64,000 bases of DNA from Nitrospiraceae bacterium (GTDB lineage: Bacteria > Nitrospirota > Nitrospiria > Nitrospirales > Nitrospiraceae). Under the pieces are notes generated by a model that did no database searches, had not been told where the DNA came from, and saw only the letters and a program-made list of their open reading frames with translations. How positions within the stretch are numbered: position 1 is the first letter of the stretch; each line of letters begins with the position of its first letter. The stretch spans positions 460,811 to 524,810 of the forward strand of contig JBFWWG010000002.1 of assembly GCA_050246315.1 (NCBI GenBank), written 5' to 3'. A program made the translations under genes and the position numbers. Shown in pieces: positions 1 through 64,000 of the stretch.

Positions 1-1284
1 CATCACACGATCACGCAGCACCTGACGCTGCTCCGCCATTCTCATGGTTACCCCTCCGCCGAGCGTAATAATTGGCTCAGGTCTGGTGACCAGCGGCGTC
101 GAATCCTCCACGTATTGCGCGGTCTCCGGATGGTTCAGCAGGAAGTATGCCCAGGAACTGATGTTGTCGATGATACTCTGCGCCACGTACGGCCCCACTT
201 CCTCCTGAATCTGCGCCAGGGACTGCGTATAGAGATGAATCCAGATATTGGCCCCACCGCCCTTATTGAACAGCTCCTTGATATCGGGGTAGAGCACGTT
301 ATGGCCCTCGTCGATGTGCAGGCACAAGGGCGGAGTGAGCGCACGCCCGGAGGCAAACAGGCGTCCCACCAGGCTCTGAATCATGGAGATGAACACCTTC
401 GCGATAATATGCGCCGTCCGGCGCGTCAAGAGCGTCCCGGTATTGCACACCAGAATCACGCGCTTTCCGGATTCGAGCCGCCGAATGAATTCGTTCGTCT
501 TCGCTTTGCCGATGATCCGTCCGGTCGTGCCGAACGTCAGAGCGGACAACATGGTTTGCAGCGATGCGGACACCTTCGCGTAGAAGTCCTGCATATTCGG
601 GCCGTGGGTGATCTGATCGATCGCCAGACAGAGCTCCTCCGTCCCGGGGAGCGCCTGCAACGTATCGCGGAATTGCATCAGATCCTTGTGCCCCACCCGA
701 AGCTTCACGTCGTAGAAGGAGATTTGAGGAAGGATCCCCTTCGCCTTGGCGAGCACGATCAGCCCCGAGACCACCACCTGGGCCACCTGGGTCGCAATCG
801 CAATGTAGAAATCCTCCCGCGCCTTGATCCCAGAGACGATGTGATTCACCAGCTCGTCTTCCATGTAGTAACTCGACAACGGGTCCAGGTAAACCGACTC
901 ATCGGGAAAGATCGGCGTGAGCAGCATCAATTCCTCGAGCCGCCCGCACTCGGCCGCTGTCTGCACGACCTTTGAAAACAACTCGATATCTCCCTTCGGA
1001 TCGACCACGACCACCGAGTAGCCCTTCCTGATGTCCTGCTCGACGATATTCTCCATCAGGCGCGTCTTGCCCACCCGCGTGGTTCCCAGACACCCGAAAT
1101 GGCCACTCCGATCGGCATCCCGAATCGCAAACACACCTTCATGCCGAATGTCGTCGAGATTGGCGCCGAATCCCAACAACGTCAGGTCTGGATGAACTGG
1201 TCGCAGTCGACCCTTGCTGTTGAGCGCACGGAGTAGCTCCAACGAAGACGCCGTTTTCGCGGCCACGTTGCTTGATCCCGACAT
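1..1284 (-). CDS. traD: Type IV conjugative coupling protein (TraD/VirD4-like), runs off the window's left end
   Basis: Manual translation (absent from ORF track): MSGSSNVAAK...GHFGCLGTTRVGKTRLMENIVEQDIRKGYSVVVVDPKGD (Walker A + DPKGD) ... LHIDEGHN (Walker B) ... YTQSLAQI. Confidence 0.85.
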   Translation of the reverse strand, partial: MSGSSNVAAKTASSLELLRALNSKGRLRPVHPDLTLLGFGANLDDIRHEGVFAIRDADRSGHFGCLGTTRVGKTRLMENIVEQDIRKGYSVVVVDPKGDIELFSKVVQTAAECGRLEELMLLTPIFPDESVYLDPLSSYYMEDELVNHIVSGIKAREDFYIAIATQVAQVVVSGLIVLAKAKGILPQISFYDVKLRVGHKDLMQFRDTLQALPGTEELCLAIDQITHGPNMQDFYAKVSASLQTMLSALTFGTTGRIIGKAKTNEFIRRLESGKRVILVCNTGTLLTRRTAHIIAKVFISMIQSLVGRLFASGRALTPPLCLHIDEGHNVLYPDIKELFNKGGGANIWIHLYTQSLAQIQEEVGPYVAQSIIDNISSWAYFLLNHPETAQYVEDSTPLVTRPEPIITLGGGVTMRMAEQRQVLRDRVM

Positions 1285-1513
1285 ACTCCGGTACTACCAC
1301 CGTCCCGATCTCCATGACGCCCCATTCCCACTCCCACCCATCAGAACGCCCGATCATTTCCCCACATTCCGGTCTGAACCAGAGAGCGGCCCTGGTACCT
1401 CATCGACCCTGATGTTCTCGAACACGCAGACTGGCATGCACAGGAAGTAATTCTGGATAGGGAGCCTTCACCGTTCGATATCCGACCACCTTCAACACAG
1501 CGACAGGTTACTG

Positions 1514-3769
1514 ATGACGACCCACACCACGAATTCCGTGCCAGGAGCCACCCATGAACGCAGTCCCCTCTCGGAGAACGCTCTCACCGTCCTCCGCGAA
1601 CGGTACCTGGCCAAGGACGATCATGGGACTCCGATCGAGACGGTGGACCAGCTCTGGGAGCGCGTCGCTCGCGAGATTGCCGTTGTCGAGACCTTGTACG
1701 GTGCGACGGCCGAGGAGGTCGACTCGGTCCAGGAGCAGTTCAGGCATCTGCTCGCCTCTCGAAAATTCCTGCCTAATTCCCCCACCCTCATGAACGCCGG
1801 CCGCGCCGGAGCCCACAAACAATACTCCGCCTGCTTCGTCATCCCCATCGAAGACGACATGGAGTCCATTGGGAACGCCGTGACAGCCGCGTTGCTGATT
1901 CACAAGAGCGGAGGAGGTACGGGATTTTCGTTCTCTAAGTTGCGTCCGAAGGGCGATCGCGTGAGGAGTTCGGGCGGCGTGGCGTCCGGCCCGGTCTCCT
2001 TCATGAAGATCATCGACGGCGCCACCGAACAGGTACGCCAGGGTGGAACCCGCAGGGGGGCGAACATGGGCATTCTCCACGTCCAGCACCCGGACATCTT
2101 GGACTTCGTGAGTTGCAAGACTCAGGACGGCCAGATCCGCAACTTCAACATCAGCGTGGCCGCCACCGACGAGTTCATGACAGCGGTCAAGGAGGACAGG
2201 CCCTACGCCCTGATTAATCCCCGCACGAAGCACCCTGTCCAGGAAGTCTCCGCACGGCTGGTCTTCGATCGCATCGTCGAGGAGGCCTGGAAGACCGGCG
2301 ATCCCGGGCTTTTCTTCATTGACCGCGCGAACCGGGCCTGCCCCATTCCCGCGATGGGCGAAATCGTCTCGACCAATCCCTGCGGTGAGATCCCTCTGCA
2401 TGGCTTCGATGCCTGCACGCTCGGCTCGATCGATCTGGCCAAACATCTTCGTCTCCAGCCCGGCCAGCGCCACTACGAGATGGACTGGGGTAGCCTCGAC
2501 CAGACGATCCGACTCGCGGTTCGATTCCTGGACAATACCATTGATGCCAACGACCATCCGCTTCCCGAGATCAACAGCATGACGCGACACACCCGCCGCA
2601 TCGGCCTCGGGATCATGGGCTATGCCCGGTTGTTGATGGCCTTGGGCCTTCCCTACGGGAGCGAAGAAGCCCTCCGAATTACGGAGCGGACCGCGGACCG
2701 GATGAAAGCCATGGCTTGGCGAGCGTCAGAGGAATTGGCCCACACACGAAGCGTCTATCCCGCTTGGAATGGAAGCACGCATGAACAGGAAGGGAGAAAG
2801 GTCCGCCACAGCTACGTCACGACCGTGGCGCCGACAGGCAGCATCAGCATGATCGCCGATACGAGCGCGGGCTGTGAGCCCGAGTTCGCGCTGGTCTGGT
2901 TCAAGCAGGTCCTCGAAGGCAAGAAGCTCCCCTACCTGTGCGACCTCTTCGAAGCCACGGCCAGGCGCGAAGGCTGGTGGCACGATCATCTCCTCGACAA
3001 GATCGCCGCCAACCACGGGTCTTGCCGTGGGCTCCAGGAAGTCCCTGACCACTGGCAAAACGTCTTTACCGTGGCTCACGATCTCACCCCTGAGCAGCAT
3101 GTCCGGGTCCAGGCTGCCTGGCAGCGCTTTAGCGACACCGCCGTGAGCAAGACCATCAACCTGCGAGGCACGTCCACGATAGAAGATGTCCGCCACGCCT
3201 ACCTGCTCGCCTGGGAACTCGATTGCAGCGGTATCACGGTCTACCGCGATGGGAGCCGCGCCAACCAGGTGCTGAATCTCGGCAAGGCGGACAGCGATGG
3301 GAAGGTTCGCGATCACGGAGCAAGCGAGGCGGAGGACGGAGACCTCCCTGTCGCCAACCCCTTCGAGCTACCGGATGTCCTGGACGCGAAGCGCGTGCAT
3401 GTGAACACCACCGATGGTCACGTCTACGTCACGATTTCGACCTTCAGGACCAGGCCGATCGAGGTCTTCATCCACACGCCCGTCGAGGCCAGCAACGCTG
3501 AAATCTACGAATCCTTTGCGCGGGTGCTCTCCATCTCCTTACGATCGGGGGTGCCCGTGGAGGCCTTGCTCGAACAACTCGAAAAAGCCAACCAACGATA
3601 CGGATCGGTCGCAAGCATCCCAGCCGCCATCATCCGAGCACTCCGCATGAGCCAACTGGTCAAAGAGAACGGCAACGGCCTCCCTCCCTGCCCGCAATGC
3701 GGCCAGAGCACCATTCGGCAGGAGAACTGCCTCGTGTGCCGGCAATGCGGCTGGACCAAGTGCAGCTGA
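1514..3769 (+). CDS. nrdJ: Adenosylcobalamin-dependent (class II) ribonucleotide reductase with C-terminal TSCPD-like domain and Zn ribbon
   Basis: NSPTLMNAG, SACFV, RRGANM, TNPCGE, TVAPTG, SKTINL; terminal CPQCG...CRQCGWTKC; no adjacent beta-subunit gene. Confidence 0.92.
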   Translation: MTTHTTNSVPGATHERSPLSENALTVLRERYLAKDDHGTPIETVDQLWERVAREIAVVETLYGATAEEVDSVQEQFRHLLASRKFLPNSPTLMNAGRAGAHKQYSACFVIPIEDDMESIGNAVTAALLIHKSGGGTGFSFSKLRPKGDRVRSSGGVASGPVSFMKIIDGATEQVRQGGTRRGANMGILHVQHPDILDFVSCKTQDGQIRNFNISVAATDEFMTAVKEDRPYALINPRTKHPVQEVSARLVFDRIVEEAWKTGDPGLFFIDRANRACPIPAMGEIVSTNPCGEIPLHGFDACTLGSIDLAKHLRLQPGQRHYEMDWGSLDQTIRLAVRFLDNTIDANDHPLPEINSMTRHTRRIGLGIMGYARLLMALGLPYGSEEALRITERTADRMKAMAWRASEELAHTRSVYPAWNGSTHEQEGRKVRHSYVTTVAPTGSISMIADTSAGCEPEFALVWFKQVLEGKKLPYLCDLFEATARREGWWHDHLLDKIAANHGSCRGLQEVPDHWQNVFTVAHDLTPEQHVRVQAAWQRFSDTAVSKTINLRGTSTIEDVRHAYLLAWELDCSGITVYRDGSRANQVLNLGKADSDGKVRDHGASEAEDGDLPVANPFELPDVLDAKRVHVNTTDGHVYVTISTFRTRPIEVFIHTPVEASNAEIYESFARVLSISLRSGVPVEALLEQLEKANQRYGSVASIPAAIIRALRMSQLVKENGNGLPPCPQCGQSTIRQENCLVCRQCGWTKCS

Positions 3770-3799
3770 CGGTTTACCCATTATATAGAGAGGTCGGTC

Positions 3800-4405
3800 A
3801 TGCCTCCCCAGTCGCTTCCACCATCCGTCCCGCTCAACGCGGCGACCATGACGCCGAGAACGGATCAGAACGTCGGGCTTCAGGTCGGATGGACCGTGGT
3901 CTACCGCGATGCTAACGACCGACTGCAGGATGGCAGGATCATCGAGATCCTCGACCCGAGCGCAAACGGCCGCGTCAATCTGGATTCCGGGGTCACCCTC
4001 CCCATTGCCAAGATCACCGCCGTCAAGGCCGTCGATCAAGCCGGCCACTGCCTCGCCGCCTGGACCGTCAACCCGCACGGCTACGATGGCACCAGGTCCG
4101 CCACTGTCCCGGTGCTCACCGGTCCGGACCGGTGGCTCAAACGGTTCCGCCGCTTGGCCGAACTCACCGCCGGCATCACCAGCAACGATCCACGATTCCC
4201 TTCTATCATGCAACTCCTTAACCAATGCGACAAGGCCTATGTCCGCGGCCAGGACGAATCGTTCATTCAGTGCGCGCGCCAAGTCGTCGCACTCGTCAAC
4301 GCTCCCGTCTCCAGACAAACCGCTTCCACCGAATCCGGCGAGCGTGCTCCATCTCAACGAGCCGCCCAGCGACCGTCACAGTCATCCGATCCTTCCCCCA
4401 CGTAA
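3800..4405 (+). CDS. Hypothetical protein (ICE cargo)
   Basis: GAGG RBS, co-oriented with neighbours, coding-like codon pattern. Confidence 0.7.
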   Translation: MPPQSLPPSVPLNAATMTPRTDQNVGLQVGWTVVYRDANDRLQDGRIIEILDPSANGRVNLDSGVTLPIAKITAVKAVDQAGHCLAAWTVNPHGYDGTRSATVPVLTGPDRWLKRFRRLAELTAGITSNDPRFPSIMQLLNQCDKAYVRGQDESFIQCARQVVALVNAPVSRQTASTESGERAPSQRAAQRPSQSSDPSPT

Positions 4406-4453
4406 CCGTCTCCTCAGTCTCTCTCGCATCGACCCATCACGAAGGAGCATGCC

Positions 4454-5980
4454 ATGCAGACTTCCATGCCTGATCTCGTGGCGCAGTTCGTCCGCGCCCG
4501 CAGGGTCTCCGTTCCTCTGCTCGCCATCACCACACCAGATCCTGCCGCCACGATCGGCCTGATCCGGACCTACGGGTTGCGCAGTCCCGGCTCCGATCAG
4601 GAAGACCCCGTTTTTTCCTGGGACGTCAGCCGAGGGCTCATGCCGGTCAACAGCGCGGCGGACAAGGCCTTGGCTGCGCTGCTGGGAACAGGCAAAGCCA
4701 ACGTCACGATCAATCCCTCGGAAACCCTCAAGCTCCTCGCGAATGTGCCCCCGAAGAGCGTGGTGTTCTTTCACAATGCCCACCGCTTCATTCGCAACGA
4801 GTTTGTCTCGCAAGGGATCTGGAATCTGCGCGATGTCTTCAAAGGGAAACCGGCGATCCTCGTCTTGCTGGCTCCCGCCATCGACGTGCCGACGGAACTC
4901 TTCCATGATCTGCTGGTCCTGGAAGAAACCTTGCCAGGCCGGGAGCAACTGGCCGCGACCATCAAGGACCAATGCGTCCAGGCGCAGATCGAGCCTCCCT
5001 CCGAAGACGTCATGGCTCAGGCAGTCTCAGCCCTCCAGGGGCTCGCCGCCTTTCCGGCCGAACAGGTCGTGGCCCTCTCGCTCGGCAAAGCGAAGGGCCT
5101 CAACCTGGCGCGGCTCTGGGAACGGAAACGGCAAATGATCAACGCGACACCCGGCCTCTCCGTGTGGAGCGGGAACGAACGGTTTCAGGATATCGGCGGC
5201 GTGCAAGCCGCCAAAGACTTCCTGGTCAGGCTCTTCACCGGCAATGCTCCACCGAAGGCCGTCGTCTTCCTGGATGAGATCGAGAAGATGTTCAGCGGCT
5301 CCCTGTCCTCCAATCAGGATACGTCGGGCGTCACCGTCTCCATGTTGGGCACGCTGCTCACCTACATGCAAGACCACAAGGCGAGAGGCATCATCTTCGT
5401 CGGCCCGCCAGGGACCTGCAAATCCATGGTGGCCAAAGCCAGCGGCACGGAAGCCGGGGTGCCAGCGATCTGCTTCGACCTCGGCGCCATGAAAGCCTCG
5501 CTCGTGGGTCAATCGGAAGGCCAGCTGCGGCAAGCGCTCAGCGTCGTCAGCGCCGTCGCCGAAGACAATGTGCTGTTCATCGCTACCAGCAACAATGTGA
5601 GCGCCCTCCCCCCGGAGCTGCTCCGCCGCTTCAAATACGGCATCATGTTCTTCGACCTGCCCTCCGCCTCGGAGCGGGACAGCATCTGGGGCATCTATCG
5701 CAAACAGTTCCGGATCCCGGCTGAGATGGCCCAGCCGCCAGACCAGGGCTGGACCGGCGATGAGATCCGGACCTGTTGCGAGCTGAGCTGGCAGCTCGGA
5801 TGCTCCCTGGAGGAAGCCAGCGCCTACATCATCCCCGTCTCGATCCGCGCCGCGGACCAGCTCAAGGAGCTGCGCTCGCAAGCCAATTACCGGTACCTCT
5901 CCGCTAGCTACCCGGGCCCCTATCTCATGGACAAGGCCGAAGCGGCCCAGGGACCGAGCCCTCGCATGTACGTGGCCTAG
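4454..5980 (+). CDS. Ycf46-like AAA+ ATPase with internally swapped Walker B/Walker A blocks
   Basis: AAGGAG RBS; FQDIGG, VVFLDEIEK, GIIFVGPPGTCKS, SLVGQSE, FIATSNN, LPPELLR, FFDLP. Confidence 0.88.
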   Translation: MQTSMPDLVAQFVRARRVSVPLLAITTPDPAATIGLIRTYGLRSPGSDQEDPVFSWDVSRGLMPVNSAADKALAALLGTGKANVTINPSETLKLLANVPPKSVVFFHNAHRFIRNEFVSQGIWNLRDVFKGKPAILVLLAPAIDVPTELFHDLLVLEETLPGREQLAATIKDQCVQAQIEPPSEDVMAQAVSALQGLAAFPAEQVVALSLGKAKGLNLARLWERKRQMINATPGLSVWSGNERFQDIGGVQAAKDFLVRLFTGNAPPKAVVFLDEIEKMFSGSLSSNQDTSGVTVSMLGTLLTYMQDHKARGIIFVGPPGTCKSMVAKASGTEAGVPAICFDLGAMKASLVGQSEGQLRQALSVVSAVAEDNVLFIATSNNVSALPPELLRRFKYGIMFFDLPSASERDSIWGIYRKQFRIPAEMAQPPDQGWTGDEIRTCCELSWQLGCSLEEASAYIIPVSIRAADQLKELRSQANYRYLSASYPGPYLMDKAEAAQGPSPRMYVA

Positions 5981-6017
5981 CGGAAACTCTCTCGCTTCTC
6001 GTCTCGATGAGGTCCCG

Positions 6018-6332
6018 ATGCCTTGCTGGATGACCGTCACCACCACCGTCGAACTCAAAGCCGCCGATCAGACGCTCCTCACACAGGCCGCTGAACGGCT
6101 CGGCTGGACCGTGATTCCCGAGGGAGAGGTCCTTCGCATCCAGACACCCGACGGGATGACGCTCCTCGTGTCCGCCCAGTCGGCCGTAGTTCCCCGCGGC
6201 CAGGAAGAACTGGTCACGACGCTCCAACGATCCTACGCCCACCAGATTCTTGACAGCGTGGCCTCCCGATTCGGCTGGACACTCGAATCCACCGACAGCT
6301 CGGAATCCAATTTCGTCCTCAGCAAATTCTGA
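6018..6332 (+). CDS. Small protein, DUF1257/Ycf35-like by size, position and pattern
   Basis: T.VELK...LL.QA...LGW ... LQRSYA..I.......GW pattern, directly after the Ycf46-like ATPase. Confidence 0.65.
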   Translation: MPCWMTVTTTVELKAADQTLLTQAAERLGWTVIPEGEVLRIQTPDGMTLLVSAQSAVVPRGQEELVTTLQRSYAHQILDSVASRFGWTLESTDSSESNFVLSKF

Positions 6333-6355
6333 TATTCGCGAAGGAAGGAACCGTC

Positions 6356-6577
6356 ATGCACAGCCCTGACGCCATTCACGTGCACATCGCACAGGACGGA
6401 ACCCTGACGATCACCACGGACGACATCGGCATGCCCAACCACCGAGAGGCAGACGACTTACTCAACCTGCTGAACCAACTCGCCGGCGGCCAGACCGAAT
6501 CCATTCAGCGGCCCGAACGCCTCCTCCATGAACAGCACGACGACCATTCGCACCTTCACCACTCACATCGCGCATGA
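6356..6577 (+). CDS. Small protein, DUF2997-like, with His-rich tail
   Basis: IHVHIAQDGTLTITT...LNQLAGG pattern; tail HEQHDDHSHLHHSH; AAGGA RBS; ATGA coupling to next gene. Confidence 0.6.
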   Translation: MHSPDAIHVHIAQDGTLTITTDDIGMPNHREADDLLNLLNQLAGGQTESIQRPERLLHEQHDDHSHLHHSHRA

Positions 6578-7491
6578 GGTTCCCCATGGACACCCCACAA
6601 GCCTCCCTGTCCGCACTCTGGAAAAACGCGGTTTGCCTCGTCCTCACGTTACGGAAACTCGGCATCAAGCGGACCGTCCGCCAGGACGTGCTCGCCATCG
6701 AGACCGACCGCGCCCTGGTCAAGGTGACCAAGGCGATCCTGGCCTGTCCTGAATACAAGGAAATCACGAAGCTGGATGCCCAGATCCGCAAGAAACTCTC
6801 CAGCTATACGCTGCCGTCTTCCCTCAGGCCGGGGATCTACCTCGTTCCCAATGCGCTCCTGGAAGAGGTCGATGAGCTCATCATGAACTTCAAAGAGAAA
6901 CGGGAGAGCCTGATCGACTATTTTGTGCAGGTCTACCCCAAGAGCAGAGAAGAAGCCCAACTCAAGCTGGCCGACCTCTACAACCCAGCGGATTACCCGG
7001 ACGTGGACACCGTCAAGGCGGGCTTTCTCTTCGAATGCCAATATCTGACGTTCGACCTTCCCGGAACCCTGAGTACCCTCAGCGAGCGGCTGCTGACGCG
7101 TGAGACCGAAAACGTCTCACAAAAAGTCACGCAGATGCTCGATGATGCCAAGACCACGCTGCGCGAGGCGATGGCCGAGCTGGTCGATCACCTGATGGAG
7201 CGACTCACGCCCAACGCCAATGGCAAGGCCAAGACCTTCAAGGCCGGCACGGTGACCAACCTGATGGACTTCTTGAACCGATTCGATGCGCGCAATCTCA
7301 GCCAGGATTTGGACTTACAGAAGCTCGTGAATCAGGCCGAGGGCCTCCTCTCCGGGATGGAACCGAGTCGCATCCGGAAGGACGAATCCGTGGCCACGGT
7401 CGTTCGCGAAGGGATGCGAGCGATCAAGTCCCAGCTGGATGAGCTACTGGTCGAGAAGCCGTCGCGCGTCTACGTGCTGGAGGATGAATAG
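6574..7491 (+). CDS. Hypothetical alpha-helical ICE protein (DUF3150-like)
   Basis: GIYLVP, YNPADYP motifs; translationally coupled. Confidence 0.65.
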   Translation: MRFPMDTPQASLSALWKNAVCLVLTLRKLGIKRTVRQDVLAIETDRALVKVTKAILACPEYKEITKLDAQIRKKLSSYTLPSSLRPGIYLVPNALLEEVDELIMNFKEKRESLIDYFVQVYPKSREEAQLKLADLYNPADYPDVDTVKAGFLFECQYLTFDLPGTLSTLSERLLTRETENVSQKVTQMLDDAKTTLREAMAELVDHLMERLTPNANGKAKTFKAGTVTNLMDFLNRFDARNLSQDLDLQKLVNQAEGLLSGMEPSRIRKDESVATVVREGMRAIKSQLDELLVEKPSRVYVLEDE

Positions 7492-7589
7492 GAGCGAGAT
7501 GCCGCTTCCCATTCCGGCATCTTCGTCACAGTAATACCTTCTCTGCCGGCGTCTCCATCACATGATCACGCCAAGGATCACAACCCGTC

Positions 7590-8612
7590 ATGAAGCTCTC
7601 GCCCGACGACATCCGCCGCGCCCGTTCCGTCAACCTCATCGAGCTCCTGATCGGGCTGGGCCACAAGCCCGTGTCCCGCCGCCCAGACCATGCCCTCTTC
7701 CACTCTCCCTTGCGTGACGACCGCCACCCGTCGTTTTCTGTCTCCCGTGTCAATGGCGCCTGGGTCTGGTACGACTTTGGCCCGGGCACGCACGGCGATG
7801 GCATCGAGTTCATCCAACAGACATTCCACCTCACATTTCCCGAAGCGGTGTGCAAGCTGCTTGGGGACTCCATGGCCCCCACTCATGGGCCAAGCCGATC
7901 ACCGTACAACTCGGACCGGGAGCGGCGACGGCGTATCGACCTGGCCCGGCAGGCCTATCACACAGCCAAAGCCAGCATGACTCCCCAGAAAGAAAAAGAA
8001 CTTCGCCAGTATTTCCTCTCTCGCAAGGTCCCGTACTATCCCCAGCTCGGCGCGGTCTGGATCGCCCGCGGCGAGACCAACACTCCTTACATTGGATTTC
8101 CGCTTCCCGGCCCGAACGCCCATTTCATGCAGGGCTTGGAATGCCGCGCACTCCATGAGGTTCCGCACGAGCTCCTTCGGACCACGATCGGGATCAAATC
8201 TCCCTGGATCGTGAAGCGCAAGGACGCGGCAGTCCTCGTCACGGAGAGCATTCTGGACTGTTTAGCCGGAGATGCGCTGTTCGGCCCCACGTTCACGCTC
8301 TGTGCCCTGAATGGGATCGGCAACGTCGGCAAACTTCCAGAGTACCTGACGCGCCTCCATGCGAAGATCGTCTACCTCGCGCTGGATAATGACCCCGAGC
8401 CTGACAAGGGTCCGAAAGCCCAGCAGGAGGCGATCGCGCTGCTCACCGGACTTGGCCTGCACGTGGTGGAAGTCCGAGTCCACCATCAGGCAGGCGTGAA
8501 GGACCTCCACAAACTTCTGCTTCGGATTCCGACCCGCATCTCGCCATTCCGCCTCACCGAGAGCGGCCTTCACCACCGGGCCTCACCGCGCGGGTCATTC
8601 ACCTTCGCGTGA
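7590..8612 (+). CDS. DNA primase-like protein (degenerate CHC2-type N-domain + Toprim)
   Basis: SPLRDDRHPSFSV...WYDFG..THGDGIEF; Toprim VTESILD ... LALDND. Confidence 0.8.
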   Translation: MKLSPDDIRRARSVNLIELLIGLGHKPVSRRPDHALFHSPLRDDRHPSFSVSRVNGAWVWYDFGPGTHGDGIEFIQQTFHLTFPEAVCKLLGDSMAPTHGPSRSPYNSDRERRRRIDLARQAYHTAKASMTPQKEKELRQYFLSRKVPYYPQLGAVWIARGETNTPYIGFPLPGPNAHFMQGLECRALHEVPHELLRTTIGIKSPWIVKRKDAAVLVTESILDCLAGDALFGPTFTLCALNGIGNVGKLPEYLTRLHAKIVYLALDNDPEPDKGPKAQQEAIALLTGLGLHVVEVRVHHQAGVKDLHKLLLRIPTRISPFRLTESGLHHRASPRGSFTFA

Positions 8613-10774
8613 CAGCACCAGATCGCTCAAGCCTGATCTTGCAAGGAGACTCCATGGACACGCGCCAGGTTCCGATCACGGCGTTTATCGAGACCTTCAG
8701 CGCGAGCCTCTGTGAATCCGCCGCCTCGCAGCTCAGGCCCATCTTCAGACCAGAGCACCGGATCCAGGCCCAGCCCATCTTGAATCGACTCAAGGAACCG
8801 CTCTGGCCTCCGCAAGCGGATGTCGCCGCGGCAACCGCCCTGGTGCTGCAACAGCATCGCGGCGCGCTCATCGTCGGAGAAATGGCGACGGGGAAGACCC
8901 GCACCTCGGTGGGGGCCTGTCTCATCCATGGCTCCCGACGCGTGCTGGTCATGGTACCGCCCCATCTCCTCCGCAAGTGGGAGCGAGAGATTAAACGCGT
9001 GCTGCCGGATGCTGCGGTCCATCAGCTGAAATCCCTCAGCAGCATTGATCTCGTCGCCCGGGCTCCCCTCCTCAACAATCGTCCCCTCTTTGCGATCATC
9101 TCTCGCGAAAAGGCCAAGCTTTCGTACGCCACGAAACCAGCCCTGGTGCTGCGACGCTGGAAAAACGAGCACGGACTCCTCGACCGCTTCTGCTGTCCCC
9201 ACTGCGGTGCAGAGGTTCGGGACGCCGACGACACGCCGCTGACGCCTAAGACCCTACCGGCTAAATCCACATGTCGCGCCTGTCGCTCTCCCCTGTACGA
9301 CTTCGATCCGAACGGGCCACGCCGGTACTCCCTGGCCGATTACATCTGCAAGAAGCACCCGACCTTGTTTGATACGTTGGTCGTGGATGAAGTCCATGAA
9401 CTGAAGGGCAAAGCCACCGCGCAGGGTATCGCCTTTGCGAACCTCATGAAGGTCACGGACCGCGTCATCGCATTGACGGGAACCCTGTCGAACGGACGCA
9501 GCACGTCGCTCTTCTATCTGCTGTGGCGTCTGATTCCCGGCCTCAAGTCGGCGTATCGTTTCCACGACGAATCCCGTTGGGTCGATGTCTATGGCGTCCG
9601 TGAGACCCGCACCACCTCCATTGATGTGGACCAGGTCGTCGAGCAGGGGACCCAGTCGAAACGGAAAGTCTACGTCACCATCCTGGAACGGCCGGGTATC
9701 TCGCCCAGGCTGATCCCTCAACTGGTCGATAAGGCCTGTTTCCTCCGGATGGAGGACCTGGACATCGCGCTCCCTCCCTATGAAGAGCATGTCGAGACCT
9801 GCCAACTCGAAGGCCAACTCAAGGAGCAGTACGAGCAGCTCCTCAAAGCGGCCAAGCCGTTGATCCGGGAGGCCAGGAAATCCCGTGACGGGCACTTGCT
9901 GTCCACGGTCGTTCAGGCGCTGGTGGCCTATCCAGACCGCTGCACCAACGAGGAACGGATCACCAATAAATTCGGAGAGGTCAAGCTTGCCCTTCCCCCG
10001 TTACCCGAGCTTGTCCGTTATCCGAAGGAACGGTTGCTCCTTCAACAGGTGGAGGACAACCTGAACCGGCATCGTCGGGTCCTCGTGTACTGCACCCACA
10101 CCGGGACGCGCGACATCACGCCGCGCCTTCATCTCATCCTGAAACAAGCCGGGTTCCGCACAGCCGTGCTCACGGCTTCCGTGCAAGCCGAGCGGAGGGA
10201 GGAATGGATTGAAGACCGGGTGAAGGCTGGCCTCGACGTACTGATCTGCAATCCCCGTCTCGTGCAAACCGGGCTCGATCTCCTGGATTTTCCCAGCCTG
10301 CGATTCTTCGAATCCGATTACAACATCCTGACGGTCCGGCAAGCCGCTCGCCGCTCCTGGCGACCGGGACAACAGCACCCGGTGGACGTGCGACCGCTCA
10401 TGTATGCCGGTACGGCTCAGGAACGGGCCTGGTCCCTGATCGCCAGCGGGATCAAGGCAAGCCTCTACACCGAGGGGGACATCACCAGCCAGGCGATGGC
10501 GGCATTCAATCAAGAGGACGACATCACTATTGGGCTGATTCGATTCATTCTCGACCAGAATCCTGAGCTCATGAGCGCGGAAAAAGCCTTCCGCGACCTC
10601 GCTCGGGCCTATAAGGACCAACGGGAAGTCATCGGCGCGTCACCCGCTCAGTCTCCATTCCATCACGTGGCCACAGCGCCGGCAGGGGAACAAGCGGTCA
10701 TCATCGCGACGACCGAGCCGGCTCCCGCGAAACTCCCGGATCTCTCCACGCAACTCGCTCTTTTCGCCGCCTGA
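8609..10774 (+). CDS. SNF2/SF2 helicase with Zn-ribbon insertion
   Basis: GEMATGKT, VVDEVHE, LTGT, VQTGLDL, QAARRSWRPGQ; CPHCG...CRAC insert. Confidence 0.88.
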   Translation: MTAPDRSSLILQGDSMDTRQVPITAFIETFSASLCESAASQLRPIFRPEHRIQAQPILNRLKEPLWPPQADVAAATALVLQQHRGALIVGEMATGKTRTSVGACLIHGSRRVLVMVPPHLLRKWEREIKRVLPDAAVHQLKSLSSIDLVARAPLLNNRPLFAIISREKAKLSYATKPALVLRRWKNEHGLLDRFCCPHCGAEVRDADDTPLTPKTLPAKSTCRACRSPLYDFDPNGPRRYSLADYICKKHPTLFDTLVVDEVHELKGKATAQGIAFANLMKVTDRVIALTGTLSNGRSTSLFYLLWRLIPGLKSAYRFHDESRWVDVYGVRETRTTSIDVDQVVEQGTQSKRKVYVTILERPGISPRLIPQLVDKACFLRMEDLDIALPPYEEHVETCQLEGQLKEQYEQLLKAAKPLIREARKSRDGHLLSTVVQALVAYPDRCTNEERITNKFGEVKLALPPLPELVRYPKERLLLQQVEDNLNRHRRVLVYCTHTGTRDITPRLHLILKQAGFRTAVLTASVQAERREEWIEDRVKAGLDVLICNPRLVQTGLDLLDFPSLRFFESDYNILTVRQAARRSWRPGQQHPVDVRPLMYAGTAQERAWSLIASGIKASLYTEGDITSQAMAAFNQEDDITIGLIRFILDQNPELMSAEKAFRDLARAYKDQREVIGASPAQSPFHHVATAPAGEQAVIIATTEPAPAKLPDLSTQLALFAA

Positions 10775-10815
10775 CCCATTTCATCTTCATCCTGTGGCTC
10801 ATCCGTGAGGCCAAC

Positions 10816-11409
10816 ATGACGCACGACCCTTCGAGTACGGTGGATGACGAACCAAAGATGCTCCGCGTCAACGGGTTCGACGCATTGATCGAATCCTATG
10901 CCTACCAGGACCTGCAGTCTTGTCTGTCACTGCGAGTCCTCTCATTGGTCGCTCGAGAGTCGAGCATGCGAGCGATTCGTGCCAACATGAGTCTCGGCCA
11001 TCAGGTCGACATCGACGGGGTCGGCTCGCTGTCCTGGCCCAGGCCCTCCGACCTGGAGATCCAGTCCTTTCACCGGCGGCTCCCTTCAGGACTCATCTCT
11101 TCCCTCTGGTTGCCCAAAAGGGCTACGGCCTACGGGATTGAGCCCAACAAGCCCGCGTACCTCATTGCCCCTGGTGGCACTGTCCCCGCGACCCCGTCCG
11201 GCTTCATCCCACTGCTCGACCGGCTACTGCCATTTCCGATTCTCGCTCCCTGGGCCGAGGCCCTGTGGCAATTCGGACTGGAGGCAGGATGGATCAGTCG
11301 CCTGAACGGACATAGGCTGCAGGCCTGGGAAGTCCATCCTCCGCGGACCGCCGTGCAGGAGTTCATCACAACCCAACTGCAAGCCCGCGCGCTACCCGTT
11401 CCCGTCTGA
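10816..11409 (+). CDS. Hypothetical protein (ICE helicase/methylase module)
   Basis: GAGG RBS; PFPILAPWAEALW motif; co-oriented. Confidence 0.7.
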   Translation: MTHDPSSTVDDEPKMLRVNGFDALIESYAYQDLQSCLSLRVLSLVARESSMRAIRANMSLGHQVDIDGVGSLSWPRPSDLEIQSFHRRLPSGLISSLWLPKRATAYGIEPNKPAYLIAPGGTVPATPSGFIPLLDRLLPFPILAPWAEALWQFGLEAGWISRLNGHRLQAWEVHPPRTAVQEFITTQLQARALPVPV

Positions 11410-11457
11410 ACTGAGCGGGGGAACCATCGTCCACCATTCACACGAGCGCCACACACC

Positions 11458-12543
11458 ATGAGAACGATCGCACGAGCGAAGGCGGGATTTTATCCGACAC
11501 CGGACCCAGTCACCCGGGCCATCTCCAAGCTGATCCAGAACCCCTCTCGCCATCCCGGCCGGCTCTGCGATCCCTGTTGCGGACTCGGGCAACCGGCCTC
11601 CACCCTCGCCCAGTCGCTGGGGCTGCTCAGCTTCGGGATCGAACTGGAGAGATCCCGATTCCAGGCCTCAAAGCTCCTCCTCACTGACACGCTCCGCTCC
11701 GACGCCTTCGCCACCACCATCCAGAAGCAGAGCATGTCCCTCGTCTTCCTCAATCCTCCGTATGACGATGCCGGAAAACGCCAGCGCAGCGAACCCGCGT
11801 GGCTCCGGCTGCTCAGCCCGGCCCTGCAATCCGGAGGAGTGCTCGTCTTCATCCTTCCCGAGCCACGGGTGACGAAGGAGATCCGCCGCTATCTGGCCAC
11901 CCATTTTCGACAGGTCGCGTTCTTCCGGTTTCCTCATCCGGAGTACCTCTCCTTTCGCCAGGTCGTCATCTTCGGGATGAAGACCGCCTCGCCTTTACAG
12001 GATCGCAGACGCATCGATGCACTGGCGGCAGAGGTGATTGACTACCAGTCCCTCGAGGGCGACCTCACCCCACTCTATGCCATCCCTCCTCAAGTGGTTG
12101 CTGGACCGATCGAGTTTCGCAGTCACTGGGTCTCTCCAGAAGACCAGCTCGCCGAGGCCTCGGCGTACGGAATCTGGCAAGACCCCCGCATCCACGATGG
12201 GCTCCACTTCCCCGTCACTGGCCCCTGCATTCCCCTCATGCCGCTCAGAAAAGGGCATCTCGCGAGAATGATCGCGGCGGGCATGCTGAACAACCAGACG
12301 ATCGCGACCGGGCCCACTTGCTGGATCATCAAAGGCTTCACCGATAAGACCACCAGGCAACTGCCGCCTGAGCAGGAAGAATACGAGACCCAGAAGGGAC
12401 GCGAGACCCGCACCGTGACGCGCGTGATCGAAATGTTCGTGCCGCAGATCCAGGCCTGGGACATCACCGAAGGATCCACCTACGGCCAGCACATCATCGT
12501 CAATTGCAGCGATCATCGCGGAGAAGCGCCCGAGACACCATGA
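11458..12543 (+). CDS. SAM-dependent amino-methyltransferase (DUF6094-like)
   Basis: GFYPTP, DPCCGLG, GIELE, FLNPPY motifs. Confidence 0.85.
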   Translation: MRTIARAKAGFYPTPDPVTRAISKLIQNPSRHPGRLCDPCCGLGQPASTLAQSLGLLSFGIELERSRFQASKLLLTDTLRSDAFATTIQKQSMSLVFLNPPYDDAGKRQRSEPAWLRLLSPALQSGGVLVFILPEPRVTKEIRRYLATHFRQVAFFRFPHPEYLSFRQVVIFGMKTASPLQDRRRIDALAAEVIDYQSLEGDLTPLYAIPPQVVAGPIEFRSHWVSPEDQLAEASAYGIWQDPRIHDGLHFPVTGPCIPLMPLRKGHLARMIAAGMLNNQTIATGPTCWIIKGFTDKTTRQLPPEQEEYETQKGRETRTVTRVIEMFVPQIQAWDITEGSTYGQHIIVNCSDHRGEAPETP

Positions 12544-13322
12544 TCCCCAGCAACGACCCATTCACCAGCCAGAACTGCCAGACGCCCAGTCCCCTGACAC
12601 GAACCCGCAAGCGCGCACTCAAATCGGAGCGATCCTGCAAGGATTGCTGCAGACCCTTCCTGGGCACCGAGACGGCCCAGTATGGCCCCTGTTGCCGATG
12701 GAAGCATCGAGGGCCGACGGCGAAGAAATATGTCTGGACAGCAGAGCGAGAGCAGATACTTCGTGATCGGTACGATGGCACCATCAAAGGGCGCGCCGCC
12801 CAGATCGCCGCCATGCTCGGATGGCCGACCTGGGTGATCAAACGCCGCGCCGCCGAGCTCGGACTCACGTATCACGTCGATTCGCAGCCGTGGACCAAAG
12901 AAGAAGTGGCTTTTCTCCTGGAACACGTGGGCAGCCGCCTCCTGCCCTGGATCGCCAGGAAGCTGCAGCGATCGGTCACGTCCGTCAAAATGAAATGCCG
13001 CCACATGGAGCTGAGCCTGCGGTACCGAGAGGGTTATACGCTGCGCGAGCTTGAGCTCTGTTTCGGCTGCGATCATCGGGTGATCGAAGGATAGGTTCGC
13101 GAGGAGAAACTCCACACCCGCCGACGCGGCACCGACCGAGCCCACGACGCATGGTACGTGACCGATGCGGATCTGCTCCGGTTCATCACCGAGCATCCCC
13201 TGGCCTTCCAGCTGCGCAAAGTGGACCAGTTCTGGTTCATGGATCTCGTCACCAACGGCGGCCTTGTCCGAAAAGCCTTGCAGACTGCCTCACAGGATGA
13301 TGCTGATCATAGAGCCGCCTGA
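12540..13322 (+). pseudogene. DNA-binding-like hypothetical protein interrupted by one in-frame TAG (13092-13094)
   Basis: After ...HRVIEG* the frame stays open for 75 codons (VREEKLHTRRRGTDRAHDAWYVTDADLLRFI...WFMDLV...) to TGA 13320-13322; WT..E repeats in N-half. Confidence 0.7.
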
Positions 13323-13391
13323 CCTCTCGATTGCTTCGCGTGACGATTCCAAAATATCAATCACGTTCTCTCCAGCTACGTGGAGGTTGTC

Positions 13392-14525
13392 ATGAAGTTC
13401 ACGTGCACCCGCGGCATCCTGCTGGGCGCCATCCGGAATCTGCTCAGCCTCACCTCGACTAGGTCCACGCTCCCCATCCTTGCCAATGCCCTCCTGGAGA
13501 CCACGCCCACGGGCCTCAAGGTCTTGAGCACCGACCTCGAAACCGGATTCCAAGGCACCTACGACGCCAGCATCCAGAAACCCGGACGCGTCACCGTCAA
13601 CGCTCGTGCCCTCTGCGATGTGCTCAAGGAACTCGATCCCGAGCATCCCATCACCTGGCAGGCTGACGACAAACACGTGATCAGGCTCGTGTCCGGGAAC
13701 AGCCGCTTCACGCTCCACGGCCTGCCCGCGGATGACTATCCCCAGCTCCCTGCGTTTGATGAGCCCGCTCAGGTCAGCATCCCCAGCACCGATCTCCTCA
13801 CATGCCTGCAGCAGGTCCTTCCCGCTGTTCCCGATCAGGACCAACGGTTCGTCCTGCAGTCCGTGCTCGTCACCATCGGTACACAGCCTGCACAGGAATC
13901 ACCGGCGATCGAACTCGTCGGAACCGACGGGCACCGTTTGGCCATCGCTCAATCACTCGCCGGCAGGTGGATGACCTCCACGCCCCAGCAGCTCAGCGCC
14001 CTCATTCCCAAGAAAGCCGCTCAGTTGCTCGCCACGCTGCTCGCTCAGGAAAATGCGCTGGATGTTCCCATCGCCGTCTCCAAGAAACTCTTTTGCGTGA
14101 CCGTCAAGAACGTCATCCTGACGAGCCGCCTAGTCGAAGGGACTTATCCCAACTACCAGCAAGTGATCCCGATCGTGAACGGTGCGCGTATGGAGATCGG
14201 CCGCGAAATCTTCGAAGAGGCGCTCCACCGAGTGGCTGTGGTGTCCCGCGACCATACCCAAGCCGTGCGTCTGGCTCTGACGCCTGACACCCTTACGATC
14301 CATGCCCAGAATGCGGACGTCGGGGAAGGAACTGAAAGTATCCCGGCTGTCGTCGCCGACAAGGAATTCAAGGCTGGCTTCAACGCCCGCTATCTGCTGG
14401 ACGCGCTTCGGACCTGTCCAGGCGAGCGCCTTCAACTGCATATGAAGGAACCGCTCAGTCCTTGTGTCCTCGTGTGCCCTGGCAGGCAGACTGGCTGGAA
14501 GCACGTGATCATGCCGGTCCGCTAG
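13392..14525 (+). CDS. dnaN: DNA polymerase III beta sliding clamp (element-borne copy)
   Basis: STLPILANAL, STDLE, GTDGHRLA, SRLVEGTYPNYQQVIP, GFNARYLLD, VIMPVR; GGAGG RBS; not in a dnaA-recF-gyrB context. Confidence 0.93.
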   Translation: MKFTCTRGILLGAIRNLLSLTSTRSTLPILANALLETTPTGLKVLSTDLETGFQGTYDASIQKPGRVTVNARALCDVLKELDPEHPITWQADDKHVIRLVSGNSRFTLHGLPADDYPQLPAFDEPAQVSIPSTDLLTCLQQVLPAVPDQDQRFVLQSVLVTIGTQPAQESPAIELVGTDGHRLAIAQSLAGRWMTSTPQQLSALIPKKAAQLLATLLAQENALDVPIAVSKKLFCVTVKNVILTSRLVEGTYPNYQQVIPIVNGARMEIGREIFEEALHRVAVVSRDHTQAVRLALTPDTLTIHAQNADVGEGTESIPAVVADKEFKAGFNARYLLDALRTCPGERLQLHMKEPLSPCVLVCPGRQTGWKHVIMPVR

Positions 14526-14537
14526 GTGGAGGCTGCG

Positions 14538-14789
14538 ATGCCCAGCACCCCTCCTTCAACAATACCGGTCAGTTGGGGGTGGACCTCCTACCGACGCACC
14601 CGGTGGATCAATCAACAGGGACAGAGACTATACAGGGTCTGCCTCCAAAGCATCGAGGGTCAGAGACGGTACACCAGGTTCACGCTTCATGTCTGGGCTC
14701 GCCGCCCCGTCTATGCCCTACGGACATTGTGTAATGAGAAGAAAAGCGAGGAGGAACTTCTCCGGTACGACTGGGCGTCCCTTGATTAG
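14538..14789 (+). CDS. Small hypothetical protein
   Basis: GGAGG RBS before ATG, follows dnaN. Confidence 0.45.
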   Translation: MPSTPPSTIPVSWGWTSYRRTRWINQQGQRLYRVCLQSIEGQRRYTRFTLHVWARRPVYALRTLCNEKKSEEELLRYDWASLD

Positions 14790-14950
14790 TCCTCTAACAG
14801 AATGTCACACCAGGTCTCCCCTGATCTCTGCTCCGTCCTTCCTAAATGGCACCCATCCAACCCGAGTACCTGATTTTGACGGTCCTCCAGTTCAATGTCC
14901 GGACAGAAATAGGTTGAAGAGGGGCACAAACCACCACGCGAGGTGCTCTC

Positions 14951-15175
14951 ATGAAACGGTTCCATGTCGTCGGGCTATTTCACCAAGCGCTGGCCAAGCA
15001 TGCGAAGCAACTGGCAGACGTGGAGGCCAACAAACTTTCTACCGCCCTGCGCCTGGCTGTCGCCCAAATGGAAAAACGAGAAGGGATTAGGAAGGTCAAA
15101 CACAAAGTCGTTCGATTCACCGTCATCATCAGCAACAAGCACGCTCCGGAAAACCCGCCCCTTCCGAATCTATAA
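14951..15175 (+). CDS. Small basic hypothetical protein
   Basis: GAGGTG RBS; 74 aa ORF. Confidence 0.45.
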   Translation: MKRFHVVGLFHQALAKHAKQLADVEANKLSTALRLAVAQMEKREGIRKVKHKVVRFTVIISNKHAPENPPLPNL

Positions 15176-15360
15176 AAACTCTCATTCTAGGACTGACACA
15201 CACGTGTTCACGTCCTTTCATCGGTGCGAGTACTTCGATCCTCCAGAATCCTGTTTCCGCAAGTCAGTAATACAGAGGAGAGACATGTGCGTACATCCGG
15301 GGAAGAGATGGGGTCAACGGAGCTAACGGATTCGTCCTGACTTCTTATCTGAGGCTCGTC

Positions 15361-15654
15361 ATGACTGAAGATTTCGCCCACGTCATCCTAGCTCGCCTGG
15401 AGCAAATCCAAGCCGATCTCGCGTCTCTTCGCGCGGTCCGGACTGGAACGAGCGATGTAATGGATTTTCAGGAGGCTTTCAAATACCTAAAGATAAAGCC
15501 TGGAACTCTCCGCGACTGGATTCGATTGCGTCGCATTCCCTTTCATCGCGCTGGCCGTCGTATCCTCTTCAGGGCCCGAGAACTCGACGCCTGGCTGGAG
15601 GCACGGAAGATCGCGCATAGATTGTCGAAACGCGAGCTGCGAGCCGCTTCATAG
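15361..15654 (+). CDS. Excisionase-type helix-turn-helix protein
   Basis: MDFQEAFKYLKIKPGTLRDWIRLRRIPFHRAGRRILFRARELDAWL; upstream of integrase. Confidence 0.85.
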   Translation: MTEDFAHVILARLEQIQADLASLRAVRTGTSDVMDFQEAFKYLKIKPGTLRDWIRLRRIPFHRAGRRILFRARELDAWLEARKIAHRLSKRELRAAS

Positions 15655-15700
15655 TCTTTGCACTTTTACCGTTCAAAGCTTAGACTTCCGGGAAATCCTG

Positions 15701-16936
15701 GTGATACCGCCTATGGCACGTCTGCAAAAACAGCGTGGTATTTGGACGCTCGAATTTAAATGCCTCCCAGGATGCCCAAACCATCCTTCTGGCGGTCTCC
15801 GCCACCACCATTCCCTCAGAACACGTGATGCCAGCCTTGCAGAGGAACTTTTCAAAGACTTCAAGCGAAAGCAGGAGGAAGATCGAGCGCGTCTAACCTT
15901 GCGGCTCCCGGTCGCCCATCCCGACGCAAAGCGGACGATCAGTGTCGCAACGCAGGAATACTTCCGTACAATGGCTGTAGAAAAGAGTCCGGCAACGATC
16001 AAGCGCGTCGAACGCCCTGCGACGACGCATCTGATCAAGCTACTTGGTGACATTCCGATTCATACGGTCGATGCAACCAAGATAGGTAATTACCGTGCCA
16101 GGTTTCTTGAGAACCATGCCCCAGCCACGTGGAATAGTCGGCGGGCCACTCTTAGAGCCATGTGGAATTGGTTCCTGAGACGCGGGTGGGTCGATGAGAA
16201 TCCTTTCGTCGAAGTGGGCGAGGTGCCGGACTTCGAGGATACACACCGGCTCCAGCCTGTGGCGCAGACCCGCTTGGCTGATGTGCTTTCAGCCCTGCCC
16301 GACCGAGGCTGGCAGCTTGTAGCCCTTTTCCTTTATCAGTCTCTCTGCCGAATCGATGAGCTTTGCAATCTCCGCAGAGATGACGTTCTCCGCGAGGAGG
16401 GCGTGATCCGATTTCGAAGGCCGAAGGAGCGGAAGAACAAGCGCATCAGGTACAAATACGTCGCCTTGACACCAGAACTTCTGGACATCATCAACGAGGC
16501 TGAGTCTCGGTGTGCGAGCGAATACGTTTTCTCACGAATTGAACGAGAAGGCCGCGCATTAAAGCGTCGCAAGGTTCACCACGTGCTCTTTAAAGCCGGG
16601 AAGCGGGTCGGCCTTGTAGTGTCCCCACACAGATTACGAAAATCAGGGGGTACTCACGCGCTCCAAAGAGGGAGCGCAAGTCTAAAGACCGTTCAAGAGA
16701 TCATGGGACACAGCGATATCCGCACGACTGCTCGTTATTTGCGTCCAGACTTAGAGGAGCAGCGAATCGCTCTCTCTGGTCTGAATATTTCACGACTCAA
16801 GAACGTTCCGAACACAGTGTTTCAGCAAGAAGCCAGGCAACTGGTCCAGAAGGCGCAGGCCGCTAGAAAGCAGAAAGCCGCCGCCGGCCGTCGTCATTTT
16901 ACACACGCCGACAAAGATGAGAACACAAGCCCTTGA
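15701..16936 (+). CDS. Tyrosine recombinase/integrase of the ICE
   Basis: CRIDEL (R), PHRLRKS (HxxR), MGHSDIRTTARY (H, Y). Confidence 0.92.
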   Translation: MIPPMARLQKQRGIWTLEFKCLPGCPNHPSGGLRHHHSLRTRDASLAEELFKDFKRKQEEDRARLTLRLPVAHPDAKRTISVATQEYFRTMAVEKSPATIKRVERPATTHLIKLLGDIPIHTVDATKIGNYRARFLENHAPATWNSRRATLRAMWNWFLRRGWVDENPFVEVGEVPDFEDTHRLQPVAQTRLADVLSALPDRGWQLVALFLYQSLCRIDELCNLRRDDVLREEGVIRFRRPKERKNKRIRYKYVALTPELLDIINEAESRCASEYVFSRIEREGRALKRRKVHHVLFKAGKRVGLVVSPHRLRKSGGTHALQRGSASLKTVQEIMGHSDIRTTARYLRPDLEEQRIALSGLNISRLKNVPNTVFQQEARQLVQKAQAARKQKAAAGRRHFTHADKDENTSP

Positions 16937-16964
16937 CACTAGGTCTTCTTTTCTTCACAACACT

Positions 16965-17014
16965 CCAGACTACGGATCTGGGGGTTACAGGTTCAAGTCC
17001 TGTCGGGCGCGCCA
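16965..17014 (+). repeat. att site: 3' 50 nt of tRNA-Arg(ACG), not a full tRNA
   Basis: CCAGA-CTACGGA-TCTGG anticodon arm, T-arm GTTCAAGTCC, ends GCGCGCCA; no D-arm or 5' acceptor strand upstream. Confidence 0.9.
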
Positions 17015-17075
17015 TTTCAGCCCTCTGAGTCGCAAAGAGGTCCCCTCGCACTTCCGACCCGACGATTCGTCAGCA

Positions 17076-17768
17076 TCACTCCAAACGAAACGTGATACCG
17101 CCGATCGCCGCGTGCATCATCAGATCACTGGACGTGCCCACATTGATGGTGCCGGGTAGCGGTCCGGTGATCGAGAACGGCGCATCAACCTGATAATAGG
17201 TAAAGCGGTATTCGGCAAAAAGACCGATGGTCTTGGTCAACATCAGCGTGGCGCCGGCATTGCCCTTGAAACCGACGCGGGTATCGCTCTGGGATTGATT
17301 CGGTGGATTGAAATTGCTGGTGTCTTTCATTTCTGAAACGAACAGGGCCGGCCCAAGTGCCAATGACGGCTGAATTCGTCCATGTGGAAACTTGTCGCTG
17401 ACCGCCAAGGGCACACGGAGCTTGACCACATCGAAGCCAATGCCGATGGTCCGGATGTCCATCTGGAAGAGTTGTCCAGTGAGCGCCCCGCTTGAAACTT
17501 GCTGGTCTTTGATGTCCGGCTCCATATAGAACACATCGAGGCCCACACCGAAAAAAGGCAATGAGGAGAACCAGTAGCCCGCTCTGGCCCCTCCGGTGAA
17601 TCGGGTATCGGTATCGAGACCATCAAACGTGCCGGCCGCATTGCCGATCTGGACGTCCATATTGATGTTGCCTGTTGTGGCGCCACCGTAGATGTCGAAG
17701 GCCCATTCAGCGGCGACGTGGCCCGGAATGGTGAGGGCCAGGCATATGACGAGCAGCGGGACGATCAT
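17076..17768 (-). CDS. Outer-membrane beta-barrel protein
   Basis: AGGAG RBS + MIVPLLV signal peptide; alternating beta strands, FAEYRF, C-terminal GITFRLE. Confidence 0.8.
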   Translation of the reverse strand: MIVPLLVICLALTIPGHVAAEWAFDIYGGATTGNINMDVQIGNAAGTFDGLDTDTRFTGGARAGYWFSSLPFFGVGLDVFYMEPDIKDQQVSSGALTGQLFQMDIRTIGIGFDVVKLRVPLAVSDKFPHGRIQPSLALGPALFVSEMKDTSNFNPPNQSQSDTRVGFKGNAGATLMLTKTIGLFAEYRFTYYQVDAPFSITGPLPGTINVGTSSDLMMHAAIGGITFRLE

Positions 17769-18144
17769 GGGCAATCTCCTTTGCGGATGGAACGTGAAGG
17801 TAATCAGGCATTCCCCCTGTTGATGATCGCGATTCGAGCATCTGGACGGCCGGCATGCATTCGAGCTGAACCGGCAGGAACGCATCGAGGTGACGCTATG
17901 CCTAACAGACTATCTTGTCAAGATGGCGGAGAGCGAGGGAGGGCTCTGTTGTCGTCTGAGTCACGGAGGACCGAACGGCCGGTAGTACGGTTCAAGTCCC
18001 TTCCGGCGAGACGTGACCGGTTCTCCATTGTCCACTCGACATTCTACCGGCTCTTACTCCATGAGATCGAATCCCTTGACATCCCCGCGGCCCGCACCTA
18101 AGCTTTGGGCAGATCGCATCGCGCAAAGGAGTCTGGACTTCGTC

Positions 18145-18432
18145 ATGATGAAGCGACGCGCCTGGATCATCCTGGCGGTGGTGTTGATCGGTTCCCTAGC
18201 CGGATGCGGGGGATGGCGAAGCAGCTATCTGAACGATCAGACGGGAAAGGCCGGCAAGGGAACTATCGAGCAGGATCTCGGGAGACCCACACACAAGATC
18301 CCGGAGTCACACGGCATGTCTCAGTGGATCTACCAGGATTGTCCGGTCTATCAAGCCTGCTATGTCTGGGTGCTGATATTTGATCGGAATGACATTCTTC
18401 AGAATTGGGAACGAGCGCCCGCACAATCATGA
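18145..18432 (+). CDS. Small lipoprotein (BamE/SmpA-like pattern)
   Basis: Lipobox LAGC; LGRP...WIY...LIFD. Confidence 0.65.
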   Translation: MMKRRAWIILAVVLIGSLAGCGGWRSSYLNDQTGKAGKGTIEQDLGRPTHKIPESHGMSQWIYQDCPVYQACYVWVLIFDRNDILQNWERAPAQS

Positions 18433-18788
18433 TTCGACCACACGTGGCAGATTCACCTCATGACCCGATTCGTTATTCCGTAATTGTGGCCGGGGCCCTC
18501 CTCTTGTTCGCGGTCGGCGGTTGCGGCCCTCAGTCGGTGACTCTCAACAGCGGGACGCGCTCGCCCATGATTCTTCAAGAAAGCGCCTACACGGAATCCG
18601 GTTGCCGCGAGCACCTCACTGACAAAGCCCACGAACTCGGCATGACCTTGCAGTCCGTCTCGGTCAAGGGCTGGTTCTTCGGCGACACGTTATTGTGGCC
18701 GCTCTACAAAGGATACGTGTGTTTCGGCACCGACCGGGATCTTCCGGCCCTGATCGTCGGCTCTCCGACCACCACTTACTACTACTGA
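18429..18788 (+). CDS. Putative lipoprotein
   Basis: Hydrophobic stretch + VGGC; ATGA overlap with upstream gene. Confidence 0.6.
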   Translation: MIRPHVADSPHDPIRYSVIVAGALLLFAVGGCGPQSVTLNSGTRSPMILQESAYTESGCREHLTDKAHELGMTLQSVSVKGWFFGDTLLWPLYKGYVCFGTDRDLPALIVGSPTTTYYY

Positions 18789-18884
18789 GTCGGGCCGGTA
18801 CCGGTTCGCCCGGCTGCTCGGCGTCGTTGACCTGCTATCCCCTTCTTGCCCATCTGTGGAGTTTCTGTGTGGCACTGGATCGAC

Positions 18885-19364
18885 ATGATGGTGGGGCATT
18901 GGCGGTTCCTTTGGTGTGCCGCTCTGCTCATCATCATTTGGGTCACCACCGTCCCCGGCAACGTATTCGTGGGTCACTCCCATTGGTTCATCGTCAAGTG
19001 GATTCCGCTTCAGGGTTTCAGATTGTCCTTCGAGTACCTGACCGATCTCGCAGGCAACATCCTCCTGTTCGTTCCGTTAGGGTACTCCCAACTACATCTG
19101 GAATCGCGCCTGGGACGGAGCGGCATCCCAGGAGCCGTGGTTCTCGGCGTGATCCTGTCCCTCTCTGTAGAGTTATTCCAGGTCTATTCGCACGGACGCG
19201 CGCCGTCGGTGACCGATGTCTTGTGCAATGGTGTCGGAGCCTGTATCGGCGCGTTGGCAGCCCGGTGGGAATCGCTTACTTCCATCCCACCACGTCAGAC
19301 CCATGCTCTCGGCGACAGTGATTCACGTACGGCTTGTAAACCTGACTGGGCCGGTGATGGCTGA
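18885..19364 (+). CDS. VanZ-family membrane protein
   Basis: GNILLFVPLG, SVELFQ, GRAPSVTDVLCNGVGA. Confidence 0.85.
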   Translation: MMVGHWRFLWCAALLIIIWVTTVPGNVFVGHSHWFIVKWIPLQGFRLSFEYLTDLAGNILLFVPLGYSQLHLESRLGRSGIPGAVVLGVILSLSVELFQVYSHGRAPSVTDVLCNGVGACIGALAARWESLTSIPPRQTHALGDSDSRTACKPDWAGDG

Positions 19365-19402
19365 ACATTGAAGGGAGCAAGCCGTGCGTGGCTCCGCCGG
19401 CC
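19181..19402 (+). repeat. Left 222-bp direct repeat of island (copy at 29734-29955)
   Basis: Ungapped alignment to 29734-29955, ~27 mismatches by manual count. Confidence 0.95.
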
Positions 19403-19559
19403 ATCGGTCCATAACTGGAGATCTTTGAACGTGACCCTCACAACCTGAGAGGCACATGTTACACACTTCCCTTACATTCTAAGCCGCGATGACATGCGAA
19501 TCGCACTCTCCAGTCAGAAGGAGATCGGATCCAAGGGAGGGAGACAAACATCCGACGGC

Positions 19560-21005
19560 TTAGTTATCTTGGAGCGGAACTAACAACAGGCCGGAACCTC
19601 CCGGCACAGTCAGAGACAAGCACCCTCGCCTACAGGGATAGGGCCTGTTACTGAACGGATCGACGTAGGCGACCGCACTTTGCCCAAGCACCTTGGTTCC
19701 GAGATTGATGGTCACCGACGCGGGTTGATCCTGGTTATTGAAGAGAAGGACTGTATGGTGCTTCACAGTCTGTCTCAGAAAAACACACAGGTTCTGACGG
19801 GTATCGATCAATATCTCCTGCCAGTCACCCTGGCGTAAGGGCATACATGTTTTTCTGACGGCCACCATTCGCTTCGTGAATTCCATCAGGTCATGGTTCC
19901 ACTTCTCTGGATCCCATTCCATGGCCCGCCGATTGTCCGGATCCCGTCCTCCCGTGAGACCAACTTCGTCGCCGTAGTAGATAATCGGAATCCCCGGATA
20001 GACGAATTGAAACAGCAGCGCGAGCTTCAGACGTTCCCAGTCACCTCGTGCAACCGTGGCGATCCGTTCAGTGTCATGAGAACCCAAAGGATTAGCCATG
20101 ACGATGGTATGATCCCACGGATGGTGATGAACGAGCTTACGAAGCCGTGCCGAGAACGCTCGGACGTCGATCGCACGAGCGATAAAAAAGTCCAGCACGA
20201 TCTCACGAAGGAGATAATTCGTCGCGCCATCGAATTGACCATTTCCAACCCATGGAGCGGCATCGCCCCACACTTCTGCCAACAGATATGCCTCAGGGTT
20301 TTTCTTCCTGACCGCTCTGCATAACTCCTTCCAAAAGGCATGGCCTCGAACCTCACCAACCGCATCCACGCGCCACCCATCTATCCCTTGCCCCATCCAA
20401 TAGTTGGCGACGTCTATGAAGTATCTGCGCGTCTCCGGATTCTGCAGGTTAAGAATCGGCATTACCGGCCGGCCCTGCCATCCTCTATAGTTCGCCGGCC
20501 CTCGACAGAACGGTCTGATGGGAAACCGATCGATATGAAACCATTTCCGATATACCGATCGCGGTCCGTTTTCCAGGACGTCGTAGAAGGGATAGAAGCC
20601 GCGGCCACAGTGATTAAAGACACCGTCGAGGAGCACACGGATTTCACTCGCATGAGCTTTGGCGATAAGTGTCTGGAAGTCCTCCAGTTTTCCCAACCGC
20701 GGATCGATGGTGTAGTAATCAAACGTGTTGTACCGATGATTAGAGGATGAAAGAAAGATCGGTGTCAGATAGATGACGTTCACGCCAAGATCGACCAAGT
20801 AATCCAAACGATCGATAATGCCCTGGAGTGTCCCTCCCATGAAGCCATGCCGCGTGGGTCGCACCGCCCACCGCGCACGTACCGCGGGTTCCCGCAGGTT
20901 GGTTCCCTTAGCGAACCGGTCTGGGAAGATGTGGTAGATCACCGCATCGCGCGCCCATACCGGCGCAGGGCTGAGATCAGCGCCTGTCGACGTTAGTCCG
21001 CGCAT
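19560..21005 (-). CDS. GH13 glycoside hydrolase (neopullulanase/maltodextrin glucosidase-like)
   Basis: YHIFPDRF, IYLTPIF, DGVFNH, GIDGWRVDA, AEVW, SHDTER, IYYGDE. Confidence 0.92.
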   Translation of the reverse strand: MRGLTSTGADLSPAPVWARDAVIYHIFPDRFAKGTNLREPAVRARWAVRPTRHGFMGGTLQGIIDRLDYLVDLGVNVIYLTPIFLSSSNHRYNTFDYYTIDPRLGKLEDFQTLIAKAHASEIRVLLDGVFNHCGRGFYPFYDVLENGPRSVYRKWFHIDRFPIRPFCRGPANYRGWQGRPVMPILNLQNPETRRYFIDVANYWMGQGIDGWRVDAVGEVRGHAFWKELCRAVRKKNPEAYLLAEVWGDAAPWVGNGQFDGATNYLLREIVLDFFIARAIDVRAFSARLRKLVHHHPWDHTIVMANPLGSHDTERIATVARGDWERLKLALLFQFVYPGIPIIYYGDEVGLTGGRDPDNRRAMEWDPEKWNHDLMEFTKRMVAVRKTCMPLRQGDWQEILIDTRQNLCVFLRQTVKHHTVLLFNNQDQPASVTINLGTKVLGQSAVAYVDPFSNRPYPCRRGCLSLTVPGGSGLLLVPLQDN

Positions 21006-21136
21006 GGTACAGCGAATAGAGAAGAGAGCAGGGCGACCGGACGGCTCAGGGGGCTCGCACCGGAAGCGTGGGGCCCGAACCGCCCTTGAAGTCCAATCTC
21101 GGCGGACACCAGACTGACGATGCCAACAGAATGGAA

Positions 21137-21667
21137 TTAACAGCAGGTCCCAACGCTAGGCGTGCAACATCCGCAGTCGGATCCCATGCCAGCACAGCAA
21201 TCGTGATATGAACAGCACCCTCCGGCACAACAACTTGTCATCTTCGATGAAGAACATGCAGGACAGCCCGGGCACGCACATGCCCCAAAAGATGGTCCCG
21301 CGGCAATCCCTTGCAGCAAACGAGTGCCGGTTAGAAGTCCGGAATTCAACAACTCGACTCCCAACTTCACGGTCGTGGTCAACCGGTCGAATAATGACCC
21401 CCCCGTCTCGGATGGTCCTGGGCTCCAACTAGACGTGGCGAACGGCACCGCTTGACCAGGAATGGATGCCCCGGCGGAATGAGAAAACCCGAACGGCCAC
21501 GGAGCTCTTCCCTCAGGGGGAAATGACCCGAAAGTCGGTCCGGTGGCATGGGCGAACGGAGGCGTCCCGCGTGTCTGTTCGACACGCTTCTTATACTCCT
21601 GAAATTCAGCCTTCGCTTTTTTCTCTTTCTCCTGAGACAAATCTTTTGCAGCCTGACGGGTGGCCAT
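21137..21667 (-). CDS. Hypothetical protein with amphipathic helix and extremely Cys-rich C-terminus
   Basis: AGGAGA RBS + MATRQ; tail CACPGCPAC...SCCAGGCCSYHDCC...CGCC...GTCC. Confidence 0.8.
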   Translation of the reverse strand: MATRQAAKDLSQEKEKKAKAEFQEYKKRVEQTRGTPPFAHATGPTFGSFPPEGRAPWPFGFSHSAGASIPGQAVPFATSSWSPGPSETGGSLFDRLTTTVKLGVELLNSGLLTGTRLLQGIAAGPSFGACACPGCPACSSSKMTSCCAGGCCSYHDCCAGMGSDCGCCTPSVGTCC

Positions 21668-21696
21668 AGGGTTCTCCTGGGCTCTGTGGTCAATGA

Positions 21697-22329
21697 TCAG
21701 CAACTAAACACTTCACACCATCGAATCCGCGCGGTCATGTTGAGAACCAGCACGGTCACATGCGCGCCAGGCTTGGTGGTGATAATGCCTTCTTTGATCT
21801 GGTACCCATCCTGAGGACCGGCCTGCTTGACCCAGGCGAGTATCGTGTTTTCACTATCCCGTACCAACACAAACACCAGCGCGGGGACATTGGGGGACGG
21901 AATGGTCGGCGTATATTCAATCGAAAGATGCACACAGCAGCCACCCCCGATGAAGGCGTTGCCCATCCCTGCCTTTCCAATCTCAAGAGCTTGATTCCCC
22001 GCCTTCAGGTCGCCGCCTGCTCCCTTTTCCTCCACCTCTTCCATCCCCATCCGGCTGATTATGGGCGCCGCGACCTTCAGATGCTGGAGCATCTCCCCGG
22101 CCTTATCGGTCTTCTGATTGAGCGCGGTGTCGGCTTGCACCAATAACTCCTTGGACTCTTTGCGACACTCACGATGCCAACAACAACACTTGCCGGCGGG
22201 ATGACAGCAGTTCTTACAAAACCCGGATGCGCCAGAATGAGGGAAGGAAAGTGAGCCAAAGGGACCATACGCAATCCCGGGGTAGGACAATGCCGAAGAA
22301 CCGGAATAGAAGGGTCGTCCATGCGTCAT
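21697..22329 (-). CDS. Cys-rich beta-domain protein, paralogue of 22360-22827
   Basis: CKNCCHPAGKCCCW; IGGGCCVHLSIEY ... ARIRWCEVFSC. Confidence 0.8.
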   Translation of the reverse strand: MTHGRPFYSGSSALSYPGIAYGPFGSLSFPHSGASGFCKNCCHPAGKCCCWHRECRKESKELLVQADTALNQKTDKAGEMLQHLKVAAPIISRMGMEEVEEKGAGGDLKAGNQALEIGKAGMGNAFIGGGCCVHLSIEYTPTIPSPNVPALVFVLVRDSENTILAWVKQAGPQDGYQIKEGIITTKPGAHVTVLVLNMTARIRWCEVFSC

Positions 22330-22359
22330 CTCGTCAACCTTTCCTTTCTTGACTCGGTC

Positions 22360-22827
22360 CTAACAACAGACCCGTTCACACCATCGTAACCGAGCCATTA
22401 CGTCTGTGGCTTCTACGGTCACTTTCGAACCCGGAGCCGCTGCACTGAAATCAGTCTTGACATGATAGCCGCCGGCAATCGGCGTCTCCTGCCAGGTCAC
22501 GGTATTACCCGCAAGCGTCACACTGACTTGAATAGAGGCAGATGTAGCACCTTCCTTCGGGAGGTACTCCAACGTCAGATGGACTGACCCATACCCACCG
22601 ATCAAGGCCTCCTTTGTCGTGACCGTGTTATCGACTACGACTTCCTGAGGCACGAGCATCGGGTAGGTCATGCCGCTCCAGATCCCCGCCTCGGAGGTCG
22701 GGATCAGGACATACGGTACCAGGATGGCGTACATCGCGGGACTCCCTCCACGGCACCCCGGGTATTGAGATGACAAACACGGATGGCAGAGTGCAGGATG
22801 CCACATGGCATAGGGATGATACATCAT
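22360..22827 (-). CDS. Cys-containing beta-domain protein, paralogue of 21697-22329
   Basis: IGGYGSVHLTLEY ... ARLRWCERVCC; ATGA-coupled. Confidence 0.8.
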   Translation of the reverse strand: MMYHPYAMWHPALCHPCLSSQYPGCRGGSPAMYAILVPYVLIPTSEAGIWSGMTYPMLVPQEVVVDNTVTTKEALIGGYGSVHLTLEYLPKEGATSASIQVSVTLAGNTVTWQETPIAGGYHVKTDFSAAAPGSKVTVEATDVMARLRWCERVCC

Positions 22828-23021
22828 GTGTCTCCTTGGTTAGATGGCGACGATTCCTTAGTCAGCTCCTTAGTGATTTTCAGCGCATCCTCGACGATCT
22901 GGAAGCCGCCATTCACAAACGAGGTAATCAGATCGGCAAACTGTTTGGGAATTTGATTGTCGAGGATCTGTGTAGACGTTTGGTTGATCAGTTTCGTGAC
23001 TTGTCCAAGTACTGTGGCCAT
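22824..23021 (-). CDS. 65-aa amphipathic-helix protein
   Basis: AAGGA RBS; heptad-like hydrophobic spacing; coupled to next gene. Confidence 0.7.
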   Translation of the reverse strand: MATVLGQVTKLINQTSTQILDNQIPKQFADLITSFVNGGFQIVEDALKITKELTKESSPSNQGDT

Positions 23022-23063
23022 ACATGCATCCTTTCCTATATTGATGCGGACACGCTCACGGGC

Positions 23064-24527
23064 TCAATTCCGCGAGAACGTCTCCGCATGCTGGGAGGCG
23101 CGACCCGAGGTACACCCACCCAGATGACCGTCGAGAAGCTGGACACCCTTGGTCAGGACTTCGAGGCCCCAATTGAAACTTTGCAGAGGCTCCAAGGCCA
23201 TACGTCCTGAGGCCTTTGCCATACTATTGAACGCCGAGACCGTGAGATCGAGCGGACCCATCATGCCACGCTCCTCAAGCTGTAGGATCGCCCCCCAGGC
23301 CGTTGGATCTCGTGGAAGCGCATGAAACAAGGCTTTGGGCACCAGGCAGGCGCTCTGGGAAATCACTCCGCTGAACACGCCACTGCAAAATTCTTGAAAC
23401 TGCCGATCTCGCATGGTGAGCCGCGCGATATTCTTGAGTACGAACAAACAAAATTCTTTCAGATTTGGATTCTTGGCAATCGAGAGAAACAATTCGGCGG
23501 TGCGCCAATCCAACTCGAATTGCTTTTCCCATTGCTCCTGGTACCATCGGAGCGTCTCGACGGAACAATCCCCGATTGAGACCGCGCGGCGCGCCGCCTC
23601 GGAGGCCCAATAGGCGCTTTCCATCGCTTTGTGAATTCCTCCCCCGTTCAGAGGATCGGCCTGATTCGCCGCATCGCCGATAAGCATGATTCGATCGGCC
23701 ACGATCCGATTCGGCTTATAAAACGCCACAGCCCCGCCGGAGACGCCGCCGCACTGAGAGGCCTCCCCTAACAAGTCGGCCAAGTCGTCTTTGAGGAAGG
23801 CTTGAAACGTCTCCTTGAGGTTTTGAATCACAGGAAAGGTCTTGTCAAACGCATACCCCAGCCCGATATTGGCGAAGCCTTCGTCATCGACGAATACCCA
23901 TCCGTAACCCGGGAAGAAGCGCTCGTCGAAATAGACCTTGATCTGTGATCCCTGATATTTCACATTGCGGTAATACGTGCGCAAGGAAAGTGCGGTCGCC
24001 CCGTCCCTGAGCACATTGCCGATCGAGCGGGACACGACCGAGCTCACTCCATCGGCACCAATGACCATCCTGCCTCTGAAGTCGACCTGCTTGTTGCCGC
24101 TGTCCACGGTAACAACGACTGAGTCGGACTGATGCACAATTCCGCGGACGGGACAGTTTGGCTCAAAGCGGGCTCCTGAGGCCATCGCATTGTTCACTAG
24201 AATATGATCGAAACGCCGCCGATCGAGGAGAATACAGAAATCGGGGTACTTGGTATTCGGAGGAAAACCGCCGGTCAGGACCAGCTCTCGGTTGATATAG
24301 AGATCGCAGCGCTTGATGCAGGATTTCGTATGGTCGAGGACTTCATCGACACAGCCCAGCAGGTCGAGCCAATAGATCGTCTGCGGGGTAAGACCGTCGC
24401 CGCAGACTTTGTCCCTTGGAAAGTCGGCGCGATCGAGCAGAAGAGTCGAAAGCCCCTTCCGCGCCGCGAACGCAGCGGCGCTGCTGCCGCCTGGACCCGC
24501 TCCAACCACGATGACATCGTACATCAT
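23064..24527 (-). CDS. Geranylgeranyl-reductase-family FAD oxidoreductase with C-terminal extension
   Basis: VVGAGPGGS, FPRDKVCGDG, RRRFD, IGADG, GYGWVF, LIGDAA..DPLNGGGI. Confidence 0.9.
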   Translation of the reverse strand: MMYDVIVVGAGPGGSSAAAFAARKGLSTLLLDRADFPRDKVCGDGLTPQTIYWLDLLGCVDEVLDHTKSCIKRCDLYINRELVLTGGFPPNTKYPDFCILLDRRRFDHILVNNAMASGARFEPNCPVRGIVHQSDSVVVTVDSGNKQVDFRGRMVIGADGVSSVVSRSIGNVLRDGATALSLRTYYRNVKYQGSQIKVYFDERFFPGYGWVFVDDEGFANIGLGYAFDKTFPVIQNLKETFQAFLKDDLADLLGEASQCGGVSGGAVAFYKPNRIVADRIMLIGDAANQADPLNGGGIHKAMESAYWASEAARRAVSIGDCSVETLRWYQEQWEKQFELDWRTAELFLSIAKNPNLKEFCLFVLKNIARLTMRDRQFQEFCSGVFSGVISQSACLVPKALFHALPRDPTAWGAILQLEERGMMGPLDLTVSAFNSMAKASGRMALEPLQSFNWGLEVLTKGVQLLDGHLGGCTSGRASQHAETFSRN

Positions 24528-24585
24528 AGCGGACGACCATCCGCGAACTGTGCTGTTTGGCCTTCGTTACCCGGCATCCTTGCCG

Positions 24586-25326
24586 TTACAAGCCCGGGGG
24601 CACCACAAGAAGTTTCACGGGAATTTCGAATGCCTGGTCTGAGACAACGATCACTTTCCCATGATACACATCAGAAGGAATACCCTGAGGCACCTCACCT
24701 CTTAACACAAATTTCTCGAAATCCATGGGTGCGATAGTCTTCGCGTTGGGTTTCACGATAAACCCTGTACAGGAAAACTTGGTTCCACTCACCTGACCGA
24801 CAAAACCATCAAGTTCCAACCTGACTTGCCGTGCCGCGCTGGGCGAATCGTTATTGATCGAAAACGACACCTGCGTACGTTGCCCCGGTGTCACAGGTAA
24901 TCGATTCGCGATGCAATAGCTCTCTTCAGCCGCTCCCGCCGGATCTTGGGATGATCGTCCAGCCGCCGTTGGTTCAGGTCCATCCCCGTGGTAGCCCGGT
25001 TGAGGTTGAGCGCTCGGCTGAGGACGATCACTGGCAGATGCCAGAATCGATTCTTGGACCATCGAGCCAAACCGATTAATCAGCGTCAGGCCCAGGCTCA
25101 GTCCCGCTTCGGCAAGATCTAATCCTTTCGCCAACGTCGCGCCGAGTTGGTCAGCCCTATTTAGGAGCGGGGTCCTCGGCGGCTCCTGCGAGGCGTGAGG
25201 TTGGCGTTTCTTGCTGGTTGCCCGCGGTCGCCTACCCGCCGCCTGTCCGCCTTTTCGGTAACCAGCCGGCTTGGCTTCTGTTTTCGCCGTCTTTTCCATC
25301 GATCTTTCCGCGTTGCTATCCGTCAT
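24586..25326 (-). CDS. Hypothetical protein: amphipathic helix + C-terminal Ig-like beta-sandwich
   Basis: ATGA overlap with upstream gene; DQLGATLAKGLDLAEAG; PG....VSFSINN...YHGKVIV. Confidence 0.75.
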   Translation of the reverse strand: MTDSNAERSMEKTAKTEAKPAGYRKGGQAAGRRPRATSKKRQPHASQEPPRTPLLNRADQLGATLAKGLDLAEAGLSLGLTLINRFGSMVQESILASASDRPQPSAQPQPGYHGDGPEPTAAGRSSQDPAGAAEESYCIANRLPVTPGQRTQVSFSINNDSPSAARQVRLELDGFVGQVSGTKFSCTGFIVKPNAKTIAPMDFEKFVLRGEVPQGIPSDVYHGKVIVVSDQAFEIPVKLLVVPPGL

Positions 25327-25589
25327 CGACAACATCCGCACCAAGAGCAAGACGGCTTACAGGTAACGGTGCAATGGTGATAAATGGCAGGACCGCAACC
25401 ATGGCACGGGCCATGAGCGCCTCCGGAATCCCAATGCCCGCGTCCTGGTATAACGCTTCCGATTATGCGTCCGACCAACCATACCCCTGTATGTACCGCG
25501 CTCAATGCCAATCCCATCGTCTGACCTAATGCGTCGACAAGTCCCTGTCCATGACACCCAAGGTCGTGAGCTGAATGTCGATGCCTCAT
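25323..25589 (-). CDS. 88-aa His/Cys-rich protein with amphipathic helix
   Basis: GLVDALGQTMGLAL; tail PCHGC...HHCTVTCKPSCSWCGCCR; 3 nt after previous stop. Confidence 0.7.
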   Translation of the reverse strand: MRHRHSAHDLGCHGQGLVDALGQTMGLALSAVHTGVWLVGRIIGSVIPGRGHWDSGGAHGPCHGCGPAIYHHCTVTCKPSCSWCGCCR

Positions 25590-25592
25590 GGA

Positions 25593-26363
25593 TCACTCTC
25601 CCCCGCTGACGGAACTGAACCCGGTCTCCACGGCCGTAACCGATGAGGCCATCGAGAACCTATTCGCAGGGTCGCCGACGTATAACCCTCCATGGTACCG
25701 CGCGGCTCCGCCCGGCATTGGACCGGTTGCGGTCCTCCCGGCGGTCGCATGGCCGGCAGCATGCGCCATCCCTGTCCCACTCCGGTGATGCGTACTTTGG
25801 CCAATCGGCTCATGTGGATGAGGCACGCATGGCATCACAACCTTTGAAGACATGGTCGAGACCTTGCTCGGAATTGCCGGATTTCCGGCCGTGGCTACCT
25901 CCGGAAAGCTGCGGTGCAGAGACCGGGACTGCTCGCGACGGGCGCGGTCTCTTGGCGTCAGAACGGTGTGCCCGTCGATGTTGATGCGAAACAGCTCGAT
26001 ACCGAGCAGTTTGCCTCGCAGCGTATAGCTTGAAGGAAGACAAAACTCCTGATGCAATCCTACGGACACCGGAGGTAACCGGCGCACATTCAGGTCGACC
26101 CCGGGCAGTTGGCGCAGGGAGAGATTGACTGTCGGTAAATTCGTGACGTTGAACTTCTCCACCCGGATCGGGTCCAGATTTCGAACCTCATTGACGCGCA
26201 GCGATTCCACTGAGATTGGGTCGATGTGATTAAGCTCCTTGATGTGAACGGCCGCCGGAGCAATATGACGGACCTCGCTGATGACCAAGGGATCGATGTT
26301 GCTCAGCTCGCTGATCCTCAGCTTCTCGATGTTTTTCGCTTCTTTGATTTTTATGTCGCCCAT
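25593..26363 (-). CDS. Hypothetical protein with N-terminal ~10-11-aa repeats
   Basis: IKEAKNIEKL/ISELSNIDPL/ISEVRHIAPA/IKELNHIDPI/VNEVRNLDPI then LPxVxL repeats; AAGGA RBS. Confidence 0.8.
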   Translation of the reverse strand: MGDIKIKEAKNIEKLRISELSNIDPLVISEVRHIAPAAVHIKELNHIDPISVESLRVNEVRNLDPIRVEKFNVTNLPTVNLSLRQLPGVDLNVRRLPPVSVGLHQEFCLPSSYTLRGKLLGIELFRINIDGHTVLTPRDRARREQSRSLHRSFPEVATAGNPAIPSKVSTMSSKVVMPCVPHPHEPIGQSTHHRSGTGMAHAAGHATAGRTATGPMPGGAARYHGGLYVGDPANRFSMASSVTAVETGFSSVSGGE

Positions 26364-26389
26364 GGCTTCATCCTTCCGTCAGCCGCTCC

Positions 26390-27103
26390 TCAGACCAGAC
26401 CGGGCCAATCATAGTTCATCTGAATCACCTTGGCCTCATCCTGAACTGTCGGATGGCTTTGCAATCGCACCGTGACCGTCCTGATAGTGAGGCTCCCGCT
26501 CCCAGTGACTTGGTAGAGAAACCACGGATCCGCCCCCGCACCGGGCTGCACCGCATGATCCACCAGCCATTCAACCGTCTGTGAGGAGCTGTCACGGATG
26601 AAGGCCCTGAACATCTGCATCGTGTTACTGGCATCGATATATGAATTGTCGTGCCCTTGCGGATAGTACAGGTCGATCCGTTTCGGAAAAATCTCGACGG
26701 ATGGCTGAGATACCGGCTCGGGACCACGACCGATAAGGGTGACGAATGCAAAGGCTTTTCGAAGGGGGTTTTCAACCGGGGTGGCCACAACCACGTCTGT
26801 CAACCCGTGAGGAAGGCTGCCTTTGGGAGGAGCCACGTAGAGCCCGGCCGGATCGATGGAGCCTGCACCGGAATTGCCGGCAAGGTCTTGGACGGTCCAA
26901 GTGACCTTGGACGTCGATCCGTTGTACACAACCGCGTCGAACCGCACTTGTGTATTGACCGGATCAACGAATCGTTCATCCTGGAAATAGAGTTCGGCAT
27001 TCTCCGGCCAGACCTCCACCTCTATTTGATGCTCGCAGAGCATCTCGTGCCACACGTGAACAGCAGAAGGAATGACGTGTCTGGACAGGGAATACGGGGT
27101 CAT
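26390..27103 (-). CDS. Hypothetical protein with Ig-like domains
   Basis: VTWTV......GSIDPAGLYVAP motif; second V.W.V unit; no signal peptide. Confidence 0.75.
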   Translation of the reverse strand: MTPYSLSRHVIPSAVHVWHEMLCEHQIEVEVWPENAELYFQDERFVDPVNTQVRFDAVVYNGSTSKVTWTVQDLAGNSGAGSIDPAGLYVAPPKGSLPHGLTDVVVATPVENPLRKAFAFVTLIGRGPEPVSQPSVEIFPKRIDLYYPQGHDNSYIDASNTMQMFRAFIRDSSSQTVEWLVDHAVQPGAGADPWFLYQVTGSGSLTIRTVTVRLQSHPTVQDEAKVIQMNYDWPGLV

Positions 27104-27130
27104 CGGCCTACCCGATCGAGGGTGGAGTTA

Positions 27131-27559
27131 TTACATCGCCTCCACACCTTCTTCGAAATCGCCGTCAGGCAACTCAATGGCACAATTCGCTATCTTGCCA
27201 AACAATTTGCCCTTGACGTTCAGCTTGGATTTACATCCCACTTTCCCTTTCACTTCAGCCTGCACACCCTTGGTGCCCAAGATCCCCTCAAGCCGCACGC
27301 TGGCGCCTTCAATCGTCACCGAAAACGGGGCCACTTTCACGCCAAAACTACCGAGCGACGCGATCATCTGCATACCACCGCGTCGTTTGAGAAAGGGGAT
27401 CGCCAGGTTAATCGGAATCTCGTCGACCTTGACGGCGATGCAACTGACCGTCGCGCTAAGCGCCCCCGTCGCTGTGGATTCAAAAGCGATCGGCGCGGTC
27501 ATCGCCTGCAGACTGAACTCGGGCTCGCTTTCCATCAGGATCTGAGAATTGAGCTTCAC
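27131..27559 (-). CDS. Hypothetical beta-rich protein
   Basis: AGGAGG RBS; GTGA overlap with upstream gene. Confidence 0.75.
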   Translation of the reverse strand: MKLNSQILMESEPEFSLQAMTAPIAFESTATGALSATVSCIAVKVDEIPINLAIPFLKRRGGMQMIASLGSFGVKVAPFSVTIEGASVRLEGILGTKGVQAEVKGKVGCKSKLNVKGKLFGKIANCAIELPDGDFEEGVEAM

Positions 27560-27765
27560 TGTTGCTCCTCCTGCTGATTGGCCGCCGCTGCGTGGATGCC
27601 ATCCGGATAAATACGTCCCACAAGATCACTGCACATCGCATCGACACGCTGGTTGAGCTTTTCAAACCCCTTCAACGCCTGTGCGATCTCCTCGCAGTTG
27701 GCCCCTTCAATTTCGAACGAGACAAAAGGGCCAAGCTTAATCCTCAGTATCATGTTGGCGGGCAT
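27556..27765 (-). CDS. 69-aa hypothetical protein
   Basis: Operon position, coupled to next gene. Confidence 0.7.
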   Translation of the reverse strand: MPANMILRIKLGPFVSFEIEGANCEEIAQALKGFEKLNQRVDAMCSDLVGRIYPDGIHAAAANQQEEQQ

Positions 27766-27819
27766 TCTACCACCCTTCTCGAAGAAAACATATGTCAGAC
27801 CCCGGCATCGTCGCCCTCG

Positions 27820-28491
27820 TCACCGCCTTGATTTCGACTTTCGAGCGGATCCGGATCGTGATACCTGTTCTGCACTATTAGGTTTCATTTCACGCCGCAT
27901 ACCGTTCATAGGCTTTCCGTTCCCATTCATGCGCGAACTCTCATGAAGATTCTTGTCGCACTCTTGCAGGACATCTACCATCTCGCCAAGCGCACTGAGC
28001 AGGACCTCCAGCGCTTCTCGCTGCTGCTTATCCAACGTGGCGTACAGCTCTTCGAGTTTCTTCTCCAGATCACGGCCTTCTTGCGAATTTCGGAATTCTC
28101 TTCCTCGCTCGCGAAGAATGTTTCCGAATTGGTCCAGAATGGAAATCACACCATAGAGGAGATCCACCGACAGCTTCCTTTCCAAGTTTTCATCAGCGAA
28201 GGGCTCCGGTTGACAAATGGGGCAGGCAAGCGGGCGTTCGTCGGGCGTCAGCGACCACCGGGCAAACAAGGCCGACCGGGAAGACTCCGGAATTGCTGGG
28301 CAATGACTCCGATGCAGCCGTCCGCAGACAGGGTCGAACTGCATGGGTGCTTGTGCGGCTTCATCGCGATAATCAATCCGAAAGAGCGGATACCTTCCGC
28401 TTAGCTTTCCGTCCGCATGCCAGTCCTGGAGCGAAATCGCGAATGCATCAGCCCATAACATTCCGGTAGCCGCCTTCTGATCGTTATTCAT
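27820..28491 (-). CDS. Hypothetical protein with LHxxxC...CxxC metal-binding motif and helical C-terminus
   Basis: RLHRSHCPAI...ACPICQP; overlaps upstream stop. Confidence 0.75.
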   Translation of the reverse strand: MNNDQKAATGMLWADAFAISLQDWHADGKLSGRYPLFRIDYRDEAAQAPMQFDPVCGRLHRSHCPAIPESSRSALFARWSLTPDERPLACPICQPEPFADENLERKLSVDLLYGVISILDQFGNILRERGREFRNSQEGRDLEKKLEELYATLDKQQREALEVLLSALGEMVDVLQECDKNLHESSRMNGNGKPMNGMRREMKPNSAEQVSRSGSARKSKSRR

Positions 28492-29401
28492 AGACGGCCC
28501 AAGGTAACTCCTGTTGAGGTTTCTGAAGCCGATGCTTTCTGAGCCTCGTGAGATAGTACTTCGTCATGAATCCGATCATGACGTCCCGCCCATTTCCCTC
28601 CGGCAGGCCATCGCTCAGGCGTTTCATGTAGACATAAAACAGACGGCGTAATGTTCGTTCAGGATCAGCGACTTGATTGATGTAAGTGAGCCGATTGTAA
28701 AACAGGTCCGAATAGTAATCGCCGTGATCGTCGATGTACATGATGAGGGAGCCGGCCAGAAAGATCAGACTTGCGTACCGCAGCGGGAGTTCGGGAACCA
28801 AGAAACCAGTCAACACCAAGATCGCATGGCCACTCCGGTTCCTCGCATTCTCCCGCAGCACATGAAGTTGTTGATGTCGGGGCAGATCATCAAATGAGGA
28901 CCGGTCAAGACGAACCTGAACATCCCGCTTCTGCGCGTTGAGCAAGAGAAGAATGGCTTGCCGGAGGAACCGATCGAGGACATCCCGTTCCGCAAACAAT
29001 CGCGAGATGATCACATAAAACAGCTTTTCGCGTGGGGTTCGAATCTCAAACCATCCCGTCGTCAACAGGAGTTCGAACCGTTCCAGGTAGTCCCTCGCCG
29101 CGTCATTCCCAAAATCGTCGAGAAAACTATCGGCTAAAAAACAGCAGCCGCCAAACAAGCTGCCGATCCTCTGCCGTCGCGCGTCGTAGGGATACCCACA
29201 AATTTCCGAACAGGCGTGCCCGACAACGGTCATTTTCGCGCTTAGTTCCATCATTTTTCGGCATTCGTCGCGACGATCTCGGTAGAGCTCGGGATAGTAC
29301 GCGCGGACGAGCGGCTCCAGACACGCACCGGCCGCCTTACGATAGTCTTCGAACAGGCGGTCGATCTGAAAACTTGCTTCTGAGCGCTGAGGCTGTCGCA
29401 T
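28484..29401 (-). CDS. Putative class I isoprenoid-synthase-fold protein (terpene synthase/prenyltransferase-like)
   Basis: All-helical; Asp-rich motifs LADSFLDD and YIDDHGDYYSD, with RNRSG between; GGAG RBS at ATG 29401. Confidence 0.65.
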   Translation of the reverse strand: MRQPQRSEASFQIDRLFEDYRKAAGACLEPLVRAYYPELYRDRRDECRKMMELSAKMTVVGHACSEICGYPYDARRQRIGSLFGGCCFLADSFLDDFGNDAARDYLERFELLLTTGWFEIRTPREKLFYVIISRLFAERDVLDRFLRQAILLLLNAQKRDVQVRLDRSSFDDLPRHQQLHVLRENARNRSGHAILVLTGFLVPELPLRYASLIFLAGSLIMYIDDHGDYYSDLFYNRLTYINQVADPERTLRRLFYVYMKRLSDGLPEGNGRDVMIGFMTKYYLTRLRKHRLQKPQQELPWAVYE

Positions 29402-29733
29402 CGACGCTCCGCCAGGAGGAGCGTTCGCATTATAGGTCTTTTGCACCGAAAACAAAATCCGCGGCGGAAGTCCTCCGGCATTCTATGAAACCTCGACGCC
29501 GACTCACATTGGCGCTGTCGCAAAGAAATTGCACTGGAGGCAGATTACGTTGGCCTCTATTTCCTTGCCCCGCCGAGTGGTCCGCGAATGAGGCGATGCG
29601 ACGGCTCTTACGATAAAGAGTCTTATTCCCCTTCGCCCAATAACCATGATCTGCCAGAAATTCGATCGGTTCCTGCAAGACAATCACGGACGCCCTGTTG
29701 GGTCGGCGATGATCCCCTCAGGGAAATCATGTC

Positions 29734-29955
29734 GGTCTAGGCGCACGGACGCACGCCGTCGGTGACCGACGTCCTGTGCAATGGTGTCGGAGCCTGGATC
29801 GGCGCGTTGGCGGTTCGCTGGGAATCGCTTACTTCCATCCCACCACGTCATACCCCCGTTCGCGGAGACAGCGATTCACGTACTGCTTGTAAACCTGACT
29901 GGGCTGGCGACGGCTGAACAGCGACCGAAGCAAGCCGTGCGTGGCCCCGCCGGCC
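29734..29955 (+). repeat. Right 222-bp direct repeat of island
   Basis: Matches 19181-19402; holds an orphan vanZ 3' fragment and the intact glycine-zipper gene 3' end. Confidence 0.95.
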
Positions 29956-30308
29956 GCGCCCGCCGCCGCGCCGGTCATGGCTCCTCGTCCCGGATTGCCG
30001 CGGATCGCGCCGGCCACTGCTCCGCCCGCCGCTCCGGACGCCGATCCCATGGCTGCTCCTGTGGCAGTTCTGGTGGCGGTCTCCCCGGTCTTGCCCGAAT
30101 CCGGCTCGGCACCGGCCGCCTCGGCAGCCTCCCCGCAGAACTCGATATCCTGTTCGGCAACGGTCTCACCAACATCCTGGAAATGCGCATTCGGATAGAG
30201 GATCGGCTTCGAACGAGAACAGCCGGCCAACAGGATGACCGCCACAGCCAACAGCGATGTCGCCGCGCCCGCGCGCCCGCGCCGGTCGATCAGCAGTCGG
30301 ATCATCAT
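29829..30308 (-). CDS. Glycine-zipper lipoprotein
   Basis: LAGC lipobox; GAAxGAAxG repeats; YVNRCLRERGY. Confidence 0.85.
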   Translation of the reverse strand: MMIRLLIDRRGRAGAATSLLAVAVILLAGCSRSKPILYPNAHFQDVGETVAEQDIEFCGEAAEAAGAEPDSGKTGETATRTATGAAMGSASGAAGGAVAGAIRGNPGRGAMTGAAAGAAGGATHGLLRSLFSRRQPSQVYKQYVNRCLRERGYDVVGWK

Positions 30309-31159
30309 GAGGGGATCTGGAGTTCCCGGCGGCGAAGCGCCTTCATCATCTGCGGGTCGCTCAGCCCTACTTCGCTGAGCGCGTCCATGATGTGCAGGTT
30401 TCTGGTCTTGGCTAATTCCTTGGCCTTTGCATATTGCATGTGGTTGAACCGTGCCACCGCCGGCTGATTGTTGACGATCTGGCAGGCCAACACCTCGCCG
30501 TCCACTTCAAGCACACCTCCCTGTTCGATCAAGGTACGGGCCTGTGCCACGCTAATGCCGTGGAGCTGCGCAAACTCCGCAAGCCCCCCGGTTTCGACAA
30601 GCTGACCGTCGGGCATAATGCAGAGGCGCTTGAAGTGCGGCGACCAATCCTTCCGAAAATCGATGTATTTGATGTCTCCCCCGCGGGAGACCGACCGATC
30701 CAGCTTGCGATAGTCCAGCCCCAGGTTCTTCTGATCCAGTTTGGTCAGAAGCTCGGGAGGTAATGTCCGGTAGAAGACCCGGGCCGCCGCCTCCGACAAC
30801 GAGATTGCCGCGGACCGGGCCAGTTGCTCCGCCTCACACATCTGCATGAGGTCTAACAGCCAGGTCTGCTTCGGCTTCTCTCCCGTCGGATCGATCCGGC
30901 AGACAAACACCCCCCTCGTGATCAAGGAGCCATCCTGCGGATAATGATAGAGTCCTCCCTCTCGAAGGACCTTCGTCATCTCGTCCAGCGGCACCTCGTA
31001 ACTTTCCGCCAGCACCTTGGCATGTCCTGTAAGATCCTCCTCTTCCGTCATGGCACAGACGGTGACATTGCCCGGCGCATCGAATTCCGTATAGTCTTCG
31101 ATGATGTTGTAAAGAGCCGGGGCCTTGGTTTGAACGGCTTTCTTCTTGATCTTGAACAT
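30305..31159 (-). CDS. Hypothetical protein with internally duplicated domain
   Basis: GGAGG RBS; two homologous halves. Confidence 0.75.
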   Translation of the reverse strand: MFKIKKKAVQTKAPALYNIIEDYTEFDAPGNVTVCAMTEEEDLTGHAKVLAESYEVPLDEMTKVLREGGLYHYPQDGSLITRGVFVCRIDPTGEKPKQTWLLDLMQMCEAEQLARSAAISLSEAAARVFYRTLPPELLTKLDQKNLGLDYRKLDRSVSRGGDIKYIDFRKDWSPHFKRLCIMPDGQLVETGGLAEFAQLHGISVAQARTLIEQGGVLEVDGEVLACQIVNNQPAVARFNHMQYAKAKELAKTRNLHIMDALSEVGLSDPQMMKALRRRELQIPS

Positions 31160-31247
31160 GTTCCTCCGAACACAGACTGAGGTTCAGGTTGAGGCCAAGG
31201 AAGACAGGTGCAGCGCCACATACCCGTATCTGTTCTCACCCTCAGCC

Positions 31248-32990
31248 TTAACCTTTGGGTTGTCTCTCGCCATACGGCGGCAGGGTCGTCAACCGCTGAT
31301 CTTCCACCGCGCCGCCGACGGTGAAGTGGTACAAGGATTGAAACGTCCGGTCCTTCAGCCCGAACACCTCGTGGACCGGATCGTCGAAGAAACACCCGAT
31401 CCCGGTCGCCCGGACGCCGGCGGCTTCCGCTTCGAGATAGAGCACCTGACCGATCACACCACATTCCCAAAATAACCGCGGGTAGACCCAGGGGCCGATC
31501 GTCTGCAATGGATCCGCGAACTCAGCCAACATGCCCAACGAAAAGGCGCTGGCGCCGGCGATCTCTTGATGGCAACTGACCTGCGCCGCAAGCCGGCGAC
31601 CATCTCCTTCGGCCAAGCAGAACAGCGGAAGGGACGGTGGACAACCGGAGGGTTGGGCCCACAGGAAATCCCGGTTCATCTGTTGTCGAAGGACCGAGAG
31701 TTTAGCCTCATCGCGAACCAGGCAATAGAGTCCCGGCGCGAGCCCATCCACTAAATGAACGAACAGACCCAGGTGCACCCTCGGTTCCCAGGTCAACACA
31801 TCCCATGGAATCGCAGGGAGACCTGAGGCGGCCTCGGTCGTCACCGGCATCACCCGCTCCAGCATGTGAAAGAAGGTCTGATCGGTGATCGAGGTCTTCC
31901 CGTCGAAGGCCACGGCGCTGCGACGCTGATGGATCAGTTGATGGGCGGTCGCTGATCGGTTAGAAACAGGTGGTGGGAAGGAAGCTGTCGGACCGCCCTC
32001 ACGCGGCCGGCCCTGGGTCCGGGGTTTGCCCGTCGCCTCGGAGACCTCGTCGATGATATCCCACCGCACCGGCTCGTCGGGACTCAGTCGATTGCCGTGA
32101 CCGTGCCACACCGCTCGGTCCATAGCCAAGATCGACTCCTCATCCAAGCCGAGAGGAATCGACCGGTGCTCCTCGGCTTGAGCGATGGTATCCACCGCCG
32201 GCCAAACGACGGCCAACACATCCGCATATTCCGCCTCGACCCCTTCAAAATCTTTCCGGCGGGCGACCCCACATACGGCCGCGACTTCCTCGGTCGCAAG
32301 ATCATCAAGCAGCCGCATCCGCCATCCGAGCGATGCGGCGGAGATCCTCGCGCTTCCGATGGCATGGCCCGTATCGTGATGGCAATAGCGAAAGGCGCGT
32401 TCTCCGTATTTCCACGCCTCCCGCCAATAGACCGATGTCACGCCAACCAGAAAGGAATGCACGGGAAACGGGGCGAGCAGCCTCCTGAACACGTCCTCCG
32501 GTACGTCCGCCCGTAACTCCAACCCATGCTCCTTGGGCGCATAGTGATAGAGCGCCGGATGGTCCGCCAATCCGGCCAACGGTCCGATCAGCACATAGCC
32601 TTCGGTCGGATGCAGGTTGCCGCTTGACGGATTGCTCCGAAGCGCCCACCGGACCTCCCCCGCCTGTTTCCAGGCCGTGATCGAAAGCGCGTACTCAAGA
32701 AAGCGCGAGAGCGAGGCAGATGTCAGCGGTTCCGGCGTCACAGCCTGATGGCGATAGAGATCGTCGTAGCAAGGCGGCGGCTCTTGGGCCTCCAACAGTG
32801 GAAGCCGGAACAGGGGCGCCCCCTGGTACCGGCGAAAGGGGTCCGGTTGATTGGCCCAGTCGAGATAGCCCAATGATCGGGCATAGCGCATGAACTGATG
32901 CTTGGTCTCCTCGTGGTAGCGGATCACCTGCTCGCGAGGCGTCAACCCTTCGGATCGGCGCGGCAGCCGGTTTGCAGTGGTCTTCTCCAT
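31248..32990 (-). CDS. SagB/ThcOx-family tandem nitroreductase-domain protein
   Basis: YHEETKH, LDWANQP, LRSNPSSGNLHPTE, WKYGERAFRY, RRSA, GIGCFFDD. Confidence 0.88.
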   Translation of the reverse strand: MEKTTANRLPRRSEGLTPREQVIRYHEETKHQFMRYARSLGYLDWANQPDPFRRYQGAPLFRLPLLEAQEPPPCYDDLYRHQAVTPEPLTSASLSRFLEYALSITAWKQAGEVRWALRSNPSSGNLHPTEGYVLIGPLAGLADHPALYHYAPKEHGLELRADVPEDVFRRLLAPFPVHSFLVGVTSVYWREAWKYGERAFRYCHHDTGHAIGSARISAASLGWRMRLLDDLATEEVAAVCGVARRKDFEGVEAEYADVLAVVWPAVDTIAQAEEHRSIPLGLDEESILAMDRAVWHGHGNRLSPDEPVRWDIIDEVSEATGKPRTQGRPREGGPTASFPPPVSNRSATAHQLIHQRRSAVAFDGKTSITDQTFFHMLERVMPVTTEAASGLPAIPWDVLTWEPRVHLGLFVHLVDGLAPGLYCLVRDEAKLSVLRQQMNRDFLWAQPSGCPPSLPLFCLAEGDGRRLAAQVSCHQEIAGASAFSLGMLAEFADPLQTIGPWVYPRLFWECGVIGQVLYLEAEAAGVRATGIGCFFDDPVHEVFGLKDRTFQSLYHFTVGGAVEDQRLTTLPPYGERQPKG

Positions 32991-33140
32991 GGTCTTCCGA
33001 TGACTGGGAGTCTAGCCTCAGCCTTGAGGCAAAGTAAACGTATCGAGGGAAGCAGGAGCCGTCTCAGGCGATTGACCGGGAGACCTGTCGATCCGTACAC
33101 TGCGCGGAGCTATCACCCATTCCACCCCCGTTGACGGTTC

Positions 33141-33572
33141 ATGAATTTCGATCCTGCCATTGAAGCCCAACTGGCGTTTCGTCGGGCCCAAGCGGCGCAC
33201 GAGCTCGGCGCGGAATGGGATCTGGCCGAGGAACTGGAAGAGTCATTTTCCGCATCAGCCGGCGCCGAAGCCTCTCAGGCCTACCGACGCCTCGTGGGCT
33301 TGGGCGAGCGACATCAGGGAGCGTCGGCATTCCAAGAATTTCTGATCTACATCACGTGGCAGCAGGTCACGGAGGAAACCCTCGCAGAGCACTTTGAACG
33401 GGGCGCCATGCTCTGCGATCGATTTTTGAGCCGGGAGCATGACGGCGTGGGCGCCCAAACACGCTCACAGGTGGAAGCGCTGCGTCTTTCGTTTCGGGAG
33501 GGACTTGGGCTGGCCGACCACGATGAACTTGCCAACGACTATGAGCGGGACACACCAAGAGGCGGAGACTGA
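33141..33572 (+). CDS. Hypothetical protein
   Basis: 143-aa acidic helical ORF with coding-like composition. Confidence 0.65.
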   Translation: MNFDPAIEAQLAFRRAQAAHELGAEWDLAEELEESFSASAGAEASQAYRRLVGLGERHQGASAFQEFLIYITWQQVTEETLAEHFERGAMLCDRFLSREHDGVGAQTRSQVEALRLSFREGLGLADHDELANDYERDTPRGGD

Positions 33573-33644
33573 TTACCCATCACCCGGTTTTCGTGATTCG
33601 GCACGCGACCAGATGCCTGCAAGGGACTCGGTAGCTTCCAGAGA

Positions 33645-34298
33645 TCACCGCCCAAGCGGAGAAGGCCGTCCCTTGTCCAGGCTCGGCTTCTTCGTCTCGC
33701 CTGCAGGCTGATCGGCAAGACGTCGGAAGGTCTTCTTGACCGAGGGATCGTCCTCACGCTCGGCCGCCTGTCTCACCATCGCCATGGCTCCTTGGTCCTT
33801 CGTGGCCGCCAAGGCTCTTCCGGCAGCCTCACGAATCAGCGGGTCATCGGACGACAGGTAGGGAGCCAGGGCAGACACCGCCTTCTGTCCCGATACCGTT
33901 CCATGCGAATGCAGGGCCGATCGCAACAGAACCGGGTTAAGGCTCTTTTGACGAACCATCCCTTCCAGGAAGGCAGCCACGCGCGGATCATCAGGATAAT
34001 ATCTGAGCAGCGAGAGTGCCCGACTCCGCAGCAATGGATCCTCCTCGGCATTCTGCGCGACCTCCATGAGCAGCGGCGGGACACCGCTCCCCATGTCGGA
34101 GAGAGCCTTCGGCGTCACCGTCACCTCTTCGGCAGAGAGAAGCGCACGCAGGGCTGCTCTCGTATCAGGCTCGGCTTGAGCGATGTCGCGACAACCGGTG
34201 ACGGTCACGATACAGAACAGCGCGAGGAAAAGCCCGATCCCAACCCGCCCCATGGGGACGTCCACCTGTTCCGGTTCCGGTTTCAGTCTGTCCGCCAT
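33645..34298 (-). CDS. HEAT-repeat lipoprotein
   Basis: AGGAG RBS; VTGC lipobox; DPLLRSRA, DPLIREAAGRAL repeats. Confidence 0.75.
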   Translation of the reverse strand: MADRLKPEPEQVDVPMGRVGIGLFLALFCIVTVTGCRDIAQAEPDTRAALRALLSAEEVTVTPKALSDMGSGVPPLLMEVAQNAEEDPLLRSRALSLLRYYPDDPRVAAFLEGMVRQKSLNPVLLRSALHSHGTVSGQKAVSALAPYLSSDDPLIREAAGRALAATKDQGAMAMVRQAAEREDDPSVKKTFRRLADQPAGETKKPSLDKGRPSPLGR

Positions 34299-34324
34299 CG
34301 ATGCAAACTCCTGTCCGCTTCTCG

Positions 34325-35626
34325 TCACTGAACCAACGGATTTCGTTGGAGCACAAAGACCTGCCCCGCCGTCATTTGATCCCTGACCTGCGGAGGGGAC
34401 GGCTGGGTCCAGAACATCAAGTTGAGCCCGTCTGCCGTAAGACACTCATCGGCCGTCACTTGACCATCGCGATTCAGGTCAAATGAAGTGGGACACTCGG
34501 GTGTATCGGGAATGGGATCGACGTTAAGCGCGGCAAACGGGATGGGAGATCCGCCGCACGTGGGAGCATCCGACCCGCACTGTTCGGTTGTATGAAACAG
34601 GCCGAGGTAGTGGCCGACCTCATGCGCCATCGTCCTCCCACGTCTCAACAGCGCTTCGTTTGACAACAGTCCGATGCGGTTGGACGCAATCGTCACCGCG
34701 ACTCCGGACTGTACGGTACCGACGATCGGGCCCGGTCCTGGAATCCCGCCGGCGATCCCGGCGATGAAGGTTGTGGCATCGCCGTCGTCGTCGTCGATCT
34801 GCTGGACAAAAAAGATGCTGAGACCTCTGGTGGCGACGACCCCGCTTTGGCTGAACAGGTCTTCCAATTCATCCGACACCCCATTGTTGTTGGCGTCCAC
34901 AACGTCGATCACGGCCAACCTCGCCTGGTCCGATGCCGGGCAATCATAGGTTCCCGCCACCTGGGCTTGGATTCCCGCTTGCGACAGGATTCGCGAGAAC
35001 TCCTGGAGGAGAACCCCGAACGAGGGGTTGGTCATCGCGTTCCCGGCGTTGAGATCGCTTAGGCCGCAAAAATGCAGGTTAACGGTCATCGAGCCGGATG
35101 AAAAATTTTGGCGCCGGTTCAACAGGGCATACACCTTGGCACTCTGTGTCGAGGCGCTGAAATTGAGGACCGAAAACTGATAGGTCCCGAGCGGGACGGC
35201 ATAGGTCGTGCTGTGGGGAAAGAGGCCGGCTGCAACCGATTGTCCAGAGGCCTGGAGCGTCGTCCGTCCAATGGGGTCGAGATCACTATACGAAGCGGTG
35301 ATCCACGTGGCGCCGAGCGGATTGATGATCGGCGCGATATCGATATCGGGAGCGCGCCCCCCATCGGCCACCAACATGAACGTGGAAGAATCCACAGGGA
35401 CTTGGAAGGCCACACTCGTATTGGCCGGAAGCGTGGCAGTGCCGAGGTCGCGAATCTCAGTTTGTCCAAAGAACGTGCTCACGCCTCCACCGCTGACACT
35501 TGGAGCGGGAGTGCCTCCGTCGCCGTTCCCGTCACATCCGGCGACGGCACAGAGAATCGAGAGCAACAGGATCGGCCCACCATGGAGACGACGCCATCTT
35601 GGTCGAGCAGCCTCCTGAGCCACCAT
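34325..35626 (-). CDS. Lipoprotein zinc metalloprotease (metzincin, M43-like)
   Basis: VAGC lipobox; AHEVGHYLGLFH; D.IPDTP; NLM Met-turn. Confidence 0.8.
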   Translation of the reverse strand: MVAQEAARPRWRRLHGGPILLLSILCAVAGCDGNGDGGTPAPSVSGGGVSTFFGQTEIRDLGTATLPANTSVAFQVPVDSSTFMLVADGGRAPDIDIAPIINPLGATWITASYSDLDPIGRTTLQASGQSVAAGLFPHSTTYAVPLGTYQFSVLNFSASTQSAKVYALLNRRQNFSSGSMTVNLHFCGLSDLNAGNAMTNPSFGVLLQEFSRILSQAGIQAQVAGTYDCPASDQARLAVIDVVDANNNGVSDELEDLFSQSGVVATRGLSIFFVQQIDDDDGDATTFIAGIAGGIPGPGPIVGTVQSGVAVTIASNRIGLLSNEALLRRGRTMAHEVGHYLGLFHTTEQCGSDAPTCGGSPIPFAALNVDPIPDTPECPTSFDLNRDGQVTADECLTADGLNLMFWTQPSPPQVRDQMTAGQVFVLQRNPLVQ

Positions 35627-35762
35627 GAGGCACACGATACCACGCCGAGGGGGTGAAACAATATGGACCCGTTGATCGCTGGCCGCCTTCGTAGAGGGAC
35701 ACCGGTCTCGTGCGGGGTCGAACCCGTAGATTCCGCGAGAGGTCCTGAGTATCCTGGACGGT

Positions 35763-36539
35763 ATGCACACCGACGCCGCTCAGAGGGCTCGCATCTATTT
35801 CCATCGAGGCGATCTCGATCAGGCCCGCCACTGGTACGAACAGGCCGTCCAGGGCGCGCGAACCGAAGGTGACGAGGCCGCACTGGCCGACAGTTTAGGT
35901 AACCTCGGCAACGTGTACGCGCTCTGCGGACAATCTGAAGAAGCTGAAGGCTGCTACCGGGAATTGTTGGCCATTCAGCGTGAGCGTCGAGACCCTCTCG
36001 CGATTGGTCAAACTCTGGTCAACCTAGGAAACCTGCAGAAGGACGCCGGACGACTCGGACCGGCGCGGGCCCACTATATGGAGGCCTTGGACCTCCTGCT
36101 CCGCATCGAAGACGATCGGTCGCTCGGACTCCTCTACGCCAATCTGGCACTCCTGGACGCGGCCGAGCAACAATCGGCCAAGGCGGTGGAATCCTTCACC
36201 CGGGCGCTGGAGTATCACCGCAAGGTCGGGGACGAAGCCGGGCTGGCGACCACCTACAGCCAACTCGGCAGGACCTTTTTCGACATGGGCGAGTTCCGCC
36301 GCGCCGAGCGTTGCTTGAACAACGCGTCCGAACACTTTATCAAGCTCGGTGACGAGCCGGGTGAGGCGGCAGTACTGAGGGTGCTGGCAGAGTTGTATCT
36401 CCAAACCGCACAATCGATCGGGGCCCGGCGTTGTCTTGAACGGGTTGTGCTCATCGGCCGCCGCTATCGCCTCCCCACCCTGGACAGCGACCGCACAAAA
36501 CTTGCCTCACTCCTCACCACGCCACAGCGTCCGGCCTGA
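35763..36539 (+). CDS. Tetratricopeptide repeat protein
   Basis: Repeated A..LGNLG.VY...G...A...Y..AL. Confidence 0.88.
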   Translation: MHTDAAQRARIYFHRGDLDQARHWYEQAVQGARTEGDEAALADSLGNLGNVYALCGQSEEAEGCYRELLAIQRERRDPLAIGQTLVNLGNLQKDAGRLGPARAHYMEALDLLLRIEDDRSLGLLYANLALLDAAEQQSAKAVESFTRALEYHRKVGDEAGLATTYSQLGRTFFDMGEFRRAERCLNNASEHFIKLGDEPGEAAVLRVLAELYLQTAQSIGARRCLERVVLIGRRYRLPTLDSDRTKLASLLTTPQRPA

Positions 36540-36710
36540 GCAGTCCGACCAAATCTCGCACGTCTCCTTCCCTCTGCCTATCCCATCGGCATCGTCAAGA
36601 AATTGACGGACGTACGTCGTGCGCTTTCCTGGACAGGTGCGAATCATTTGCTACAGTTGTTGCAGAGTCGTCACACCTGACTGTTCAACCCCTCGACAGG
36701 CATTCATTCA

Positions 36711-37325
36711 ATGCACTGGTTGGTGGCCGCGGTTTTGTTGTTTGTTTGGAGCGGAAGCCACTCGCTCTTGCCGGCCGGCGCGGAACATTCCATCGAAGGA
36801 CCGGGTTTCCCTATGGGCACGCAGGAGGTCAGCCTGACCGCCGGATACCTGATCTCCGAGCGGCTGGCCGATGCCTGGACAACAAAACAGTCCGGACCGG
36901 CCGTGATGCCCTCCTGGACCATCACCATCACCGATCCGGTCGGAAAAAGTTGGTACCGAGGGCAGTTCTCGATCGGAGCGGAGGTGGTCTATATCGAATT
37001 TCGTGAGCCGACAGTTTCGCACGGAGTCGGCTTCACCCCAAAACTCAAATGGACCTGGCTCTTCTCCGAGCGCTTTCGGCCCTACTTCGAATTCGCCGGC
37101 GGGCCCTTTTGGACGGATCTGACGAATCAAGTTCGCATTAAAGAATCAGATTCGGAGTTCAATTTCATTGTCACGGCCGGACTCGGTCTCGCCTGGTTTA
37201 TCACGAAACAAACCGCCTTCAATGTCGGCTACCGCTTCCACCACATTTCCAACGCAGGAACCAATACGCCGAACATGGGTCTCAACGCCAGTCTGCCGTT
37301 CGTGGGATTTTCGTTTAACTACTGA
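36711..37325 (+). CDS. Acyloxyacyl hydrolase / PagL-like lipid A deacylase beta-barrel
   Basis: PYFEFAGG, FNF, YRFHHISNAG..PNMGLN, terminal aromatic residue. Confidence 0.85.
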   Translation: MHWLVAAVLLFVWSGSHSLLPAGAEHSIEGPGFPMGTQEVSLTAGYLISERLADAWTTKQSGPAVMPSWTITITDPVGKSWYRGQFSIGAEVVYIEFREPTVSHGVGFTPKLKWTWLFSERFRPYFEFAGGPFWTDLTNQVRIKESDSEFNFIVTAGLGLAWFITKQTAFNVGYRFHHISNAGTNTPNMGLNASLPFVGFSFNY

Positions 37326-37348
37326 ACCTCGCACCTGGGAGCGCACTC

Positions 37349-38107
37349 GTGACACACTCCTTACATCCTCGTCGCGCTCGCATGATCATGACCTTGCTCA
37401 TGCTTCTGGCCGTCACCTTCACCGGTTGCAGCCGCTGGATGCAGATCAACGGCGCCGCGCCGACTGACCTCCCTCCGGCAGCCCACACGGCCGGGGAGCC
37501 GGGGTCGATCCCTGCCGTCATCACCGGCATCGTGGTGACTCAGAACGGCACGCGCCAGGCCGCCACGCCTGATCTGGAACGCCGGGTGCTGGACCGCCTG
37601 GCAAAGACGGAATTGTTCGGCCGACTGTTGTATCCGGCGTACGCCGAGGACGCGCCCTCCCGCGAGCATGTTCGGGCCACCTTGACCGTGGAGGCACACA
37701 GCGATCCCCATGCGGGCGGAGCGGCCTTCAAGGGAATCGTGATCGGAGCCTCAATGTTTCTCCTGACTCCCCTGCTTCCCCTGGAATACGACTACGGGAC
37801 CCTGATGACATTGGAACTCGCACGGCCCGACGGGACGTCGCATCTCTACCAGGCCCAGGCCCAGGGGACCGCCTACTATCACCTGTTCGGCGCCACACCA
37901 TTGGCGATCGAAGAGTTGCGAGACGAGGTCATCGAACACTGCCTCGTTCAACTGCAGCGGGAGCTGGTCAAGGACCGAGAGTTCGTGCAGGCCGCCTATG
38001 TGGCCAAGCGCCAGACTGAATCGACCGGCGCGCCGGTCGTTCAAACGGGCACACCGATCCTGAAGGCGAAACCGACCCTGTCGATCATTCGGCAGACTGG
38101 ACGGTAG
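37349..38107 (+). CDS. Putative lipoprotein
   Basis: Hydrophobic signal + FTGC. Confidence 0.7.
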   Translation: MTHSLHPRRARMIMTLLMLLAVTFTGCSRWMQINGAAPTDLPPAAHTAGEPGSIPAVITGIVVTQNGTRQAATPDLERRVLDRLAKTELFGRLLYPAYAEDAPSREHVRATLTVEAHSDPHAGGAAFKGIVIGASMFLLTPLLPLEYDYGTLMTLELARPDGTSHLYQAQAQGTAYYHLFGATPLAIEELRDEVIEHCLVQLQRELVKDREFVQAAYVAKRQTESTGAPVVQTGTPILKAKPTLSIIRQTGR

Positions 38108-38163
38108 CTTGGATGAACCTGACATGTTATGATTCCGCCGGTGACTCGAAGCGGGGACCCGAC

Positions 38164-38364
38164 ATGACGGATGAGCAAGCGAGACAACGGATTGAAGCCG
38201 CCATCGCCCAATTCGGCCCCCGCGCCGCCATCGCGATTGAGCTCGTCATCAACGAAGTCCGGTCGGATCAGGGGCACGAGGCCGCCAATCAACTGATCGA
38301 TGAATTCGATCTCGAACTGCTATACAACATTACGCCCTACGAATCCGGATTTTCGAACGTCTAA
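38164..38364 (+). CDS. Small hypothetical protein
   Basis: MTDEQARQRIE...NQLIDEFDLE; GGGG RBS-like. Confidence 0.6.
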   Translation: MTDEQARQRIEAAIAQFGPRAAIAIELVINEVRSDQGHEAANQLIDEFDLELLYNITPYESGFSNV

Positions 38365-38398
38365 TCCATTCTCCTCACCTCCATCCAGGTCACGACGG

Positions 38399-39490
38399 TT
38401 GCCTCTCATCTGGTGCAGCATTTCCGGTCACGGGTTCGGCCACGCGGCCCAAGTCACCCCGGTTCTGAATGAGCTGGGCGTCAGGCTCCCGAATTTACGG
38501 GTCATCCTTCGCACGACGGTCCCGGCCTCTTTCTTCGAAGCCCGTTTGACCATCCCCTGGAACCTGAGCCCGGCTCGACAGGACATCGGCTGTGTTCAGC
38601 ATGGTCCGCTGGTGATCGACATCGACGCGACCTGGAAGGCCCATGCGGAATTGCACCAGGACTGGGAGCACTTGGTCGAACGGGAACGGCGGGAAATGGC
38701 TTCAGTCCAGCCGGATCTCGTGCTCTCCGATATTTCGCACTTGAGCATCGACGCCGCAGCCAGGTCCGGCCTTCGCTCGATTGCACTCTGCTCGCTCTCC
38801 TGGGATGCCATTCTCAAGGGGTATCTGTCCTCCGGCTCTCCTGCCGCAGCCGAACACCATGCAACCATCGCACACATCCGCCGCTGCTACGAAGCGGCCT
38901 CGACCCTGATCCGACCCACGCCCGGGATGGACCTGCCGGCGTTCAAGCAGATTGTCGATGTCGGGCCGATCATCGAAACGATCACGCCGGAATCAGCCAG
39001 ACTCCGGGACGCGATCGGGTCCAACCCGGACGAACGGCTCGTTCTGGTGGGGTTCGGTGGCATCAGCCTGACGTCCCTGCCCTACGAACAGATGGAGCGG
39101 ATGATCGGCTATCGGTTCCTCATCGACGGCCGGCCTCCTCATTCGTTTCAACGTCTTCACTCGGCGTTGGACCTCGGCATGAAATTCATGACGGTGCTGG
39201 CCTCTGTTGACCTCGTCATCACCAAGCCCGGCTACAGCACCATCGTCGAGGCGGTCGATAAGCGCAAGCCGGTGGTCTATGTCCGCCGGCACCACTTCGG
39301 AGATGAGGCCTCCCTGGTCGAATATCTCCACCGGTACGGTCGCGGTGCCGAGCTCAGCCTTGACGATTTTTCATCCGGAAGGTGGGAATCCGCCCTCAAC
39401 ACAGCCTGGCAGGCACCCCATCCGAGCGATCCGCCTCCGCCTTCCGGCGTGGCGCAAGCCGCAGCTCTGCTGGCCGACTCTCTCTCGTGA
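38399..39490 (+). CDS. GT-B glycosyltransferase-like protein
   Basis: ISGHGFGHA, VGFGG, DLVITKPGYSTIVEA; start uncertain (TTG). Confidence 0.8.
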   Translation: MPLIWCSISGHGFGHAAQVTPVLNELGVRLPNLRVILRTTVPASFFEARLTIPWNLSPARQDIGCVQHGPLVIDIDATWKAHAELHQDWEHLVERERREMASVQPDLVLSDISHLSIDAAARSGLRSIALCSLSWDAILKGYLSSGSPAAAEHHATIAHIRRCYEAASTLIRPTPGMDLPAFKQIVDVGPIIETITPESARLRDAIGSNPDERLVLVGFGGISLTSLPYEQMERMIGYRFLIDGRPPHSFQRLHSALDLGMKFMTVLASVDLVITKPGYSTIVEAVDKRKPVVYVRRHHFGDEASLVEYLHRYGRGAELSLDDFSSGRWESALNTAWQAPHPSDPPPPSGVAQAAALLADSLS

Positions 39491-39583
39491 CCATCGGTCA
39501 TCCTTCCGCTTGACAAGCCCTTGGCCGGTCGATAAGGTGCCCCGAGCCGGCATTCCTCTTCACTCCCGTCAGTCGACGAGATC

Positions 39584-39871
39584 ATGCGCTATCGCATTCC
39601 CGAAGATGTGGTCTCCCGCGAAGTCGGCGGAGAGGCAATTCTGTTGAACCTCGCAACCGGTACCTACTTCGGGCTCGACGGGATCGGCACCGAAATCTGG
39701 ACGGTCCTCGCCCGCGAGGGCACCGCCGAAGCGGTGACCAGTTCCCTACTCGCCGACTATGACGTGGAGGAACCGCGCCTCCGTCGCGATATCGATCAGT
39801 TCATCCAACAGCTCGTGCACAAGGGCCTCCTGGCGGCCGAGCCGATCCACGTGGGCCGTGACGGCCCATAA
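39584..39871 (+). CDS. PqqD-family RiPP recognition element (lasso B1)
   Basis: VVSREVGGEAILLNLATGTYFGLDGIGTEIW...YDV...DI..F...L..KGLL. Confidence 0.9.
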   Translation: MRYRIPEDVVSREVGGEAILLNLATGTYFGLDGIGTEIWTVLAREGTAEAVTSSLLADYDVEEPRLRRDIDQFIQQLVHKGLLAAEPIHVGRDGP

Positions 39872-40008
39872 CAAGGACAGTGTGACATCCGTTGGATCTT
39901 GGCCGTCGGAAGGCCACACCCGCGTCATTCGTCAATCGTGAGATTGCCTGATCCAGACGGCGGTTGACGATCGACCTCCTTTCACGATGGGCACCTTGCC
40001 TCTTTGTC

Positions 40009-42006
40009 ATGAGCGGAATCATCGGAACTCTCAATCTTGATGGCGCGCCGGCGGACCGATCGTTGCTGGCCCGCATGGCGAACCGGCTGGCTCACCGGGG
40101 ACCGGACGGATCGGACACCTGGGTCAGCGGCCCGCTGGGCATGGGCCATCTCATGTTACACAGCACGCCCGAATCGCTTGCCGAAAGACAGCCGCTCTCC
40201 GACTCATCTCAGACTCTCTCTGTGACGCTCGACGGTCGGATCGACAACCGCAATGAACTGTGCAGGCTCTTGGCCGACCGGTCCAAATTCGATACTCCTC
40301 TGTCCGACGCCCAACTCCTCCTCCTGGCCTATGAGCGCTGGGGAACGGCCTGTCCGGAACGGATCATCGGCGACTTCGCCTTCGCCCTCTGGGACCGCCG
40401 TGAACGGCAGTTGTTCTTCGCGCGCGACGTCCTCGGAACCAAGCCGTTCTTCTATACTCGTCACCGACACCGCTTGCTGTGGGCGTCGGAACCACGGGCC
40501 TTACTCGAAGATCCTGACGTGAGGACGGCGCCGGATGAAGGCATGATCGGCGAATACCTTGCGGTTGCGATCACCAACAACCGGGATACGCTCTTCCAGG
40601 AGATCAAGCGTCTACCCCCCGCCCATTGCCTCACCGTTCAGACAGACCGGCCCGAGGAACCGATCCGCATCTGGCAATACTGGGCTCCCGATCCTCGCCG
40701 CCGGATCTGCTATCGGAGTGACGGGGATTATGCCGCACACTTTCTGGATCTGTTTAGAGAGGCGGTGCGCTGTTCGCTCAGAAGCCACCGGCCCGTCAGG
40801 GCCGAACTCAGCGGCGGGCTCGATTCCTCCTCGATCGTGGCGGTCGCCTGCTCGCTGATCCGAGACGGTTCCATCACGAGCCAAGGATTCGAAACCCTGT
40901 CCCTGACCTTTCCAAGCAAAGCCTGCGACGAAACCTCGTATATTCTGGACATGATGCACCAGTGGCGTCTGCGCGGAACGCTGGAAGTGGTGCCCGACTC
41001 CGACCCGCATGATTATCCCGCACTGGTCCGCGAAGACCTGGACCTGCCGGACTATCCGAACGGCATGATGTCGATGGGTCTCCTCGCCAAGGCTCGCGAT
41101 AAAGGGGCAGTCGTCGTTCTCAATGGGGCCGGCGGCGATGAATGGCTGGGAGGCAGCTACTACCATTACGCCGACCTTGTGCGTGCCGGCCGCCTGTTCA
41201 GCCTTATGCGACGCCTGTGGGACGACCGGCGGGCTCTCAGCGTCGCCTTTCCCCCTTGTTCGATCCTTCGTCTAGGCATCTGGCCGAACCTGCCTCGTTG
41301 GCTCCGGGTCTCGCTCCGCCGCATGATCGGGAGGCGGGGTCTCCCCCGATGGATTTTGCCGGACTTCGCCCGTCGAATCGACCTGCTCGATCGGCTCGGC
41401 ATTGAGCCCGGTCCACGCCGCGGCCGCTCCTTCGCCCAGGAGGATCTGTATCGTACCCTGTGGAGCGGGTGGCAGGCGCAAGGGAACGAGGCCGGTGATC
41501 GAGCGTTGGCGCGCTGCGGCATCGAACAACGGTCGCCATTCAACGACCGCCGGATCATCGAGTTCGCCTTTGCGATTCCGGAGGAGCAACGATGGCGTCA
41601 CGGCAAGCCTAAGTTTCTCTTGCGCCAAGCCATGAACGGGCTCTTGCCGGAATCGGTGAGGAACCGAAACACCAAGGCCGATTTCTCCCACATCTTTCTT
41701 CAGGCGCTGAGAAGTCAGGGCGGCGCACGCCTATTCGAGTCCTTGCAAACGGAGCAACTCGGTTGGATCAACGGCGAGGAGATCCGCCGCATGTATCGTC
41801 GCATGGAGAACGACTACCGAATCGGCAATCAGCGGTATGCCAGCTCAACCTGGCCGCTCTGGATGGTCTATGGCATCGAACTGTGGCTCCGTGCGTTGAC
41901 CGAGCCGGAAGGAGTGCAATTCCATGAGGGAAGAGGACGATCCTCCGAAGAGGCAGGGGACGGTCAGGAGAACTTACAAGCCGCCTACCTTGGTGGAGTA
42001 CGGTAA
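40009..42006 (+). CDS. Lasso peptide cyclase (asparagine synthetase-like)
   Basis: Starts MSGIIG (Ser at the AsnB catalytic Cys position), HRGPD, GDFAFALWD, LSGGLDSS, GAGGDE, K.LLR.AM; flanked by RRE and precursor. Confidence 0.85.
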   Translation: MSGIIGTLNLDGAPADRSLLARMANRLAHRGPDGSDTWVSGPLGMGHLMLHSTPESLAERQPLSDSSQTLSVTLDGRIDNRNELCRLLADRSKFDTPLSDAQLLLLAYERWGTACPERIIGDFAFALWDRRERQLFFARDVLGTKPFFYTRHRHRLLWASEPRALLEDPDVRTAPDEGMIGEYLAVAITNNRDTLFQEIKRLPPAHCLTVQTDRPEEPIRIWQYWAPDPRRRICYRSDGDYAAHFLDLFREAVRCSLRSHRPVRAELSGGLDSSSIVAVACSLIRDGSITSQGFETLSLTFPSKACDETSYILDMMHQWRLRGTLEVVPDSDPHDYPALVREDLDLPDYPNGMMSMGLLAKARDKGAVVVLNGAGGDEWLGGSYYHYADLVRAGRLFSLMRRLWDDRRALSVAFPPCSILRLGIWPNLPRWLRVSLRRMIGRRGLPRWILPDFARRIDLLDRLGIEPGPRRGRSFAQEDLYRTLWSGWQAQGNEAGDRALARCGIEQRSPFNDRRIIEFAFAIPEEQRWRHGKPKFLLRQAMNGLLPESVRNRNTKADFSHIFLQALRSQGGARLFESLQTEQLGWINGEEIRRMYRRMENDYRIGNQRYASSTWPLWMVYGIELWLRALTEPEGVQFHEGRGRSSEEAGDGQENLQAAYLGGVR

Positions 42007-42103
42007 TATCGCGAAGCTCACCCACACCGCATTCGGCAGCGGAGCGGACGGAGGGATGATGGGGAACATGATGGGAACCAGCGGCATGATGATGTGTTTA
42101 TGA
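41924..42103 (+). CDS. Lasso peptide precursor, 59 aa (absent from ORF track)
   Basis: AAGGAG RBS; MREEDDPPKRQGTVRRTYKPPTLVEYGNIAKLTH-TAFGSGADGGMMGNMMGTSGMMMCL; YxxPxLxxxGxxxxLT leader motif. Confidence 0.88.
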   Translation: MREEDDPPKRQGTVRRTYKPPTLVEYGNIAKLTHTAFGSGADGGMMGNMMGTSGMMMCL

Positions 42104-42133
42104 GCCCGAGGTCCCAGCATCGGAGAGCCGAAC

Positions 42134-43303
42134 TTGTCCACGATTATCGATGAACATCGCGAGTATCTCAGCGATAGACCACGCCTGGCTGCGTTCCGGC
42201 AGGCGCTGGAACAACTCGTCACGCCGGACTCGGTCGTCCTTGACTTGGGTTGCGGCACCGGGATTCTCGGATTGCTGGCCTGCCGCGCCGGCGCCAAGAG
42301 GGTCTATGCCGTCGATGAGGGCGGCGTAATCGAGGTCGCGCGAGGCCTGTGTTCAGCGAACGGCTTTGCCGACCGGATGAGGTTCATCAAAGGATTGTCT
42401 ACCCAGATAGAGTTGCCGGAGCAGGTTGATCTGATCGTCGCGGATCAGATCGGCCACTTCGGCTTCGAGGCCGGCATCTGCTTATACTTTCGAGATGCCA
42501 AGGCGCGCTTCTTGAAGCCGACCGGACAGACGATCCCGAAGCGAATCGCCCTCCATGTCGCTCCACTCGAACACCAAGCGCTCCGAGACCAGGTGGATTT
42601 CTGGCGGCAGGCTCCGCGACAGGGCCTCATCGAATTCGATTTGAGTCCGGTCCATCTGCCGGCCCTGAATAGCGGATACCCGGTGAAACTCCAGCCCGAC
42701 CACCTCCTTGGTCCTTCGGCTATGGCCGCCTCGTTCGATCCAGCCGAGGCGCCGGAACCGATGCGGTTTCATACGGACCTGACGGTGGGACGGGCCGGAG
42801 TATTTCATGGCATCGGCGGCTGGTTCGTGGCGGAGCTTGCCCCCGGCGTGACGATGTCCAACTCGCCGCTTTTCGCGCAGCGGGTCAATCGCCGTAACGC
42901 CTTCTTCCCCGTCGCTCAGCCGGTTTCAGTGGAGAAGGATGATCGGATCGACCTCACGATGACGATTCTGCCCTCGCAGACGGTGGTGTCCTGGAAGGTC
43001 CAGGTTTGGCGGACGACGACACCCTCCCAGCCTGGCCGGCGGACCCTTCTGACCGAGTCCACCCATTCGACCATGCAGGGCATGTTATTGAGCCGGGAAG
43101 ACCTTCACCGCACAAGGCCGGACTTTGTGCCACGCCTGACTCCCTGGGGAGAGGCGCGGCAGACCGTGCTCTCCTACTGCGACGGCAACCTTCCGCTCGC
43201 CATGATTGAACAGGAAGTCCTGCGGAGTCACCCGGATCTCTTTCCAAATCTCACGGCGGCCTCCATCTTCGTCGCCGAGGTCGTGACCCGATACAGCCGG
43301 TGA
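42134..43303 (+). CDS. PRMT-like class I SAM methyltransferase
   Basis: H..YL.D..R..AF..AL, VLDLGCGTGIL, AGAKRVYAVD, DLIVADQIG, FHGIGGWF. Confidence 0.85.
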   Translation: MSTIIDEHREYLSDRPRLAAFRQALEQLVTPDSVVLDLGCGTGILGLLACRAGAKRVYAVDEGGVIEVARGLCSANGFADRMRFIKGLSTQIELPEQVDLIVADQIGHFGFEAGICLYFRDAKARFLKPTGQTIPKRIALHVAPLEHQALRDQVDFWRQAPRQGLIEFDLSPVHLPALNSGYPVKLQPDHLLGPSAMAASFDPAEAPEPMRFHTDLTVGRAGVFHGIGGWFVAELAPGVTMSNSPLFAQRVNRRNAFFPVAQPVSVEKDDRIDLTMTILPSQTVVSWKVQVWRTTTPSQPGRRTLLTESTHSTMQGMLLSREDLHRTRPDFVPRLTPWGEARQTVLSYCDGNLPLAMIEQEVLRSHPDLFPNLTAASIFVAEVVTRYSR

Positions 43304-44310
43304 GGGCCGTGGGTCGTCATCCGGACATCCCCTATCGCTATTCGTTCGCCGACTTGATCCTCTCTAGCAATACGACTTTGCCCGACCTCCCTCCGTTGTC
43401 CTCCAACTCCTTCCAGCCAGCCGATCAGGAGGCTCCGCTCGAAGTCACCTTCTCAAATCGGTCGCCGCTGGCTGCCCAGCCTGACCGCTGGCTGGTCCGG
43501 ATCGGGGGTAGGCGGCGGCCATGGATGTGTTTGGGTCTGACCAAAAATGGTTACCTGCTTCGGTTCCTCGGTATCGCAGATTTCCTGCTCGATTCCTCGG
43601 GTCGATGGATCCAAGGGAGATCGGATGGCCGGACAACGAAGCGGCGAGTCGCCCATCTTTTGCTGGACCATGTGCTGCCTCTTGCTCTTTCGCTCAGACA
43701 GAAGACCGTGCTCCACGCTTCGGCGGTTGTCACTCGGGATGGTTGTTGTGTGTTCACCGGCCCTTCCGGCTCCGGCAAATCGACGCTCGCTGCAAGTTTT
43801 CAGGCTGATGGGGCTGAGCTGCTCAGCGATGACTGCGTGATGCTCACCAAACGAAACGGATCAGTCTGGGTGACGCCCACCTATCGGAGTCTAAGGCTCT
43901 GGTCCGATTCGCTTCGACATCTCGTCCCGCCTCAACCCGCTGAGCCGGTCCGGTTCGGCTCGTCCATCAAACATTCGGTCTTGGTCCCAGCCGGACGAAC
44001 TCGCCTCGCTTATCCGGTGCGCAGGATCTACCATCTTTCGGCTGGAGTGATCCGCCCAAACGGACAACGTCGCTCGCCCATGACATCCCGCGCGACGGTG
44101 ACGACACTGAGTCTCCGCGAGGGGTTGGTACACCTGCTTGCCGCTCTGCGCCGAGTGAACATGACAGACCCTATCGGCTTGATTCGAGAATTGGAGGCGC
44201 TGAGTCCCATCGTGGAAGCAGTCCCGGTCAAACGGTTGACCGTGCCGCATCGTTATGACCGCCTAGACGAAGTTCGCGAGGTCGTTCGGCAGGACTTGCA
44301 AGGGACCTGA
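43300..44310 (+). CDS. HprK-related kinase (lasso tailoring type)
   Basis: LHASAV, GPSGSGKSTLA, LSDD, LRLW. Confidence 0.85.
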   Translation: MRAVGRHPDIPYRYSFADLILSSNTTLPDLPPLSSNSFQPADQEAPLEVTFSNRSPLAAQPDRWLVRIGGRRRPWMCLGLTKNGYLLRFLGIADFLLDSSGRWIQGRSDGRTTKRRVAHLLLDHVLPLALSLRQKTVLHASAVVTRDGCCVFTGPSGSGKSTLAASFQADGAELLSDDCVMLTKRNGSVWVTPTYRSLRLWSDSLRHLVPPQPAEPVRFGSSIKHSVLVPAGRTRLAYPVRRIYHLSAGVIRPNGQRRSPMTSRATVTTLSLREGLVHLLAALRRVNMTDPIGLIRELEALSPIVEAVPVKRLTVPHRYDRLDEVREVVRQDLQGT

Positions 44311-44316
44311 CGACGC

Positions 44317-45477
44317 ATGAGGATGGACCACCTCCATCCGCGGCTCGCCGCCGCGCTCGGCATTGTTCGGTGCACCGCCCAAGCCATCCCTCTCGTCACC
44401 ACCGATTGGCCGAAGTTGATCGAACAGGCCGAGCGATATCGCCTGATTCCCCTGCTCCATGACCACCTGCTCCAAACCGGATTGTTCTCGACCCTGCCTG
44501 ACTCCGCTCACCAGGCATTACGGAGCCGGCTCGCCGAGATCGCTGCTCGGCAACTGTCGCTGACGTACGGCCTGACCGCCATCCTCAAACGATGCAAGGC
44601 GGCAGCCATTCCCTGTGCGCCACTCCGCGGGCCGGCGCTGACTTCAATGCTTGCCCCCTCCCTGTCCACCAGGGTGATGGAGGATATCGATCTGCTCATC
44701 CCCAAACGACTCCTTGGCACTATGGTCGTCCTGTTGGCAGATTTGGGGTATCGCCAGATCGAACAGCGCCCGGGCTTTGCACAGCGATTTTCGTATGCGA
44801 CATCGTTCGTCGCATTGAGGCCGGTTCCGCTCTGCGTGGACGTCCATTGGAGTTTGGCCTACCCGCCTCATCACGATCGCATCGACATGGAGGGAGTCTG
44901 GCAACGAGCCGAACAGAGGGAGTTTGATCGCGCACCCGGTTGGTCGATCAGCCTGCCGGACCTTCTGATCCATTTATGCGCCCATTGGCAGCATAAAGGC
45001 GGAAGGGGACCGATCTTGTGGCTCTTCGAACTGGATCAACTCATCCGCCGCAACCGGAATCTCGACTGGCACCTTGTTCGTGAACTGGCCCGCGACAGCG
45101 GACAGTGCCCGGCTGTGTGCAAGACTCTTATGGAACTGCGAGACCTCTATGAGACGCCGTTACCGGAATGGCTGCTCGATCGAGGAACTCAGTCCGGTTT
45201 GCCGAGCGCTTCTCTCGCAGAAATTGGTCCGTTCGAAGAATGGGCGCAGTTGGCCTCGTTACCGGATCTGTTCACCAAACTGCGCTACGCGGGCTCACTC
45301 GTCTGGCCCTCGCCAGAGTATATGCGCTGGCGTTACGGCGTCTCCAGTTCGGCGGCGCTGCTCTGGGCCTACCTACGCAGATCTGTTGAGCTAGGCTGGG
45401 CCGTGGCCCCCTGGCGACTGACTCGCCTTAGATCCTACATTTCGCGGTTCTCGTCTCGGTTTACCTTATTCAAATGA
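44317..45477 (+). CDS. Nucleotidyltransferase family protein (lasso-associated type)
   Basis: LRGPAL, R.MEDIDLLI, VDVHW, LIHLCAH. Confidence 0.85.
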   Translation: MRMDHLHPRLAAALGIVRCTAQAIPLVTTDWPKLIEQAERYRLIPLLHDHLLQTGLFSTLPDSAHQALRSRLAEIAARQLSLTYGLTAILKRCKAAAIPCAPLRGPALTSMLAPSLSTRVMEDIDLLIPKRLLGTMVVLLADLGYRQIEQRPGFAQRFSYATSFVALRPVPLCVDVHWSLAYPPHHDRIDMEGVWQRAEQREFDRAPGWSISLPDLLIHLCAHWQHKGGRGPILWLFELDQLIRRNRNLDWHLVRELARDSGQCPAVCKTLMELRDLYETPLPEWLLDRGTQSGLPSASLAEIGPFEEWAQLASLPDLFTKLRYAGSLVWPSPEYMRWRYGVSSSAALLWAYLRRSVELGWAVAPWRLTRLRSYISRFSSRFTLFK

Positions 45478-45536
45478 TCGTATTCCTGCGTGCTTCTGTG
45501 CCATGGTACGATGCCTGCCAATTGGAAGATCCAGCA

Positions 45537-46037
45537 ATGGAACGCCCCTTCGACAAAGACCTCGAGTACATGCGACTGGCGATCGATGAGGCCACACTCG
45601 CCGCCGCACGCGGCGAAGTCCCGATCGCCGCCATCCTGGTCGCAGAGGACCGGATCGTCGCCCAGGGCCACAATTTCCGAGAACTCTGGCAGGACCCGAC
45701 GGCCCATGCCGAGATGATTGTCATCCGTGAGGCAGCCGCCAAGCAAGGCACCTGGCGGCTGATCGACACCACGCTCTATGTGACGCTCGAACCCTGTTCG
45801 ATGTGCGCGGGCGCGATTGTCCTGGCGCGGATTCCCCGCCTGGTGTTCGCCGCACCGGATCCCAAGGCGGGCGCCTGCGGCTCGCTGTTCAACATCACGC
45901 AGGACCGGCGTTTGAATCACAGGGTCGAGATCGTAAGCGGGTTGCTCGAACGAGAGAGCCAGGAATTGCTTCAGAGGTTTTTCCGAAGTCTGCGCGAAAA
46001 GGACGAGCGGCGGATGAGTTTGGACCCCGGCCTCTGA
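45537..46037 (+). CDS. tadA: tRNA adenosine(34) deaminase
   Basis: GEVPIAA, DPTAHAE, LYVTLEPCSMCAGA, DPKAGA, FFRSLR. Confidence 0.93.
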   Translation: MERPFDKDLEYMRLAIDEATLAAARGEVPIAAILVAEDRIVAQGHNFRELWQDPTAHAEMIVIREAAAKQGTWRLIDTTLYVTLEPCSMCAGAIVLARIPRLVFAAPDPKAGACGSLFNITQDRRLNHRVEIVSGLLERESQELLQRFFRSLREKDERRMSLDPGL

Positions 46038-46053
46038 TCAATTCCGGCTGTTT

Positions 46054-46845
46054 TCAACTCCCTTCTCCCAACCAGCAACGGACTAGGCGAAGGTCTGGTT
46101 GATAGCGCCGCACCTGCCATTCCACTCCTTCCGCCGCCACGGCACCAAGGTAGGTTGTCGAGAGTGGAACAAAGCGAACCAGCCAAGACCGACCTTTGAT
46201 CTCCCCTTGAAGCCACACCGTCGCGGAATGGCCACCCGGATGACCAATCACCTCGCAGTGTGACAGTCCTCTGGCCAGCCCCACCCCGGTGGCTTTGAGC
46301 ACCGCCTCCTTCGCCGTCCAATACCGGATGAACTCTGCCTTGTAGCGCGGGCGGGACAACAAGGCAAAGTGCGTCTGTTCTGCCGGAGAAAAATATCGCT
46401 CCACGATGGCCTGCGGCCGAACCGGTCGAGTCAGCGCCTCGACATCCACACCGACCGGCCGGCCACTCGCCACGGCAATCATCGTCATGTCGGCCGAATG
46501 GGCCAAGTTGAATTCCAGACGCGGTGACTCGGCCACCTTCACCATCTGAGGCTTACCATTGGCGTGAGCCTGAAACCGGAGTCGCTCGGGTTGTATAGCG
46601 AGGTACCGGCTGAGGACCAGACGCAAGAATCCGTGCGCCAGGACAAAGTGCATCCGATGAGTCGGATCAGCCAGGCGCGCCGCCCGTTTCCGTTCCTCCG
46701 GTGATAAGAGAGCCGTGAACCGCTGAAGATCGCGACGGAACGTCCTGACATCAGCCGTCCACAGGTGCACTGAGCGGGCATCCAGCGCCGGTCTCTCAAC
46801 CGGCTTGGCGGGTTTCCGTTTTTGTTCGGTTGGCATGGCCGTCAC
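46054..46845 (-). CDS. Sfp/HetI-type 4'-phosphopantetheinyl transferase
   Basis: GKP, FNLAHS, VGVDVE, WTAKEAVLKATG.GL. Confidence 0.92.
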   Translation of the reverse strand: MTAMPTEQKRKPAKPVERPALDARSVHLWTADVRTFRRDLQRFTALLSPEERKRAARLADPTHRMHFVLAHGFLRLVLSRYLAIQPERLRFQAHANGKPQMVKVAESPRLEFNLAHSADMTMIAVASGRPVGVDVEALTRPVRPQAIVERYFSPAEQTHFALLSRPRYKAEFIRYWTAKEAVLKATGVGLARGLSHCEVIGHPGGHSATVWLQGEIKGRSWLVRFVPLSTTYLGAVAAEGVEWQVRRYQPDLRLVRCWLGEGS

Positions 46846-48167
46846 GGGTTTACCGGTCGTCCGCGTCGACCATTTGAAAATTGTCGTCGCGCCAGGTTAT
46901 CTTCACGACTTCCCACGGCCGCAACGGAGAGGTGACGGAGTGGCCGAACGTGCCGGTCTCGAAAACCGGTGTCTGGGTAACTGGACCGAGGGTTCAAATC
47001 CCTCCCTCTCCGCCATTTTTCAATAGCTTGTGACGCTGTTTCAGCGGGGGTGATACCTAGAATCGCCTCAGGTGTCACCGGAAATGTAACCTTTTTCTCC
47101 TGAATGTACGCCCCTAGCTTCGCGGCAGCCTGCCTCAGGTCTTCCTCACTGGTGATGTTGTATCGGTCAAATACGGAGCGCGTCTTGTGGCCGCTGATCT
47201 TCATGGCCACGGTCTCAGGAACGCCCGCACGGACAAGATTTCGCACTCCGGTGCGCCGTAGGTCATGGAAGGTCCTATTCTCGACGCCTACGCGCTGACA
47301 GGCCGCTTGCCAGCCATGTACGAGGTTACTGAATGGCTTCCCGTTCCGGTGACAGACATAGGGGCAATGCGGATAGTCTCGGTCTCGCAGTTCCTTGGCC
47401 TTCTGGATCACGCGGAGGAAATCGCCCGTCATGTAGATCACGCGGGGCTGATTGGTCTTGGTTTGCTTGGCCGCCAGTCGGATGCAGCCTTCGGTCTCGC
47501 CTAATTCCACCTGCTCCCAGCGCAACCCCTTCTCACTGATGATTTCTCGCATCCGCATCCCGGTATAGTAGCCAATGGTCATGGCGACCTTGAGGTAATC
47601 CGGCGCGGCGCCCCGAACTGATAAAAACTCGTCATGCTCCAGGAAGCCTTCCCGCACATTGTTCTCCGCCAGCCGAGGGAAATGCGGAATCTGTCCTACC
47701 TTGGGAGGCGTTTGCCGCTGTCCCAGAATCATCATACGCTTGAGGGCATCAAGGTCTCGATTGACTGAGGCAGGCGCAGCCCCTTCCCCTAGCCGCTTGT
47801 CCACAAACTGCTGTAGACGTTGGGTGGTGATTGCGCTTACCCGCATTCCTCCGAAAACGGGTTTAAGTCGCTCGATGTTGTACTCCCGTCTGTCCCATGT
47901 CTTCAGCCCTTGAATTCGATAGTCTCGCTTCAGGTCTTCAACAAGGTCCTCAAACTTAGTCCGCTGAATCAGCGGGCCTACCCGCTGTCCGTCTAGAACC
48001 TTGCCTTCAGCCCGCTTCAAAACCGCCTGTGCCGCTCGCCTGTCATACCTCTCGGTAGACTGATAGATAGGTTTCCCATTGTCGAAGTATTTCATCCACC
48101 AGGGGCCAACCTCGACGCGCGCACCAGTGGCCGGGTCCTTCTTCTTGCGGCGATAGAGCGTCCCCAT
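46842..48167 (-). CDS. Tyrosine integrase; 3' end reads through the tRNA-Ser/att site
   Basis: YTGMR..EI, TKT..PR, FHDLRRT, SGHKTRSVFDRY. Confidence 0.93.
   Translation of the reverse strand: MGTLYRRKKKDPATGARVEVGPWWMKYFDNGKPIYQSTERYDRRAAQAVLKRAEGKVLDGQRVGPLIQRTKFEDLVEDLKRDYRIQGLKTWDRREYNIERLKPVFGGMRVSAITTQRLQQFVDKRLGEGAAPASVNRDLDALKRMMILGQRQTPPKVGQIPHFPRLAENNVREGFLEHDEFLSVRGAAPDYLKVAMTIGYYTGMRMREIISEKGLRWEQVELGETEGCIRLAAKQTKTNQPRVIYMTGDFLRVIQKAKELRDRDYPHCPYVCHRNGKPFSNLVHGWQAACQRVGVENRTFHDLRRTGVRNLVRAGVPETVAMKISGHKTRSVFDRYNITSEEDLRQAAAKLGAYIQEKKVTFPVTPEAILGITPAETASQAIEKWRRGRDLNPRSSYPDTGFRDRHVRPLRHLSVAAVGSREDNLARRQFSNGRRGRPVNP
46926..47015 (+). tRNA. tRNA-Ser(CGA)
   Basis: GGAGAGG/CCTCTCC acceptor stem, CCGGT-CTCGAAA-ACCGG anticodon arm, long variable arm, GTTCAAATC, encoded CCA. 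Confidence 0.97.
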
Positions 48168-48180
48168 TGCCTAACCCTCC

Positions 48181-48366
48181 CTACTCGTCTGCAACCAGGT
48201 CAGCGACTTTCACCCTTAACGTCCTTGCAAGCCGACGCAATGTAGTAAGCGACACATTGGCTTTCCCATTCTCCAAGTTACAAAGGTAGGTGTAACTCAT
48301 CCGCGCCTTGTCGGCTAACTGCTTTTGGGTCAGACCCTTCTCTTGGCGAACCGCTTTCAGGCGCAC
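48181..48366 (-). CDS. XRE-family HTH regulator
   Basis: LKAVRQEKGLTQKQLA...YLCNLENGKANVSL.TL. Confidence 0.88.
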   Translation of the reverse strand: MRLKAVRQEKGLTQKQLADKARMSYTYLCNLENGKANVSLTTLRRLARTLRVKVADLVADE

Positions 48367-48419
48367 GGCATATACCCTCTATACAGTAATTACTTTATAC
48401 AGTACTGTCTGGCAGGGTG

Positions 48420-48680
48420 TCAAGATGCCTGGCCCAGTTCCTCACAGAATTTGTTCCGATCGATAAACTCGTCCATATCCCTCACGTCTACATGGACCCG
48501 ACCCCCTGCCCGTACCGAGGGCAGCGCCCCATCCCAGATCAAGCGGCGAACCGACCACGTAGACCGGCCTAAATAAGCCGCTGCCTCGGCAAGCGTGTAG
48601 AGTCTTTTGGCCTGGTACCGGCTCTTGATGACTTGGCCAGTCCCTAAGCTCTGCCCATCGGGACCGTTCGCCCCGCTCAT
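48420..48680 (-). CDS. Excisionase-type HTH protein
   Basis: LYTLAEAAAYLGRS...VRRLIWDGALP.VR.G.R. Confidence 0.85.
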   Translation of the reverse strand: MSGANGPDGQSLGTGQVIKSRYQAKRLYTLAEAAAYLGRSTWSVRRLIWDGALPSVRAGGRVHVDVRDMDEFIDRNKFCEELGQAS

Positions 48681-48943
48681 CGCAGCCGCCTCACCAGATC
48701 GAGCGGAATCTTCACCAGCCGCTCGGTCTTAGGATGCCAGACCAGGACCGCCCCATCGGGATAGGTGGCCAGAATTTCGCCCGTACAGGGCCCAAAGAGC
48801 GGGCTGGTCCACCGGACCGCTTGGCCGGGCTCCATCCGGCGGGCTGGCTTGCTGACCGTCGGTTCGTCCATCGCGTGCCCGACTCGTTCGGCCTTCCGTG
48901 GACGGTTGGCAATCTCAAGCGCCCGCTGCAACAGATCGTCCAT
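48677..48943 (-). CDS. Hypothetical protein
   Basis: GAGG RBS + MDDLL; ATGA coupling. Confidence 0.6.
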   Translation of the reverse strand: MDDLLQRALEIANRPRKAERVGHAMDEPTVSKPARRMEPGQAVRWTSPLFGPCTGEILATYPDGAVLVWHPKTERLVKIPLDLVRRLR

Positions 48944-48974
48944 TCCGCCTCTCTTTCTCCTTACCCCTATGAAC

Positions 48975-49070
48975 CGCCACAGGCCGCCACACGCCACACA
49001 GTCGCCACAGCGGTTTTCTTTTCAATAACTTGCAGTTACGCCGCCTGTGTCGGATGTCCCATGTGTGGCG
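48975..49070. repeat. Iteron-like CGCCACA cluster (4 direct + 1 inverted), candidate replication origin
   Basis: CGCCACA at 48975, 48985, 48992, 49003; TGTGGCG at 49064; AT-rich spacer; at the 3' end of the rep-like gene. Confidence 0.55.
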
Positions 49071-50482
49071 CTTTCCCCAGGGTATGAAAGCGGAACATAG
49101 CGGCTCACCAGTTCGTCGATCAGCTTCTTCTTCAGGTCGTACCCTCGCACAGTCGTTTTTCCGTCACGCCACTTGGCGGGGCGGAGCCCCAGCGGATGAA
49201 GCCGTGAGGCGAGCGCCCGTGGCGAGAGGGATTCCCATCCCAGCCGGTCCTTCACCTTCTCGATGAGGTCGGGGGTCGAAATGCTGACATGGGGGCACTC
49301 CCCGAGCGTGTCCCGCAGGACTTCCAGGATGCCGATCAAGGGCTCATCCCCGGAAAGAGCCGCCCGATCCTTGCCCATCCGCGCCGCCAGGTCGATCAGG
49401 CGATCCGTCAGCGAGGAGCCGCCTTCGGCATCGGCTACGGAGGTGATGGCCACGAGCGGTTCCCAGAGATTCACGGCGCGGTCATCGTCCAAGTTCGCCA
49501 ACCCGGCGAAGTCGCCTTTCTCGTAGCACCCCTCAATCGTCGCTGCGCGATCGAGCGCGAAGGCCGCGCACACGTCACGGGCAGCTTGGGCTAACCGCGA
49601 GAGATGGCGAGGAGAAAATCGGTCCACGCGCACGGAGGGCGGTTTTCGCTGGAGGAACAAGATCAGCGCCCGATCTTCGAGCGTCGATTCAAGCGCGGAG
49701 ATCGAGGCAATCACCCGAGGCACATAGGTCTCAAATTGCTCTTTGACCTGATTCCCGCCCACTTTCTTGTAGCGAGCGACCACGGCCCCACGGTGAAATC
49801 CGACATTCAGTACGCTGGTCATTGCGCTCCACCGTTCCCGGTCATGGGTCATGCCTTCGAGTTCGTCAAAAATTTGGACCCCGCCATCTTCTCTCGGTTC
49901 TCGGAAAATCTGGGCTTCCGTTGGGGAGGCCGTCGGGGGGTGTGCGTTGAATGCCAACAGGCTCACCACATCCAAGAGACGGCTTTTGCCGCATCGTTTT
50001 TCGGGAGAACGAAGCACCAAATACGGGAAGTACTCGAAGGCTTGATAGAGGTAGGTGCCGACAATCCAAACCGCCACCAGGAGCCCGGCATCTGGAGGCA
50101 GGATCACAAACCGGTTGACAAGCGATTCGAGATGGGCGATCAGCTCCGCTCCGTTCGGACGTTCCCCCTTGAGAAAGCGTTTGATACCGTCTCGCGACAG
50201 TGGCCCCGATCCGAGGCCATAGTCGATCGCTCCAAACGCTTCCGCCGGCAGAATGGTCCGATCCGACAGGACCACATGCGCGGCACCCTTCAGTCGAACA
50301 CCCAGACTCAACTTGCCCTCGCGAAAATCCTGTGGAAGCCGCGGGGGTGGTGTCGGTTCGGTCCCGTCCAGCAGGTCTTTGTATTGCGAGGCCTGATCGT
50401 GATCAGTATCGGCCACGCCGTTCAAGGCGGCCTTCGATAGCTCTTTAAGCCGCAGTGCGTCGGCGTTCATGTTGTTTGGCAT
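49022..50482 (-). CDS. DUF3631-like P-loop replication/helicase protein
   Basis: PYLVLRSPEKRCGKSRLL, IFDE, LN.GF, TLEDR, DRA..LWEPL.AI. Confidence 0.8.
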   Translation of the reverse strand: MPNNMNADALRLKELSKAALNGVADTDHDQASQYKDLLDGTEPTPPPRLPQDFREGKLSLGVRLKGAAHVVLSDRTILPAEAFGAIDYGLGSGPLSRDGIKRFLKGERPNGAELIAHLESLVNRFVILPPDAGLLVAVWIVGTYLYQAFEYFPYLVLRSPEKRCGKSRLLDVVSLLAFNAHPPTASPTEAQIFREPREDGGVQIFDELEGMTHDRERWSAMTSVLNVGFHRGAVVARYKKVGGNQVKEQFETYVPRVIASISALESTLEDRALILFLQRKPPSVRVDRFSPRHLSRLAQAARDVCAAFALDRAATIEGCYEKGDFAGLANLDDDRAVNLWEPLVAITSVADAEGGSSLTDRLIDLAARMGKDRAALSGDEPLIGILEVLRDTLGECPHVSISTPDLIEKVKDRLGWESLSPRALASRLHPLGLRPAKWRDGKTTVRGYDLKKKLIDELVSRYVPLSYPGESATHGTSDTGGVTASY

Positions 50483-51002
50483 CGCGTGCCTTTCCCTGAT
50501 CGTAATCTCGAAACCGCAGCGTATCCGCCACGTCCTCTAGAATCGTCGCCCGCTCCAGATCGCGACGAGCCTGTGCCACGGCATCCATTGCGCAGTCGAA
50601 GTCCTCATCTGTCCACGTTGAGGTGTCGAGTCCAGAGGCTGCGCGCAGCACCGCTTCAGCCCGTTGCCGCAGATCAAGCGCGGTCTGTTCAAATTCAAAC
50701 GCGGTCCGCACCGGATCAAACCGGGCAGTTGTCGGTTGGTTCGGCGGGCGGGAGCCGCGAGGAAGTGCGGCATCATGGAAGAGGTCGGAAACCCGGATGT
50801 TGAGGGCTGCACAGATGGCGGACAGCTCACACCCCGCGAAGCAGCGGAGCAGTAACCCGCGTTCCCCTTGAGCGACTGACAACGATGGGTTGCGATCCGC
50901 ATGCGCCGGGCACCGCGCTTGCCAACCGCGGGAAGTTCGGCGCGTGGGTCCTCCGAGTCGTGAAAGGAAGTCGTCGATGGTCACGGCTGCCCTCCCGATC
51001 AC
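50445..51002 (-). CDS. Primase zinc-finger domain protein
   Basis: WQARCPAHADRNPSLSV...LLRCFAGC. Confidence 0.8.
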   Translation of the reverse strand: MIGRAAVTIDDFLSRLGGPTRRTSRGWQARCPAHADRNPSLSVAQGERGLLLRCFAGCELSAICAALNIRVSDLFHDAALPRGSRPPNQPTTARFDPVRTAFEFEQTALDLRQRAEAVLRAASGLDTSTWTDEDFDCAMDAVAQARRDLERATILEDVADTLRFRDYDQGKARDAKQHERRRTAA

Positions 51003-51166
51003 TTCTTGTTGTTGGCGGTTTCAACAAACGCACTAAGATCCTCGGGCCTGACAAGGACTCGACGGCCCAACCTGACAACGGGGAGCCTACCATCCCGAAT
51101 CCAACGACGAATCGTACTCTCACCTACCCGCAACTCCGATTTGACTGCGTGAATGTCTTTGAGCAT
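50999..51166 (-). CDS. 55-aa AlpA/excisionase-type HTH protein (absent from ORF track)
   Basis: GGAGG RBS; MLKDIHAVKSELRVGESTIRRWIRDGRLPVVRLGRRVLVRPEDLSAFVETANNKK; GTGA overlap with the primase gene. Confidence 0.8.
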   Translation of the reverse strand: MLKDIHAVKSELRVGESTIRRWIRDGRLPVVRLGRRVLVRPEDLSAFVETANNKK

Positions 51167-51307
51167 GAAACACCTCCGTTGAGTTGTAGTGATCGTTCAC
51201 AAGGTAGATGATAGTTCCTTTCAGAGAAGGAACAATGGACAGATAAGAGAAATGAAAGTGTCTAAGATTTGGGCAAGGCGGCGGGGGGATCTGCTAACGG
51301 GATCAGT

Positions 51308-52015
51308 CTATGTGGAGCGCCTGTCCTCGAACAGGAGAGCAAACTCGCCCTTAAGAATCTCAGGTCCCTTGTCCTTCAGGTGCTGGAGCGCCCTCTTGGC
51401 CTTGTTGGCAGCGCCACGGTCCTCCGTGTCTACTGACGCAGCCTGCAAGGCCATCACAGCATGTCGCAAGTGTTCTAAGGCGATTCTATGTGTCCGTTTC
51501 CTGGCTCGATACAGCCTCTTGTCACTCGCGCCTAGGAACGCCCGCCGTACTTGGACAGGCGTGCTCAGGCCTTGGAGGTCCGCCGCAGCGATTCGACGAC
51601 CCAGCAGCTTTGTAAGGGCATCGGCCAACTCCCTGGTTCGAGCGATCTGGTTGCGAATACGCCTGGCGTTGCGCCAGATTCCAGGAAGTGTCTCCTTAAG
51701 ATGTTTCTGTTCCGCTAACATCGCTTGATCTCTAGCATCTGCCCGGCGCGCCCTCATATCTGGCAAGCGGGGATTTCGGGCCTGCTGGAGTGCCCACTTC
51801 AGAGCGGCGGTTTGCCCATCTCGGCCCCGGCGTGCAGCGTATTCGCGGAGAAATTCCTCTACCCAGACCCGATACCGCTTGTACGTGTCAGGATCATGCT
51901 GCTTGAGAAGTGTTTCCAGTCCTTCAGTGAGGGTCTGGAAAAATTGTAGTTGTTCGCTTTTCCTCAGGATTCTACGGCGATCGTTGTCCGGCATCAGCCC
52001 CTCCCGTTGGAGCAT
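51308..52015 (-). CDS. Hypothetical Arg-rich helical protein
   Basis: 235-aa ORF co-oriented with the element core. Confidence 0.55.
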   Translation of the reverse strand: MLQREGLMPDNDRRRILRKSEQLQFFQTLTEGLETLLKQHDPDTYKRYRVWVEEFLREYAARRGRDGQTAALKWALQQARNPRLPDMRARRADARDQAMLAEQKHLKETLPGIWRNARRIRNQIARTRELADALTKLLGRRIAAADLQGLSTPVQVRRAFLGASDKRLYRARKRTHRIALEHLRHAVMALQAASVDTEDRGAANKAKRALQHLKDKGPEILKGEFALLFEDRRST

Positions 52016-52211
52016 CCCGAAATGGAGCCCGGCCAGCCGTCTCGGGTCAGCGGCGTTCGGGTGGCCTACGCGAGGTCGGGTGTACTGTTCGCGATCGAGC
52101 GTGGCGCGAGGCGTCCGATGACCAGCCGAGAAGCACCCCTGTAGTGCGGACTCTTGCTATCCCTAGCACGCCCACTCGCGAATGACAAACGAACCGGGCA
52201 GACTCAGCGGT

Positions 52212-52559
52212 TTACCTAGGATTATCAGTGTGTTGGGTGAGGCGGGATCGTAGTTGTACGAGCTGGTGATCGATCCTGCGAAGGAAGGGCCGACCTACTT
52301 TCCCCGCTCGCCGGCAGAGCGTCCGTTGGGACTCTGTAAGGAGGATCATGGCCGCCACTTCAGGAATCGCCCAGCACCGACGTGTGTATAGCTGGCCCCC
52401 ATGTCGCCAGTGGCGGACTACGAGCCTGGCGGGCAGACCGGCCTTCAACAGCCGACGCCTGGCCGCATGCCGTCCGACACCGAGCAGTAGCGCAATTTCA
52501 CCTACGGTCAAGCAGTCACGCGGAATCGTCTGACGGGCCCACGAATAATCCCTTGCCAT
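52212..52559 (-). CDS. Hypothetical protein, possible HTH
   Basis: LTVGEIALLLGVGR pattern. Confidence 0.45.
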   Translation of the reverse strand: MARDYSWARQTIPRDCLTVGEIALLLGVGRHAARRRLLKAGLPARLVVRHWRHGGQLYTRRCWAIPEVAAMILLTESQRTLCRRAGKVGRPFLRRIDHQLVQLRSRLTQHTDNPR

Positions 52560-52841
52560 GAATCCATTCTACACGGAACACGATCTTTGGCAACGCAGGG
52601 GCGCAATCGGGCATGATCTTGTGAGCGGTGACAGGTTGAAATTTTGGGGTAGCTTACTTAGACTCTCATGCGATTTGCCTTGGAGTAATGAGGACTGGCT
52701 CTAACAGGAGATGCAGCGCATCGATTGTGAGACGGGTCAAAGCTTTGCGAGGACTATCATGGCCGGAGAACAGATGTTTTTCGCCGAGCGCATCGTTGTT
52801 CGGGTACATGGGGGTCAATCGCTTACCCGCTATGTTTCTTC

Positions 52842-54098
52842 TTGTCTGCTCAATCGGCCTGGAGTGACTTCGCCGAAGCAACGACCGCATTCAAACGCAC
52901 GGATCATGGCACCATGTACTGTGATGGCAGCAAGAGCCCGAACAGCTGTGGTGGATCGATGATGTCACGTGAGTGCAGGCTGCGGCCTAAGTGTTTCGGT
53001 TTTCTTCATTTTGTAGTCCTGTACCTGGTCTGTGCACCTAATTTGTCACAGGCACATGATGATTTATCCACGAGAGCGCCAGAGAGGGCCAGGCAGTTAG
53101 TTAAGGAGGCGACAGCGCCACATTCATGGGGAAAGATAAGCGAGGGCAAAGGTGGGTTGGCATGGCAGATTGAGCTACTCACTTTGGCAATTCACTATGA
53201 CGCACTTTACCATGAAGCCTGGTTCGAACGAGGAACAATCTACCTCCTTGTTGATGAACTCTATCTCGCCTATCGTGACATGACCGAGGCGATTCGTCTC
53301 GCGCCGGAACCTTCGGAGGAATACCGAAAGATGCGGGATGAACTGTTTTCCACGAAGGACTTTCAAAGGTCCGCTTTTGAAGCACGTGACGCTTTGTGGC
53401 AAGGAGTAAGGGAGCGTGCAAACTCCATGGGGCTGTCTGATGGGATATATCTGGCGCGATCCCATTATCTTCGCGGTCAGGCAAGCATGGACCTCGTTCA
53501 ATGCGAAGCGGCCGCGGATGATTTCTCAGCGGATGTTGCCAGGGACCCATATCATGCCAATGGCTATGTCTACAGAGGACGAGCACTTTACTGCTTGGGC
53601 CAATACGAAAAGGCTTTGGCTGATTTCTCGAAAGGAATCAATGCATTTTCGCATTGGGCTTGGGAGCGCGCCGCCGGAGCGGCTCATGTCTGGAAGGGTC
53701 GTGCGCTACGCATGCTGAAGCGGTATGCAGAGGCAGATGAGAACTTTAGTAAGGCTATCAGCATTGAACGAGAGATGAATACCGTCCCCAGTATGAATGT
53801 CTTATGCAATGCTTTTTATGGACGAGCATTAGTTAAGAAGGACCTGAATCGGTATGAGCTGGTCATCGAGGATCTCACTATAGCAGTTGAGCTTGCACCT
53901 GAATGGCCCCATCCTCAATCAACAATCCGAAGGGATGGACCGGACTATGCAGGGATTCCCCCGACTCGGGGAAATGTTTATCGAGTGATGGCGGATGCCT
54001 TTCATCAAATGGACGATAGGGAACGCGAGCATAGGGCGTGGCAGATGGCGTGTCGGTTCTATGATGCTGAGGCTTGTGAAAAGGTCTTGGCCAAGTAG
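52842..54098 (+). CDS. TPR protein with probable signal peptide (element cargo; true start probably ~52959)
   Basis: AWFERG..Y, YVYRGRALY.LGQYEKALADFSK, AFYGRA repeats; lower GC. Confidence 0.8.
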   Translation: MSAQSAWSDFAEATTAFKRTDHGTMYCDGSKSPNSCGGSMMSRECRLRPKCFGFLHFVVLYLVCAPNLSQAHDDLSTRAPERARQLVKEATAPHSWGKISEGKGGLAWQIELLTLAIHYDALYHEAWFERGTIYLLVDELYLAYRDMTEAIRLAPEPSEEYRKMRDELFSTKDFQRSAFEARDALWQGVRERANSMGLSDGIYLARSHYLRGQASMDLVQCEAAADDFSADVARDPYHANGYVYRGRALYCLGQYEKALADFSKGINAFSHWAWERAAGAAHVWKGRALRMLKRYAEADENFSKAISIEREMNTVPSMNVLCNAFYGRALVKKDLNRYELVIEDLTIAVELAPEWPHPQSTIRRDGPDYAGIPPTRGNVYRVMADAFHQMDDREREHRAWQMACRFYDAEACEKVLAK

Positions 54099-54415
54099 AA
54101 CATACTCGTCATCAGGTCCCCCTTCCTTCCCCCCATTGCCCCCCCCTCCCCCTATAGCGCGAACCATCCGGCGGCTGCGGCGGGACAGATGATTGTGGGA
54201 GGCGACCCCTCAGCCGCGACTTTTCCGTTACCTTCATGTGTTGCCAGTATCGGCTGTCCGGGAAGTGTAACCGCAAGTGTCACCGTTGGGCCTCATGCCC
54301 ATCACACGCTATGCAACGCGATGCAATCCTTAGAATCGGCTAATCTTCGCTCCCGGTGTGGCTCTTCTCATCTTTCTGCATACCTGTATGATCCCCTAAT
54401 ACTTCATCCGATTGC

Positions 54416-54474
54416 TCTCGAAAACCGGTGTCTGGGTAACTGGACCGAGGGTTCAAATCCCTCCCTCTCCGCCA
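54416..54474 (+). repeat. attR: 3' 59 nt of tRNA-Ser(CGA)
   Basis: Identical to 46957-47015. Confidence 0.95.
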
Positions 54475-54645
54475 AAGCGCCGCCTGCCAGGCTAGCCGCC
54501 ATTGGAGCCATTTCATCGCCGGGAAGCAAGTACAGAGGGAGGGATTTGAACCAGGGGGTCTGCGGGGGATGTGTCCCCCGCATGGGGAGCATACGAGGGG
54601 GCTGGCCCCCTCTGTAGGAGCGGTCGGAGATGCTCCGATCGCGAC

Positions 54646-54668
54646 TTCAAATCCCTCCCTCTCCGCCA
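54646..54668 (+). repeat. Second tRNA-Ser 3'-end copy (23 nt)
   Basis: TTCAAATCCCTCCCTCTCCGCCA. Confidence 0.9.
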
Positions 54669-54834
54669 TACCAACCTTCGGTTGTACCGGCCGCTCATTG
54701 GGCGAAGCCCCTCTTCATTGTCGCGGCCGGAGAAACACCGCCAGTGTTCCTTCCCTTGTTATGAACCGCACTTCGTGTGAACGGCGGGCTCTTCAAGCGA
54801 AGCTTCTCTTCATTGTCGCCCGCCGAGAAACACC
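54663..54834 (+). repeat. 172-bp direct repeat, copy 1 (copy 2 at 61082-61253)
   Basis: Ungapped match beginning CCGCCATACCAACCTTCGGTTG. Confidence 0.92.
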
Positions 54835-55108
54835 TTTAACATCCTTCTGATCTCTCTTCTTGAGACCGCACTTCGCTTGAGCCGGTAACTGTTCCGCATT
54901 TTTTCTCACTGATGCAACCGGAGAGACAACTCAAGTGACTTCGCTCCTCTGGTCTCCCGAGACTATGGACCGAGATCTACCCAGAACTTCTCGTGCACCA
55001 GAACCAACAGGCGAATCCTATGGGACTGGGGAACCAATAACAAACGGATCGGAATGATGGTTTCGCCTCAGTTACGGCAACTATTCGGCAAACAGCGGCA
55101 AGCGGTGG

Positions 55109-55957
55109 TCAGGAATGTGGCCTAACCACTTTGAGATGCAGCGTATATGATTTACGAGGTAGATTTTTCCCTTGTATAGCAAAGGTCAAATCGAAAGCAT
55201 TGGTTGCGTCAGGTATGGTAACATCCACGGCGAACTTATATGGTCCCCCTGCCATTTGAACGGGATCAATGTCATTAACGCCTAGCCCGCTGAACTGGAA
55301 TGCATTGTGGTCAGCTCTCTCTGATATTCGTGTATCGGCTTCGTCCACATGGACCACGTTCGGAATAGCATAAATCCTGACAATCGGCCGGATGATCTCT
55401 ACTTTCCCTTTGTTTGATACGAGAAAGATTGCCCTTGCCCACTGCTTGTCTTTCTCAAGGGGAAATTCAATTTCAGGCAGTTTTTCAAGATCGTCTATGA
55501 GCTTGGGACCCGCGGTCGTTAGCAGGGCAATTTCAGCAATAGGTCTTCTTGATTGGCGTTCCTGTTCTCGTCTCCATTGCTCCTCTAGCAGCCCTAGCTG
55601 GGATTTGGAGATTTCCAGATTCTTACTTAATAGCTCCTGTTGGGCCTTCGATGTTTCAAGGTTATACCCAAGGATCTCCTGTTGCTTCGTCGCAGCATCG
55701 ACAACTGCCTGTAGCTGCTTCCGGCTGGCGTCCAAATTCTCTTGCTGTTCCTTACTGTCCCTGACAGCCTGTTGATAAGCAGCGATGCCAACATATAACG
55801 AAACGATCGCGACAACAAGGGTTGCAAGGTTCGTGATGTCGCCCAAGGTCAATGAGCCTGTACGAACGGGAATTCTTTCCCAGAGTAGATACGCGAAAAT
55901 TGCAAGGCCTGAGAAGGTCAGGATGGAGGCAACAGTCAAGAGCATAGATTTGTTCAT
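55109..55957 (-). CDS. Membrane-anchored coiled-coil hypothetical protein
   Basis: Two N-terminal hydrophobic segments, QQ..L..NLE.SK repeats, beta-rich C-terminus; low GC. Confidence 0.7.
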   Translation of the reverse strand: MNKSMLLTVASILTFSGLAIFAYLLWERIPVRTGSLTLGDITNLATLVVAIVSLYVGIAAYQQAVRDSKEQQENLDASRKQLQAVVDAATKQQEILGYNLETSKAQQELLSKNLEISKSQLGLLEEQWRREQERQSRRPIAEIALLTTAGPKLIDDLEKLPEIEFPLEKDKQWARAIFLVSNKGKVEIIRPIVRIYAIPNVVHVDEADTRISERADHNAFQFSGLGVNDIDPVQMAGGPYKFAVDVTIPDATNAFDLTFAIQGKNLPRKSYTLHLKVVRPHS

Positions 55958-56114
55958 CTGTGCACTGTGTGCAGGCGTTGGGCAACGTGATTATCCCGGA
56001 TTCCGCAGTTGCAATACGAGGCGTGTTTCTATCCTAGAACCCATCCGCAGAACTTGCTGCACAACGAGCGATGCCGATTTTCACCAAATCACCTGCGGCG
56101 CAGTTCAGAATTAG

Positions 56115-57294
56115 GGAAGGTCTGATTAATTCACGTTTACACTGAGCGAGCTATTCATGGGTTGGTCAACACGGGCAATCAAGTGGGAATCAGATGGTCC
56201 GCAAGCGTCTTCGTCGGGGTTTGCCCCTCATCCGACAGCCCACGTCCGCCCAGCCGACACACGCCCTCTACGTTCCCGCCAACAGGCGCCGTCGCGCCAG
56301 GTACAGATTCGTCAAGCCGCAGGTGACAAAGAGCCAATTCGTATTCTTCGCCAGCCCCCGGTAGCGCACTTTGGCCCATCCAAAGATCTGTTTCATCACC
56401 AAGAACACATGTTCGACTTTCGCACGAACCTTCGACTTGGTACGATTCCGGGCACGCTCCGCCTCACTCAGCGGTCGGTGCCGATGCGCTTTGGCCTGGA
56501 TAAAGCTCTTGGCCTCAGGGGCATGCTGCTGAATCACCTCGCGGTGCCCGCTGTACGCCGCATCCCCCCACACCCGCGTCTCGTTGCCGTGCAGGAGATC
56601 CGGCAACACCTGACTGTCATGCACGTTCGCCGCCGTGGCCGTCACCGAATGGATCAACTTGGTGCGGCTATCCACCCCGATATGGGCCTTCATGCCGAAG
56701 TACCACTGGTTTCCCTTCTTCGTCTGATGCATCTCCGGATCTCGCTCCTTGGTGCGATTCTTCGTCGAACTGGGGGCACTGATGATCGTGGCATCTACGA
56801 TGGTCCCCTGGCTGATCTGCAGCCCCTGCTCGGCGAGATACGTCCGGATCAATGCAAACAGCTGTTCACCCAACTGGTGGCCTTCCAGCAGGTGCCGAAA
56901 TTTACAGATGGTCGTCTCATCGGGCACAGGCTCGCGGCCCAGATCAATGCCGACAAACTGCCGCATGGCGCGGGAGTCATACAGGGCCTCCTCCACTGCT
57001 GGGTCCGACAGGGTGAACCAATGTTGCAGGAAATGAATGCGGAGCATCCGGTCCACGCCCACCGGCGGACGCCCGGCCCCCTCAGGGTTGGGATAGAACG
57101 GCGCGATAACCCCTGCCAGGGCTCCCCACGGAATCACGCGGGCCATCTCGTCCAGGAACCGCTCTCGACGGGTGGGCTTCCGGTACGGTTCAAACGTGAC
57201 CTCTGCAAACGTCTGTTGCTGCATGGGGCGCGCCTCCTCATCAGTGCCGCGCTACCCGTAGCATATCGGACGGAGAGAATAAATCAGAGATTCC
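56115..57294 (-). mobile_element. IS5-family insertion sequence (1180 bp)
   Basis: IRs GGAAGGTCTGATTAATTC / GAATAAATCAGAGATTCC; TTAG target duplication at 56111-56114 and 57295-57298. Confidence 0.95.
56268..57224 (-). CDS. IS5 DDE transposase
   Basis: PDETTICKFRHLLE, IVDATII, QWYFGMKAHIGVD, GDAAY, RAKVEH. Confidence 0.96.
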   Translation of the reverse strand: MQQQTFAEVTFEPYRKPTRRERFLDEMARVIPWGALAGVIAPFYPNPEGAGRPPVGVDRMLRIHFLQHWFTLSDPAVEEALYDSRAMRQFVGIDLGREPVPDETTICKFRHLLEGHQLGEQLFALIRTYLAEQGLQISQGTIVDATIISAPSSTKNRTKERDPEMHQTKKGNQWYFGMKAHIGVDSRTKLIHSVTATAANVHDSQVLPDLLHGNETRVWGDAAYSGHREVIQQHAPEAKSFIQAKAHRHRPLSEAERARNRTKSKVRAKVEHVFLVMKQIFGWAKVRYRGLAKNTNWLFVTCGLTNLYLARRRLLAGT

Positions 57295-57479
57295 TTAGCA
57301 TCTCAAGTCATTGATTACTCAACGGTGGCGCGAACTAGGTTTTTGGCTGCACTGGCCACCGCGGAATCCGGGATTATAGCGGATCGAGTGATTTATCAAG
57401 ACGCATGCCCGAGTCCTAACTGAACGGAGACAGGTCACCCGGTTGAGTATTGTTTATCATTTTCTGACCACACCTAGCC

Positions 57480-59618
57480 TCAAAAGGCAGTGGCAAAAAA
57501 CTCATCGGCGCTCGTGTTGGCAAAGGAGGTTGGAGCTGAACTGCCGTCTGCCGGAATGGTGAACAAATCCCGGGGAGCTGATGAGATTAACCCGCCAGTG
57601 CGTCGTTCATAAAAGATTACGCTGCCGAAAGATCCCACGAAGTCTTCATGGTCCTGGCTTGCCGCGAGAGGTGTCAACCCCGTTCCATCTAATCGCACGC
57701 TATAAAGGTCCTGTGGACCAAGCAGCGAGGTGCCTGGTTGTTGCCGTTGGAAATTGAGGCGAGTGCCGACGACAGCCGCGAATGACTCATCGAGACTACT
57801 GGTTGCCAGGGCTACGACTCCTCCCGTGCCATCGGCTCGGATGGCATAGAGGTCATCTTGCCCCCCATTATCGCGGCGGAAAATGATGCTGTCGCCAGCG
57901 ATCCCGGCCGTGAATTCATCTCCCGGACCGGTAGCCAAGGGAACTTCTCCAGTGCCATTCAGATTGACGCTGTAGATATCAGTTTGGCCATTTACAGTTC
58001 GTTCGTACACGACACGAGCGCCAACCACCACAGCAAAGAATTCATTGCCTGGGTTGACGGAGAGCGGGGTAGTTCCCGTACCGTCCAGGTTGACTGCATA
58101 AAGATCGAACTGGCCGCCACCTGCTGGTCCTCGCATGTAAATCATGCGGTTACCCACTACGCCGCCAAAAAATTCGCTGTCCGGACTTCCGGCTAACGTA
58201 ATCGGTGTACCTGTGCCGTCGATATTCGCGATAAGAAGATCAGCGGGAGAGGAGGGATCAATCCGTCTCACAAAGATGAGCCGGTTTCCCACCGTGGCCT
58301 GATCGAACTCTTCCAAGGGCGTCGTAGCGAGAGGACGAACGTCGGTTCCGTCAGCGTTGATGCTGTAGATGTCCGTGTTGTTACTTTGCGGGTTGACTTG
58401 GCTCCCGACCCGGCGTTCATAAATAACCCGCTCACCGACAATACTTCTAAAGTATTCATCATCCCCACTATTGGCCAAGGCCCTTTGTGCTGTTCCATCC
58501 AAGCTCACACTGGCCAGATCTCTGAGCCCGCCGACCGTCTGGGAAACTCCATACACCAGCCAGCTTGCTGTCGCACCACTTGCGAATTCATCGGCCCCGC
58601 TGCTGACCAACGGAGCCGCACCGGTGCCATCGAGATTGACCATCCAGAGATCACGAGGGACAAGAGGTCCCACGGGACTTGTATGATAGATGACTTGGTT
58701 CCCAACTACGCGAAAGAACCGCTCGCTGATTGTACTCTCAGCCGCGAGCGTGACCACTCCGCTGCCATCGCTGTTGCTGAGGAACATATCGAGATTCCCA
58801 TTGGTCGAACGACCAAAAATAACTTTCGCTGACGGAGATGGGTCTGGGTTTTTCGTTCCCACATAGATGAACCCATTCGTTCTGGTGCTATTGACCGTGG
58901 CGCTATAGAGTTGATTCGATCCCGCATCGAAATACCCAATGCCGGTAACCGTGCTATTTCCATTGGAACACACACCCCCACCAAAGGTGACCGAGAGATC
59001 GTACACATTACCCTTTGCACGCGGAGTGACGGTCCCCGTAAAGGTGCAGCCGCTACTCCCAAGACCCGAAATGCCACCAGCCTGTGAAATCGTCACCGTG
59101 GTGGCTTCGCCGATGCTCCCGACAACAGCAGCGGTTCCTGAATAGGAACCCGCGATCGTGGCAAGAGAAGGGGTAAGATCATAAGCGGCGTCGTATACGC
59201 CACTGAACGCAACGGTCTGGTTCAGTGACGGATACGAAATGGTCCCGCTCAGCGATTGCCTTGCAACATAATTCCCTGCAATGGTGGCATTATTTATTCC
59301 AGCCCCTTCAAGATTGAAGTCTCGTGCATCAGCAGAGGAAAAGACGCCGTTGCTGGAGGTTGATGAGCCTTGAACACCTCCTGCGATGATCGAGCTGTTG
59401 TTTGGCGCCGAGTAGAGAACCCAGAAACTCCCGTTGTCCAGGACAATGCCTCTGACAGTTCGAGCCGTGGTCGTGTTCCCGATCCAGAGCCCTTCGGCGG
59501 TTACTGTGGAAGCAGGCGGAGAGCTTGTTCCTTGGTCCCCTCCACTACTACATCCTGCGATGTACAACAAGGCATTAACCAGCACGACCGGGACAGAGGC
59601 CATTCGCTTGGATTGCAT
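57480..59618 (-). CDS. Lipoprotein: N-terminal beta-rich domain + 10 propeller-blade repeats
   Basis: IAGC lipobox; ten DLY.V.LDGTG..PLA.....E.F repeats. Confidence 0.8.
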   Translation of the reverse strand: MQSKRMASVPVVLVNALLYIAGCSSGGDQGTSSPPASTVTAEGLWIGNTTTARTVRGIVLDNGSFWVLYSAPNNSSIIAGGVQGSSTSSNGVFSSADARDFNLEGAGINNATIAGNYVARQSLSGTISYPSLNQTVAFSGVYDAAYDLTPSLATIAGSYSGTAAVVGSIGEATTVTISQAGGISGLGSSGCTFTGTVTPRAKGNVYDLSVTFGGGVCSNGNSTVTGIGYFDAGSNQLYSATVNSTRTNGFIYVGTKNPDPSPSAKVIFGRSTNGNLDMFLSNSDGSGVVTLAAESTISERFFRVVGNQVIYHTSPVGPLVPRDLWMVNLDGTGAAPLVSSGADEFASGATASWLVYGVSQTVGGLRDLASVSLDGTAQRALANSGDDEYFRSIVGERVIYERRVGSQVNPQSNNTDIYSINADGTDVRPLATTPLEEFDQATVGNRLIFVRRIDPSSPADLLIANIDGTGTPITLAGSPDSEFFGGVVGNRMIYMRGPAGGGQFDLYAVNLDGTGTTPLSVNPGNEFFAVVVGARVVYERTVNGQTDIYSVNLNGTGEVPLATGPGDEFTAGIAGDSIIFRRDNGGQDDLYAIRADGTGGVVALATSSLDESFAAVVGTRLNFQRQQPGTSLLGPQDLYSVRLDGTGLTPLAASQDHEDFVGSFGSVIFYERRTGGLISSAPRDLFTIPADGSSAPTSFANTSADEFFATAF

Positions 59619-60165
59619 CTCCCCCCCCGCAAATAGTTTCCGACAACGGGACCAGACGGTTTCGGGTCTCCCAGGTTTCGGAACCCTCCAAAGAGTGGGG
59701 ATTCTGGACCTCCGTCATCCATGCAAGCAATACCACTTTTAGGGCACCTCTGACATAGCTCACTTGTGTAAATTGGATTTATTCATGGCATGTCTGGCGT
59801 CAGTAGTGTGGAGCATTCCCTTACCAGCAATCTGCGCAGTTCTCATGATCGCAAACGAGTTCTCAAGACTATGTTTTTATCCCAATGCAGTTCCGGACCA
59901 TCAACTCTCGATGTCTCCCCTCTCACCCCCTGTCTCCTTCCCCTAACCTTCTCCCCAACTCTTCCCCCCTGAAGCCCGCCGGAGTTCCACCACCCCCAAG
60001 GTGTCTCTCGCGCATTAGGCGCGTAGCGCGTCCGCAATGCGCTACCACTCCACCCAGTCGGTAACTGCAAGCACCATCCGGACATGATCGCGAGCCACGA
60101 TTATCCGATAGATGCTCGGGTAGAACCCTCGGCTTCCGCTGACGCCGACGTTCTCGCGGCGGCCC

Positions 60166-60477
60166 TCAGGCGGCATCGGTCAGCCGACGGGCTCGCTCGA
60201 TCCGCTTGCGGTCGCGAGGGCTGTGCATCGCCTCCCACAGATCGGTACGCCGCTGCACATTGAGCCAAAAGTCAGGGCTGTTGCCGAACACACGTGCGAG
60301 GATGAGCGCCGTCGCCGCCGTCACGTTCCGCCGATCATTACACAGCTCGTTAACATGCTTGCGCTGGACGCCCATCGCCTCGGCCAGCGCACCCTGCGTC
60401 AGCCCCATCGGTTGCATGAACTCTTCGGTGAGAATCTCACCAACCGTCGCCGGTTTGCGTTTCGTCGTCAGCATCAT
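60166..60477 (-). CDS. higA: HigA-family antitoxin
   Basis: GEILTEEFM.P.GLTQ..LA, R.VT...A..LARVFG.SPDFWLN.Q. Confidence 0.92.
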   Translation of the reverse strand: MMLTTKRKPATVGEILTEEFMQPMGLTQGALAEAMGVQRKHVNELCNDRRNVTAATALILARVFGNSPDFWLNVQRRTDLWEAMHSPRDRKRIERARRLTDAA

Positions 60478-60482
60478 TCACC

Positions 60483-60779
60483 TCACCTGTAGCTATGGCC
60501 ATCGAGATAGACCCCCGTGGCTTCACCTCGGCCGCCATCCCACTGAAAGATCAGCCGCCATTGTTTGTTGACCCGGATCGAATGGAACCTCGACAGATTG
60601 CCGCTCAGCTTCTCGAAATGATTGCTGGGTGGCACCCGCAAGTCCTGATCGGTCGTCGCATCGTCGATCATCTGGAGCTTCCGAAAGAGGCGGCTTTCAA
60701 GATCAGGCGGAATGCTTCGAGACCGCATATCTTCGACAAAGAAGGCCCGTAGCCACTCATCACGAAAACTCACGATCAT
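60483..60779 (-). CDS. higB: HigB/RelE-family toxin
   Basis: MIVSF...L; DLRVPPSNHFEKL.G; SIRVNKQWRLIF; toxin-first gene order. Confidence 0.92.
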   Translation of the reverse strand: MIVSFRDEWLRAFFVEDMRSRSIPPDLESRLFRKLQMIDDATTDQDLRVPPSNHFEKLSGNLSRFHSIRVNKQWRLIFQWDGGRGEATGVYLDGHSYR

Positions 60780-61081
60780 GTGGTGGTTCCAAGGCTGATC
60801 GAGTGTACCACTCCATGGTACACATTGCCAGTTCTGCCGCCTGCAAGTAGTTGCTGGGAACATCCGACTGTCATTCCCACCCACGCCCCGCGGTGAGCCC
60901 CTTGCCTGCATATTCGATGTCGGTGGTCCCACAAGCGCTGGATCAAATGTTTTGCCGCACGCATGCGACGGTCAAGGACACCCGTGACATTGTCCCTATC
61001 GACCAGCAGCAGGCGCACTGTCATACAACGATGACGTGACGTTGAAAATGCAGACGTCGTGCTTATCATCATTGGCGCGGC

Positions 61082-61253
61082 CCGCCATACCAACCTTCGG
61101 TTGTACCGGCGGCTCATCAGGCGCAGCTTCTCTTCATTATCGCCGGCGGAGAAATACCTCCAGTGTTCCTCCCCTTGTTATGAACCGCACTTCGTGTGAA
61201 CGGCGGGCTCTTCAAGCGAAGCTTCTCTTCATTGTCGCCCGCCAGGAAACACC
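61082..61253 (+). repeat. 172-bp direct repeat, copy 2
   Basis: Matches 54663-54834. Confidence 0.92.
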
Positions 61254-61772
61254 ACCAGTCTCTCTCCATTCCGGTTGGCATACCTCAACCCCTCACCGGG
61301 CGCATCTCCTCCCAGCTTCTTCATGACCCGGGTCAAGTCGCGACGGAGTTGGCTCATCGCTTCATGACGCGATCGCCCGTTATCCACAAAGACCTGCTGT
61401 GGCTGAGACCGCGGCTCATGCCGCCATCGTCCAAGCATAGTAACCTCAACACCAATTCGGCCGCGATTTGGGTTACGGTTACCTCGAGACCTCAAGCATC
61501 GCGACCGTTTCACGCGTATCCTTCCCTGAAAACTTCCGTCGTGCGCCGATGATATCTCTCCCGGTCCGTTGCGGACCTTAGGTCAGGTATCCGTGGAACC
61601 GGGATAGAACCCAGGCTTCCTAGTCATGGTGACGGCTACCATATGCTCCACGGGCGCGGGGGAACGCGCATGAATACACGCATTTCCATAGAGGATCAAT
61701 TGACATCTGAGTTCACCGCATCTTACCTTTGTGTCGCCGAAGAGCCCGCTCTCGTTGCTTCGTTACTGAGAG

Positions 61773-63338
61773 GTGGAGAGCATGCGACAGGACGGCCCAT
61801 TTTTTCATGTGGGATTGCTTCTTCTCGTTATCGCACCTCTGAATCTGGTCGCGTGTTCGGGAGGAAATGACACTACATCCGGCGCTTCTAACTCGGAAGG
61901 TAGCCCATCACCTCCCATCGTGCCCCCTCCTCCTTCTCCTAACGTTGAGCGCACAGTGTACATCGCCGACCAGGATCGCGATGAAGTATTCGAGTTGTAC
62001 CTCGTCGGATCTTCCATCAAGCTGAACCCCCCGCTTCCGACCGGAAAGAGCGTCGTCGACTTTAAAATAACACCTGATAATAAGGCCGTCGTGTACCGCG
62101 CAGACCAGGATACTGACGAGATGATCGAGCTCTATCGCGTAGAGTTTGCCCTGCCAGGAGTAAGTACTAAACTAAACAGTCCTCTTCCATCCGGCGGGGA
62201 CGTGAGTTCGTTTGCAATTACCAAGGACAGCGCTACCGTCGTCTATGTGGCTGACCAGGCTGCCGATGAGGTACACGAACTGTATCGCGTTTCCTTCACC
62301 GCACCAGGAATTAGCGCAAGACTCAATGGCCCACTCGCGCCAGGCGGCAACGTCTTTTTTGGTTTTGCTATTACACCTGACGATGCCGCTGTGGTTTACC
62401 CCGCTGCGGAAGAAAGTCCGGCTGCCGTCGAGTTGTACCGCGTGCCTTTCGCTACTCCGGGTCTGAGCACAAAGTTGAATGCTACACTGCCGAGCGATGC
62501 GGATGTTTCTCTCGTGTCGATCATCCCCAACAACTCGGGCGTTGTATATACAGTCAGCCAGTATGTGCCTACGTCGCCGGGCTCACAGTTCGTTTATCTG
62601 ACATCAGAACTGTACGTAGTTGCCTTCTCCGCACCCGGCATATCAACAAAGCTCAGCGCCCCACTCGTCCCATTTGCCATTTCCTATATCCTGTCCTTCC
62701 AAGTCACTCCTGACAGCTCCAGCGTGGTTTACGCCACAGCCGACAACAATGGTGACCGACGCCAACTCTTTCGGGTACAGCTTGCGAACCCCGGAACAAC
62801 AATCAAACTCAACCCACCTGACATTTATGTCTTGCACTTCAGGGTAAGTCCTGATAGCAGCGCTGCGGTATTCGCTGGAAACGGGATCGGCGTATCGATC
62901 AGTTCATCGCGTTATCCTACTGAGCTCTATCGGGTTCGTTTTGCCGAACCAGGATTGAGCACAAAGCTCAACGGTCCATTAAGTGGCACCACGGGAGTTT
63001 CTCCAATCAATGGAGCTTTCGCAATTACCTCAGATGGTTCCGCTTCCGTGTACGTCGCAAGAGAGAAAACGGACACCAGCGAAGTGTACATGGTGCCTTT
63101 CTCCACGCCCGGCATGAGCACAAAGCTGAATGGAGATATGGTCGCGGGAGGGAGCGTTTATCCATTCGCCCCTTTAGCTGTGACGCCGGACGCCAGTGCC
63201 GTCCTCTACCAAGCTGACCAGACAACAGCAGGGGTGGTTGAGCTCTATCGCGTGCCATTCGCAACTCCAGGCACAAGCACGAAGCTCAACGGTCCCCTGG
63301 TCACTGGTGGAAACGTACAAAGCTTCAATGTACGGTAA
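61773..63338 (+). CDS. Lipoprotein with nine ~50-aa propeller-blade repeats
   Basis: LVAC lipobox, Pro/Ser linker; nine ELYRV.F..PG.STKLN.PL..GG.V..F.ITPD repeats. Confidence 0.82.
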   Translation: MESMRQDGPFFHVGLLLLVIAPLNLVACSGGNDTTSGASNSEGSPSPPIVPPPPSPNVERTVYIADQDRDEVFELYLVGSSIKLNPPLPTGKSVVDFKITPDNKAVVYRADQDTDEMIELYRVEFALPGVSTKLNSPLPSGGDVSSFAITKDSATVVYVADQAADEVHELYRVSFTAPGISARLNGPLAPGGNVFFGFAITPDDAAVVYPAAEESPAAVELYRVPFATPGLSTKLNATLPSDADVSLVSIIPNNSGVVYTVSQYVPTSPGSQFVYLTSELYVVAFSAPGISTKLSAPLVPFAISYILSFQVTPDSSSVVYATADNNGDRRQLFRVQLANPGTTIKLNPPDIYVLHFRVSPDSSAAVFAGNGIGVSISSSRYPTELYRVRFAEPGLSTKLNGPLSGTTGVSPINGAFAITSDGSASVYVAREKTDTSEVYMVPFSTPGMSTKLNGDMVAGGSVYPFAPLAVTPDASAVLYQADQTTAGVVELYRVPFATPGTSTKLNGPLVTGGNVQSFNVR

Positions 63339-63431
63339 GGCCGTGCCAACAGTTAAGGTCTCTGGCGGGCTCTTAGCCTCACCGCGCAGGACACTCTGTA
63401 GGAGCGCGAGGAGCTTCTCCGAGTGCGACGG

Positions 63432-63453
63432 CAAATCCCTCCCTTCTCCGCCA
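63432..63453 (+). repeat. Degenerate tRNA-Ser 3'-end copy
   Basis: CAAATCCCTCCCTTCTCCGCCA (one extra T), followed by TACC as at 54669 and 61088. Confidence 0.8.
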
Positions 63454-64000
63454 TACCGGCACGCACGATCCATGCGACACCTGCTGCGGCGTCCGATTCT
63501 CTCGCCCGGCGAGGGCGTTCTCGTTCGGTCTCCTCAACGTACCACGGTGGGTACGCCTGCAGCGCCCTCACCTGCGAGCACCCTCGGCGGACGTCGGTCT
63601 CGAACGCCTCGCGACGGTGTCCACGAATCGTCCGTGCCGCCTCGCTTGCACGGTTCGGTCAGCTCACCAGGCGCAGGCTCTCTTCATTGTCGCCCGCCGG
63701 GAAACACCATTAAGATCCTTCCCAATCTTATACCACGATTGAATTCCGCAACCCGATTTCCCGTCGTTTGAATCTGGCGTGAACCGTCGTCGTTGGCCCA
63801 TGTGGCACCCTCGTAGAACCTATCGTGTTCCCTTTTGAAGTGTCGGTCAAACTCGGGCCAGCTCAGGTTTCTTCCCGTTCCGACATTGATTGGGATTGCT
63901 CTGGTCGACTAGCCTGGATTGAACCGCTTGATGATCTCAGGTAGTATCTACACCGTATCTACTCTAGGGCATGGAGGACGGCAGAGATGAAAACCACGGC

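What the first reader, a model, noticed from the sequence alone, without database searches (positions are those of the whole stretch)
5170..5670. AAA+ ATPase with Walker B block placed before Walker A (internal segment swap)
Seen: motif order is FQDIGG - [AVVFLDEIEK...DTSG...GTLLTYMQD] - [GIIFVGPPGTCKS...SLVGQSE..LRQAL] - FIATSNN - LPPELLR - FFDLP. Established: classical AAA and Ycf46 proteins run GG - Walker A - SLVG.SE - Walker B DEIEK - D.SG..GT.LTWMQ - sensor 1. The two blocks are reciprocally exchanged in one uninterrupted frame with motifs intact, which is a non-circular permutation of the P-loop fold.
Basis: partly seen in the sequence, partly recalled or inferred. Interest (0 to 1): 0.8.

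Follow-up and report, generated by a model that had tools for sequence, protein, structure and literature searches.

The report
Phage AAA motor with swapped core
This gene encodes a member of a large, previously undescribed family of phage and mobile-element ATPase motors in which two neighbouring pieces of the catalytic core have traded places along the chain while the three-dimensional fold and all catalytic residues appear to be kept.

Summary
ORF 4454..5980 (+, 508 aa) reads FQDIGG, Walker B AVVFLDEIEK (aa 269-278), DTSG..GTLLTYMQD, Walker A GPPGTCKS (aa 317-324), SLVGQSE, sensor-1 ATSNN, LPPELLRR.

It is not a misassembly. In 258 of 269 relatives Walker B precedes Walker A and in none is the order reversed. 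A search of 1.84 billion representatives gave 1216 hits at E<=1e-30. Contigs from another study bridge two of the three junctions.

The nearest canonical-order relatives are Ycf46-like phage ATPases (222 of 229 with Walker A first). They share the N-terminal domain and match the two blocks in exchanged order, at 46-47% identity.

AlphaFold2 (pLDDT 94.9) gives a p97-like tandem: a motif-less D1 and a classical AAA D2 (spastin Z 16.1, rmsd 2.3 A, 197 residues). K323, E275 and N380 are invariant. R391 and R392 are nearly so. Inteins sit in the P-loop.

The permuted proteins form one clan (SH-aLRT 100). The gene travels with a DUF3150-like gene in 79 of 81 loci.

Best reading: an active, rewired Ycf46-like remodelling ATPase in an integrated element. 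The strand placement in 3D, the activity and the substrate are inferred. Seven literature searches found no description of such a core.

The parts
4454..5980 (+). Whole gene, 508 aa plus stop: two-domain Ycf46-like AAA ATPase with a permuted D2. An AAGGAG ribosome-binding site lies 8 nt upstream of the ATG.
4472..5146 (+). D1 (aa 7-231): AAA-like alpha/beta domain plus helical lid, in canonical strand order but without Walker motifs (TTPDPAAT in place of the P-loop, FFHNAHR in place of hhhhDE). R126 is invariant.
   Evidence: AF2 secondary structure. Full model superposes on p97 D1-D2: 7lmz_C Z 19.2, 403 residues, model 3..481 on chain 204..763. Conservation. Homologous to the N-domain of canonical phage relatives (hit 1).
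5147..5248 (+). Inter-domain linker, the FQDIGG motif and helix alpha0 (aa 232-265).
5249..5383 (+). Transposed block B (aa 266-310): strand with Walker B AVVFLDEIEK (nt 5258-5287; D274, E275), the DTSG loop (the position of pore loop 2) and helix GTLLTYMQD.
   Evidence: Matches canonical residues 358-395 of P0271 and hhalign hit 2. Strand 269-273 and helix 293-307 in the AF2 model at pLDDT above 95. E275 invariant in 149 sequences.
5384..5569 (+). Transposed block A (aa 311-372): strand beta1, Walker A GPPGTCKS (nt 5402-5425; K323), helix alpha1, strand beta2, the pore-loop-1 motif SLVGQSE (nt 5498-5518) and helix alpha2.
   Evidence: Matches canonical residues 297-355 of P0271. G320, K323 and G352 invariant. 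Pfam AAA profile 1-53.
5570..5662 (+). Collinear remainder of the ATPase core (aa 373-403): sensor-1 strand VLFIATSNN (N380, nt 5591-5593), LPPELLRR with arginines R391/R392 (nt 5624-5629), and strand beta5 with FFDLP.
5663..5953 (+). Helical lid and C-terminal region of D2 (aa 404-500).
   Evidence: AF2 helices 405-418, 435-448 and 467-477. Aligned to the lids of classical AAA proteins.
6018..6332 (+). Small downstream gene (104 aa). Relatives lie between the ATPase gene and the DUF3150-like gene in 32 of 81 loci.
6356..6577 (+). Small downstream gene (73 aa). Relatives are found in 19 of 81 loci.
6574..7491 (+). Conserved partner gene (305 aa), a divergent DUF3150-like helical protein.
   Evidence: On the same strand near the ATPase, usually downstream, in 79 of 81 loci; tblastn hits in 77 of 80 viral loci. 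22 of 68 family members match Pfam PF11348, best E 1.5e-11, though the window's own copy does not. Atlas look-alikes are DUF3150 clusters.

Best explanation
The gene encodes a natural member of a large family of two-domain, Ycf46-like AAA ATPases carried by tailed phages and integrated elements. Its architecture resembles a p97/Cdc48 protomer: a front domain (D1) that has lost all nucleotide motifs, and a rear domain (D2) that carries them.

In D2 two adjacent segments of the classical AAA core have exchanged places in the chain. The segment strand3(Walker B)-loop-helix3 now comes before the segment strand1-P-loop-helix1-strand2-pore loop 1-helix2. The chain therefore runs 3-1-2-4-5 instead of 1-2-3-4-5. 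Because every connection remains a right-handed crossover on the same face of the sheet, the usual spatial arrangement (5-1-4-3-2) can be kept, and the Walker B acids still face the P-loop.

The protein most likely assembles into a ring, hydrolyses ATP in D2 with arginines 391/392 acting on the neighbouring subunit, and pulls or remodels a protein substrate through the SLVG pore loop, working with the co-inherited DUF3150-like protein.

The exchange most likely arose once, for example by tandem duplication of the two-block unit followed by loss of the outer copies, in an ancestor that had the canonical Ycf46-like order.

Shown here: the motif order, its conservation, homology of each block to the canonical blocks, a confident AAA-like predicted fold, conservation of the catalytic residues, one clan on the tree, and the gene linkage.

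Inferred: the exact placement of the Walker B strand in the sheet, ATPase activity, ring formation, the substrate, direct binding of the partner, and the route of origin.
For: - Order and frame.
- Family size and shared order: 1071 proteins at E<=1e-3 among 8000 scored candidates. 7241, 3792 and 1216 representatives at E<=1e-3, 1e-10 and 1e-30. All 12 aligned homologues, whose source names span several bacterial phyla, share the order. 258 of 269 have Walker B first, 0 the reverse, 11 unscorable by the regex.
- Canonical relatives: 222 of 229 have Walker A first, 0 the reverse, 7 unscorable. Sources name them SpoVK/Ycf46/Vps4 family.
- Homology of the blocks: hhalign hit 1 has probability 100, E 3.7e-48, over query 7-489 and skips the Walker B block. 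Hit 2 has probability 97.8, E 9.4e-13, and covers that block. Block BLAST gives 46-47% identity in exchanged order.
- Fold: AF2 without templates gives pLDDT 94.9 and pTM 0.90 for the whole protein and for D2 alone, with all five core strands present. D2 matches spastin (Z 16.1, rmsd 2.3 A, 197 aligned), then NVL, Rix7, Vps4, Pex1/6 and FtsH. The whole model matches p97 D1-D2 (Z 19.2, 403 aligned). About 46-55 residues of the spanned model range stay unaligned against single AAA domains, about the size of one swapped block.
- Catalysis: E275, G320, K323, G352 and N380 are invariant, and D274, R391 and R392 are conserved in at least 90% of 149 sequences. Inteins interrupt the P-loop in three members, and two more carry one further on, in one of them beside sensor 1.
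- One clan: 35 permuted against 38 canonical rows, 1 change, SH-aLRT 100. The result holds with the swapped region's columns removed.
- Assembly: a 421-nt contig from another study covers 5302-5722 with no difference. A 198-nt contig from a third study covers 5268-5465.
- Module: the DUF3150-like gene is present in 79 of 81 loci.
Against: - No coordinates of the models could be inspected. The position of strand 269-273 between strands 373-379 and 338-341 is deduced, not seen.
- Sequential structure aligners cannot align both blocks at once, and loops alone could account for part of the unaligned residues.
- The first junction (about nt 5249) is bridged only by a contig from a run that may be the source of this assembly.
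- The second glycine of the Walker A consensus (GK[ST]) is C in this protein and mostly A or S in the family. This is unusual for an active P-loop.
- Pore loop 1 has no aromatic residue.
- No experiment on any member was found.
- The unrooted tree cannot say which order is ancestral.
- No duplicated (A-B-A-B) intermediate was seen among the 269 proteins examined.
Confidence: 0.8

Rival explanations
1. Assembly artefact or chimera: the order results from a mis-joined contig, and the real gene has the canonical order.
For: The window comes from a metagenome-type assembly. Junction 1 (about nt 5249) is bridged only by a contig of a run that may be the source.
Against: The same order is found in 258 of 269 relatives and the reverse in none. 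It is found in a cultivated phage genome, Tunturiibacter phage Tunturi_3 gp103, in a 93%-identical copy in another genome of the same genus, and in 80 viral contigs. Contigs of two other studies cross junctions 2 and 3.
Confidence: 0.01
2. The fold is permuted but the enzyme is dead. D2 keeps the shape and perhaps binds nucleotide, and the protein acts as a scaffold or regulator rather than a motor.
For: The Walker A GK[ST] glycine is replaced by C, A or S in most members. Pore loop 1 has no aromatic residue. D1 of the same protein is already a pseudo-ATPase. No biochemical data exist.
Against: K323, E275 and N380 are invariant, and D274, R391 and R392 nearly so, across 149 sequences at 38-57% identity to the query apart from one 92% copy. 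That pattern is expected for hydrolysis, not for binding alone. Homing inteins lie in the P-loop in three members, sites that, from recalled general knowledge, are typically essential catalytic motifs. Canonical relatives share the SLVGxSE loop.
Confidence: 0.12
3. There is no true permutation of one domain. The upstream DEIEK block belongs structurally to something else, such as an extension of the D1 lid or a separate subdomain, and D2 is a four-stranded or otherwise reduced AAA core.
For: No coordinates were inspected. Sequential aligners leave about 46-55 residues of the spanned range unaligned, which does not show where those residues sit.
Against: The block is homologous to the canonical strand3-helix3 block. 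No acidic Walker B-like motif follows Walker A: only 4 of 268 had a regex hit downstream, each far downstream and unlike the Walker B consensus. DSSP assigns residues 269-273 as a sheet strand at pLDDT above 95 in two independent predictions. The other four strands superpose on classical AAA domains at 2.3-2.9 A, which leaves the strand-3 slot to be filled.
Confidence: 0.06

Closest known systems
Ycf46-like (SpoVK/Ycf46/Vps4-type) AAA ATPases of tailed phages, for example Rhizobium phage vB_RleS_L338C L338C_050 and Agrobacterium phage JP1 JP1_048
   Same: Same two-part build: a motif-less N-terminal domain and a C-terminal AAA domain. Homologous over query 7-489 (hhalign probability 100). Same signature motifs: GG..K, GPPGxxKS, SLVGQSE, DE[IV][DE]K, D[ST]SG, L[TI]xMQ[ED], A[TS]xN, LPxE[LF]LRR. 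Both are phage-borne. BFVD's best structural matches to D2 are phage 'ycf46' proteins.
   Different: The canonical proteins run Walker A block, then Walker B block (222 of 229). They keep a longer segment before strand 1 and reach the Pfam AAA profile in one piece, 1-129 of 131. The permuted proteins form a separate clan at about 21-24% identity overall. The DUF3150-like partner was not found in the two canonical phage genomes searched.
Type II classical AAA ATPases (p97/VCP, Cdc48, Rix7/NVL, AFG2)
   Same: The whole model superposes on the D1-D2 tandem of substrate-engaged p97/Cdc48 protomers (Z 18-19, about 400 residues). D2 carries Walker A, Walker B, sensor 1 and a double arginine.
   Different: Sequence identity in the structural alignments is 13-16%. 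D1 has no nucleotide motifs. There is no N-terminal cofactor domain. D2 chain order is permuted. Pore loop 1 lacks the aromatic residue.
Circularly permuted GTPases (YlqF/RbgA, YjeQ/RsgA group). Recalled from general knowledge, not tested here.
   Same: A natural, family-wide reordering of nucleotide-binding motifs in a P-loop NTPase that keeps fold and activity.
   Different: Those are circular permutations of a whole GTPase domain with new termini (G4-G5-G1-G2-G3). Here two internal neighbouring segments are exchanged, the termini of the domain are unchanged, and the fold is an ASCE/AAA+ one.

Membership tests
Classical AAA ATPase domain (Pfam PF00004) | Profile match above the curated cut-off | tested here: met
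   61.8 bits against a cut-off of 21.2, E 1.2e-16, but in 3 separate stretches; the best is protein 313-365 on profile 1-53 of 131.
Classical AAA ATPase domain (Pfam PF00004) | Walker A lysine, Walker B acidic pair, sensor-1 polar residue and arginine finger(s) present and conserved | tested here: met
   K323, E275 and N380 are invariant. D274, R391 and R392 are conserved in at least 90% of 149 sequences.
Classical AAA ATPase domain (Pfam PF00004) | Collinear order Walker A, pore loop 1, Walker B, sensor 1 | tested here: not met
   Walker B (aa 269-278) precedes Walker A (aa 317-324), in 258 of 269 family members with none reversed.
Classical AAA ATPase domain (Pfam PF00004) | AAA alpha/beta fold plus helical lid | tested here: met
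   D2 model against spastin: Z 16.1, rmsd 2.3 A, 197 aligned. 79 chains reach Z>=8. The spatial slot of the Walker B strand is inferred, not inspected.
Ycf46-like phage AAA ATPases | Homology over both domains to proteins that sources name SpoVK/Ycf46/Vps4 family | tested here: met
   hhalign probability 100, E 3.7e-48, query 7-489 on template 18-529.
Ycf46-like phage AAA ATPases | Same chain order as the family | tested here: not met
   222 of 229 canonical members have Walker A first. The permuted proteins are a separate clan with SH-aLRT 100.
IetA/IteA anti-phage ATPase (PADLOC, NCBIfam NF042959) | Profile match at the curated cut-off | tested here: not met
   26.6 bits against a cut-off of 510. 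The PADLOC IetA match is partial, protein 370-442, E 1.5e-7. This is generic AAA similarity only.
DUF3150 (Pfam PF11348), for the neighbouring gene 6574..7491 | Profile match | tested here: inconclusive
   The window's copy has no match at E<=0.01. 22 of 68 aligned relatives match, best E 1.5e-11. Atlas look-alikes (score 0.97-0.98) are clusters in which 12-43% of members carry DUF3150.
ATP-hydrolysing hexameric motor | ATPase activity and ring assembly | not testable with these tools
   This needs purified protein. Only conservation and fold speak for it.

The most novel reading that the evidence does not exclude
This is a natural non-circular permutation (exchange of two adjacent internal segments) inside the catalytic core of an AAA+/ASCE P-loop motor, not described in the open literature searched here. 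It was fixed once and kept as an active enzyme in thousands of phage and mobile-element genomes. It defines a new phage module, a permuted Ycf46-like ATPase plus a DUF3150-like protein, whose rewiring attaches the inter-domain linker directly to the Walker B and pore-loop-2 element.
Probability: 0.6. Interest if true: 0.82.

Novelty: new variant of a known kind. Interest (0 to 1): 0.72.

Why it matters
The order Walker A then Walker B is treated as a constant of P-loop ATPases, and motif-order rules are built into domain models and annotation. A large natural family that breaks the order while keeping the fold would have four consequences:

- It would show that the AAA+ core tolerates rewiring of its central strands.
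- It would give protein-evolution and design work a natural test case for non-circular permutation. Both orders exist in related phage proteins and could be interconverted at the bench.
- It would explain why these proteins are recognised only in fragments by Pfam.
- It would point to an unstudied, widespread phage module (ATPase plus DUF3150-like protein) for which a cultivated phage-host pair exists.

Tried and rejected
- Complex prediction: the ATPase (alignment A2) with the DUF3150-like protein (alignment A4) gave no verdict, score 0.00 in two runs. It is evidence neither for nor against binding.
- Earlier findings of this scan: nothing to show.
- Defence-system libraries: only weak, partial IetA/IteA similarity, far below the cut-offs. 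Rejected as membership.
- First motif script: one search used the wrong Walker A spacing and its counts are void. replace it.
- Phage structural genes upstream: none of the 37 ORFs in the 40 kb upstream of the window matched a PHROG structural family at E<=1e-5. Only RecD-like helicase, Cas4-like nuclease and ParB-like matches appeared. Whether the element is a prophage or another integrative element stays open.
- Conserved neighbours: no neighbour other than the DUF3150-like gene and three small-protein families was found in more than 16 of 81 loci. The other large clusters were opposite-strand ORFs overlapping the ATPase or the partner gene.
- BFVD: no match above 25% identity; the best matches are phage 'ycf46' proteins at 15-19% identity.
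- Duplication intermediates: the eight family members longer than 560 aa each have at most one Walker A and one Walker B. One search found inteins in five of them. P0194's match begins at its residue 131. P0052 and P0243 were not looked at further.
- Contig cover: parts of the gene have no cover in runs X3, X4 and X5, and junction 1 is crossed only by run X1, which may be the source.
- Literature: searches returned nothing on a permuted AAA core, on this family, or on the function of DUF3150. I saw only search listings and the starts of abstracts; no paper was read. One search was a formatting error and was re-sent.
Full report
**What is in the sequence.** A single open frame, 4454..5980 on the + strand (508 aa), has an AAGGAG site 8 nt upstream of its ATG. 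It reads in this order:
- FQDIGG (aa 244-249)
- NAPPK-AVVFLDEIEK (Walker B, aa 269-278)
- DTSG and GTLLTYMQD
- ARG-IIFVGPPGTCKS (Walker A, aa 317-324)
- SLVGQSE..LRQAL
- VLFIATSNN (sensor 1, aa 373-381)
- LPPELLRR (R391, R392)
- FFDLP

**It is more than a look-alike.**
- Pfam recognises the AAA family (61.8 bits, cut-off 21.2), but in three pieces. Protein 313-365 falls on profile positions 1-53. A sub-threshold AAA_2 match puts the earlier residues 267-281 on the later profile positions 75-89.
- phmmer against PDB sequences gives out-of-order local alignments to Cdc48. Query 310-376 aligns to chain 521-586 (P-loop to the end of helix 2). Query 266-316 aligns to chain 579-629 (Walker B to the start of the sensor-1 strand).

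**It is not an assembly artefact.**
- The word-indexed search found 1071 proteins at E<=0.001 among 8000 scored candidates. The 120 listed cover 80-100% of the query at 46-92% identity.
- The exhaustive search of 1.84 billion representatives found 7241 hits at E<=0.001, 3792 at E<=1e-10 and 1216 at E<=1e-30. Nearly all of the 150 listed match as one collinear stretch.
- A 13-sequence alignment shows the same order in all 12 homologues. Their source names include Nitrospirales, Nitrospira calida, Deltaproteobacteria, Myxococcota, Gemmatimonadetes, Longimicrobium terrae and Terriglobia.
- By regular expression, 258 of 269 proteins of this group have Walker B before Walker A, none the reverse, and 11 could not be scored. 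An earlier, narrower pattern scored 236 of 268; for 28 of the rest the printed upstream segments still show D-E or E-E at the same place.
- A cultivated phage, Tunturiibacter phage Tunturi_3, has a full-length member, gp103 (36% identity, 97% coverage).
- Another genome of the same genus has a 93%-identical copy.
- Logan contigs were laid on the gene. A 4899-nt contig of a run that may be the source covers 4454-5791 without a difference. A 421-nt contig of a different study covers 5302-5722 without a difference, crossing the block B/A junction (about 5384) and the block A/sensor-1 junction (about 5570). A 198-nt contig of a third study covers 5268-5465. The first junction (about 5249) is crossed only by the possible source run.

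**The canonical counterpart.**
- tblastn against phage genomes found weaker matches in which query 311-425 spans 155 residues of the target. That means the target has an insertion of about 40 residues where the permuted protein has none.
- The translated proteins of Rhizobium phage L338C (P0271) and Agrobacterium phage JP1 (P0270) have the ordinary order: GPPGTGKS..SLVGQSE..APCVVMLDEVDKAF..GGDSGVSQ..LTHMQE..FWVASANR..LPSEFLRRGR.
- Their relatives are named SpoVK/Ycf46/Vps4 family by sources. In that group 222 of 229 have Walker A first, none the reverse, and 7 could not be scored.
- A profile-profile comparison of the permuted family (149 sequences) with 114 canonical sequences gave two hits. 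Hit 1 has probability 100 and E 3.7e-48, over query 7-489 and template 18-529. It covers the whole N-terminal domain, the Walker A block and the C-terminal part, and leaves each family's Walker B block out as an unmatched insertion. Hit 2 has probability 97.8 and E 9.4e-13, and aligns the Walker B blocks, query ~264-312 on template 348-397.
- Block-wise BLAST gives the same picture:

| Window residues | P0271 residues | Identity | E-value |
|---|---|---|---|
| 270-310 | 358-395 | 46% | 2e-7 |
| 311-369 | 297-355 | 47% | 3.5e-16 |
| 373-418 | 397-443 | 32% | 7e-4 |

This is a clean exchange of two adjacent segments. The proline before Walker B (NAPPK here, AMAPC in the canonical proteins) travelled with block B. 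The glycine before strand 1 (ARG here, APKG in the canonical proteins) travelled with block A.

**Structure.**
- AlphaFold2 with a 149-sequence alignment and no templates gave pLDDT 94.9 and pTM 0.90 for the whole protein. It gave the same values for residues 232-508 alone.
- In D2 the elements run as follows:
  - helix 251-262
  - strand 269-273 (Walker B)
  - helices 276-284 and 293-307
  - strand 311-316, the P-loop, helix 323-334
  - strand 338-341, helix 353-369
  - strand 373-379 (sensor 1), helix 387-392
  - strand 397-399, then the lid helices
- D2 alone, compared with 48,161 PDB representatives, matches classical-clade AAA domains:

| Chain | Protein | Z | rmsd | Aligned |
|---|---|---|---|---|
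| 6p07_A | spastin | 16.1 | 2.3 A | 197 |
| 9bji_A | NVL | 16.0 | 2.9 A | 206 |
| 7swl_A | Rix7 | 15.6 | 2.3 A | 195 |
| 6ap1_A | Vps4 | 15.2 | 3.0 A | 207 |
| 4ww0_A | FtsH | 14.9 | 2.6 A | 190 |

- Against single AAA domains, 46-55 residues of the spanned model range stay unaligned. One block is 45 aa, and an order-preserving aligner must skip one block. Loops will contribute to the unaligned count too, so this is consistent with the swap rather than proof of it.
- I could not read coordinates. That strand 269-273 occupies the canonical strand-3 slot is therefore an inference. It rests on four points: the strand is in a sheet at pLDDT above 95; the other four strands superpose well; there is no other candidate strand; and the D-E pair is conserved.
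- From established knowledge of the AAA+ sheet (order 5-1-4-3-2, all parallel), the new connections 3 to 1 and 2 to 4 move in the same direction across the sheet as the old 3 to 4 and 2 to 3. The helices can therefore stay on the same face with right-handed crossovers. The rewiring is geometrically permissible.

**A second domain.**
- The whole model superposes on the D1-D2 tandem of p97/Cdc48: 7lmz_C, Z 19.2, 403 residues, model 3..481 on chain 204..763. Many Cdc48, AFG2, NVL and Rix7 chains give similar values.
- Residues 7-231 have the beta-alpha pattern and a helical lid in canonical order, but no Walker motifs. PLLAITTPDPAAT replaces the P-loop and VVFFHNAHR replaces hhhhDE.
- D1 is nevertheless strongly conserved. 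R126 is invariant, and T27, D29, W56, D57, Q120, N124, K130 and D152 are conserved in at least 90% of sequences. Canonical phage relatives share D1.

**Signs of activity.**
- In 149 sequences, 38-57% identical to the query apart from one 92% copy, E275, G320, K323, G352 and N380 are invariant. D274, E277, K278, S324, V351, S354, R391 and R392 are conserved in at least 90%.
- Five long members carry inteins.
  - In P0176, P0247 and P0256 the collinear match to the window protein breaks at residues 322-325, inside the P-loop.
  - In P0267 it breaks at residue 379, next to sensor-1 N380.
  - P0123 carries one downstream of Walker A.
- Against activity: the glycine of GK[ST] is C here, and mostly A or S among the commonest variants (for example GPPGAAKS 63, GPPGSAKS 29, GPPGSGKS 24). 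Pore loop 1 is L-V-G, without an aromatic residue.

**One origin is consistent with the data.**
- A maximum-likelihood tree of 35 permuted rows (34 drawn at random from the size-filtered proteins, plus the window protein) and 38 canonical rows (36 drawn at random, plus P0270 and P0271) puts the permuted rows on one side of a branch. It needs one change of state and has SH-aLRT 100. P0269, the phage Tunturi_3 protein, was meant to be a row but was left out by a file-pattern slip in both scripts.
- The result is unchanged when all columns from window residue 250 to 372, including the canonical insert, are removed: 374 columns, SH-aLRT 100.
- The tree is unrooted, so it does not show which order is ancestral. 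That the canonical order is ancestral follows only from its universality in AAA+ proteins.
- No A-B-A-B intermediate was seen among the proteins in hand. The duplication-and-loss route is a hypothesis.

**Context.**
- The gene lies in a stretch of 0.59-0.63 G+C that drops to about 0.55 after 14 kb.
- The genes around it are:
  - a class II-type ribonucleotide reductase with a TSCPD domain (1514..3769)
  - a primase (7590..8612)
  - an SNF2-type helicase (8609..10774)
  - a DUF6094 methyltransferase (11458..12543)
  - a D5-like regulator (12504..13094)
  - a DnaN clamp (13380..14525)
  - a tyrosine integrase (15701..16936)
- Upstream of the window the same contig has RecD-like, Cas4-like and ParB-like genes, but no recognisable phage structural genes within 40 kb.
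- Among 41 related genomes, 3 including this one have the gene. It is therefore accessory and carried by a mobile element.
- In IMG/VR, 241 of 587 pattern-matching stretches encode a relative. The 80 kept lie on viral contigs of 10-179 kb.
- Across these 80 loci plus the window, the only widely conserved neighbour is the 6574..7491 gene (about 315 aa). It is on the same strand, usually downstream, in 79 of 81 loci (77 of 80 by tblastn).
- Variable small genes lie between the two. Relatives of 6018..6332 occur in 32 loci and of 6356..6577 in 19.
- That neighbour is a divergent DUF3150 protein. 22 of 68 aligned relatives match PF11348, although the window's copy does not. Atlas look-alikes agree.
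- It is present in phage Tunturi_3, where it is annotated as an HNH endonuclease. It was not found in the two canonical-order phage genomes searched.

**Mechanism, with its status.**
- Shown: a conserved, confidently folded, p97-like two-domain protein whose D2 keeps every catalytic element of a classical AAA domain in a rewired chain.
- Inferred:
  - it forms a ring
  - it hydrolyses ATP in D2, with R391/R392 acting in trans
  - it uses the SLVG loop and the D[ST]SG loop to pull on a protein substrate
  - D1 acts as a scaffold or binding platform
  - the DUF3150-like protein is its adaptor or substrate
- The process served, likely early takeover or DNA-replication-linked remodelling given the neighbourhood, is unknown.

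**Comparison and novelty.**
- The protein works like, and descends from the same stock as, Ycf46-like phage AAA ATPases and classical type II AAA proteins. It fails the collinearity that all their models assume.
- Seven full-text searches (listings and abstract starts only) found no description of Walker B preceding Walker A in an AAA+ core, none of this family, and none of a DUF3150 function.
- Subscription journals and supplements are outside that library, so prior description cannot be excluded.
- I rate it a new variant of a known kind, of high interest to AAA+ and protein-evolution specialists.

Noticed in passing
proteins P0123, P0176, P0247, P0256, P0267 (relatives, 810-896 aa): Family members carry inteins with LAGLIDADG or HNH homing endonuclease domains. 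In three the match to the window protein breaks inside the P-loop (window aa 322-325). In P0267 it breaks next to sensor-1 N380. P0243 (653 aa) breaks at the same place but was not scanned.
   Followed up: partly
window 5402-5425 and family alignment A2: The Walker A motif is GPPGxxKS, with C, A or S in place of the usual glycine before the lysine in most members (for example GPPGAAKS 63, GPPGSAKS 29). Canonical phage relatives have GPPGTGKS or GIPGSGKS.
   Followed up: partly
window 1-17000, with L086 and L087 upstream: An integrated mobile element with higher G+C (0.59-0.63 against about 0.55), ending near a tyrosine integrase gene (15701..16936). It carries its own ribonucleotide reductase, primase, SNF2 helicase, methyltransferase, D5-like protein and DnaN clamp, plus RecD-like, Cas4-like and ParB-like genes upstream. 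No phage structural genes were recognised in the 40 kb upstream, and the attachment sites were not looked for.
   Followed up: partly
L001 9693-10652 (Tunturiibacter phage Tunturi_3 gp96): Annotated 'HNH endonuclease', but it is a 30%-identical, full-length homologue of the DUF3150-like partner and has no Pfam match at E<=0.01. The annotation looks doubtful.
   Followed up: partly
window 4472-5146 (D1): The motif-less D1 domain keeps a set of invariant or near-invariant polar residues (T27, D29, W56, D57, Q120, N124, R126, K130, D152). This suggests a conserved binding site or interface of unknown ligand.
   Followed up: no
window 46926-47015: The only tRNA gene in the window is tRNA-Ser (CGA). 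It lies about 30 kb from the integrase, so it is not the obvious attachment site.
   Followed up: no
L006 8692-9165 and 9221-9661, and equivalents in other viral loci: Two further small-protein families (about 152 aa in 36 loci and about 95 aa in 33 loci) recur around the DUF3150-like gene in viral contigs but are absent from the window. Neither has a Pfam match.
   Followed up: partly

Follow-up and report, generated by a model that had tools for sequence, protein, structure and literature searches.

Gas-vesicle clusters spread horizontally as cassettes of several structural genes, and Family 2 encapsulin operons encode terpene-cyclase or polyprenyl-transferase cargo. Eukaryotic Rab/CaaX prenylation, in which no reduction of the prenyl group is known, attaches a C15 or C20 isoprenoid as a membrane anchor to C-terminal -CC, -CXC or -XXC motifs. 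Enzymes of the isoprenoid-synthase fold can also act on peptides: ComQ, PalQ and StheQ are described as prenylating a partner peptide on a Trp that is C-terminal or close to the C-terminus (PMC10853753; bioRxiv 10.64898/2026.08.29.745113; PMC5331326). Finally, Bacillus Ena fibres are described as having jelly-roll subunits in which the CC of an N-terminal connector bonds Cys residues of strands B and I (bioRxiv 10.1101/2020.08.21.260141).

Within the window analysed here (the whole stretch of 64,000 nucleotides), positions 19560-29401 are filled by 14 co-oriented minus-strand genes. Like gas-vesicle clusters and Family 2 encapsulin operons, this is a self-contained group, made up of small structural genes in a fixed order and patchy across phyla, and it would share with the latter the association of isoprenoid enzymes with a protein shell. 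By contrast, no Gvp, encapsulin or microcompartment family appeared among the Pfam matches of the 14 proteins and 100 of their orthologues.

A horizontally acquired block of fourteen genes

All 14 genes were acquired horizontally as a single block of ~10.3 kb, with the following layout.

19181..19402, plus strand: left copy of a 222-nt direct repeat, 3' end of a VanZ-like gene (18846-19364)
19560..21005, minus strand: g14, 481 aa, GH13 alpha-glucan hydrolase, cyclomaltodextrinase-like (PF00128, 1.7e-66)
21137..21703, minus strand: g13, 188 aa (start uncertain), helix module and metallothionein-like tail ending CCxPSVGxCC
21697..22329, minus strand: g12, 210 aa, N-terminal CxxCxHPxxxCxC...C, GGGCC, jelly-roll ending ...ARVRWCEVFSC
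22360..22827, minus strand: g11, 155 aa, variable Cys/His/Pro-rich N-terminus and jelly-roll, ending ...ARLRWCExxCC
22824..23021, minus strand: g10, 65 aa, small helical protein
23064..24527, minus strand: g09, 487 aa, geranylgeranyl-reductase (GGR)-family flavoprotein
24586..25350, minus strand: g08, 254 aa (start uncertain), disordered basic N-terminus, helix module (GLDLAEAGLSLG)
25323..25589, minus strand: g07, 88 aa, helix module and Cys/His-rich tail, optional
25593..26363, minus strand: g06, 256 aa, seven degenerate repeats, conserved hairpin, variable tail
26390..27103, minus strand: g05, 237 aa, tandem Ig-like (Big_2-like) domains by ESM Atlas features and structure
27131..27559, minus strand: g04, 142 aa, orphan with a conserved 'iPFl' motif
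27556..27765, minus strand: g03, 69 aa, small and highly conserved
27820..28491, minus strand: g02, 223 aa, N-terminal domain followed by a helical region
28484..29401, minus strand: g01, 305 aa, isoprenoid-synthase fold by predicted structure, two Asp-rich motifs
29734..29955, plus strand: right copy of the 222-nt repeat, 88% identical, a non-coding remnant

The ORF listing agrees with the sequence-only reading that these genes are co-oriented and partly overlapping: the overlap is 8 nt for g01/g02 and 4 nt for both g03/g04 and g10/g11, and two further overlaps (g12/g13, 7 nt, and g07/g08) are conditional on the TTG starts being real. Contigs from metatranscriptome (RNA) libraries of three studies covered 28 to 30 of 30 bins per run, with DNA carry-over possible, and bridged many gene junctions (e.g. 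24243-27703), which is not proof of a single transcript. Runs holding the stretch are labelled as wastewater, sludge, bioreactor and aquatic metagenomes.

The block was inserted as a discrete unit, and relatives have the site empty. The insert (19403-29733) is bounded by the two repeat copies, and in three genomes of the same genus position 19402 is joined directly to 29734 and the 222-nt segment is single-copy. Consistently, just one of 200 further genomes from the family has g01, and it was not found in the three from the genus. Mobile-element genes are abundant around the cassette in this genome, as might be expected of a virus-like or defence remnant or module, i.e. a jelly-roll capsid-like particle or an anti-phage system. 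We consider such an origin highly improbable, as g01 was not found in 50,697 phage and 72,556 plasmid records, no ATPase, nuclease, polymerase or integrase lies within the block, and the only matches were a chance hit of the FAD-binding N-terminus of g09 in PHROGs and a GlgB model for g14 in PADLOC.

Library searches matched only the GGR-family flavoprotein g09 and the GH13 enzyme g14, and above the Pfam cut-off the 14 proteins and 100 orthologues gave nothing beyond these two families; g02 had stray sub-threshold Pfam matches only. The three enzyme-like proteins that had been picked out by eye are borne out by TIGR02032 (g09), PF00128 (g14), and predicted fold plus Asp motifs (g01). The other eleven, which had been called unknowns, are without a match in Pfam, NCBIfam, PHROGs or PADLOC, three family profiles found nothing among PDB sequences, and, as had been suspected, not one of the 14 proteins maps to a characterised system in the libraries searched. 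Transmembrane segments were not found (maximum Kyte-Doolittle 19-residue mean of 1.58), nor, judging by eye, were signal peptides.

Conservation of the cassette across phyla

Co-occurrence of these genes in other genomes was confirmed, with conserved gene order across phyla: among 33 public loci with at least 9 kb of room for the cassette, 31 carry all ten readily detectable core genes, the gene maps are colinear in 30 of these 31, and the cassette-bearing loci fall under 12 phylum labels. The conserved cassette comprises 13 genes; g10 was detected in 17 and g07 in four of the 33 long loci. The GH13 gene is accessory (7/33), though it belongs to the inserted block here. This corrects the 14-gene reading: GH13 is not a core member, and the proposed glucan-turnover arm is accessory too, since most cassettes lack that gene. 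The GGR is missing from its place in one cassette (L040) and duplicated in tandem in some, and in L031 the g01-g02 pair stands alone. The hosts are mostly non-sporulating Gram-negative lineages, several with anaerobe labels (SEEP-SRB2, Syntrophobacterales), and the cassette flanks hold no further gene family common to different phyla.

Structural proteins and their Cys motifs

Four proteins (g07, g11, g12 and g13) carry near-invariant Cys motifs at their exact C-termini. The motif RWCE[VI]F[SI]C ends g12 in 32 of the 33 listed sequences (L010, a g11 cross-hit, is outside this count), with one or two residues (C or GC) added in six, and the L046 protein ends FSG. In most listed sequences g11 ends in CC, a terminal pair that is lost in the L042 and L046 orthologues, and g13 mostly ends CCxP[SG]VGxCC. 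Among the proteins listed for 212 representative clusters of the g11/g12 family, the length never exceeds 254 aa, and the matches run to the C-terminus in most listed cases. The two proteins had been read as paralogous beta domains, and they are (hhalign probability 99.8%); the C-terminal domain of g12 is predicted to adopt a jelly-roll fold, at a block-mean pLDDT of at least 90 over most of its length. Cys residues of g12 cluster in the N-terminal extension, form a CC just before sandwich strand 2 (in the turn after strand 1), and lie in and after the last strand. The expected Cys/His-rich tails are also present, with 15 Cys in the last 50 residues of g13, a composition that we take to resemble metallothionein or keratin-associated Cys repeats, and 8 Cys and 5 His in g07.

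The helix module of g07, g08 and g13 is indeed shared (hhalign probability 88.7% for g07 residues 14-51 against g13 101-142, and 75.6% for g08 59-96 against g13 98-135), but this Gly/Ala/Leu-rich segment, previously termed amphipathic, is only moderately so (muH 0.43-0.48). The Cys motifs at the exact C-termini, the homology of the helix module in three proteins and the clean insertion with its empty site in relatives had escaped the sequence-only reading. Its Ig-like domains correspond to g05, which resembles tandem Big_2-like domains in the ESM Atlas and whose family alignment has a mean column identity of 51%, and its repeat protein to g06, where seven repeats of 10-16 residues each end in Pro but AlphaFold2 gave no confident fold (pLDDT 49.6). 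Tblastn matches of g03 in public loci are 47-79% identical, g04 appears beta-rich by eye, and the conserved C-terminal domain of g08 looks beta-rich as well.

The Cys placement in g12 (N-terminal cluster, CC, last strand) and the composition of the g13 tail would suit a protein polymer in which disulfide bonds or metal-thiolate clusters lock the g11/g12 jelly-rolls together, the Cys-rich g13 and g07 serve as cement and the isoprenoid enzymes are auxiliary. Bacillus Ena (DUF3992) and Cys-rich spore-coat or exosporium lattices likewise use small jelly-rolls with Cys in terminal extensions and edge strands, and Ena paralogous subunits are encoded side by side. We nevertheless regard such a polymer as rather unlikely, and rate the same way its Ena- or coat-like form with links between terminal-extension and edge-strand Cys. 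There is no sequence relation (no Pfam match to DUF3992 or any coat family), the cassette adds isoprenoid enzymes and nine further proteins, its hosts mostly do not sporulate, and the core status of the isoprenoid-synthase-fold protein and GGR would be unexplained; moreover, the proteins are all cytoplasmic, and several hosts carry the labels of anaerobes, in which disulfides are unfavourable. Alternatively, the Cys/His-rich tails could handle soft metals (Cu, Zn, Cd), by storing or detoxifying them, or could nucleate a metal-sulfide particle in a protein scaffold, in keeping with a conserved His/Cys3 site in g02 and with the wastewater and sludge sources. This is unlikely, since the cassette has no linked metal transporter, chaperone or regulator, the isoprenoid enzymes are left without explanation, and the terminal motifs have a specific sequence and are more than simply rich in Cys.

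Isoprenoid enzymes and the assembly they may serve

By its predicted structure, g01 is an isoprenoid-synthase-fold protein and a core member of the cassette. SQS_PSY and polyprenyl_synt clusters match the model with TM 0.58-0.64, DUF2600 (tetraprenyl-curcumene synthase family) is the closest of the named feature clusters, and g01 has neither a Pfam or NCBIfam match nor profile similarity to the PF00348 and PF00494 proteins of the genome. Residues D91/D95/D96 and D224/D225/D228/D232 are invariant in 13 sequences and fit the two-DxxxD pattern of squalene and phytoene synthases. The invariant H60, C64, C90 and C93 in the g02 alignment form a probable zinc site. On sequence grounds g09 is a GGR-family flavoprotein and likewise a core member: it passes the TIGR02032 superfamily model (199.9 bits, 7e-59; cut-off 158.8) and retains its FAD and substrate motifs across 37 sequences (36 orthologues and that of the window), as do archaeal DGGGPL reductase, BchP/ChlP and MenJ, but it falls far under every equivalog cut-off, has a conserved C-terminal extension of ~140 aa and sits, sometimes in tandem, among structural proteins.

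We tentatively favour, as one possibility, a cytoplasmic assembly of proteins in which g01 prenylates the C-terminal tails and the GGR then saturates them. In this scheme g01, perhaps with the translationally coupled g02, would ionise a host-supplied prenyl diphosphate and attach its prenyl group at the C-terminal Cys (or at the invariant Trp) conserved in g11, g12, g13 and, if present, g07; g09 would saturate the attached chain; and the lipidated jelly-rolls, with g05, g06 and the helix-module proteins g08 and g13, may form a lattice or coat on a lipid surface. The proposal draws on the ComQ/PalQ/StheQ precedent for the g01 fold, the near-invariant C-termini and the stand-alone g01-g02 pair in L031. 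As in those systems, an all-alpha enzyme with the first Asp-rich motif is encoded beside partners with a conserved Trp/Cys in the last eight residues. In contrast, g01 lacks PF00348 sequence similarity, the partners are folded proteins of 150-210 aa rather than pheromone peptides, the conserved terminal residue is Cys and not only Trp, and there is no ComP/ComA signalling pair. Furthermore, g01 keeps the second Asp-rich motif, described as degenerate in the ComQ family (bioRxiv 10.64898/2026.08.29.745113).

Other observations also weigh against prenylation. The action of g01 on a protein would be by analogy only, none of the cassettes has an isoprenylcysteine methyltransferase or CaaX-type protease nearby, L040 lacks the GGR, L042 and L046 lack the terminal Cys pair of g11, and the poly-Cys tails of g13 and g07, which are long and variable, resemble metal- or disulfide-forming sequences more than single lipidation sites. 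The C-terminal Cys motifs resemble Rab/CaaX sites, where a C15/C20 isoprenoid would anchor to membrane; no homologue of the eukaryotic enzymes, alpha/beta heterodimers of a different fold with catalytic zinc, was found here.

With both Asp-rich motifs intact, a diphosphate-condensing or cyclising enzyme fits g01 equally well. Together with g09 it might make a free saturated isoprenoid (e.g. a head-to-head C30/C40 hydrocarbon or a phytanyl-type lipid) for a droplet coated by g07, g08, g13, g10 and the beta-sandwich proteins. The SQS_PSY and DUF2600 neighbours of g01, its double motif, the helix shared by three proteins, the absence of transporters and membrane proteins and the host's own prenyl-diphosphate genes (two PF00348, two PF00494) all point that way. 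Such an inclusion is still doubtful, because the terminal Cys motifs and N-terminal Cys clusters would have no role, the helices are just moderately amphipathic and L040 has no reductase. The conserved C-termini could also mark g07, g11, g12 and g13 as precursors with large leader domains in a RiPP-like cluster for a prenylated Cys-derived peptide, and C-terminal prenylation enhanced by a large leader is described for ComQ/PalQ (PMC10853753). We find this quite improbable, given that neither the cassette nor its flanks encode a protease, an exporter, a cyclodehydratase, a radical-SAM enzyme or any other RiPP tailoring enzyme, the supposed leaders are conserved folded domains, and six more conserved structural proteins would be left without a role.

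The most reasonable class of explanation is a self-contained, cytoplasmic structure-building module with an isoprenoid enzyme pair. The structure-building idea of the sequence-only reading survives in this general form; the inclusion, envelope and coat that it named stay hypothetical. In some lineages, GH13 would be an add-on tying the module to alpha-glucan metabolism. Since its 13 genes are kept in order across about a dozen phyla, the cassette probably builds an undescribed protein structure that uses an isoprenoid.

Insertion and range of the cassette

Fourteen minus-strand genes (g01 to g14, numbered in transcription order), all reading in the same direction, fill 19560-29401 in the ORF listing and are bracketed by a direct repeat:

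18846-19364: VanZ-like gene
19181-19402: left copy of the 222-nt direct repeat (88% identity between copies), formed by the 3' end of the VanZ-like gene
19403-29733: inserted block
19560-29401, minus strand: genes g14 to g01
29734-29955: right copy of the repeat, a non-coding remnant

Three congeneric genomes lack the insert: there, the match that runs up to 19402 continues directly into the match that starts at 29734, with one repeat copy. We therefore conclude that the 14-gene block 19403-29733, including the gene for a GH13 hydrolase (g14), arrived as one piece. The first gene, g01, was found in only one of 200 further genomes from the family and in zero of three from the genus, and the GC content of the block is 0.55-0.58 versus 0.60-0.62 on its right. 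The single repeat copy in the insert-free genomes of the genus suggests that a circle with a homologous VanZ 3' fragment integrated by a Campbell-type event; the insert itself encodes no recombinase. An RNA-library contig (run X15) joins 29818 to 19266, a step back of 10553. This joint could stem from a circle or a tandem copy, yet an assembly artefact of k-mers is at least as likely because the joint lies inside the 222-nt repeat with 32 shared letters, and we excluded it from the evidence. Contigs from four RNA libraries (three studies) fill 28 to 30 of the 30 bins in each run and span many gene junctions (for example 24243-27703 and 21101-23124), which shows that the block is present in these libraries, a presence that is compatible with DNA carry-over and proves neither a single transcript nor any level of expression.

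The surroundings of the block are a mosaic of mobile-element genes. The stretch 1-16936 holds genes of mobile-element type (a class-II-like ribonucleotide reductase, an AAA ATPase, a primase-type CHC2 zinc ribbon, an SNF2-like helicase and a DUF6094 methyltransferase) along with a sliding-clamp gene (DNA polymerase III beta) and, at 15701-16936, a tyrosine integrase, and looks like an integrated element with its own clamp. A second tyrosine integrase ORF (46842-48167) overlaps a tRNA-Ser(CGA) at 46926-47015, called on the opposite strand, and this region is likely the border of another island. Just past the insert, on the minus strand, 31248-32990 encodes a 580-aa protein with two nitroreductase-family stretches, followed by a HEAT-repeat protein (33645-34445) and a 481-aa orphan (34325-35770).

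Within the block, genes overlap at g01/g02 (8 nt), g03/g04 (4 nt) and g10/g11 (4 nt), and two additional junctions overlap only if TTG starts are real. Scans for promoter-like (4 versus 4.7 expected) and terminator-like sites (12 versus 10.1 expected) were at chance, and an Rfam scan of 14000-32000 returned zero RNA families. Only two of the 14 proteins, g09 and g14, have a family match in Pfam or NCBIfam, and none contains a hydrophobic run of sufficient length to cross a membrane. Pfam scans of 100 orthologues from nine of the families gave zero matches above cut-off. PHROGs and PADLOC yielded only a chance match of an FAD-binding N-terminus and a GlgB model on the GH13 protein, respectively, and when profiles of g01, g06 and g12 were run against PDB sequences no relative emerged, the sole row being a chance match (E 0.12). 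The g14 product carries the PF00128 catalytic domain of GH13 (1.7e-66), and its best NCBIfam match, cyclomaltodextrinase, scores 359.6 bits, under the cut-off of 540.

Relatives of g01 number 389 at E <= 1e-3 in a collection of 5.8 billion clusters, with 57-72% identity in Nitrospira, Caulobacter, Rhizomicrobium and Paraburkholderia. Scanning a single genome from each species gave 53 loci, and we counted gene content in the 33 that offer at least 9 kb of room, using ten readily detected core genes (g01-g06, g08, g09, g11 and g12). All ten are present in 31 of the 33 loci, and the order is identical in 30 of these 31. The sole non-colinear cassette, in an uncultured gammaproteobacterium (L011, 214-10894), begins with g03 and g04, has a second g03 after g02 and places g01 last, behind a GH13 gene. 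The two loci short of the full core are L040, which has no reductase, and L031, in which g01 and g02 stand by themselves (1029-2616), followed by RNase III and housekeeping genes; no g05 homologue was found in the L031 metagenome-assembled genome, which may be incomplete. L031 hints that g01-g02 form a separable two-gene unit. The remaining genes were detected less often (g13 in 22 of the 33 loci, g10 in 17, g07 in four and a GH13 homologue in seven), in tallies in which tblastn undercounts small and low-complexity genes. The sequence-only reading had treated all 14 genes as one system; the conserved cassette comprises g01 to g13, with g14 as an accessory. Unrelated GH13 genes adjoin the cassette repeatedly (L028, L042 and L049).

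Clustering all ORFs of the loci against one another revealed no additional families common across phyla, and Pfam scans of 122 flanking ORFs found unrelated neighbours. In a quick maximum-likelihood tree of g01, 12 phylum labels are represented, two of them suspect. The 'Dehalococcoidia' contig L013 has a g01 identical to that of the Rhodospirillales-binned L014 from the same study; its label is probably a binning error, and the phylum count is therefore slightly inflated. The other, a 'Bacillaceae' g01, sits inside the Alphaproteobacteria. In the plasmid and phage collections searched, g01 was absent.

The two putative isoprenoid enzymes

The g01 protein (305 aa) matched no sequence family. 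Neither it nor any of 12 orthologues matches a terpene synthase family (PF00348, PF00494 or others) in Pfam or NCBIfam, and against the PF00348 and PF00494 proteins of this genome (two of each) its profile stays below 1% hhalign probability. In structure searches with the ESM Atlas model of the exact protein (pTM 0.87), TM by query was 0.58 to an SQS_PSY cluster and 0.64 to a polyprenyl_synt cluster, with DUF2600 as the nearest named feature cluster, a likeness that holds at fold level only because a predicted structure was compared with predicted structures. In class I isoprenoid synthases, a pair of Asp-rich motifs that bind metal is separated by roughly 130-140 residues. In g01 the motifs FLADSFxDDF and IDDHGDxxSD are invariant across 13 sequences from many phyla (D91/D95/D96 and D224/D225/D228, with D232 as a further position), and their spacing agrees with that expectation. 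On predicted structure and motifs, we thus assign g01 as an isoprenoid-synthase-fold protein.

The adjacent g02 has invariant H60, C64, C90 and C93 in its alignment, which we read as a putative zinc site. A complex prediction of g01 with g02 (residues 1-135), the g12 C-terminal domain (alignment residues 117-209) and Zn gave a partner score of 0.02 against a mark of 0.32, and as a single job without controls it speaks neither for nor against binding.

The second enzyme, g09, belongs to the geranylgeranyl-reductase (GGR) superfamily (199.9 bits on TIGR02032, cut-off 158.8) and falls far under the cut-offs of every characterised equivalog, namely DGGGPL reductase, MenJ (121.6 versus 700) and BchP/ChlP. 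Signatures of the GGR family are an FAD-binding GxGxxG, a conserved Cys near the flavin and a YxWxF substrate motif. All three are found in g09, where VGAGPgG, KVCGDG, FPGYgWlF and GDAANqaDPlNGGGI are at least 90% conserved over 37 sequences (that of the window and 36 orthologues). Five loci carry a second tandem GGR gene or an extra GGR match beside the cassette: L014, L016, L018 and L032 have a tandem pair, and L029 has an additional match (53% identity) downstream of its GH13 gene.

Structural-type proteins and their cysteine motifs

Pairwise hhalign among 11 cassette families revealed three relations only: g07-g13, g08-g13 and g11-g12. The first two reflect a helix module of about 38 residues common to g07, g08 and g13 (88.7% and 75.6%), which is moderately amphipathic; in g08 it is followed by a conserved C-terminal domain that looks beta-rich. 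The g05 protein resembles tandem Big_2-type Ig domains. Seven degenerate repeats ending in Pro make up g06, whose core is strongly conserved; AlphaFold2 alone modelled a single hairpin (pLDDT 49.6), and this model was left out of the fold search. The poor model is possibly explained if g06 becomes ordered only within a complex. Helix-module and beta-sandwich proteins could coat an inclusion with an isoprenoid core, akin to what the sequence-only reading had suggested as one option. We regard such an inclusion as unlikely. Pfam families for microcompartment, encapsulin or gas-vesicle shell proteins are absent from the 14 proteins and from the 100 orthologues of nine families.

The third relation joins two paralogous jelly-rolls, g11 and g12. 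When the g12 model was searched with Foldseek against PDB and BFVD and with VIA-align against 48,161 chains, only generic jelly-roll matches were returned: carbohydrate-binding modules, C1q/TNF, nucleoplasmin, viral capsids and tail-fibre tips. A virus-like or defence module has in its favour the mobile-element genes around the block; with PHROGs and PADLOC at the level described and g01 missing from phage collections, we give such a module hardly any credence. When 1.84 billion representative proteins were searched by profile, the g11/g12 family amounted to only 212 clusters. Among the matches listed, none exceeds 254 aa, none is a fused form and most reach the C-terminus of the protein. An unfused, free C-terminus appears to belong to what defines the family.

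These C-termini are near-invariant. Of the 33 g12 rows listed, 32 terminate in ARVRWCEVFSC (pattern RWCE[VI]F[SI]C), six of them extending one or two residues further (C or GC), whereas L046 terminates in FSG; a further row, L010, is a cross-hit to g11. Most g11 rows end in ARLRWCExxCC, the terminal pair being lost in L042 and L046, and g13 mostly ends in CCxP[SG]VGxCC. The last 50 residues contain eight Cys in g07 and 15 in g13. In g12, an N-terminal cluster (CxxCxHPxxxCxCxxxxC) is kept, as is a GGGCC immediately ahead of the second strand of the sandwich. The poly-Cys tails resemble cross-linking or metal-binding sequences. Together with the jelly-roll subunits, they could form a disulfide- or metal-linked jelly-roll polymer analogous to the Ena fibres described in bioRxiv 10.1101/2020.08.21.260141, a reading we likewise regard as unlikely. 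Ena subunits are jelly-rolls that bear Cys in a terminal connector and in edge strands, a plan that g11 and g12 may follow; DUF3992, the Ena endospore appendage family, has no Pfam match in g11, g12 or 12 g11 orthologues. A metal-handling module, which would likewise draw on these residues and on the putative zinc site of g02, we hold to be quite improbable, the same core encoding an isoprenoid-synthase-fold protein and a prenyl-chain reductase.

Candidate functions and significance

Our data reveal a mobile, self-contained cassette of soluble proteins whose core includes an isoprenoid-synthase-fold protein and a prenyl-chain reductase, alongside paralogous jelly-rolls, Ig-like, repeat and helix-module proteins and near-invariant C-terminal Cys motifs. 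We tentatively favour a reading in which g01, perhaps with g02, would join a prenyl group covalently to the C-terminal tails and g09 would then saturate the chain, yielding lipid-anchored subunits of a cytoplasmic assembly. This prenylation reading is preferred because it ties together more of the features than the others do.

Precedents come from ComQ, PalQ and StheQ, described as isoprenoid-synthase-fold enzymes that prenylate Trp at or near a peptide C-terminus (PMC10853753; bioRxiv 10.64898/2026.08.29.745113). Cysteine S-prenylation is presented in one review as a eukaryotic modification, the bacterial enzyme families acting on peptide substrates (PMC13290415). ComQ substrates are encoded adjacently and carry Trp at or near the C-terminus; in g11 and g12 a near-invariant Trp lies seven residues from the end (RWCE) and the genes are not adjacent to g01. 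Three points weigh against prenylation. First, the second Asp-rich motif of g01 is intact and fully conserved, whereas that of the ComQ family is described as degenerate ('pseudo'), with a single Mg site (bioRxiv 10.64898/2026.08.29.745113). Second, downstream processing enzymes are unlinked to the cassette: Pfam found no isoprenylcysteine methyltransferase or CaaX protease in the 122 flanking ORFs, where a transporter or regulator was likewise absent. Third, the poly-Cys tails have the cross-linking or metal-binding look already noted. A RiPP-like cluster, which would share the peptide-prenylating precedents, we consider very unlikely.

Prenylation might also be only part of a larger system, in which an isoprenoid-synthase-fold transferase and a dedicated reductase would add a saturated, archaeal-like phytanyl-type anchor to the jelly-roll and Cys-tail proteins, by endogenous S-prenylation or by prenylation of C-terminal Trp or Cys, and these proteins would build an unseen lipid-associated cytoplasmic organelle or lattice that moves across phyla as a 10-kb plug-in. 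We think this rather improbable.

The cassette is described in no family library, solved structure or open-access paper searched, and we rate it as lying outside every known kind of system. About eleven unannotated families and two isoprenoid enzymes occur in a fixed operon in roughly a dozen phyla and are transferred as a unit. Such fixed, transferred gene sets are usually the mark of an entire molecular machine or organelle, gas vesicles, microcompartments and magnetosomes being examples. As the insert is small (~10.3 kb) with defined ends, and the cassette is also present in the cultured Caulobacter sp. BK020 and Paraburkholderia panacisoli DCY113, its function is directly testable. Prenylation of the Cys tails, if real, would make the cassette the first endogenous bacterial protein-lipidation system of that type; should its product instead be an isoprenoid body with a coat, or a jelly-roll polymer held by cross-links, the cassette would represent a new kind of bacterial inclusion or biomaterial.

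What the first reader, a model, noticed from the sequence alone, without database searches (positions are those of the whole stretch)
21137..25589. Shared amphipathic-helix motif in three or four operon proteins
Seen: SLFDRLTTTVKLGVELLNSGLLTGTRLLQG (21137-21667), RADQLGATLAKGLDLAEAGLSLGLTLINRF (24586-25326) and GLVDALGQTMGLALSAVHTGVWLVGRIIGS (25323-25589) align as D.L..T..........G......[IL]. The 65-aa protein (22824-23021, ADLITSFVNGGFQIVEDAL) is wholly amphipathic. Inference: a common targeting or anchoring segment for a lipid monolayer or shell, analogous to chlorosome Csm envelope proteins or phasins. The resemblance to CsmB is from memory and unverified.
Basis: partly seen in the sequence, partly recalled or inferred. 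Interest (0 to 1): 0.7.

Follow-up and report, generated by a model that had tools for sequence, protein, structure and literature searches.

The report
Shared helix in orphan isoprenoid cassette
Three neighbouring proteins of an undescribed 13-gene bacterial gene set carry the same conserved 30-residue helix, most likely the handle that fastens them to one common cell structure whose nature is still unknown.

Summary
The three quoted segments lie at the stated places and align as written. The same helix is conserved in orthologues from about nine phyla. Profile-profile comparison puts motif on motif: g188 against g254 gives P 1.7e-5 and 0 of 150 column shuffles reach it; g188 against g88 gives P 7.4e-6.

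The 65-aa protein is an amphipathic helix protein but does not carry the motif. A partial copy sits instead in the 223-aa protein.

The genes belong to a 13-gene minus-strand cassette (21137-29455) kept in one order in 41 loci. It joins an isoprenoid-synthase-fold protein and a geranylgeranyl-reductase-family flavoprotein to eleven orphan proteins, four of them with cysteine C-termini. Here it lies in an island flanked by 222-nt direct repeats.

The helix links variable linkers to different payloads: cysteine tails in g188 and g88, a PapD/MSP-like sandwich in g254.

I read it as a common protein-protein assembly or docking helix (0.42).

This scan met the same cassette twice before on other DNA (e1-899512, e1-4561957). 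I found no paper describing it.

The parts
21137..21703 (-). g188: basic N-terminus, Pro-rich variable linker, shared helix, Cys-rich tail ending C.PSVG.CC. The likely start is M12 at 21670.
   Evidence: ORF; orthologue alignment; A3 invariant N109, L112 and tail cysteines
21302..21397 (-). Shared helix motif, g188 copy (SLFDRLTTTVKLGVELLNSGLLTGTRLLQGIA)
21697..22329 (-). g210: Cys-rich N-terminus plus beta-rich domain, with the invariant C-terminus ARVRWCEVFSC. It is a paralogue of g155.
   Evidence: no Pfam family
22360..22827 (-). g155: paralogue of g210 with C-terminus ARLRWCE..CC
22824..23021 (-). g65: conserved 59-76-aa helical, amphipathic protein. It does not carry the shared motif.
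23064..24527 (-). Geranylgeranyl-reductase-family flavoprotein with a roughly 100-aa C-terminal extension holding a conserved helix (DPLxNxDWGLEVATKAxRL)
   Evidence: TIGR02032 199.9 bits against a cut-off of 158.8; extension; weak and register-inconsistent likeness to the motif
24586..25350 (-). g254: basic disordered N-terminus, shared helix, variable linker, PapD/MSP/ASH-like beta-sandwich. The likely start is 25299.
   Evidence: helix 48-89 at pLDDT 63-69; sandwich 128-237 at pLDDT 97-98
25063..25158 (-). Shared helix motif, g254 copy (RADQLGATLAKGLDLAEAGLSLGLTLINRFGS)
25323..25589 (-). g88: small His/Cys-rich protein with helix, invariant Trp and a Cys tail C.P...C.CC. It is a paralogue of g188.
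   Evidence: (P 7.4e-6 against g188)
25449..25544 (-). Shared helix motif, g88 copy, the most diverged (GLVDALGQTMGLALSAVHTGVWLVGRIIGSVI)
25593..26363 (-). g256: the most conserved orphan protein of the cassette (N-terminal 165 residues). It was used to find the related loci.
   Evidence: poor monomer model
26390..27103 (-). g237: orphan protein; two internal repeats by eye
27131..27559 (-). g142: orphan beta-rich protein
27556..27765 (-). g69: orphan small protein
27820..28491 (-). g223: Cys-containing N-terminal part followed by helices. Residues about 117-127 (SILDQFGNILR) match the first third of the motif in a consistent register.
   Evidence: (P 7.7e-4 with 0 of 100 shuffles; P 5.6e-3 with 1 of 100)
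28484..29455 (-). g323: isoprenoid-synthase-fold protein with two conserved Asp-rich motifs
19560..21005 (-). Alpha-amylase-family gene next to the cassette here and in 7 of 41 loci; it lies inside the island.
19181..19402 (.). Left copy of the 222-nt direct repeat, at the 3' end of a VanZ-like gene
29734..29955 (.). Right copy of the 222-nt direct repeat (88% identical)

Best explanation
The motif is a real, homologous module: a roughly 30-residue core of a longer alpha-helix, with consensus D-x-h-G-x-x-h-x-x-G-h-D-L-x-(N/E)-A-(G)-L-x-x-G-h. It is present once each in g188, g254 and, more diverged, g88. g188 and g88 are paralogues (helix plus Cys tail). g254 joins the same helix to a PapD/MSP-like sandwich.

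I infer that the helix is a protein-protein assembly or docking element. It is largely apolar, with a ridge of small residues, and cannot stay free in water. It packs either against one common partner of the cassette or against the sister helices. In that way it brings two cysteine tails and one Ig-like adaptor domain, each on a flexible linker, to the same place in a structure built by the 13-gene cassette. That structure also involves an isoprenoid made or modified by g323 and the reductase.

Shown: the motif, its conservation, its register, the domain architectures, and the cassette with its mobility. Inferred: that the helix binds protein rather than lipid, and that a structure is built at all.
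For: - Motif conserved across about nine phyla while the flanking linkers vary in length and sequence.
- Profile-profile matches with motif on motif, and shuffle controls.
- Identity, not just hydrophobicity, is conserved. Asn is 100% in 20 non-redundant g188 segments. Glu is 95%, Leu 100% and Gly 95% in 22 g254 segments.
- Gly at motif positions 12, 19 and 23 (g254 numbering) is shared by both families and falls in the middle of the apolar arc on a 100-degree wheel (my hand calculation).
- AF2 gives one isolated 42-residue helix at only pLDDT 63-69, beside a sandwich at 97-98. This is the look of a helix that lacks its partner.
- No protein of the cassette has a transmembrane-grade segment (maximum KD19 1.58).
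- The payload of g254 is a fold used elsewhere for protein-protein contacts: PapD chaperones and the VAP MSP domain, Z 9.3-12.1.
- All 13 genes stay in one order in 41 loci, and no flanking gene is conserved across taxa.
- Start and stop codons overlap, as expected for a stoichiometric assembly.
- Pairwise-identity matrices of g254 and g188 correlate best of 15 family pairs (r 0.94, 14 loci). Kin are not independent, so this is weak.
Against: - No partner is identified.
- HMM cross-hits between families are individually insignificant (E 0.1-9).
- The link of g88 to g254 is weak (P 0.018-0.07; 3-7 of 150 shuffles reach it).
- The helix is G/A/L/S/T-rich with few charges, and its apolar positions are spaced 4-4-3 (my reading). 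Lipid-surface helices can look like that.
- Two isoprenoid-type enzymes in the cassette make a lipid surface available.
- The motif was found fused to no other kind of domain. All 31 hits in the 5.8-billion-protein search were g254-like or g188-like. The variety of cargo typical of address tags is therefore missing.
Confidence: 0.42

Rival explanations
1. The helix lies flat in a lipid monolayer or membrane surface, for example a droplet of the isoprenoid made by g323 and the reductase. It anchors the three proteins there, as phasins, perilipins or chlorosome envelope proteins do.
For: - The cassette holds an isoprenoid-synthase-fold protein with both Asp-rich motifs conserved at 90% or more in 34 sequences.
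- It also holds a geranylgeranyl-reductase-family enzyme.
- The helix is moderately amphipathic: muH 0.36-0.48, the 89th-98th percentile of all 18-mers.
- It is rich in small and hydroxyl residues and isolated in the AF2 model.
- The 65-aa protein beside it is a conserved amphipathic helix protein with family median muH 0.52.
Against: - muH is below the median per-protein maximum of ordinary ORFs (0.53).
- Net charge is about 0 to -1.
- A HeliQuest-type discriminant, with the formula recalled from memory, passes in 4 of 20, 0 of 22 and 10 of 23 family members.
- Conserved Gly lies inside the apolar face, and polar residues are invariant.
- No Csm or phasin family match.
- No lipid product has been shown.
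Confidence: 0.25
2. The shared helix is only a relic of common descent. g188, g88 and the N-terminal half of g254 come from one ancestral small protein. The helix now serves each protein's own folding or self-association, such as a homo-oligomeric coiled coil, without any common target.
For: - g188 and g88 align over both helix and Cys tail.
- The motif was found in no architecture other than these families.
- Long isolated helix in the model.
Against: - Conservation of the same residues in the same register in two families that differ in everything else.
- This holds across about nine phyla, which argues for a shared constraint.
Confidence: 0.15
3. The helix binds a small ligand, an isoprenoid chain or a metal ion handed on to the cysteine tails, through its invariant Asp/Asn/Glu stripe.
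For: - Invariant polar residues sit on a narrow stripe.
- Cys/His-rich tails follow the helix in two of the three carriers.
Against: - g254 has no Cys tail.
- No known ligand-binding family matches.
- Nothing was tested directly.
Confidence: 0.06

Closest known systems
Encapsulation peptides of bacterial microcompartments (PMC4594438; abstract and passages read)
   Same: One short helix recurs in several proteins of one locus. It is tied to unlike functional domains by poorly conserved linkers and serves assembly by binding a structural protein through its apolar face.
   Different: Encapsulation peptides are 15-20 residues long, terminal, and lack sequence conservation. Here the helix is about 30-42 residues, internal, and strongly conserved. 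No BMC shell domain is present among the 13 proteins. The payloads are Cys tails and an Ig-like domain, not enzymes.
Encapsulin cargo-loading peptides, including Family 2 operons with terpene enzymes
   Same: A shared tag, and isoprenoid enzymes next to structural genes.
   Different: No HK97-fold or encapsulin family match in any cassette protein. The tag here is a long helix, not a short C-terminal peptide.
   Same: Small helical, amphipathic proteins next to lipid-making genes. A surface-coating role is conceivable for g65 and the helix.
   Different: No sequence match: 0 of 10 g65 members and none of the motif proteins. The genome has no Chlorosome_CsmC match and only sub-threshold Phasin_2 matches outside the cassette. 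Hydrophobic moments are ordinary.
VAP-type tethers and PapD-like/ASH/MSP domains
   Same: The C-terminal domain of g254 has this fold: 6fvi_A Z 11.4, rmsd 2.4, 103 residues; VAP-A MSP 6tqr_A Z 10.5. As in VAP, an MSP-like domain is joined by a linker to a helix that fixes it somewhere.
   Different: Sequence identity is only 8-19%. The order of the parts is reversed. There is no transmembrane anchor and no periplasmic signal. Shared fold does not show shared function.
Glycine-zipper / small-xxx-small helix-packing motifs (recalled concept)
   Same: Conserved Gly at i, i+7 and i+11 within the apolar face in both main families.
   Different: These motifs are known mainly from membrane helices. 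Here no segment reaches transmembrane hydrophobicity, and packing has not been shown.
ComQ/ComX and PalQ peptide prenylation (PMC5331326, PMC10853753, PMC13731918; search listing only)
   Same: An all-helical isoprenoid-synthase-like enzyme is encoded beside small proteins with a conserved Trp close to the C-terminus. g155 and g210 have an invariant RWCE seven residues from the end.
   Different: g323 hits no polyprenyl_synt model. The putative substrates are 113-229-aa domain proteins, not pheromone peptides. No modification has been shown.

Membership tests
BMC encapsulation peptide | Short (15-20 aa) predicted amphipathic helix | tested here: not met
   Predicted helix of 42 residues; conserved core about 30 residues; muH 0.36-0.48
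BMC encapsulation peptide | Joined to the functional domain by a poorly conserved linker | tested here: met
   Linkers are variable in length and sequence on both sides of the helix in the g254 and g188 alignments
BMC encapsulation peptide | BMC shell proteins encoded in the locus | tested here: not met
   No BMC domain among the 13 proteins in Pfam at E up to 0.1
Chlorosome envelope proteins (Csm) | Sequence match to a chlorosome protein family | tested here: not met
   0 of 10 g65 members at E up to 10; none for g188, g254 or g88; no Chlorosome_CsmC match in the genome at E up to 1
Chlorosome envelope proteins (Csm) | Host makes chlorosomes (bacteriochlorophyll c/d/e pathway) | not tested
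   Only the CsmC family was sought in the genome
Phasins | Sequence match to a phasin family | tested here: not met
   No phasin family for the motif proteins or g65. Phasin_2 in the genome matches only at E 0.24-0.88, all outside the cassette
Geranylgeranyl reductase family (TIGR02032), gene 23064-24527 | Score above the curated cut-off | tested here: met
   199.9 bits against 158.8. The substrate is not known: all equivalog models are far below their cut-offs
Class I isoprenoid synthase fold, gene 28484-29455 | Two Asp-rich motifs | tested here: met
   CFLADSFxDDFG and IDDHGDxxxD conserved at 90% or more in 34 sequences
Class I isoprenoid synthase fold, gene 28484-29455 | Structural or sequence match to the fold | tested here: inconclusive
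   Atlas model TM 0.58-0.65 to squalene/phytoene synthase and polyprenyl synthetase clusters; feature score 0.91 to DUF2600; no Pfam hit
PapD-like/ASH/MSP beta-sandwich, g254 residues 145-254 | Fold-level match over the whole domain | tested here: met
   Foldseek E 5e-7 to 5e-5; VIA Z 9.3-12.1, rmsd 2.0-2.4 over 90-104 residues. This is fold only, not family
Endospore appendage subunits (Ena, DUF3992; lead from e1-4561957) | Sequence match of g155 or g210 to DUF3992 | tested here: inconclusive
   0 of 18 family members at E up to 1. The fold was not modelled here
Prenylated proteins (C-terminal CC/CXC or ComX-type Trp) | Conserved C-terminal Cys or Trp motif | tested here: met
   Pattern only: g155 ends RWCE..CC, g210 RWCEVFSC, g188 C.PSVG.CC, g88 C.CC
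Prenylated proteins (C-terminal CC/CXC or ComX-type Trp) | Covalent isoprenoid on the protein | not testable with these tools
   Needs mass spectrometry

The most novel reading that the evidence does not exclude
The cassette builds an unrecognised intracellular protein-lipid structure. g323 is a ComQ-like all-helical prenyl transferase. It attaches isoprenoid chains to the invariant Trp-Cys/Cys ends of g155, g210, g188 and g88, and the reductase then saturates those chains. The shared helix is the address by which the cysteine-tail proteins and the PapD-like adaptor are recruited to that structure. This would be bacterial protein lipidation of a Rab- or ComX-like kind, used for self-assembly and carried as a mobile 10-kb unit between phyla.
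Probability: 0.1. Interest if true: 0.9.

Novelty: new variant of a known kind. Interest (0 to 1): 0.62.

Why it matters
A 13-gene set kept intact in about nine phyla, with 11 proteins in no family, is one of the larger blind spots a genome scan can find. The shared helix gives it a first experimental handle. It is a short, transplantable segment that should localise a reporter to whatever the cassette builds. It carries a handful of invariant residues to mutate, and it makes a clear either/or test between protein binding and lipid binding. If the helix proves to be an address tag, it would be a new targeting system for a new bacterial compartment or fibre. If the cysteine ends prove to be prenylated, it would extend protein lipidation in bacteria.

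Tried and rejected
- Complex prediction. Three chains were sent: g254 44-95, g88 8-56, g188 86-130. The verdict was 'no answer', score 0.01 against a mark of 0.32. This is neither for nor against binding.
- AF2 of g256. The model was poor: pLDDT 47.7, with only a hairpin at 107-135. I did not search with it.
- Atlas look-up of g210. There is no model and the best feature score is 0.78, so it gave nothing.
- PDB sequence searches with g323 and with the g256 profile gave only E 2 and E 6.
- Single-family motif HMMs:
  - The cross-family hits are right in place but insignificant (E 0.1-9).
  - Genome-wide, only each family's own protein is significant among 50,181 ORFs.
- Profile of both families against 5.8 billion proteins, longer lengths:
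  - It gave 31 hits, all of the two known architectures.
  - A 438-aa hit is a miscalled frame.
  - Only the 8000 candidates sharing most words were scored, so absence of other architectures is weak.
- GGR C-terminal helix as a fourth copy. It gives P 0.0018 and 0 of 100 shuffles against g254, but the register against g188 differs by seven residues (P 0.048, 6 of 100). I did not count it.
- g65 as a fourth copy: rejected (P 0.12-0.13).
- A first hhalign run used a wrong flag and gave end-to-end alignments. I repeated it correctly.
- Literature. Four full-text searches found no description of the cassette.
- RNA-library contigs cover nearly the whole operon in 4 runs of 3 studies. Contigs in RNA libraries do not prove transcription.


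Full report
WHAT IS THERE

The flagged span lies inside a tight minus-strand operon of 13 genes, 29455 down to 21137. The genes are:
- g323 (28484-29455)
- g223 (27820-28491)
- g69 (27556-27765)
- g142 (27131-27559)
- g237 (26390-27103)
- g256 (25593-26363)
- g88 (25323-25589)
- g254 (24586-25350)
- a 487-aa flavoprotein (23064-24527)
- g65 (22824-23021)
- g155 (22360-22827)
- g210 (21697-22329)
- g188 (21137-21703)

Several start and stop codons overlap. Pfam and NCBIfam name only the flavoprotein: geranylgeranyl reductase family TIGR02032, 199.9 bits against a cut-off of 158.8, with every substrate-specific model far below its cut-off. They also name the alpha-amylase-family gene just downstream (19560-21005).

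g323 has no Pfam hit, but its Atlas model resembles squalene/phytoene synthase and polyprenyl synthetase models (TM 0.58-0.65). Its nearest named feature neighbour is tetraprenyl-beta-curcumene synthase (0.91). Two Asp-rich motifs are conserved at 90% or more in 34 sequences. None of the 13 proteins has a transmembrane-grade segment.

THE CASSETTE ELSEWHERE

g256 has 461 relatives, all unnamed. A scan of one genome per species returned 41 loci. By their record titles they come from Nitrospirota, Calditrichota, Alpha-, Beta- and Gammaproteobacteria, a 'Deltaproteobacteria' SEEP-SRB2 genome, Actinomycetes, Methylomirabilis, Acidobacteriota, Nitrospinota and a bin labelled Bacillaceae. They include the cultured Paraburkholderia panacisoli DCY113.

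In all loci long enough, the 13 genes stand in the same order. No flanking gene is shared across taxa except the amylase, in 7 of 41 loci.

The cassette is rare within the host's own group. With g256 as query it was not found in 40 relatives, three of them of the same genus. It was found in 1 of 400 further genomes of the phylum.

In this window the cassette sits in a low-GC stretch (0.55-0.58 against 0.60-0.63). It lies between two 222-nt direct repeats that are 88% identical, at 19181-19402 and 29734-29955. The left copy is the 3' end of a VanZ-like gene, and a tyrosine integrase lies at 15701-16936. The cassette is therefore a mobile unit. Two earlier reports of this scan (e1-899512, e1-4561957) described the same cluster on other DNA and also found it undescribed. 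My own synteny test agrees.

THE OBSERVATION

The three segments translate exactly as quoted and fit the written pattern. The pattern is rare: 6 of 8800 long ORFs of the genome, two of them g188 and g254 themselves. It was chosen after the fact, so the real tests are the following.

1. Orthologues. The helix is the conserved island of both larger proteins, between linkers that vary in length and sequence. The g254-type motif is found in 38 of 41 loci and the g188-type in 32 of 41. The remaining 3 and 9 loci end before that position.
2. The g88 position. A small His/Cys-rich protein occupies it in 26 loci under my filter. It has a helix, an invariant Trp and a tail C.P...C.CC.
3. Profile against profile.
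   - g254 motif against the g188 family: P 1.7e-5 over 33 columns.
   - The reverse: P 7.8e-4.
   - g188 against g88: P 7.4e-6.
   - g254 against g88: only P 0.018-0.07.
   - The other ten families give P of 0.02 or more, apart from 11 columns in g223.
4. Column shuffles. Shuffling the query profile never reached the observed score for g254/g188 (0 of 150 each way; observed 29.7 against a maximum of 22.0). For g88 it did so 7 and 3 times in 150.
5. MAFFT alone aligned 42 segments of both families in that register.

Against this, plain HMMs see the sister family only at E 0.1-9 and see nothing else in the genome.

The 65-aa protein is conserved, helical and amphipathic, but it is not a carrier (P 0.12-0.13).

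A partial copy of the first third (S-h-h-D-Q-F-G-x-x-L-R) is present in g223, in a register consistent with both families: P 7.7e-4 with 0 of 100 shuffles, and P 5.6e-3 with 1 of 100.

The conserved helix at the end of the reductase resembles the middle of the motif, but in inconsistent registers, so I do not count it.

ANATOMY OF THE MODULE

In 20 and 22 non-redundant segments the two main families share D/E, a hydrophobic residue, G, hydrophobic, G, hydrophobic, D/E, L, then N (100% in g188) or E (95% in g254), then A, G, L, G. On a 100-degree wheel (my hand calculation) the apolar residues cover about 200-240 degrees, with the shared glycines in the middle of that face. The conserved acidic, amide and basic residues form a narrow stripe.

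AF2 of g254 (65-sequence alignment) gives one isolated helix at residues 48-89 with pLDDT 63-69. It also gives a beta-sandwich at 128-237 with pLDDT 97-98. The sandwich matches PapD-like, ASH and MSP domains: Foldseek E down to 5e-7, VIA Z 9.3-12.1.

The same helix therefore carries a Cys tail in g188 and g88 and an Ig-like adaptor in g254, each on a flexible linker. g188 and g88 also align in their tails, so they are paralogues.

AMPHIPATHICITY

Maxima of the 18-residue hydrophobic moment are 0.48, 0.39 and 0.36 for the three motifs and 0.57 for g65. Among 18-mers of 35 long ORFs of the window the 90th, 95th and 99th percentiles are 0.37, 0.42 and 0.50. The median per-protein maximum is 0.53.

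Family medians are 0.48, 0.42, 0.37 and 0.52, with net charge about 0 to -1.

The helices are as amphipathic as the best helix of an ordinary protein, no more.

HOW IT MOST LIKELY WORKS

I commit to a protein-protein assembly or docking helix (0.42). My reasons are these:
- Residue identities, including polar ones, are held across phyla.
- A small-residue ridge lies inside the apolar face.
- The helix is too apolar to be free, yet not membrane-grade.
- The payloads are of a kind used for contacts and cross-links.
- The cassette has the tight coupling of a stoichiometric assembly.

The lipid-surface anchor (0.25) stays alive because two isoprenoid-type enzymes belong to the set and the composition is compatible with it. 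A mere relic of paralogy (0.15) and ligand binding (0.06) are weaker.

No partner is known. The one complex job gave no answer and counts for nothing.

COMPARISON WITH WHAT IS KNOWN

The logic is closest to encapsulation peptides of bacterial microcompartments: a short amphipathic helix, a poorly conserved linker, and binding to shell proteins (PMC4594438, passages read). Here, however, the helix is twice as long, internal and sequence-conserved, and there is no BMC or encapsulin shell gene.

Chlorosome Csm proteins and phasins share only the general idea. No family match exists.

For the whole cassette I found no description in four full-text searches.

The invariant RWCE...C ends of g155 and g210 and the CC ends of g188 and g88 stand next to an all-helical isoprenoid-synthase-like protein. 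This recalls ComQ/ComX-type prenylation (search listing only) and Rab-type CC motifs (recalled). That is the basis of the novel case, untested.

EXPRESSION

Contigs from four RNA libraries of three studies cover nearly all of the operon at 99% identity or more. This is compatible with transcription but does not prove it.

Noticed in passing
window 14000-30000; repeats 19181-19402 and 29734-29955; integrase 15701-16936; VanZ-like gene 18846-19364: The cassette plus the amylase gene sits in a low-GC island bounded by 222-nt direct repeats (88% identical). The repeats duplicate the 3' end of a VanZ-like gene, and a tyrosine integrase lies nearby. The cassette was not found in 40 relatives and was found in 1 of 400 other genomes of the phylum.
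   Followed up: partly
window 29818 joined to 19266 (run X16): One contig of an RNA library joins the right end of the island back to its left end across the repeats, with 32 shared letters. It could be a circular or tandem form of the 10.5-kb unit, or an assembly artefact at the repeat.
   Followed up: no
window 22360-22827 and 21697-22329: The paralogues g155 and g210 end in the nearly invariant A-R-(L/V)-R-W-C-E-x-x-(C/S)-C. g210 also has a conserved Cys-rich N-terminal block (GFC..CCHP..CCC..RECRKE.KELLV) and IGGGCCVHLSIEY. No Pfam family matched, including DUF3992, in 18 members.
   Followed up: partly
window 25593-26363: g256 is the most conserved orphan, with 30 invariant columns in 17 diverse sequences. 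Yet AF2 models only a beta-hairpin at 107-135 (pLDDT 47.7 overall). By eye, its N-terminal 100 residues read as proline-punctuated repeats of about 11 residues. It may fold only in an assembly.
   Followed up: partly
window 28484-29455: g323 keeps two Asp-rich motifs (CFLADSFxDDFG and IDDHGDxxxD) and has an isoprenoid-synthase-like Atlas model, but it matches no Pfam family.
   Followed up: partly
window 23064-23360 (C-terminal ~100 aa of the reductase): The cassette's geranylgeranyl-reductase homologue carries a C-terminal extension with a conserved helix, DPLxNxDWGLEVATKAxRLxER. The genome's second homologue, on contig C15, is only 26% identical over residues 3-379.
   Followed up: partly
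window 19560-21005: A cyclomaltodextrinase-like alpha-amylase-family gene follows the cassette here and in 7 of 41 loci (Nitrospirales, Methylomirabilis, Gammaproteobacteria). This hints at a link with alpha-glucan metabolism.
   Followed up: no
window 29829-30308: Just outside the island lies a glycine-zipper (OmpA-like / YMGG-like) small protein on the minus strand. It is unrelated by position to the cassette.
   Followed up: no
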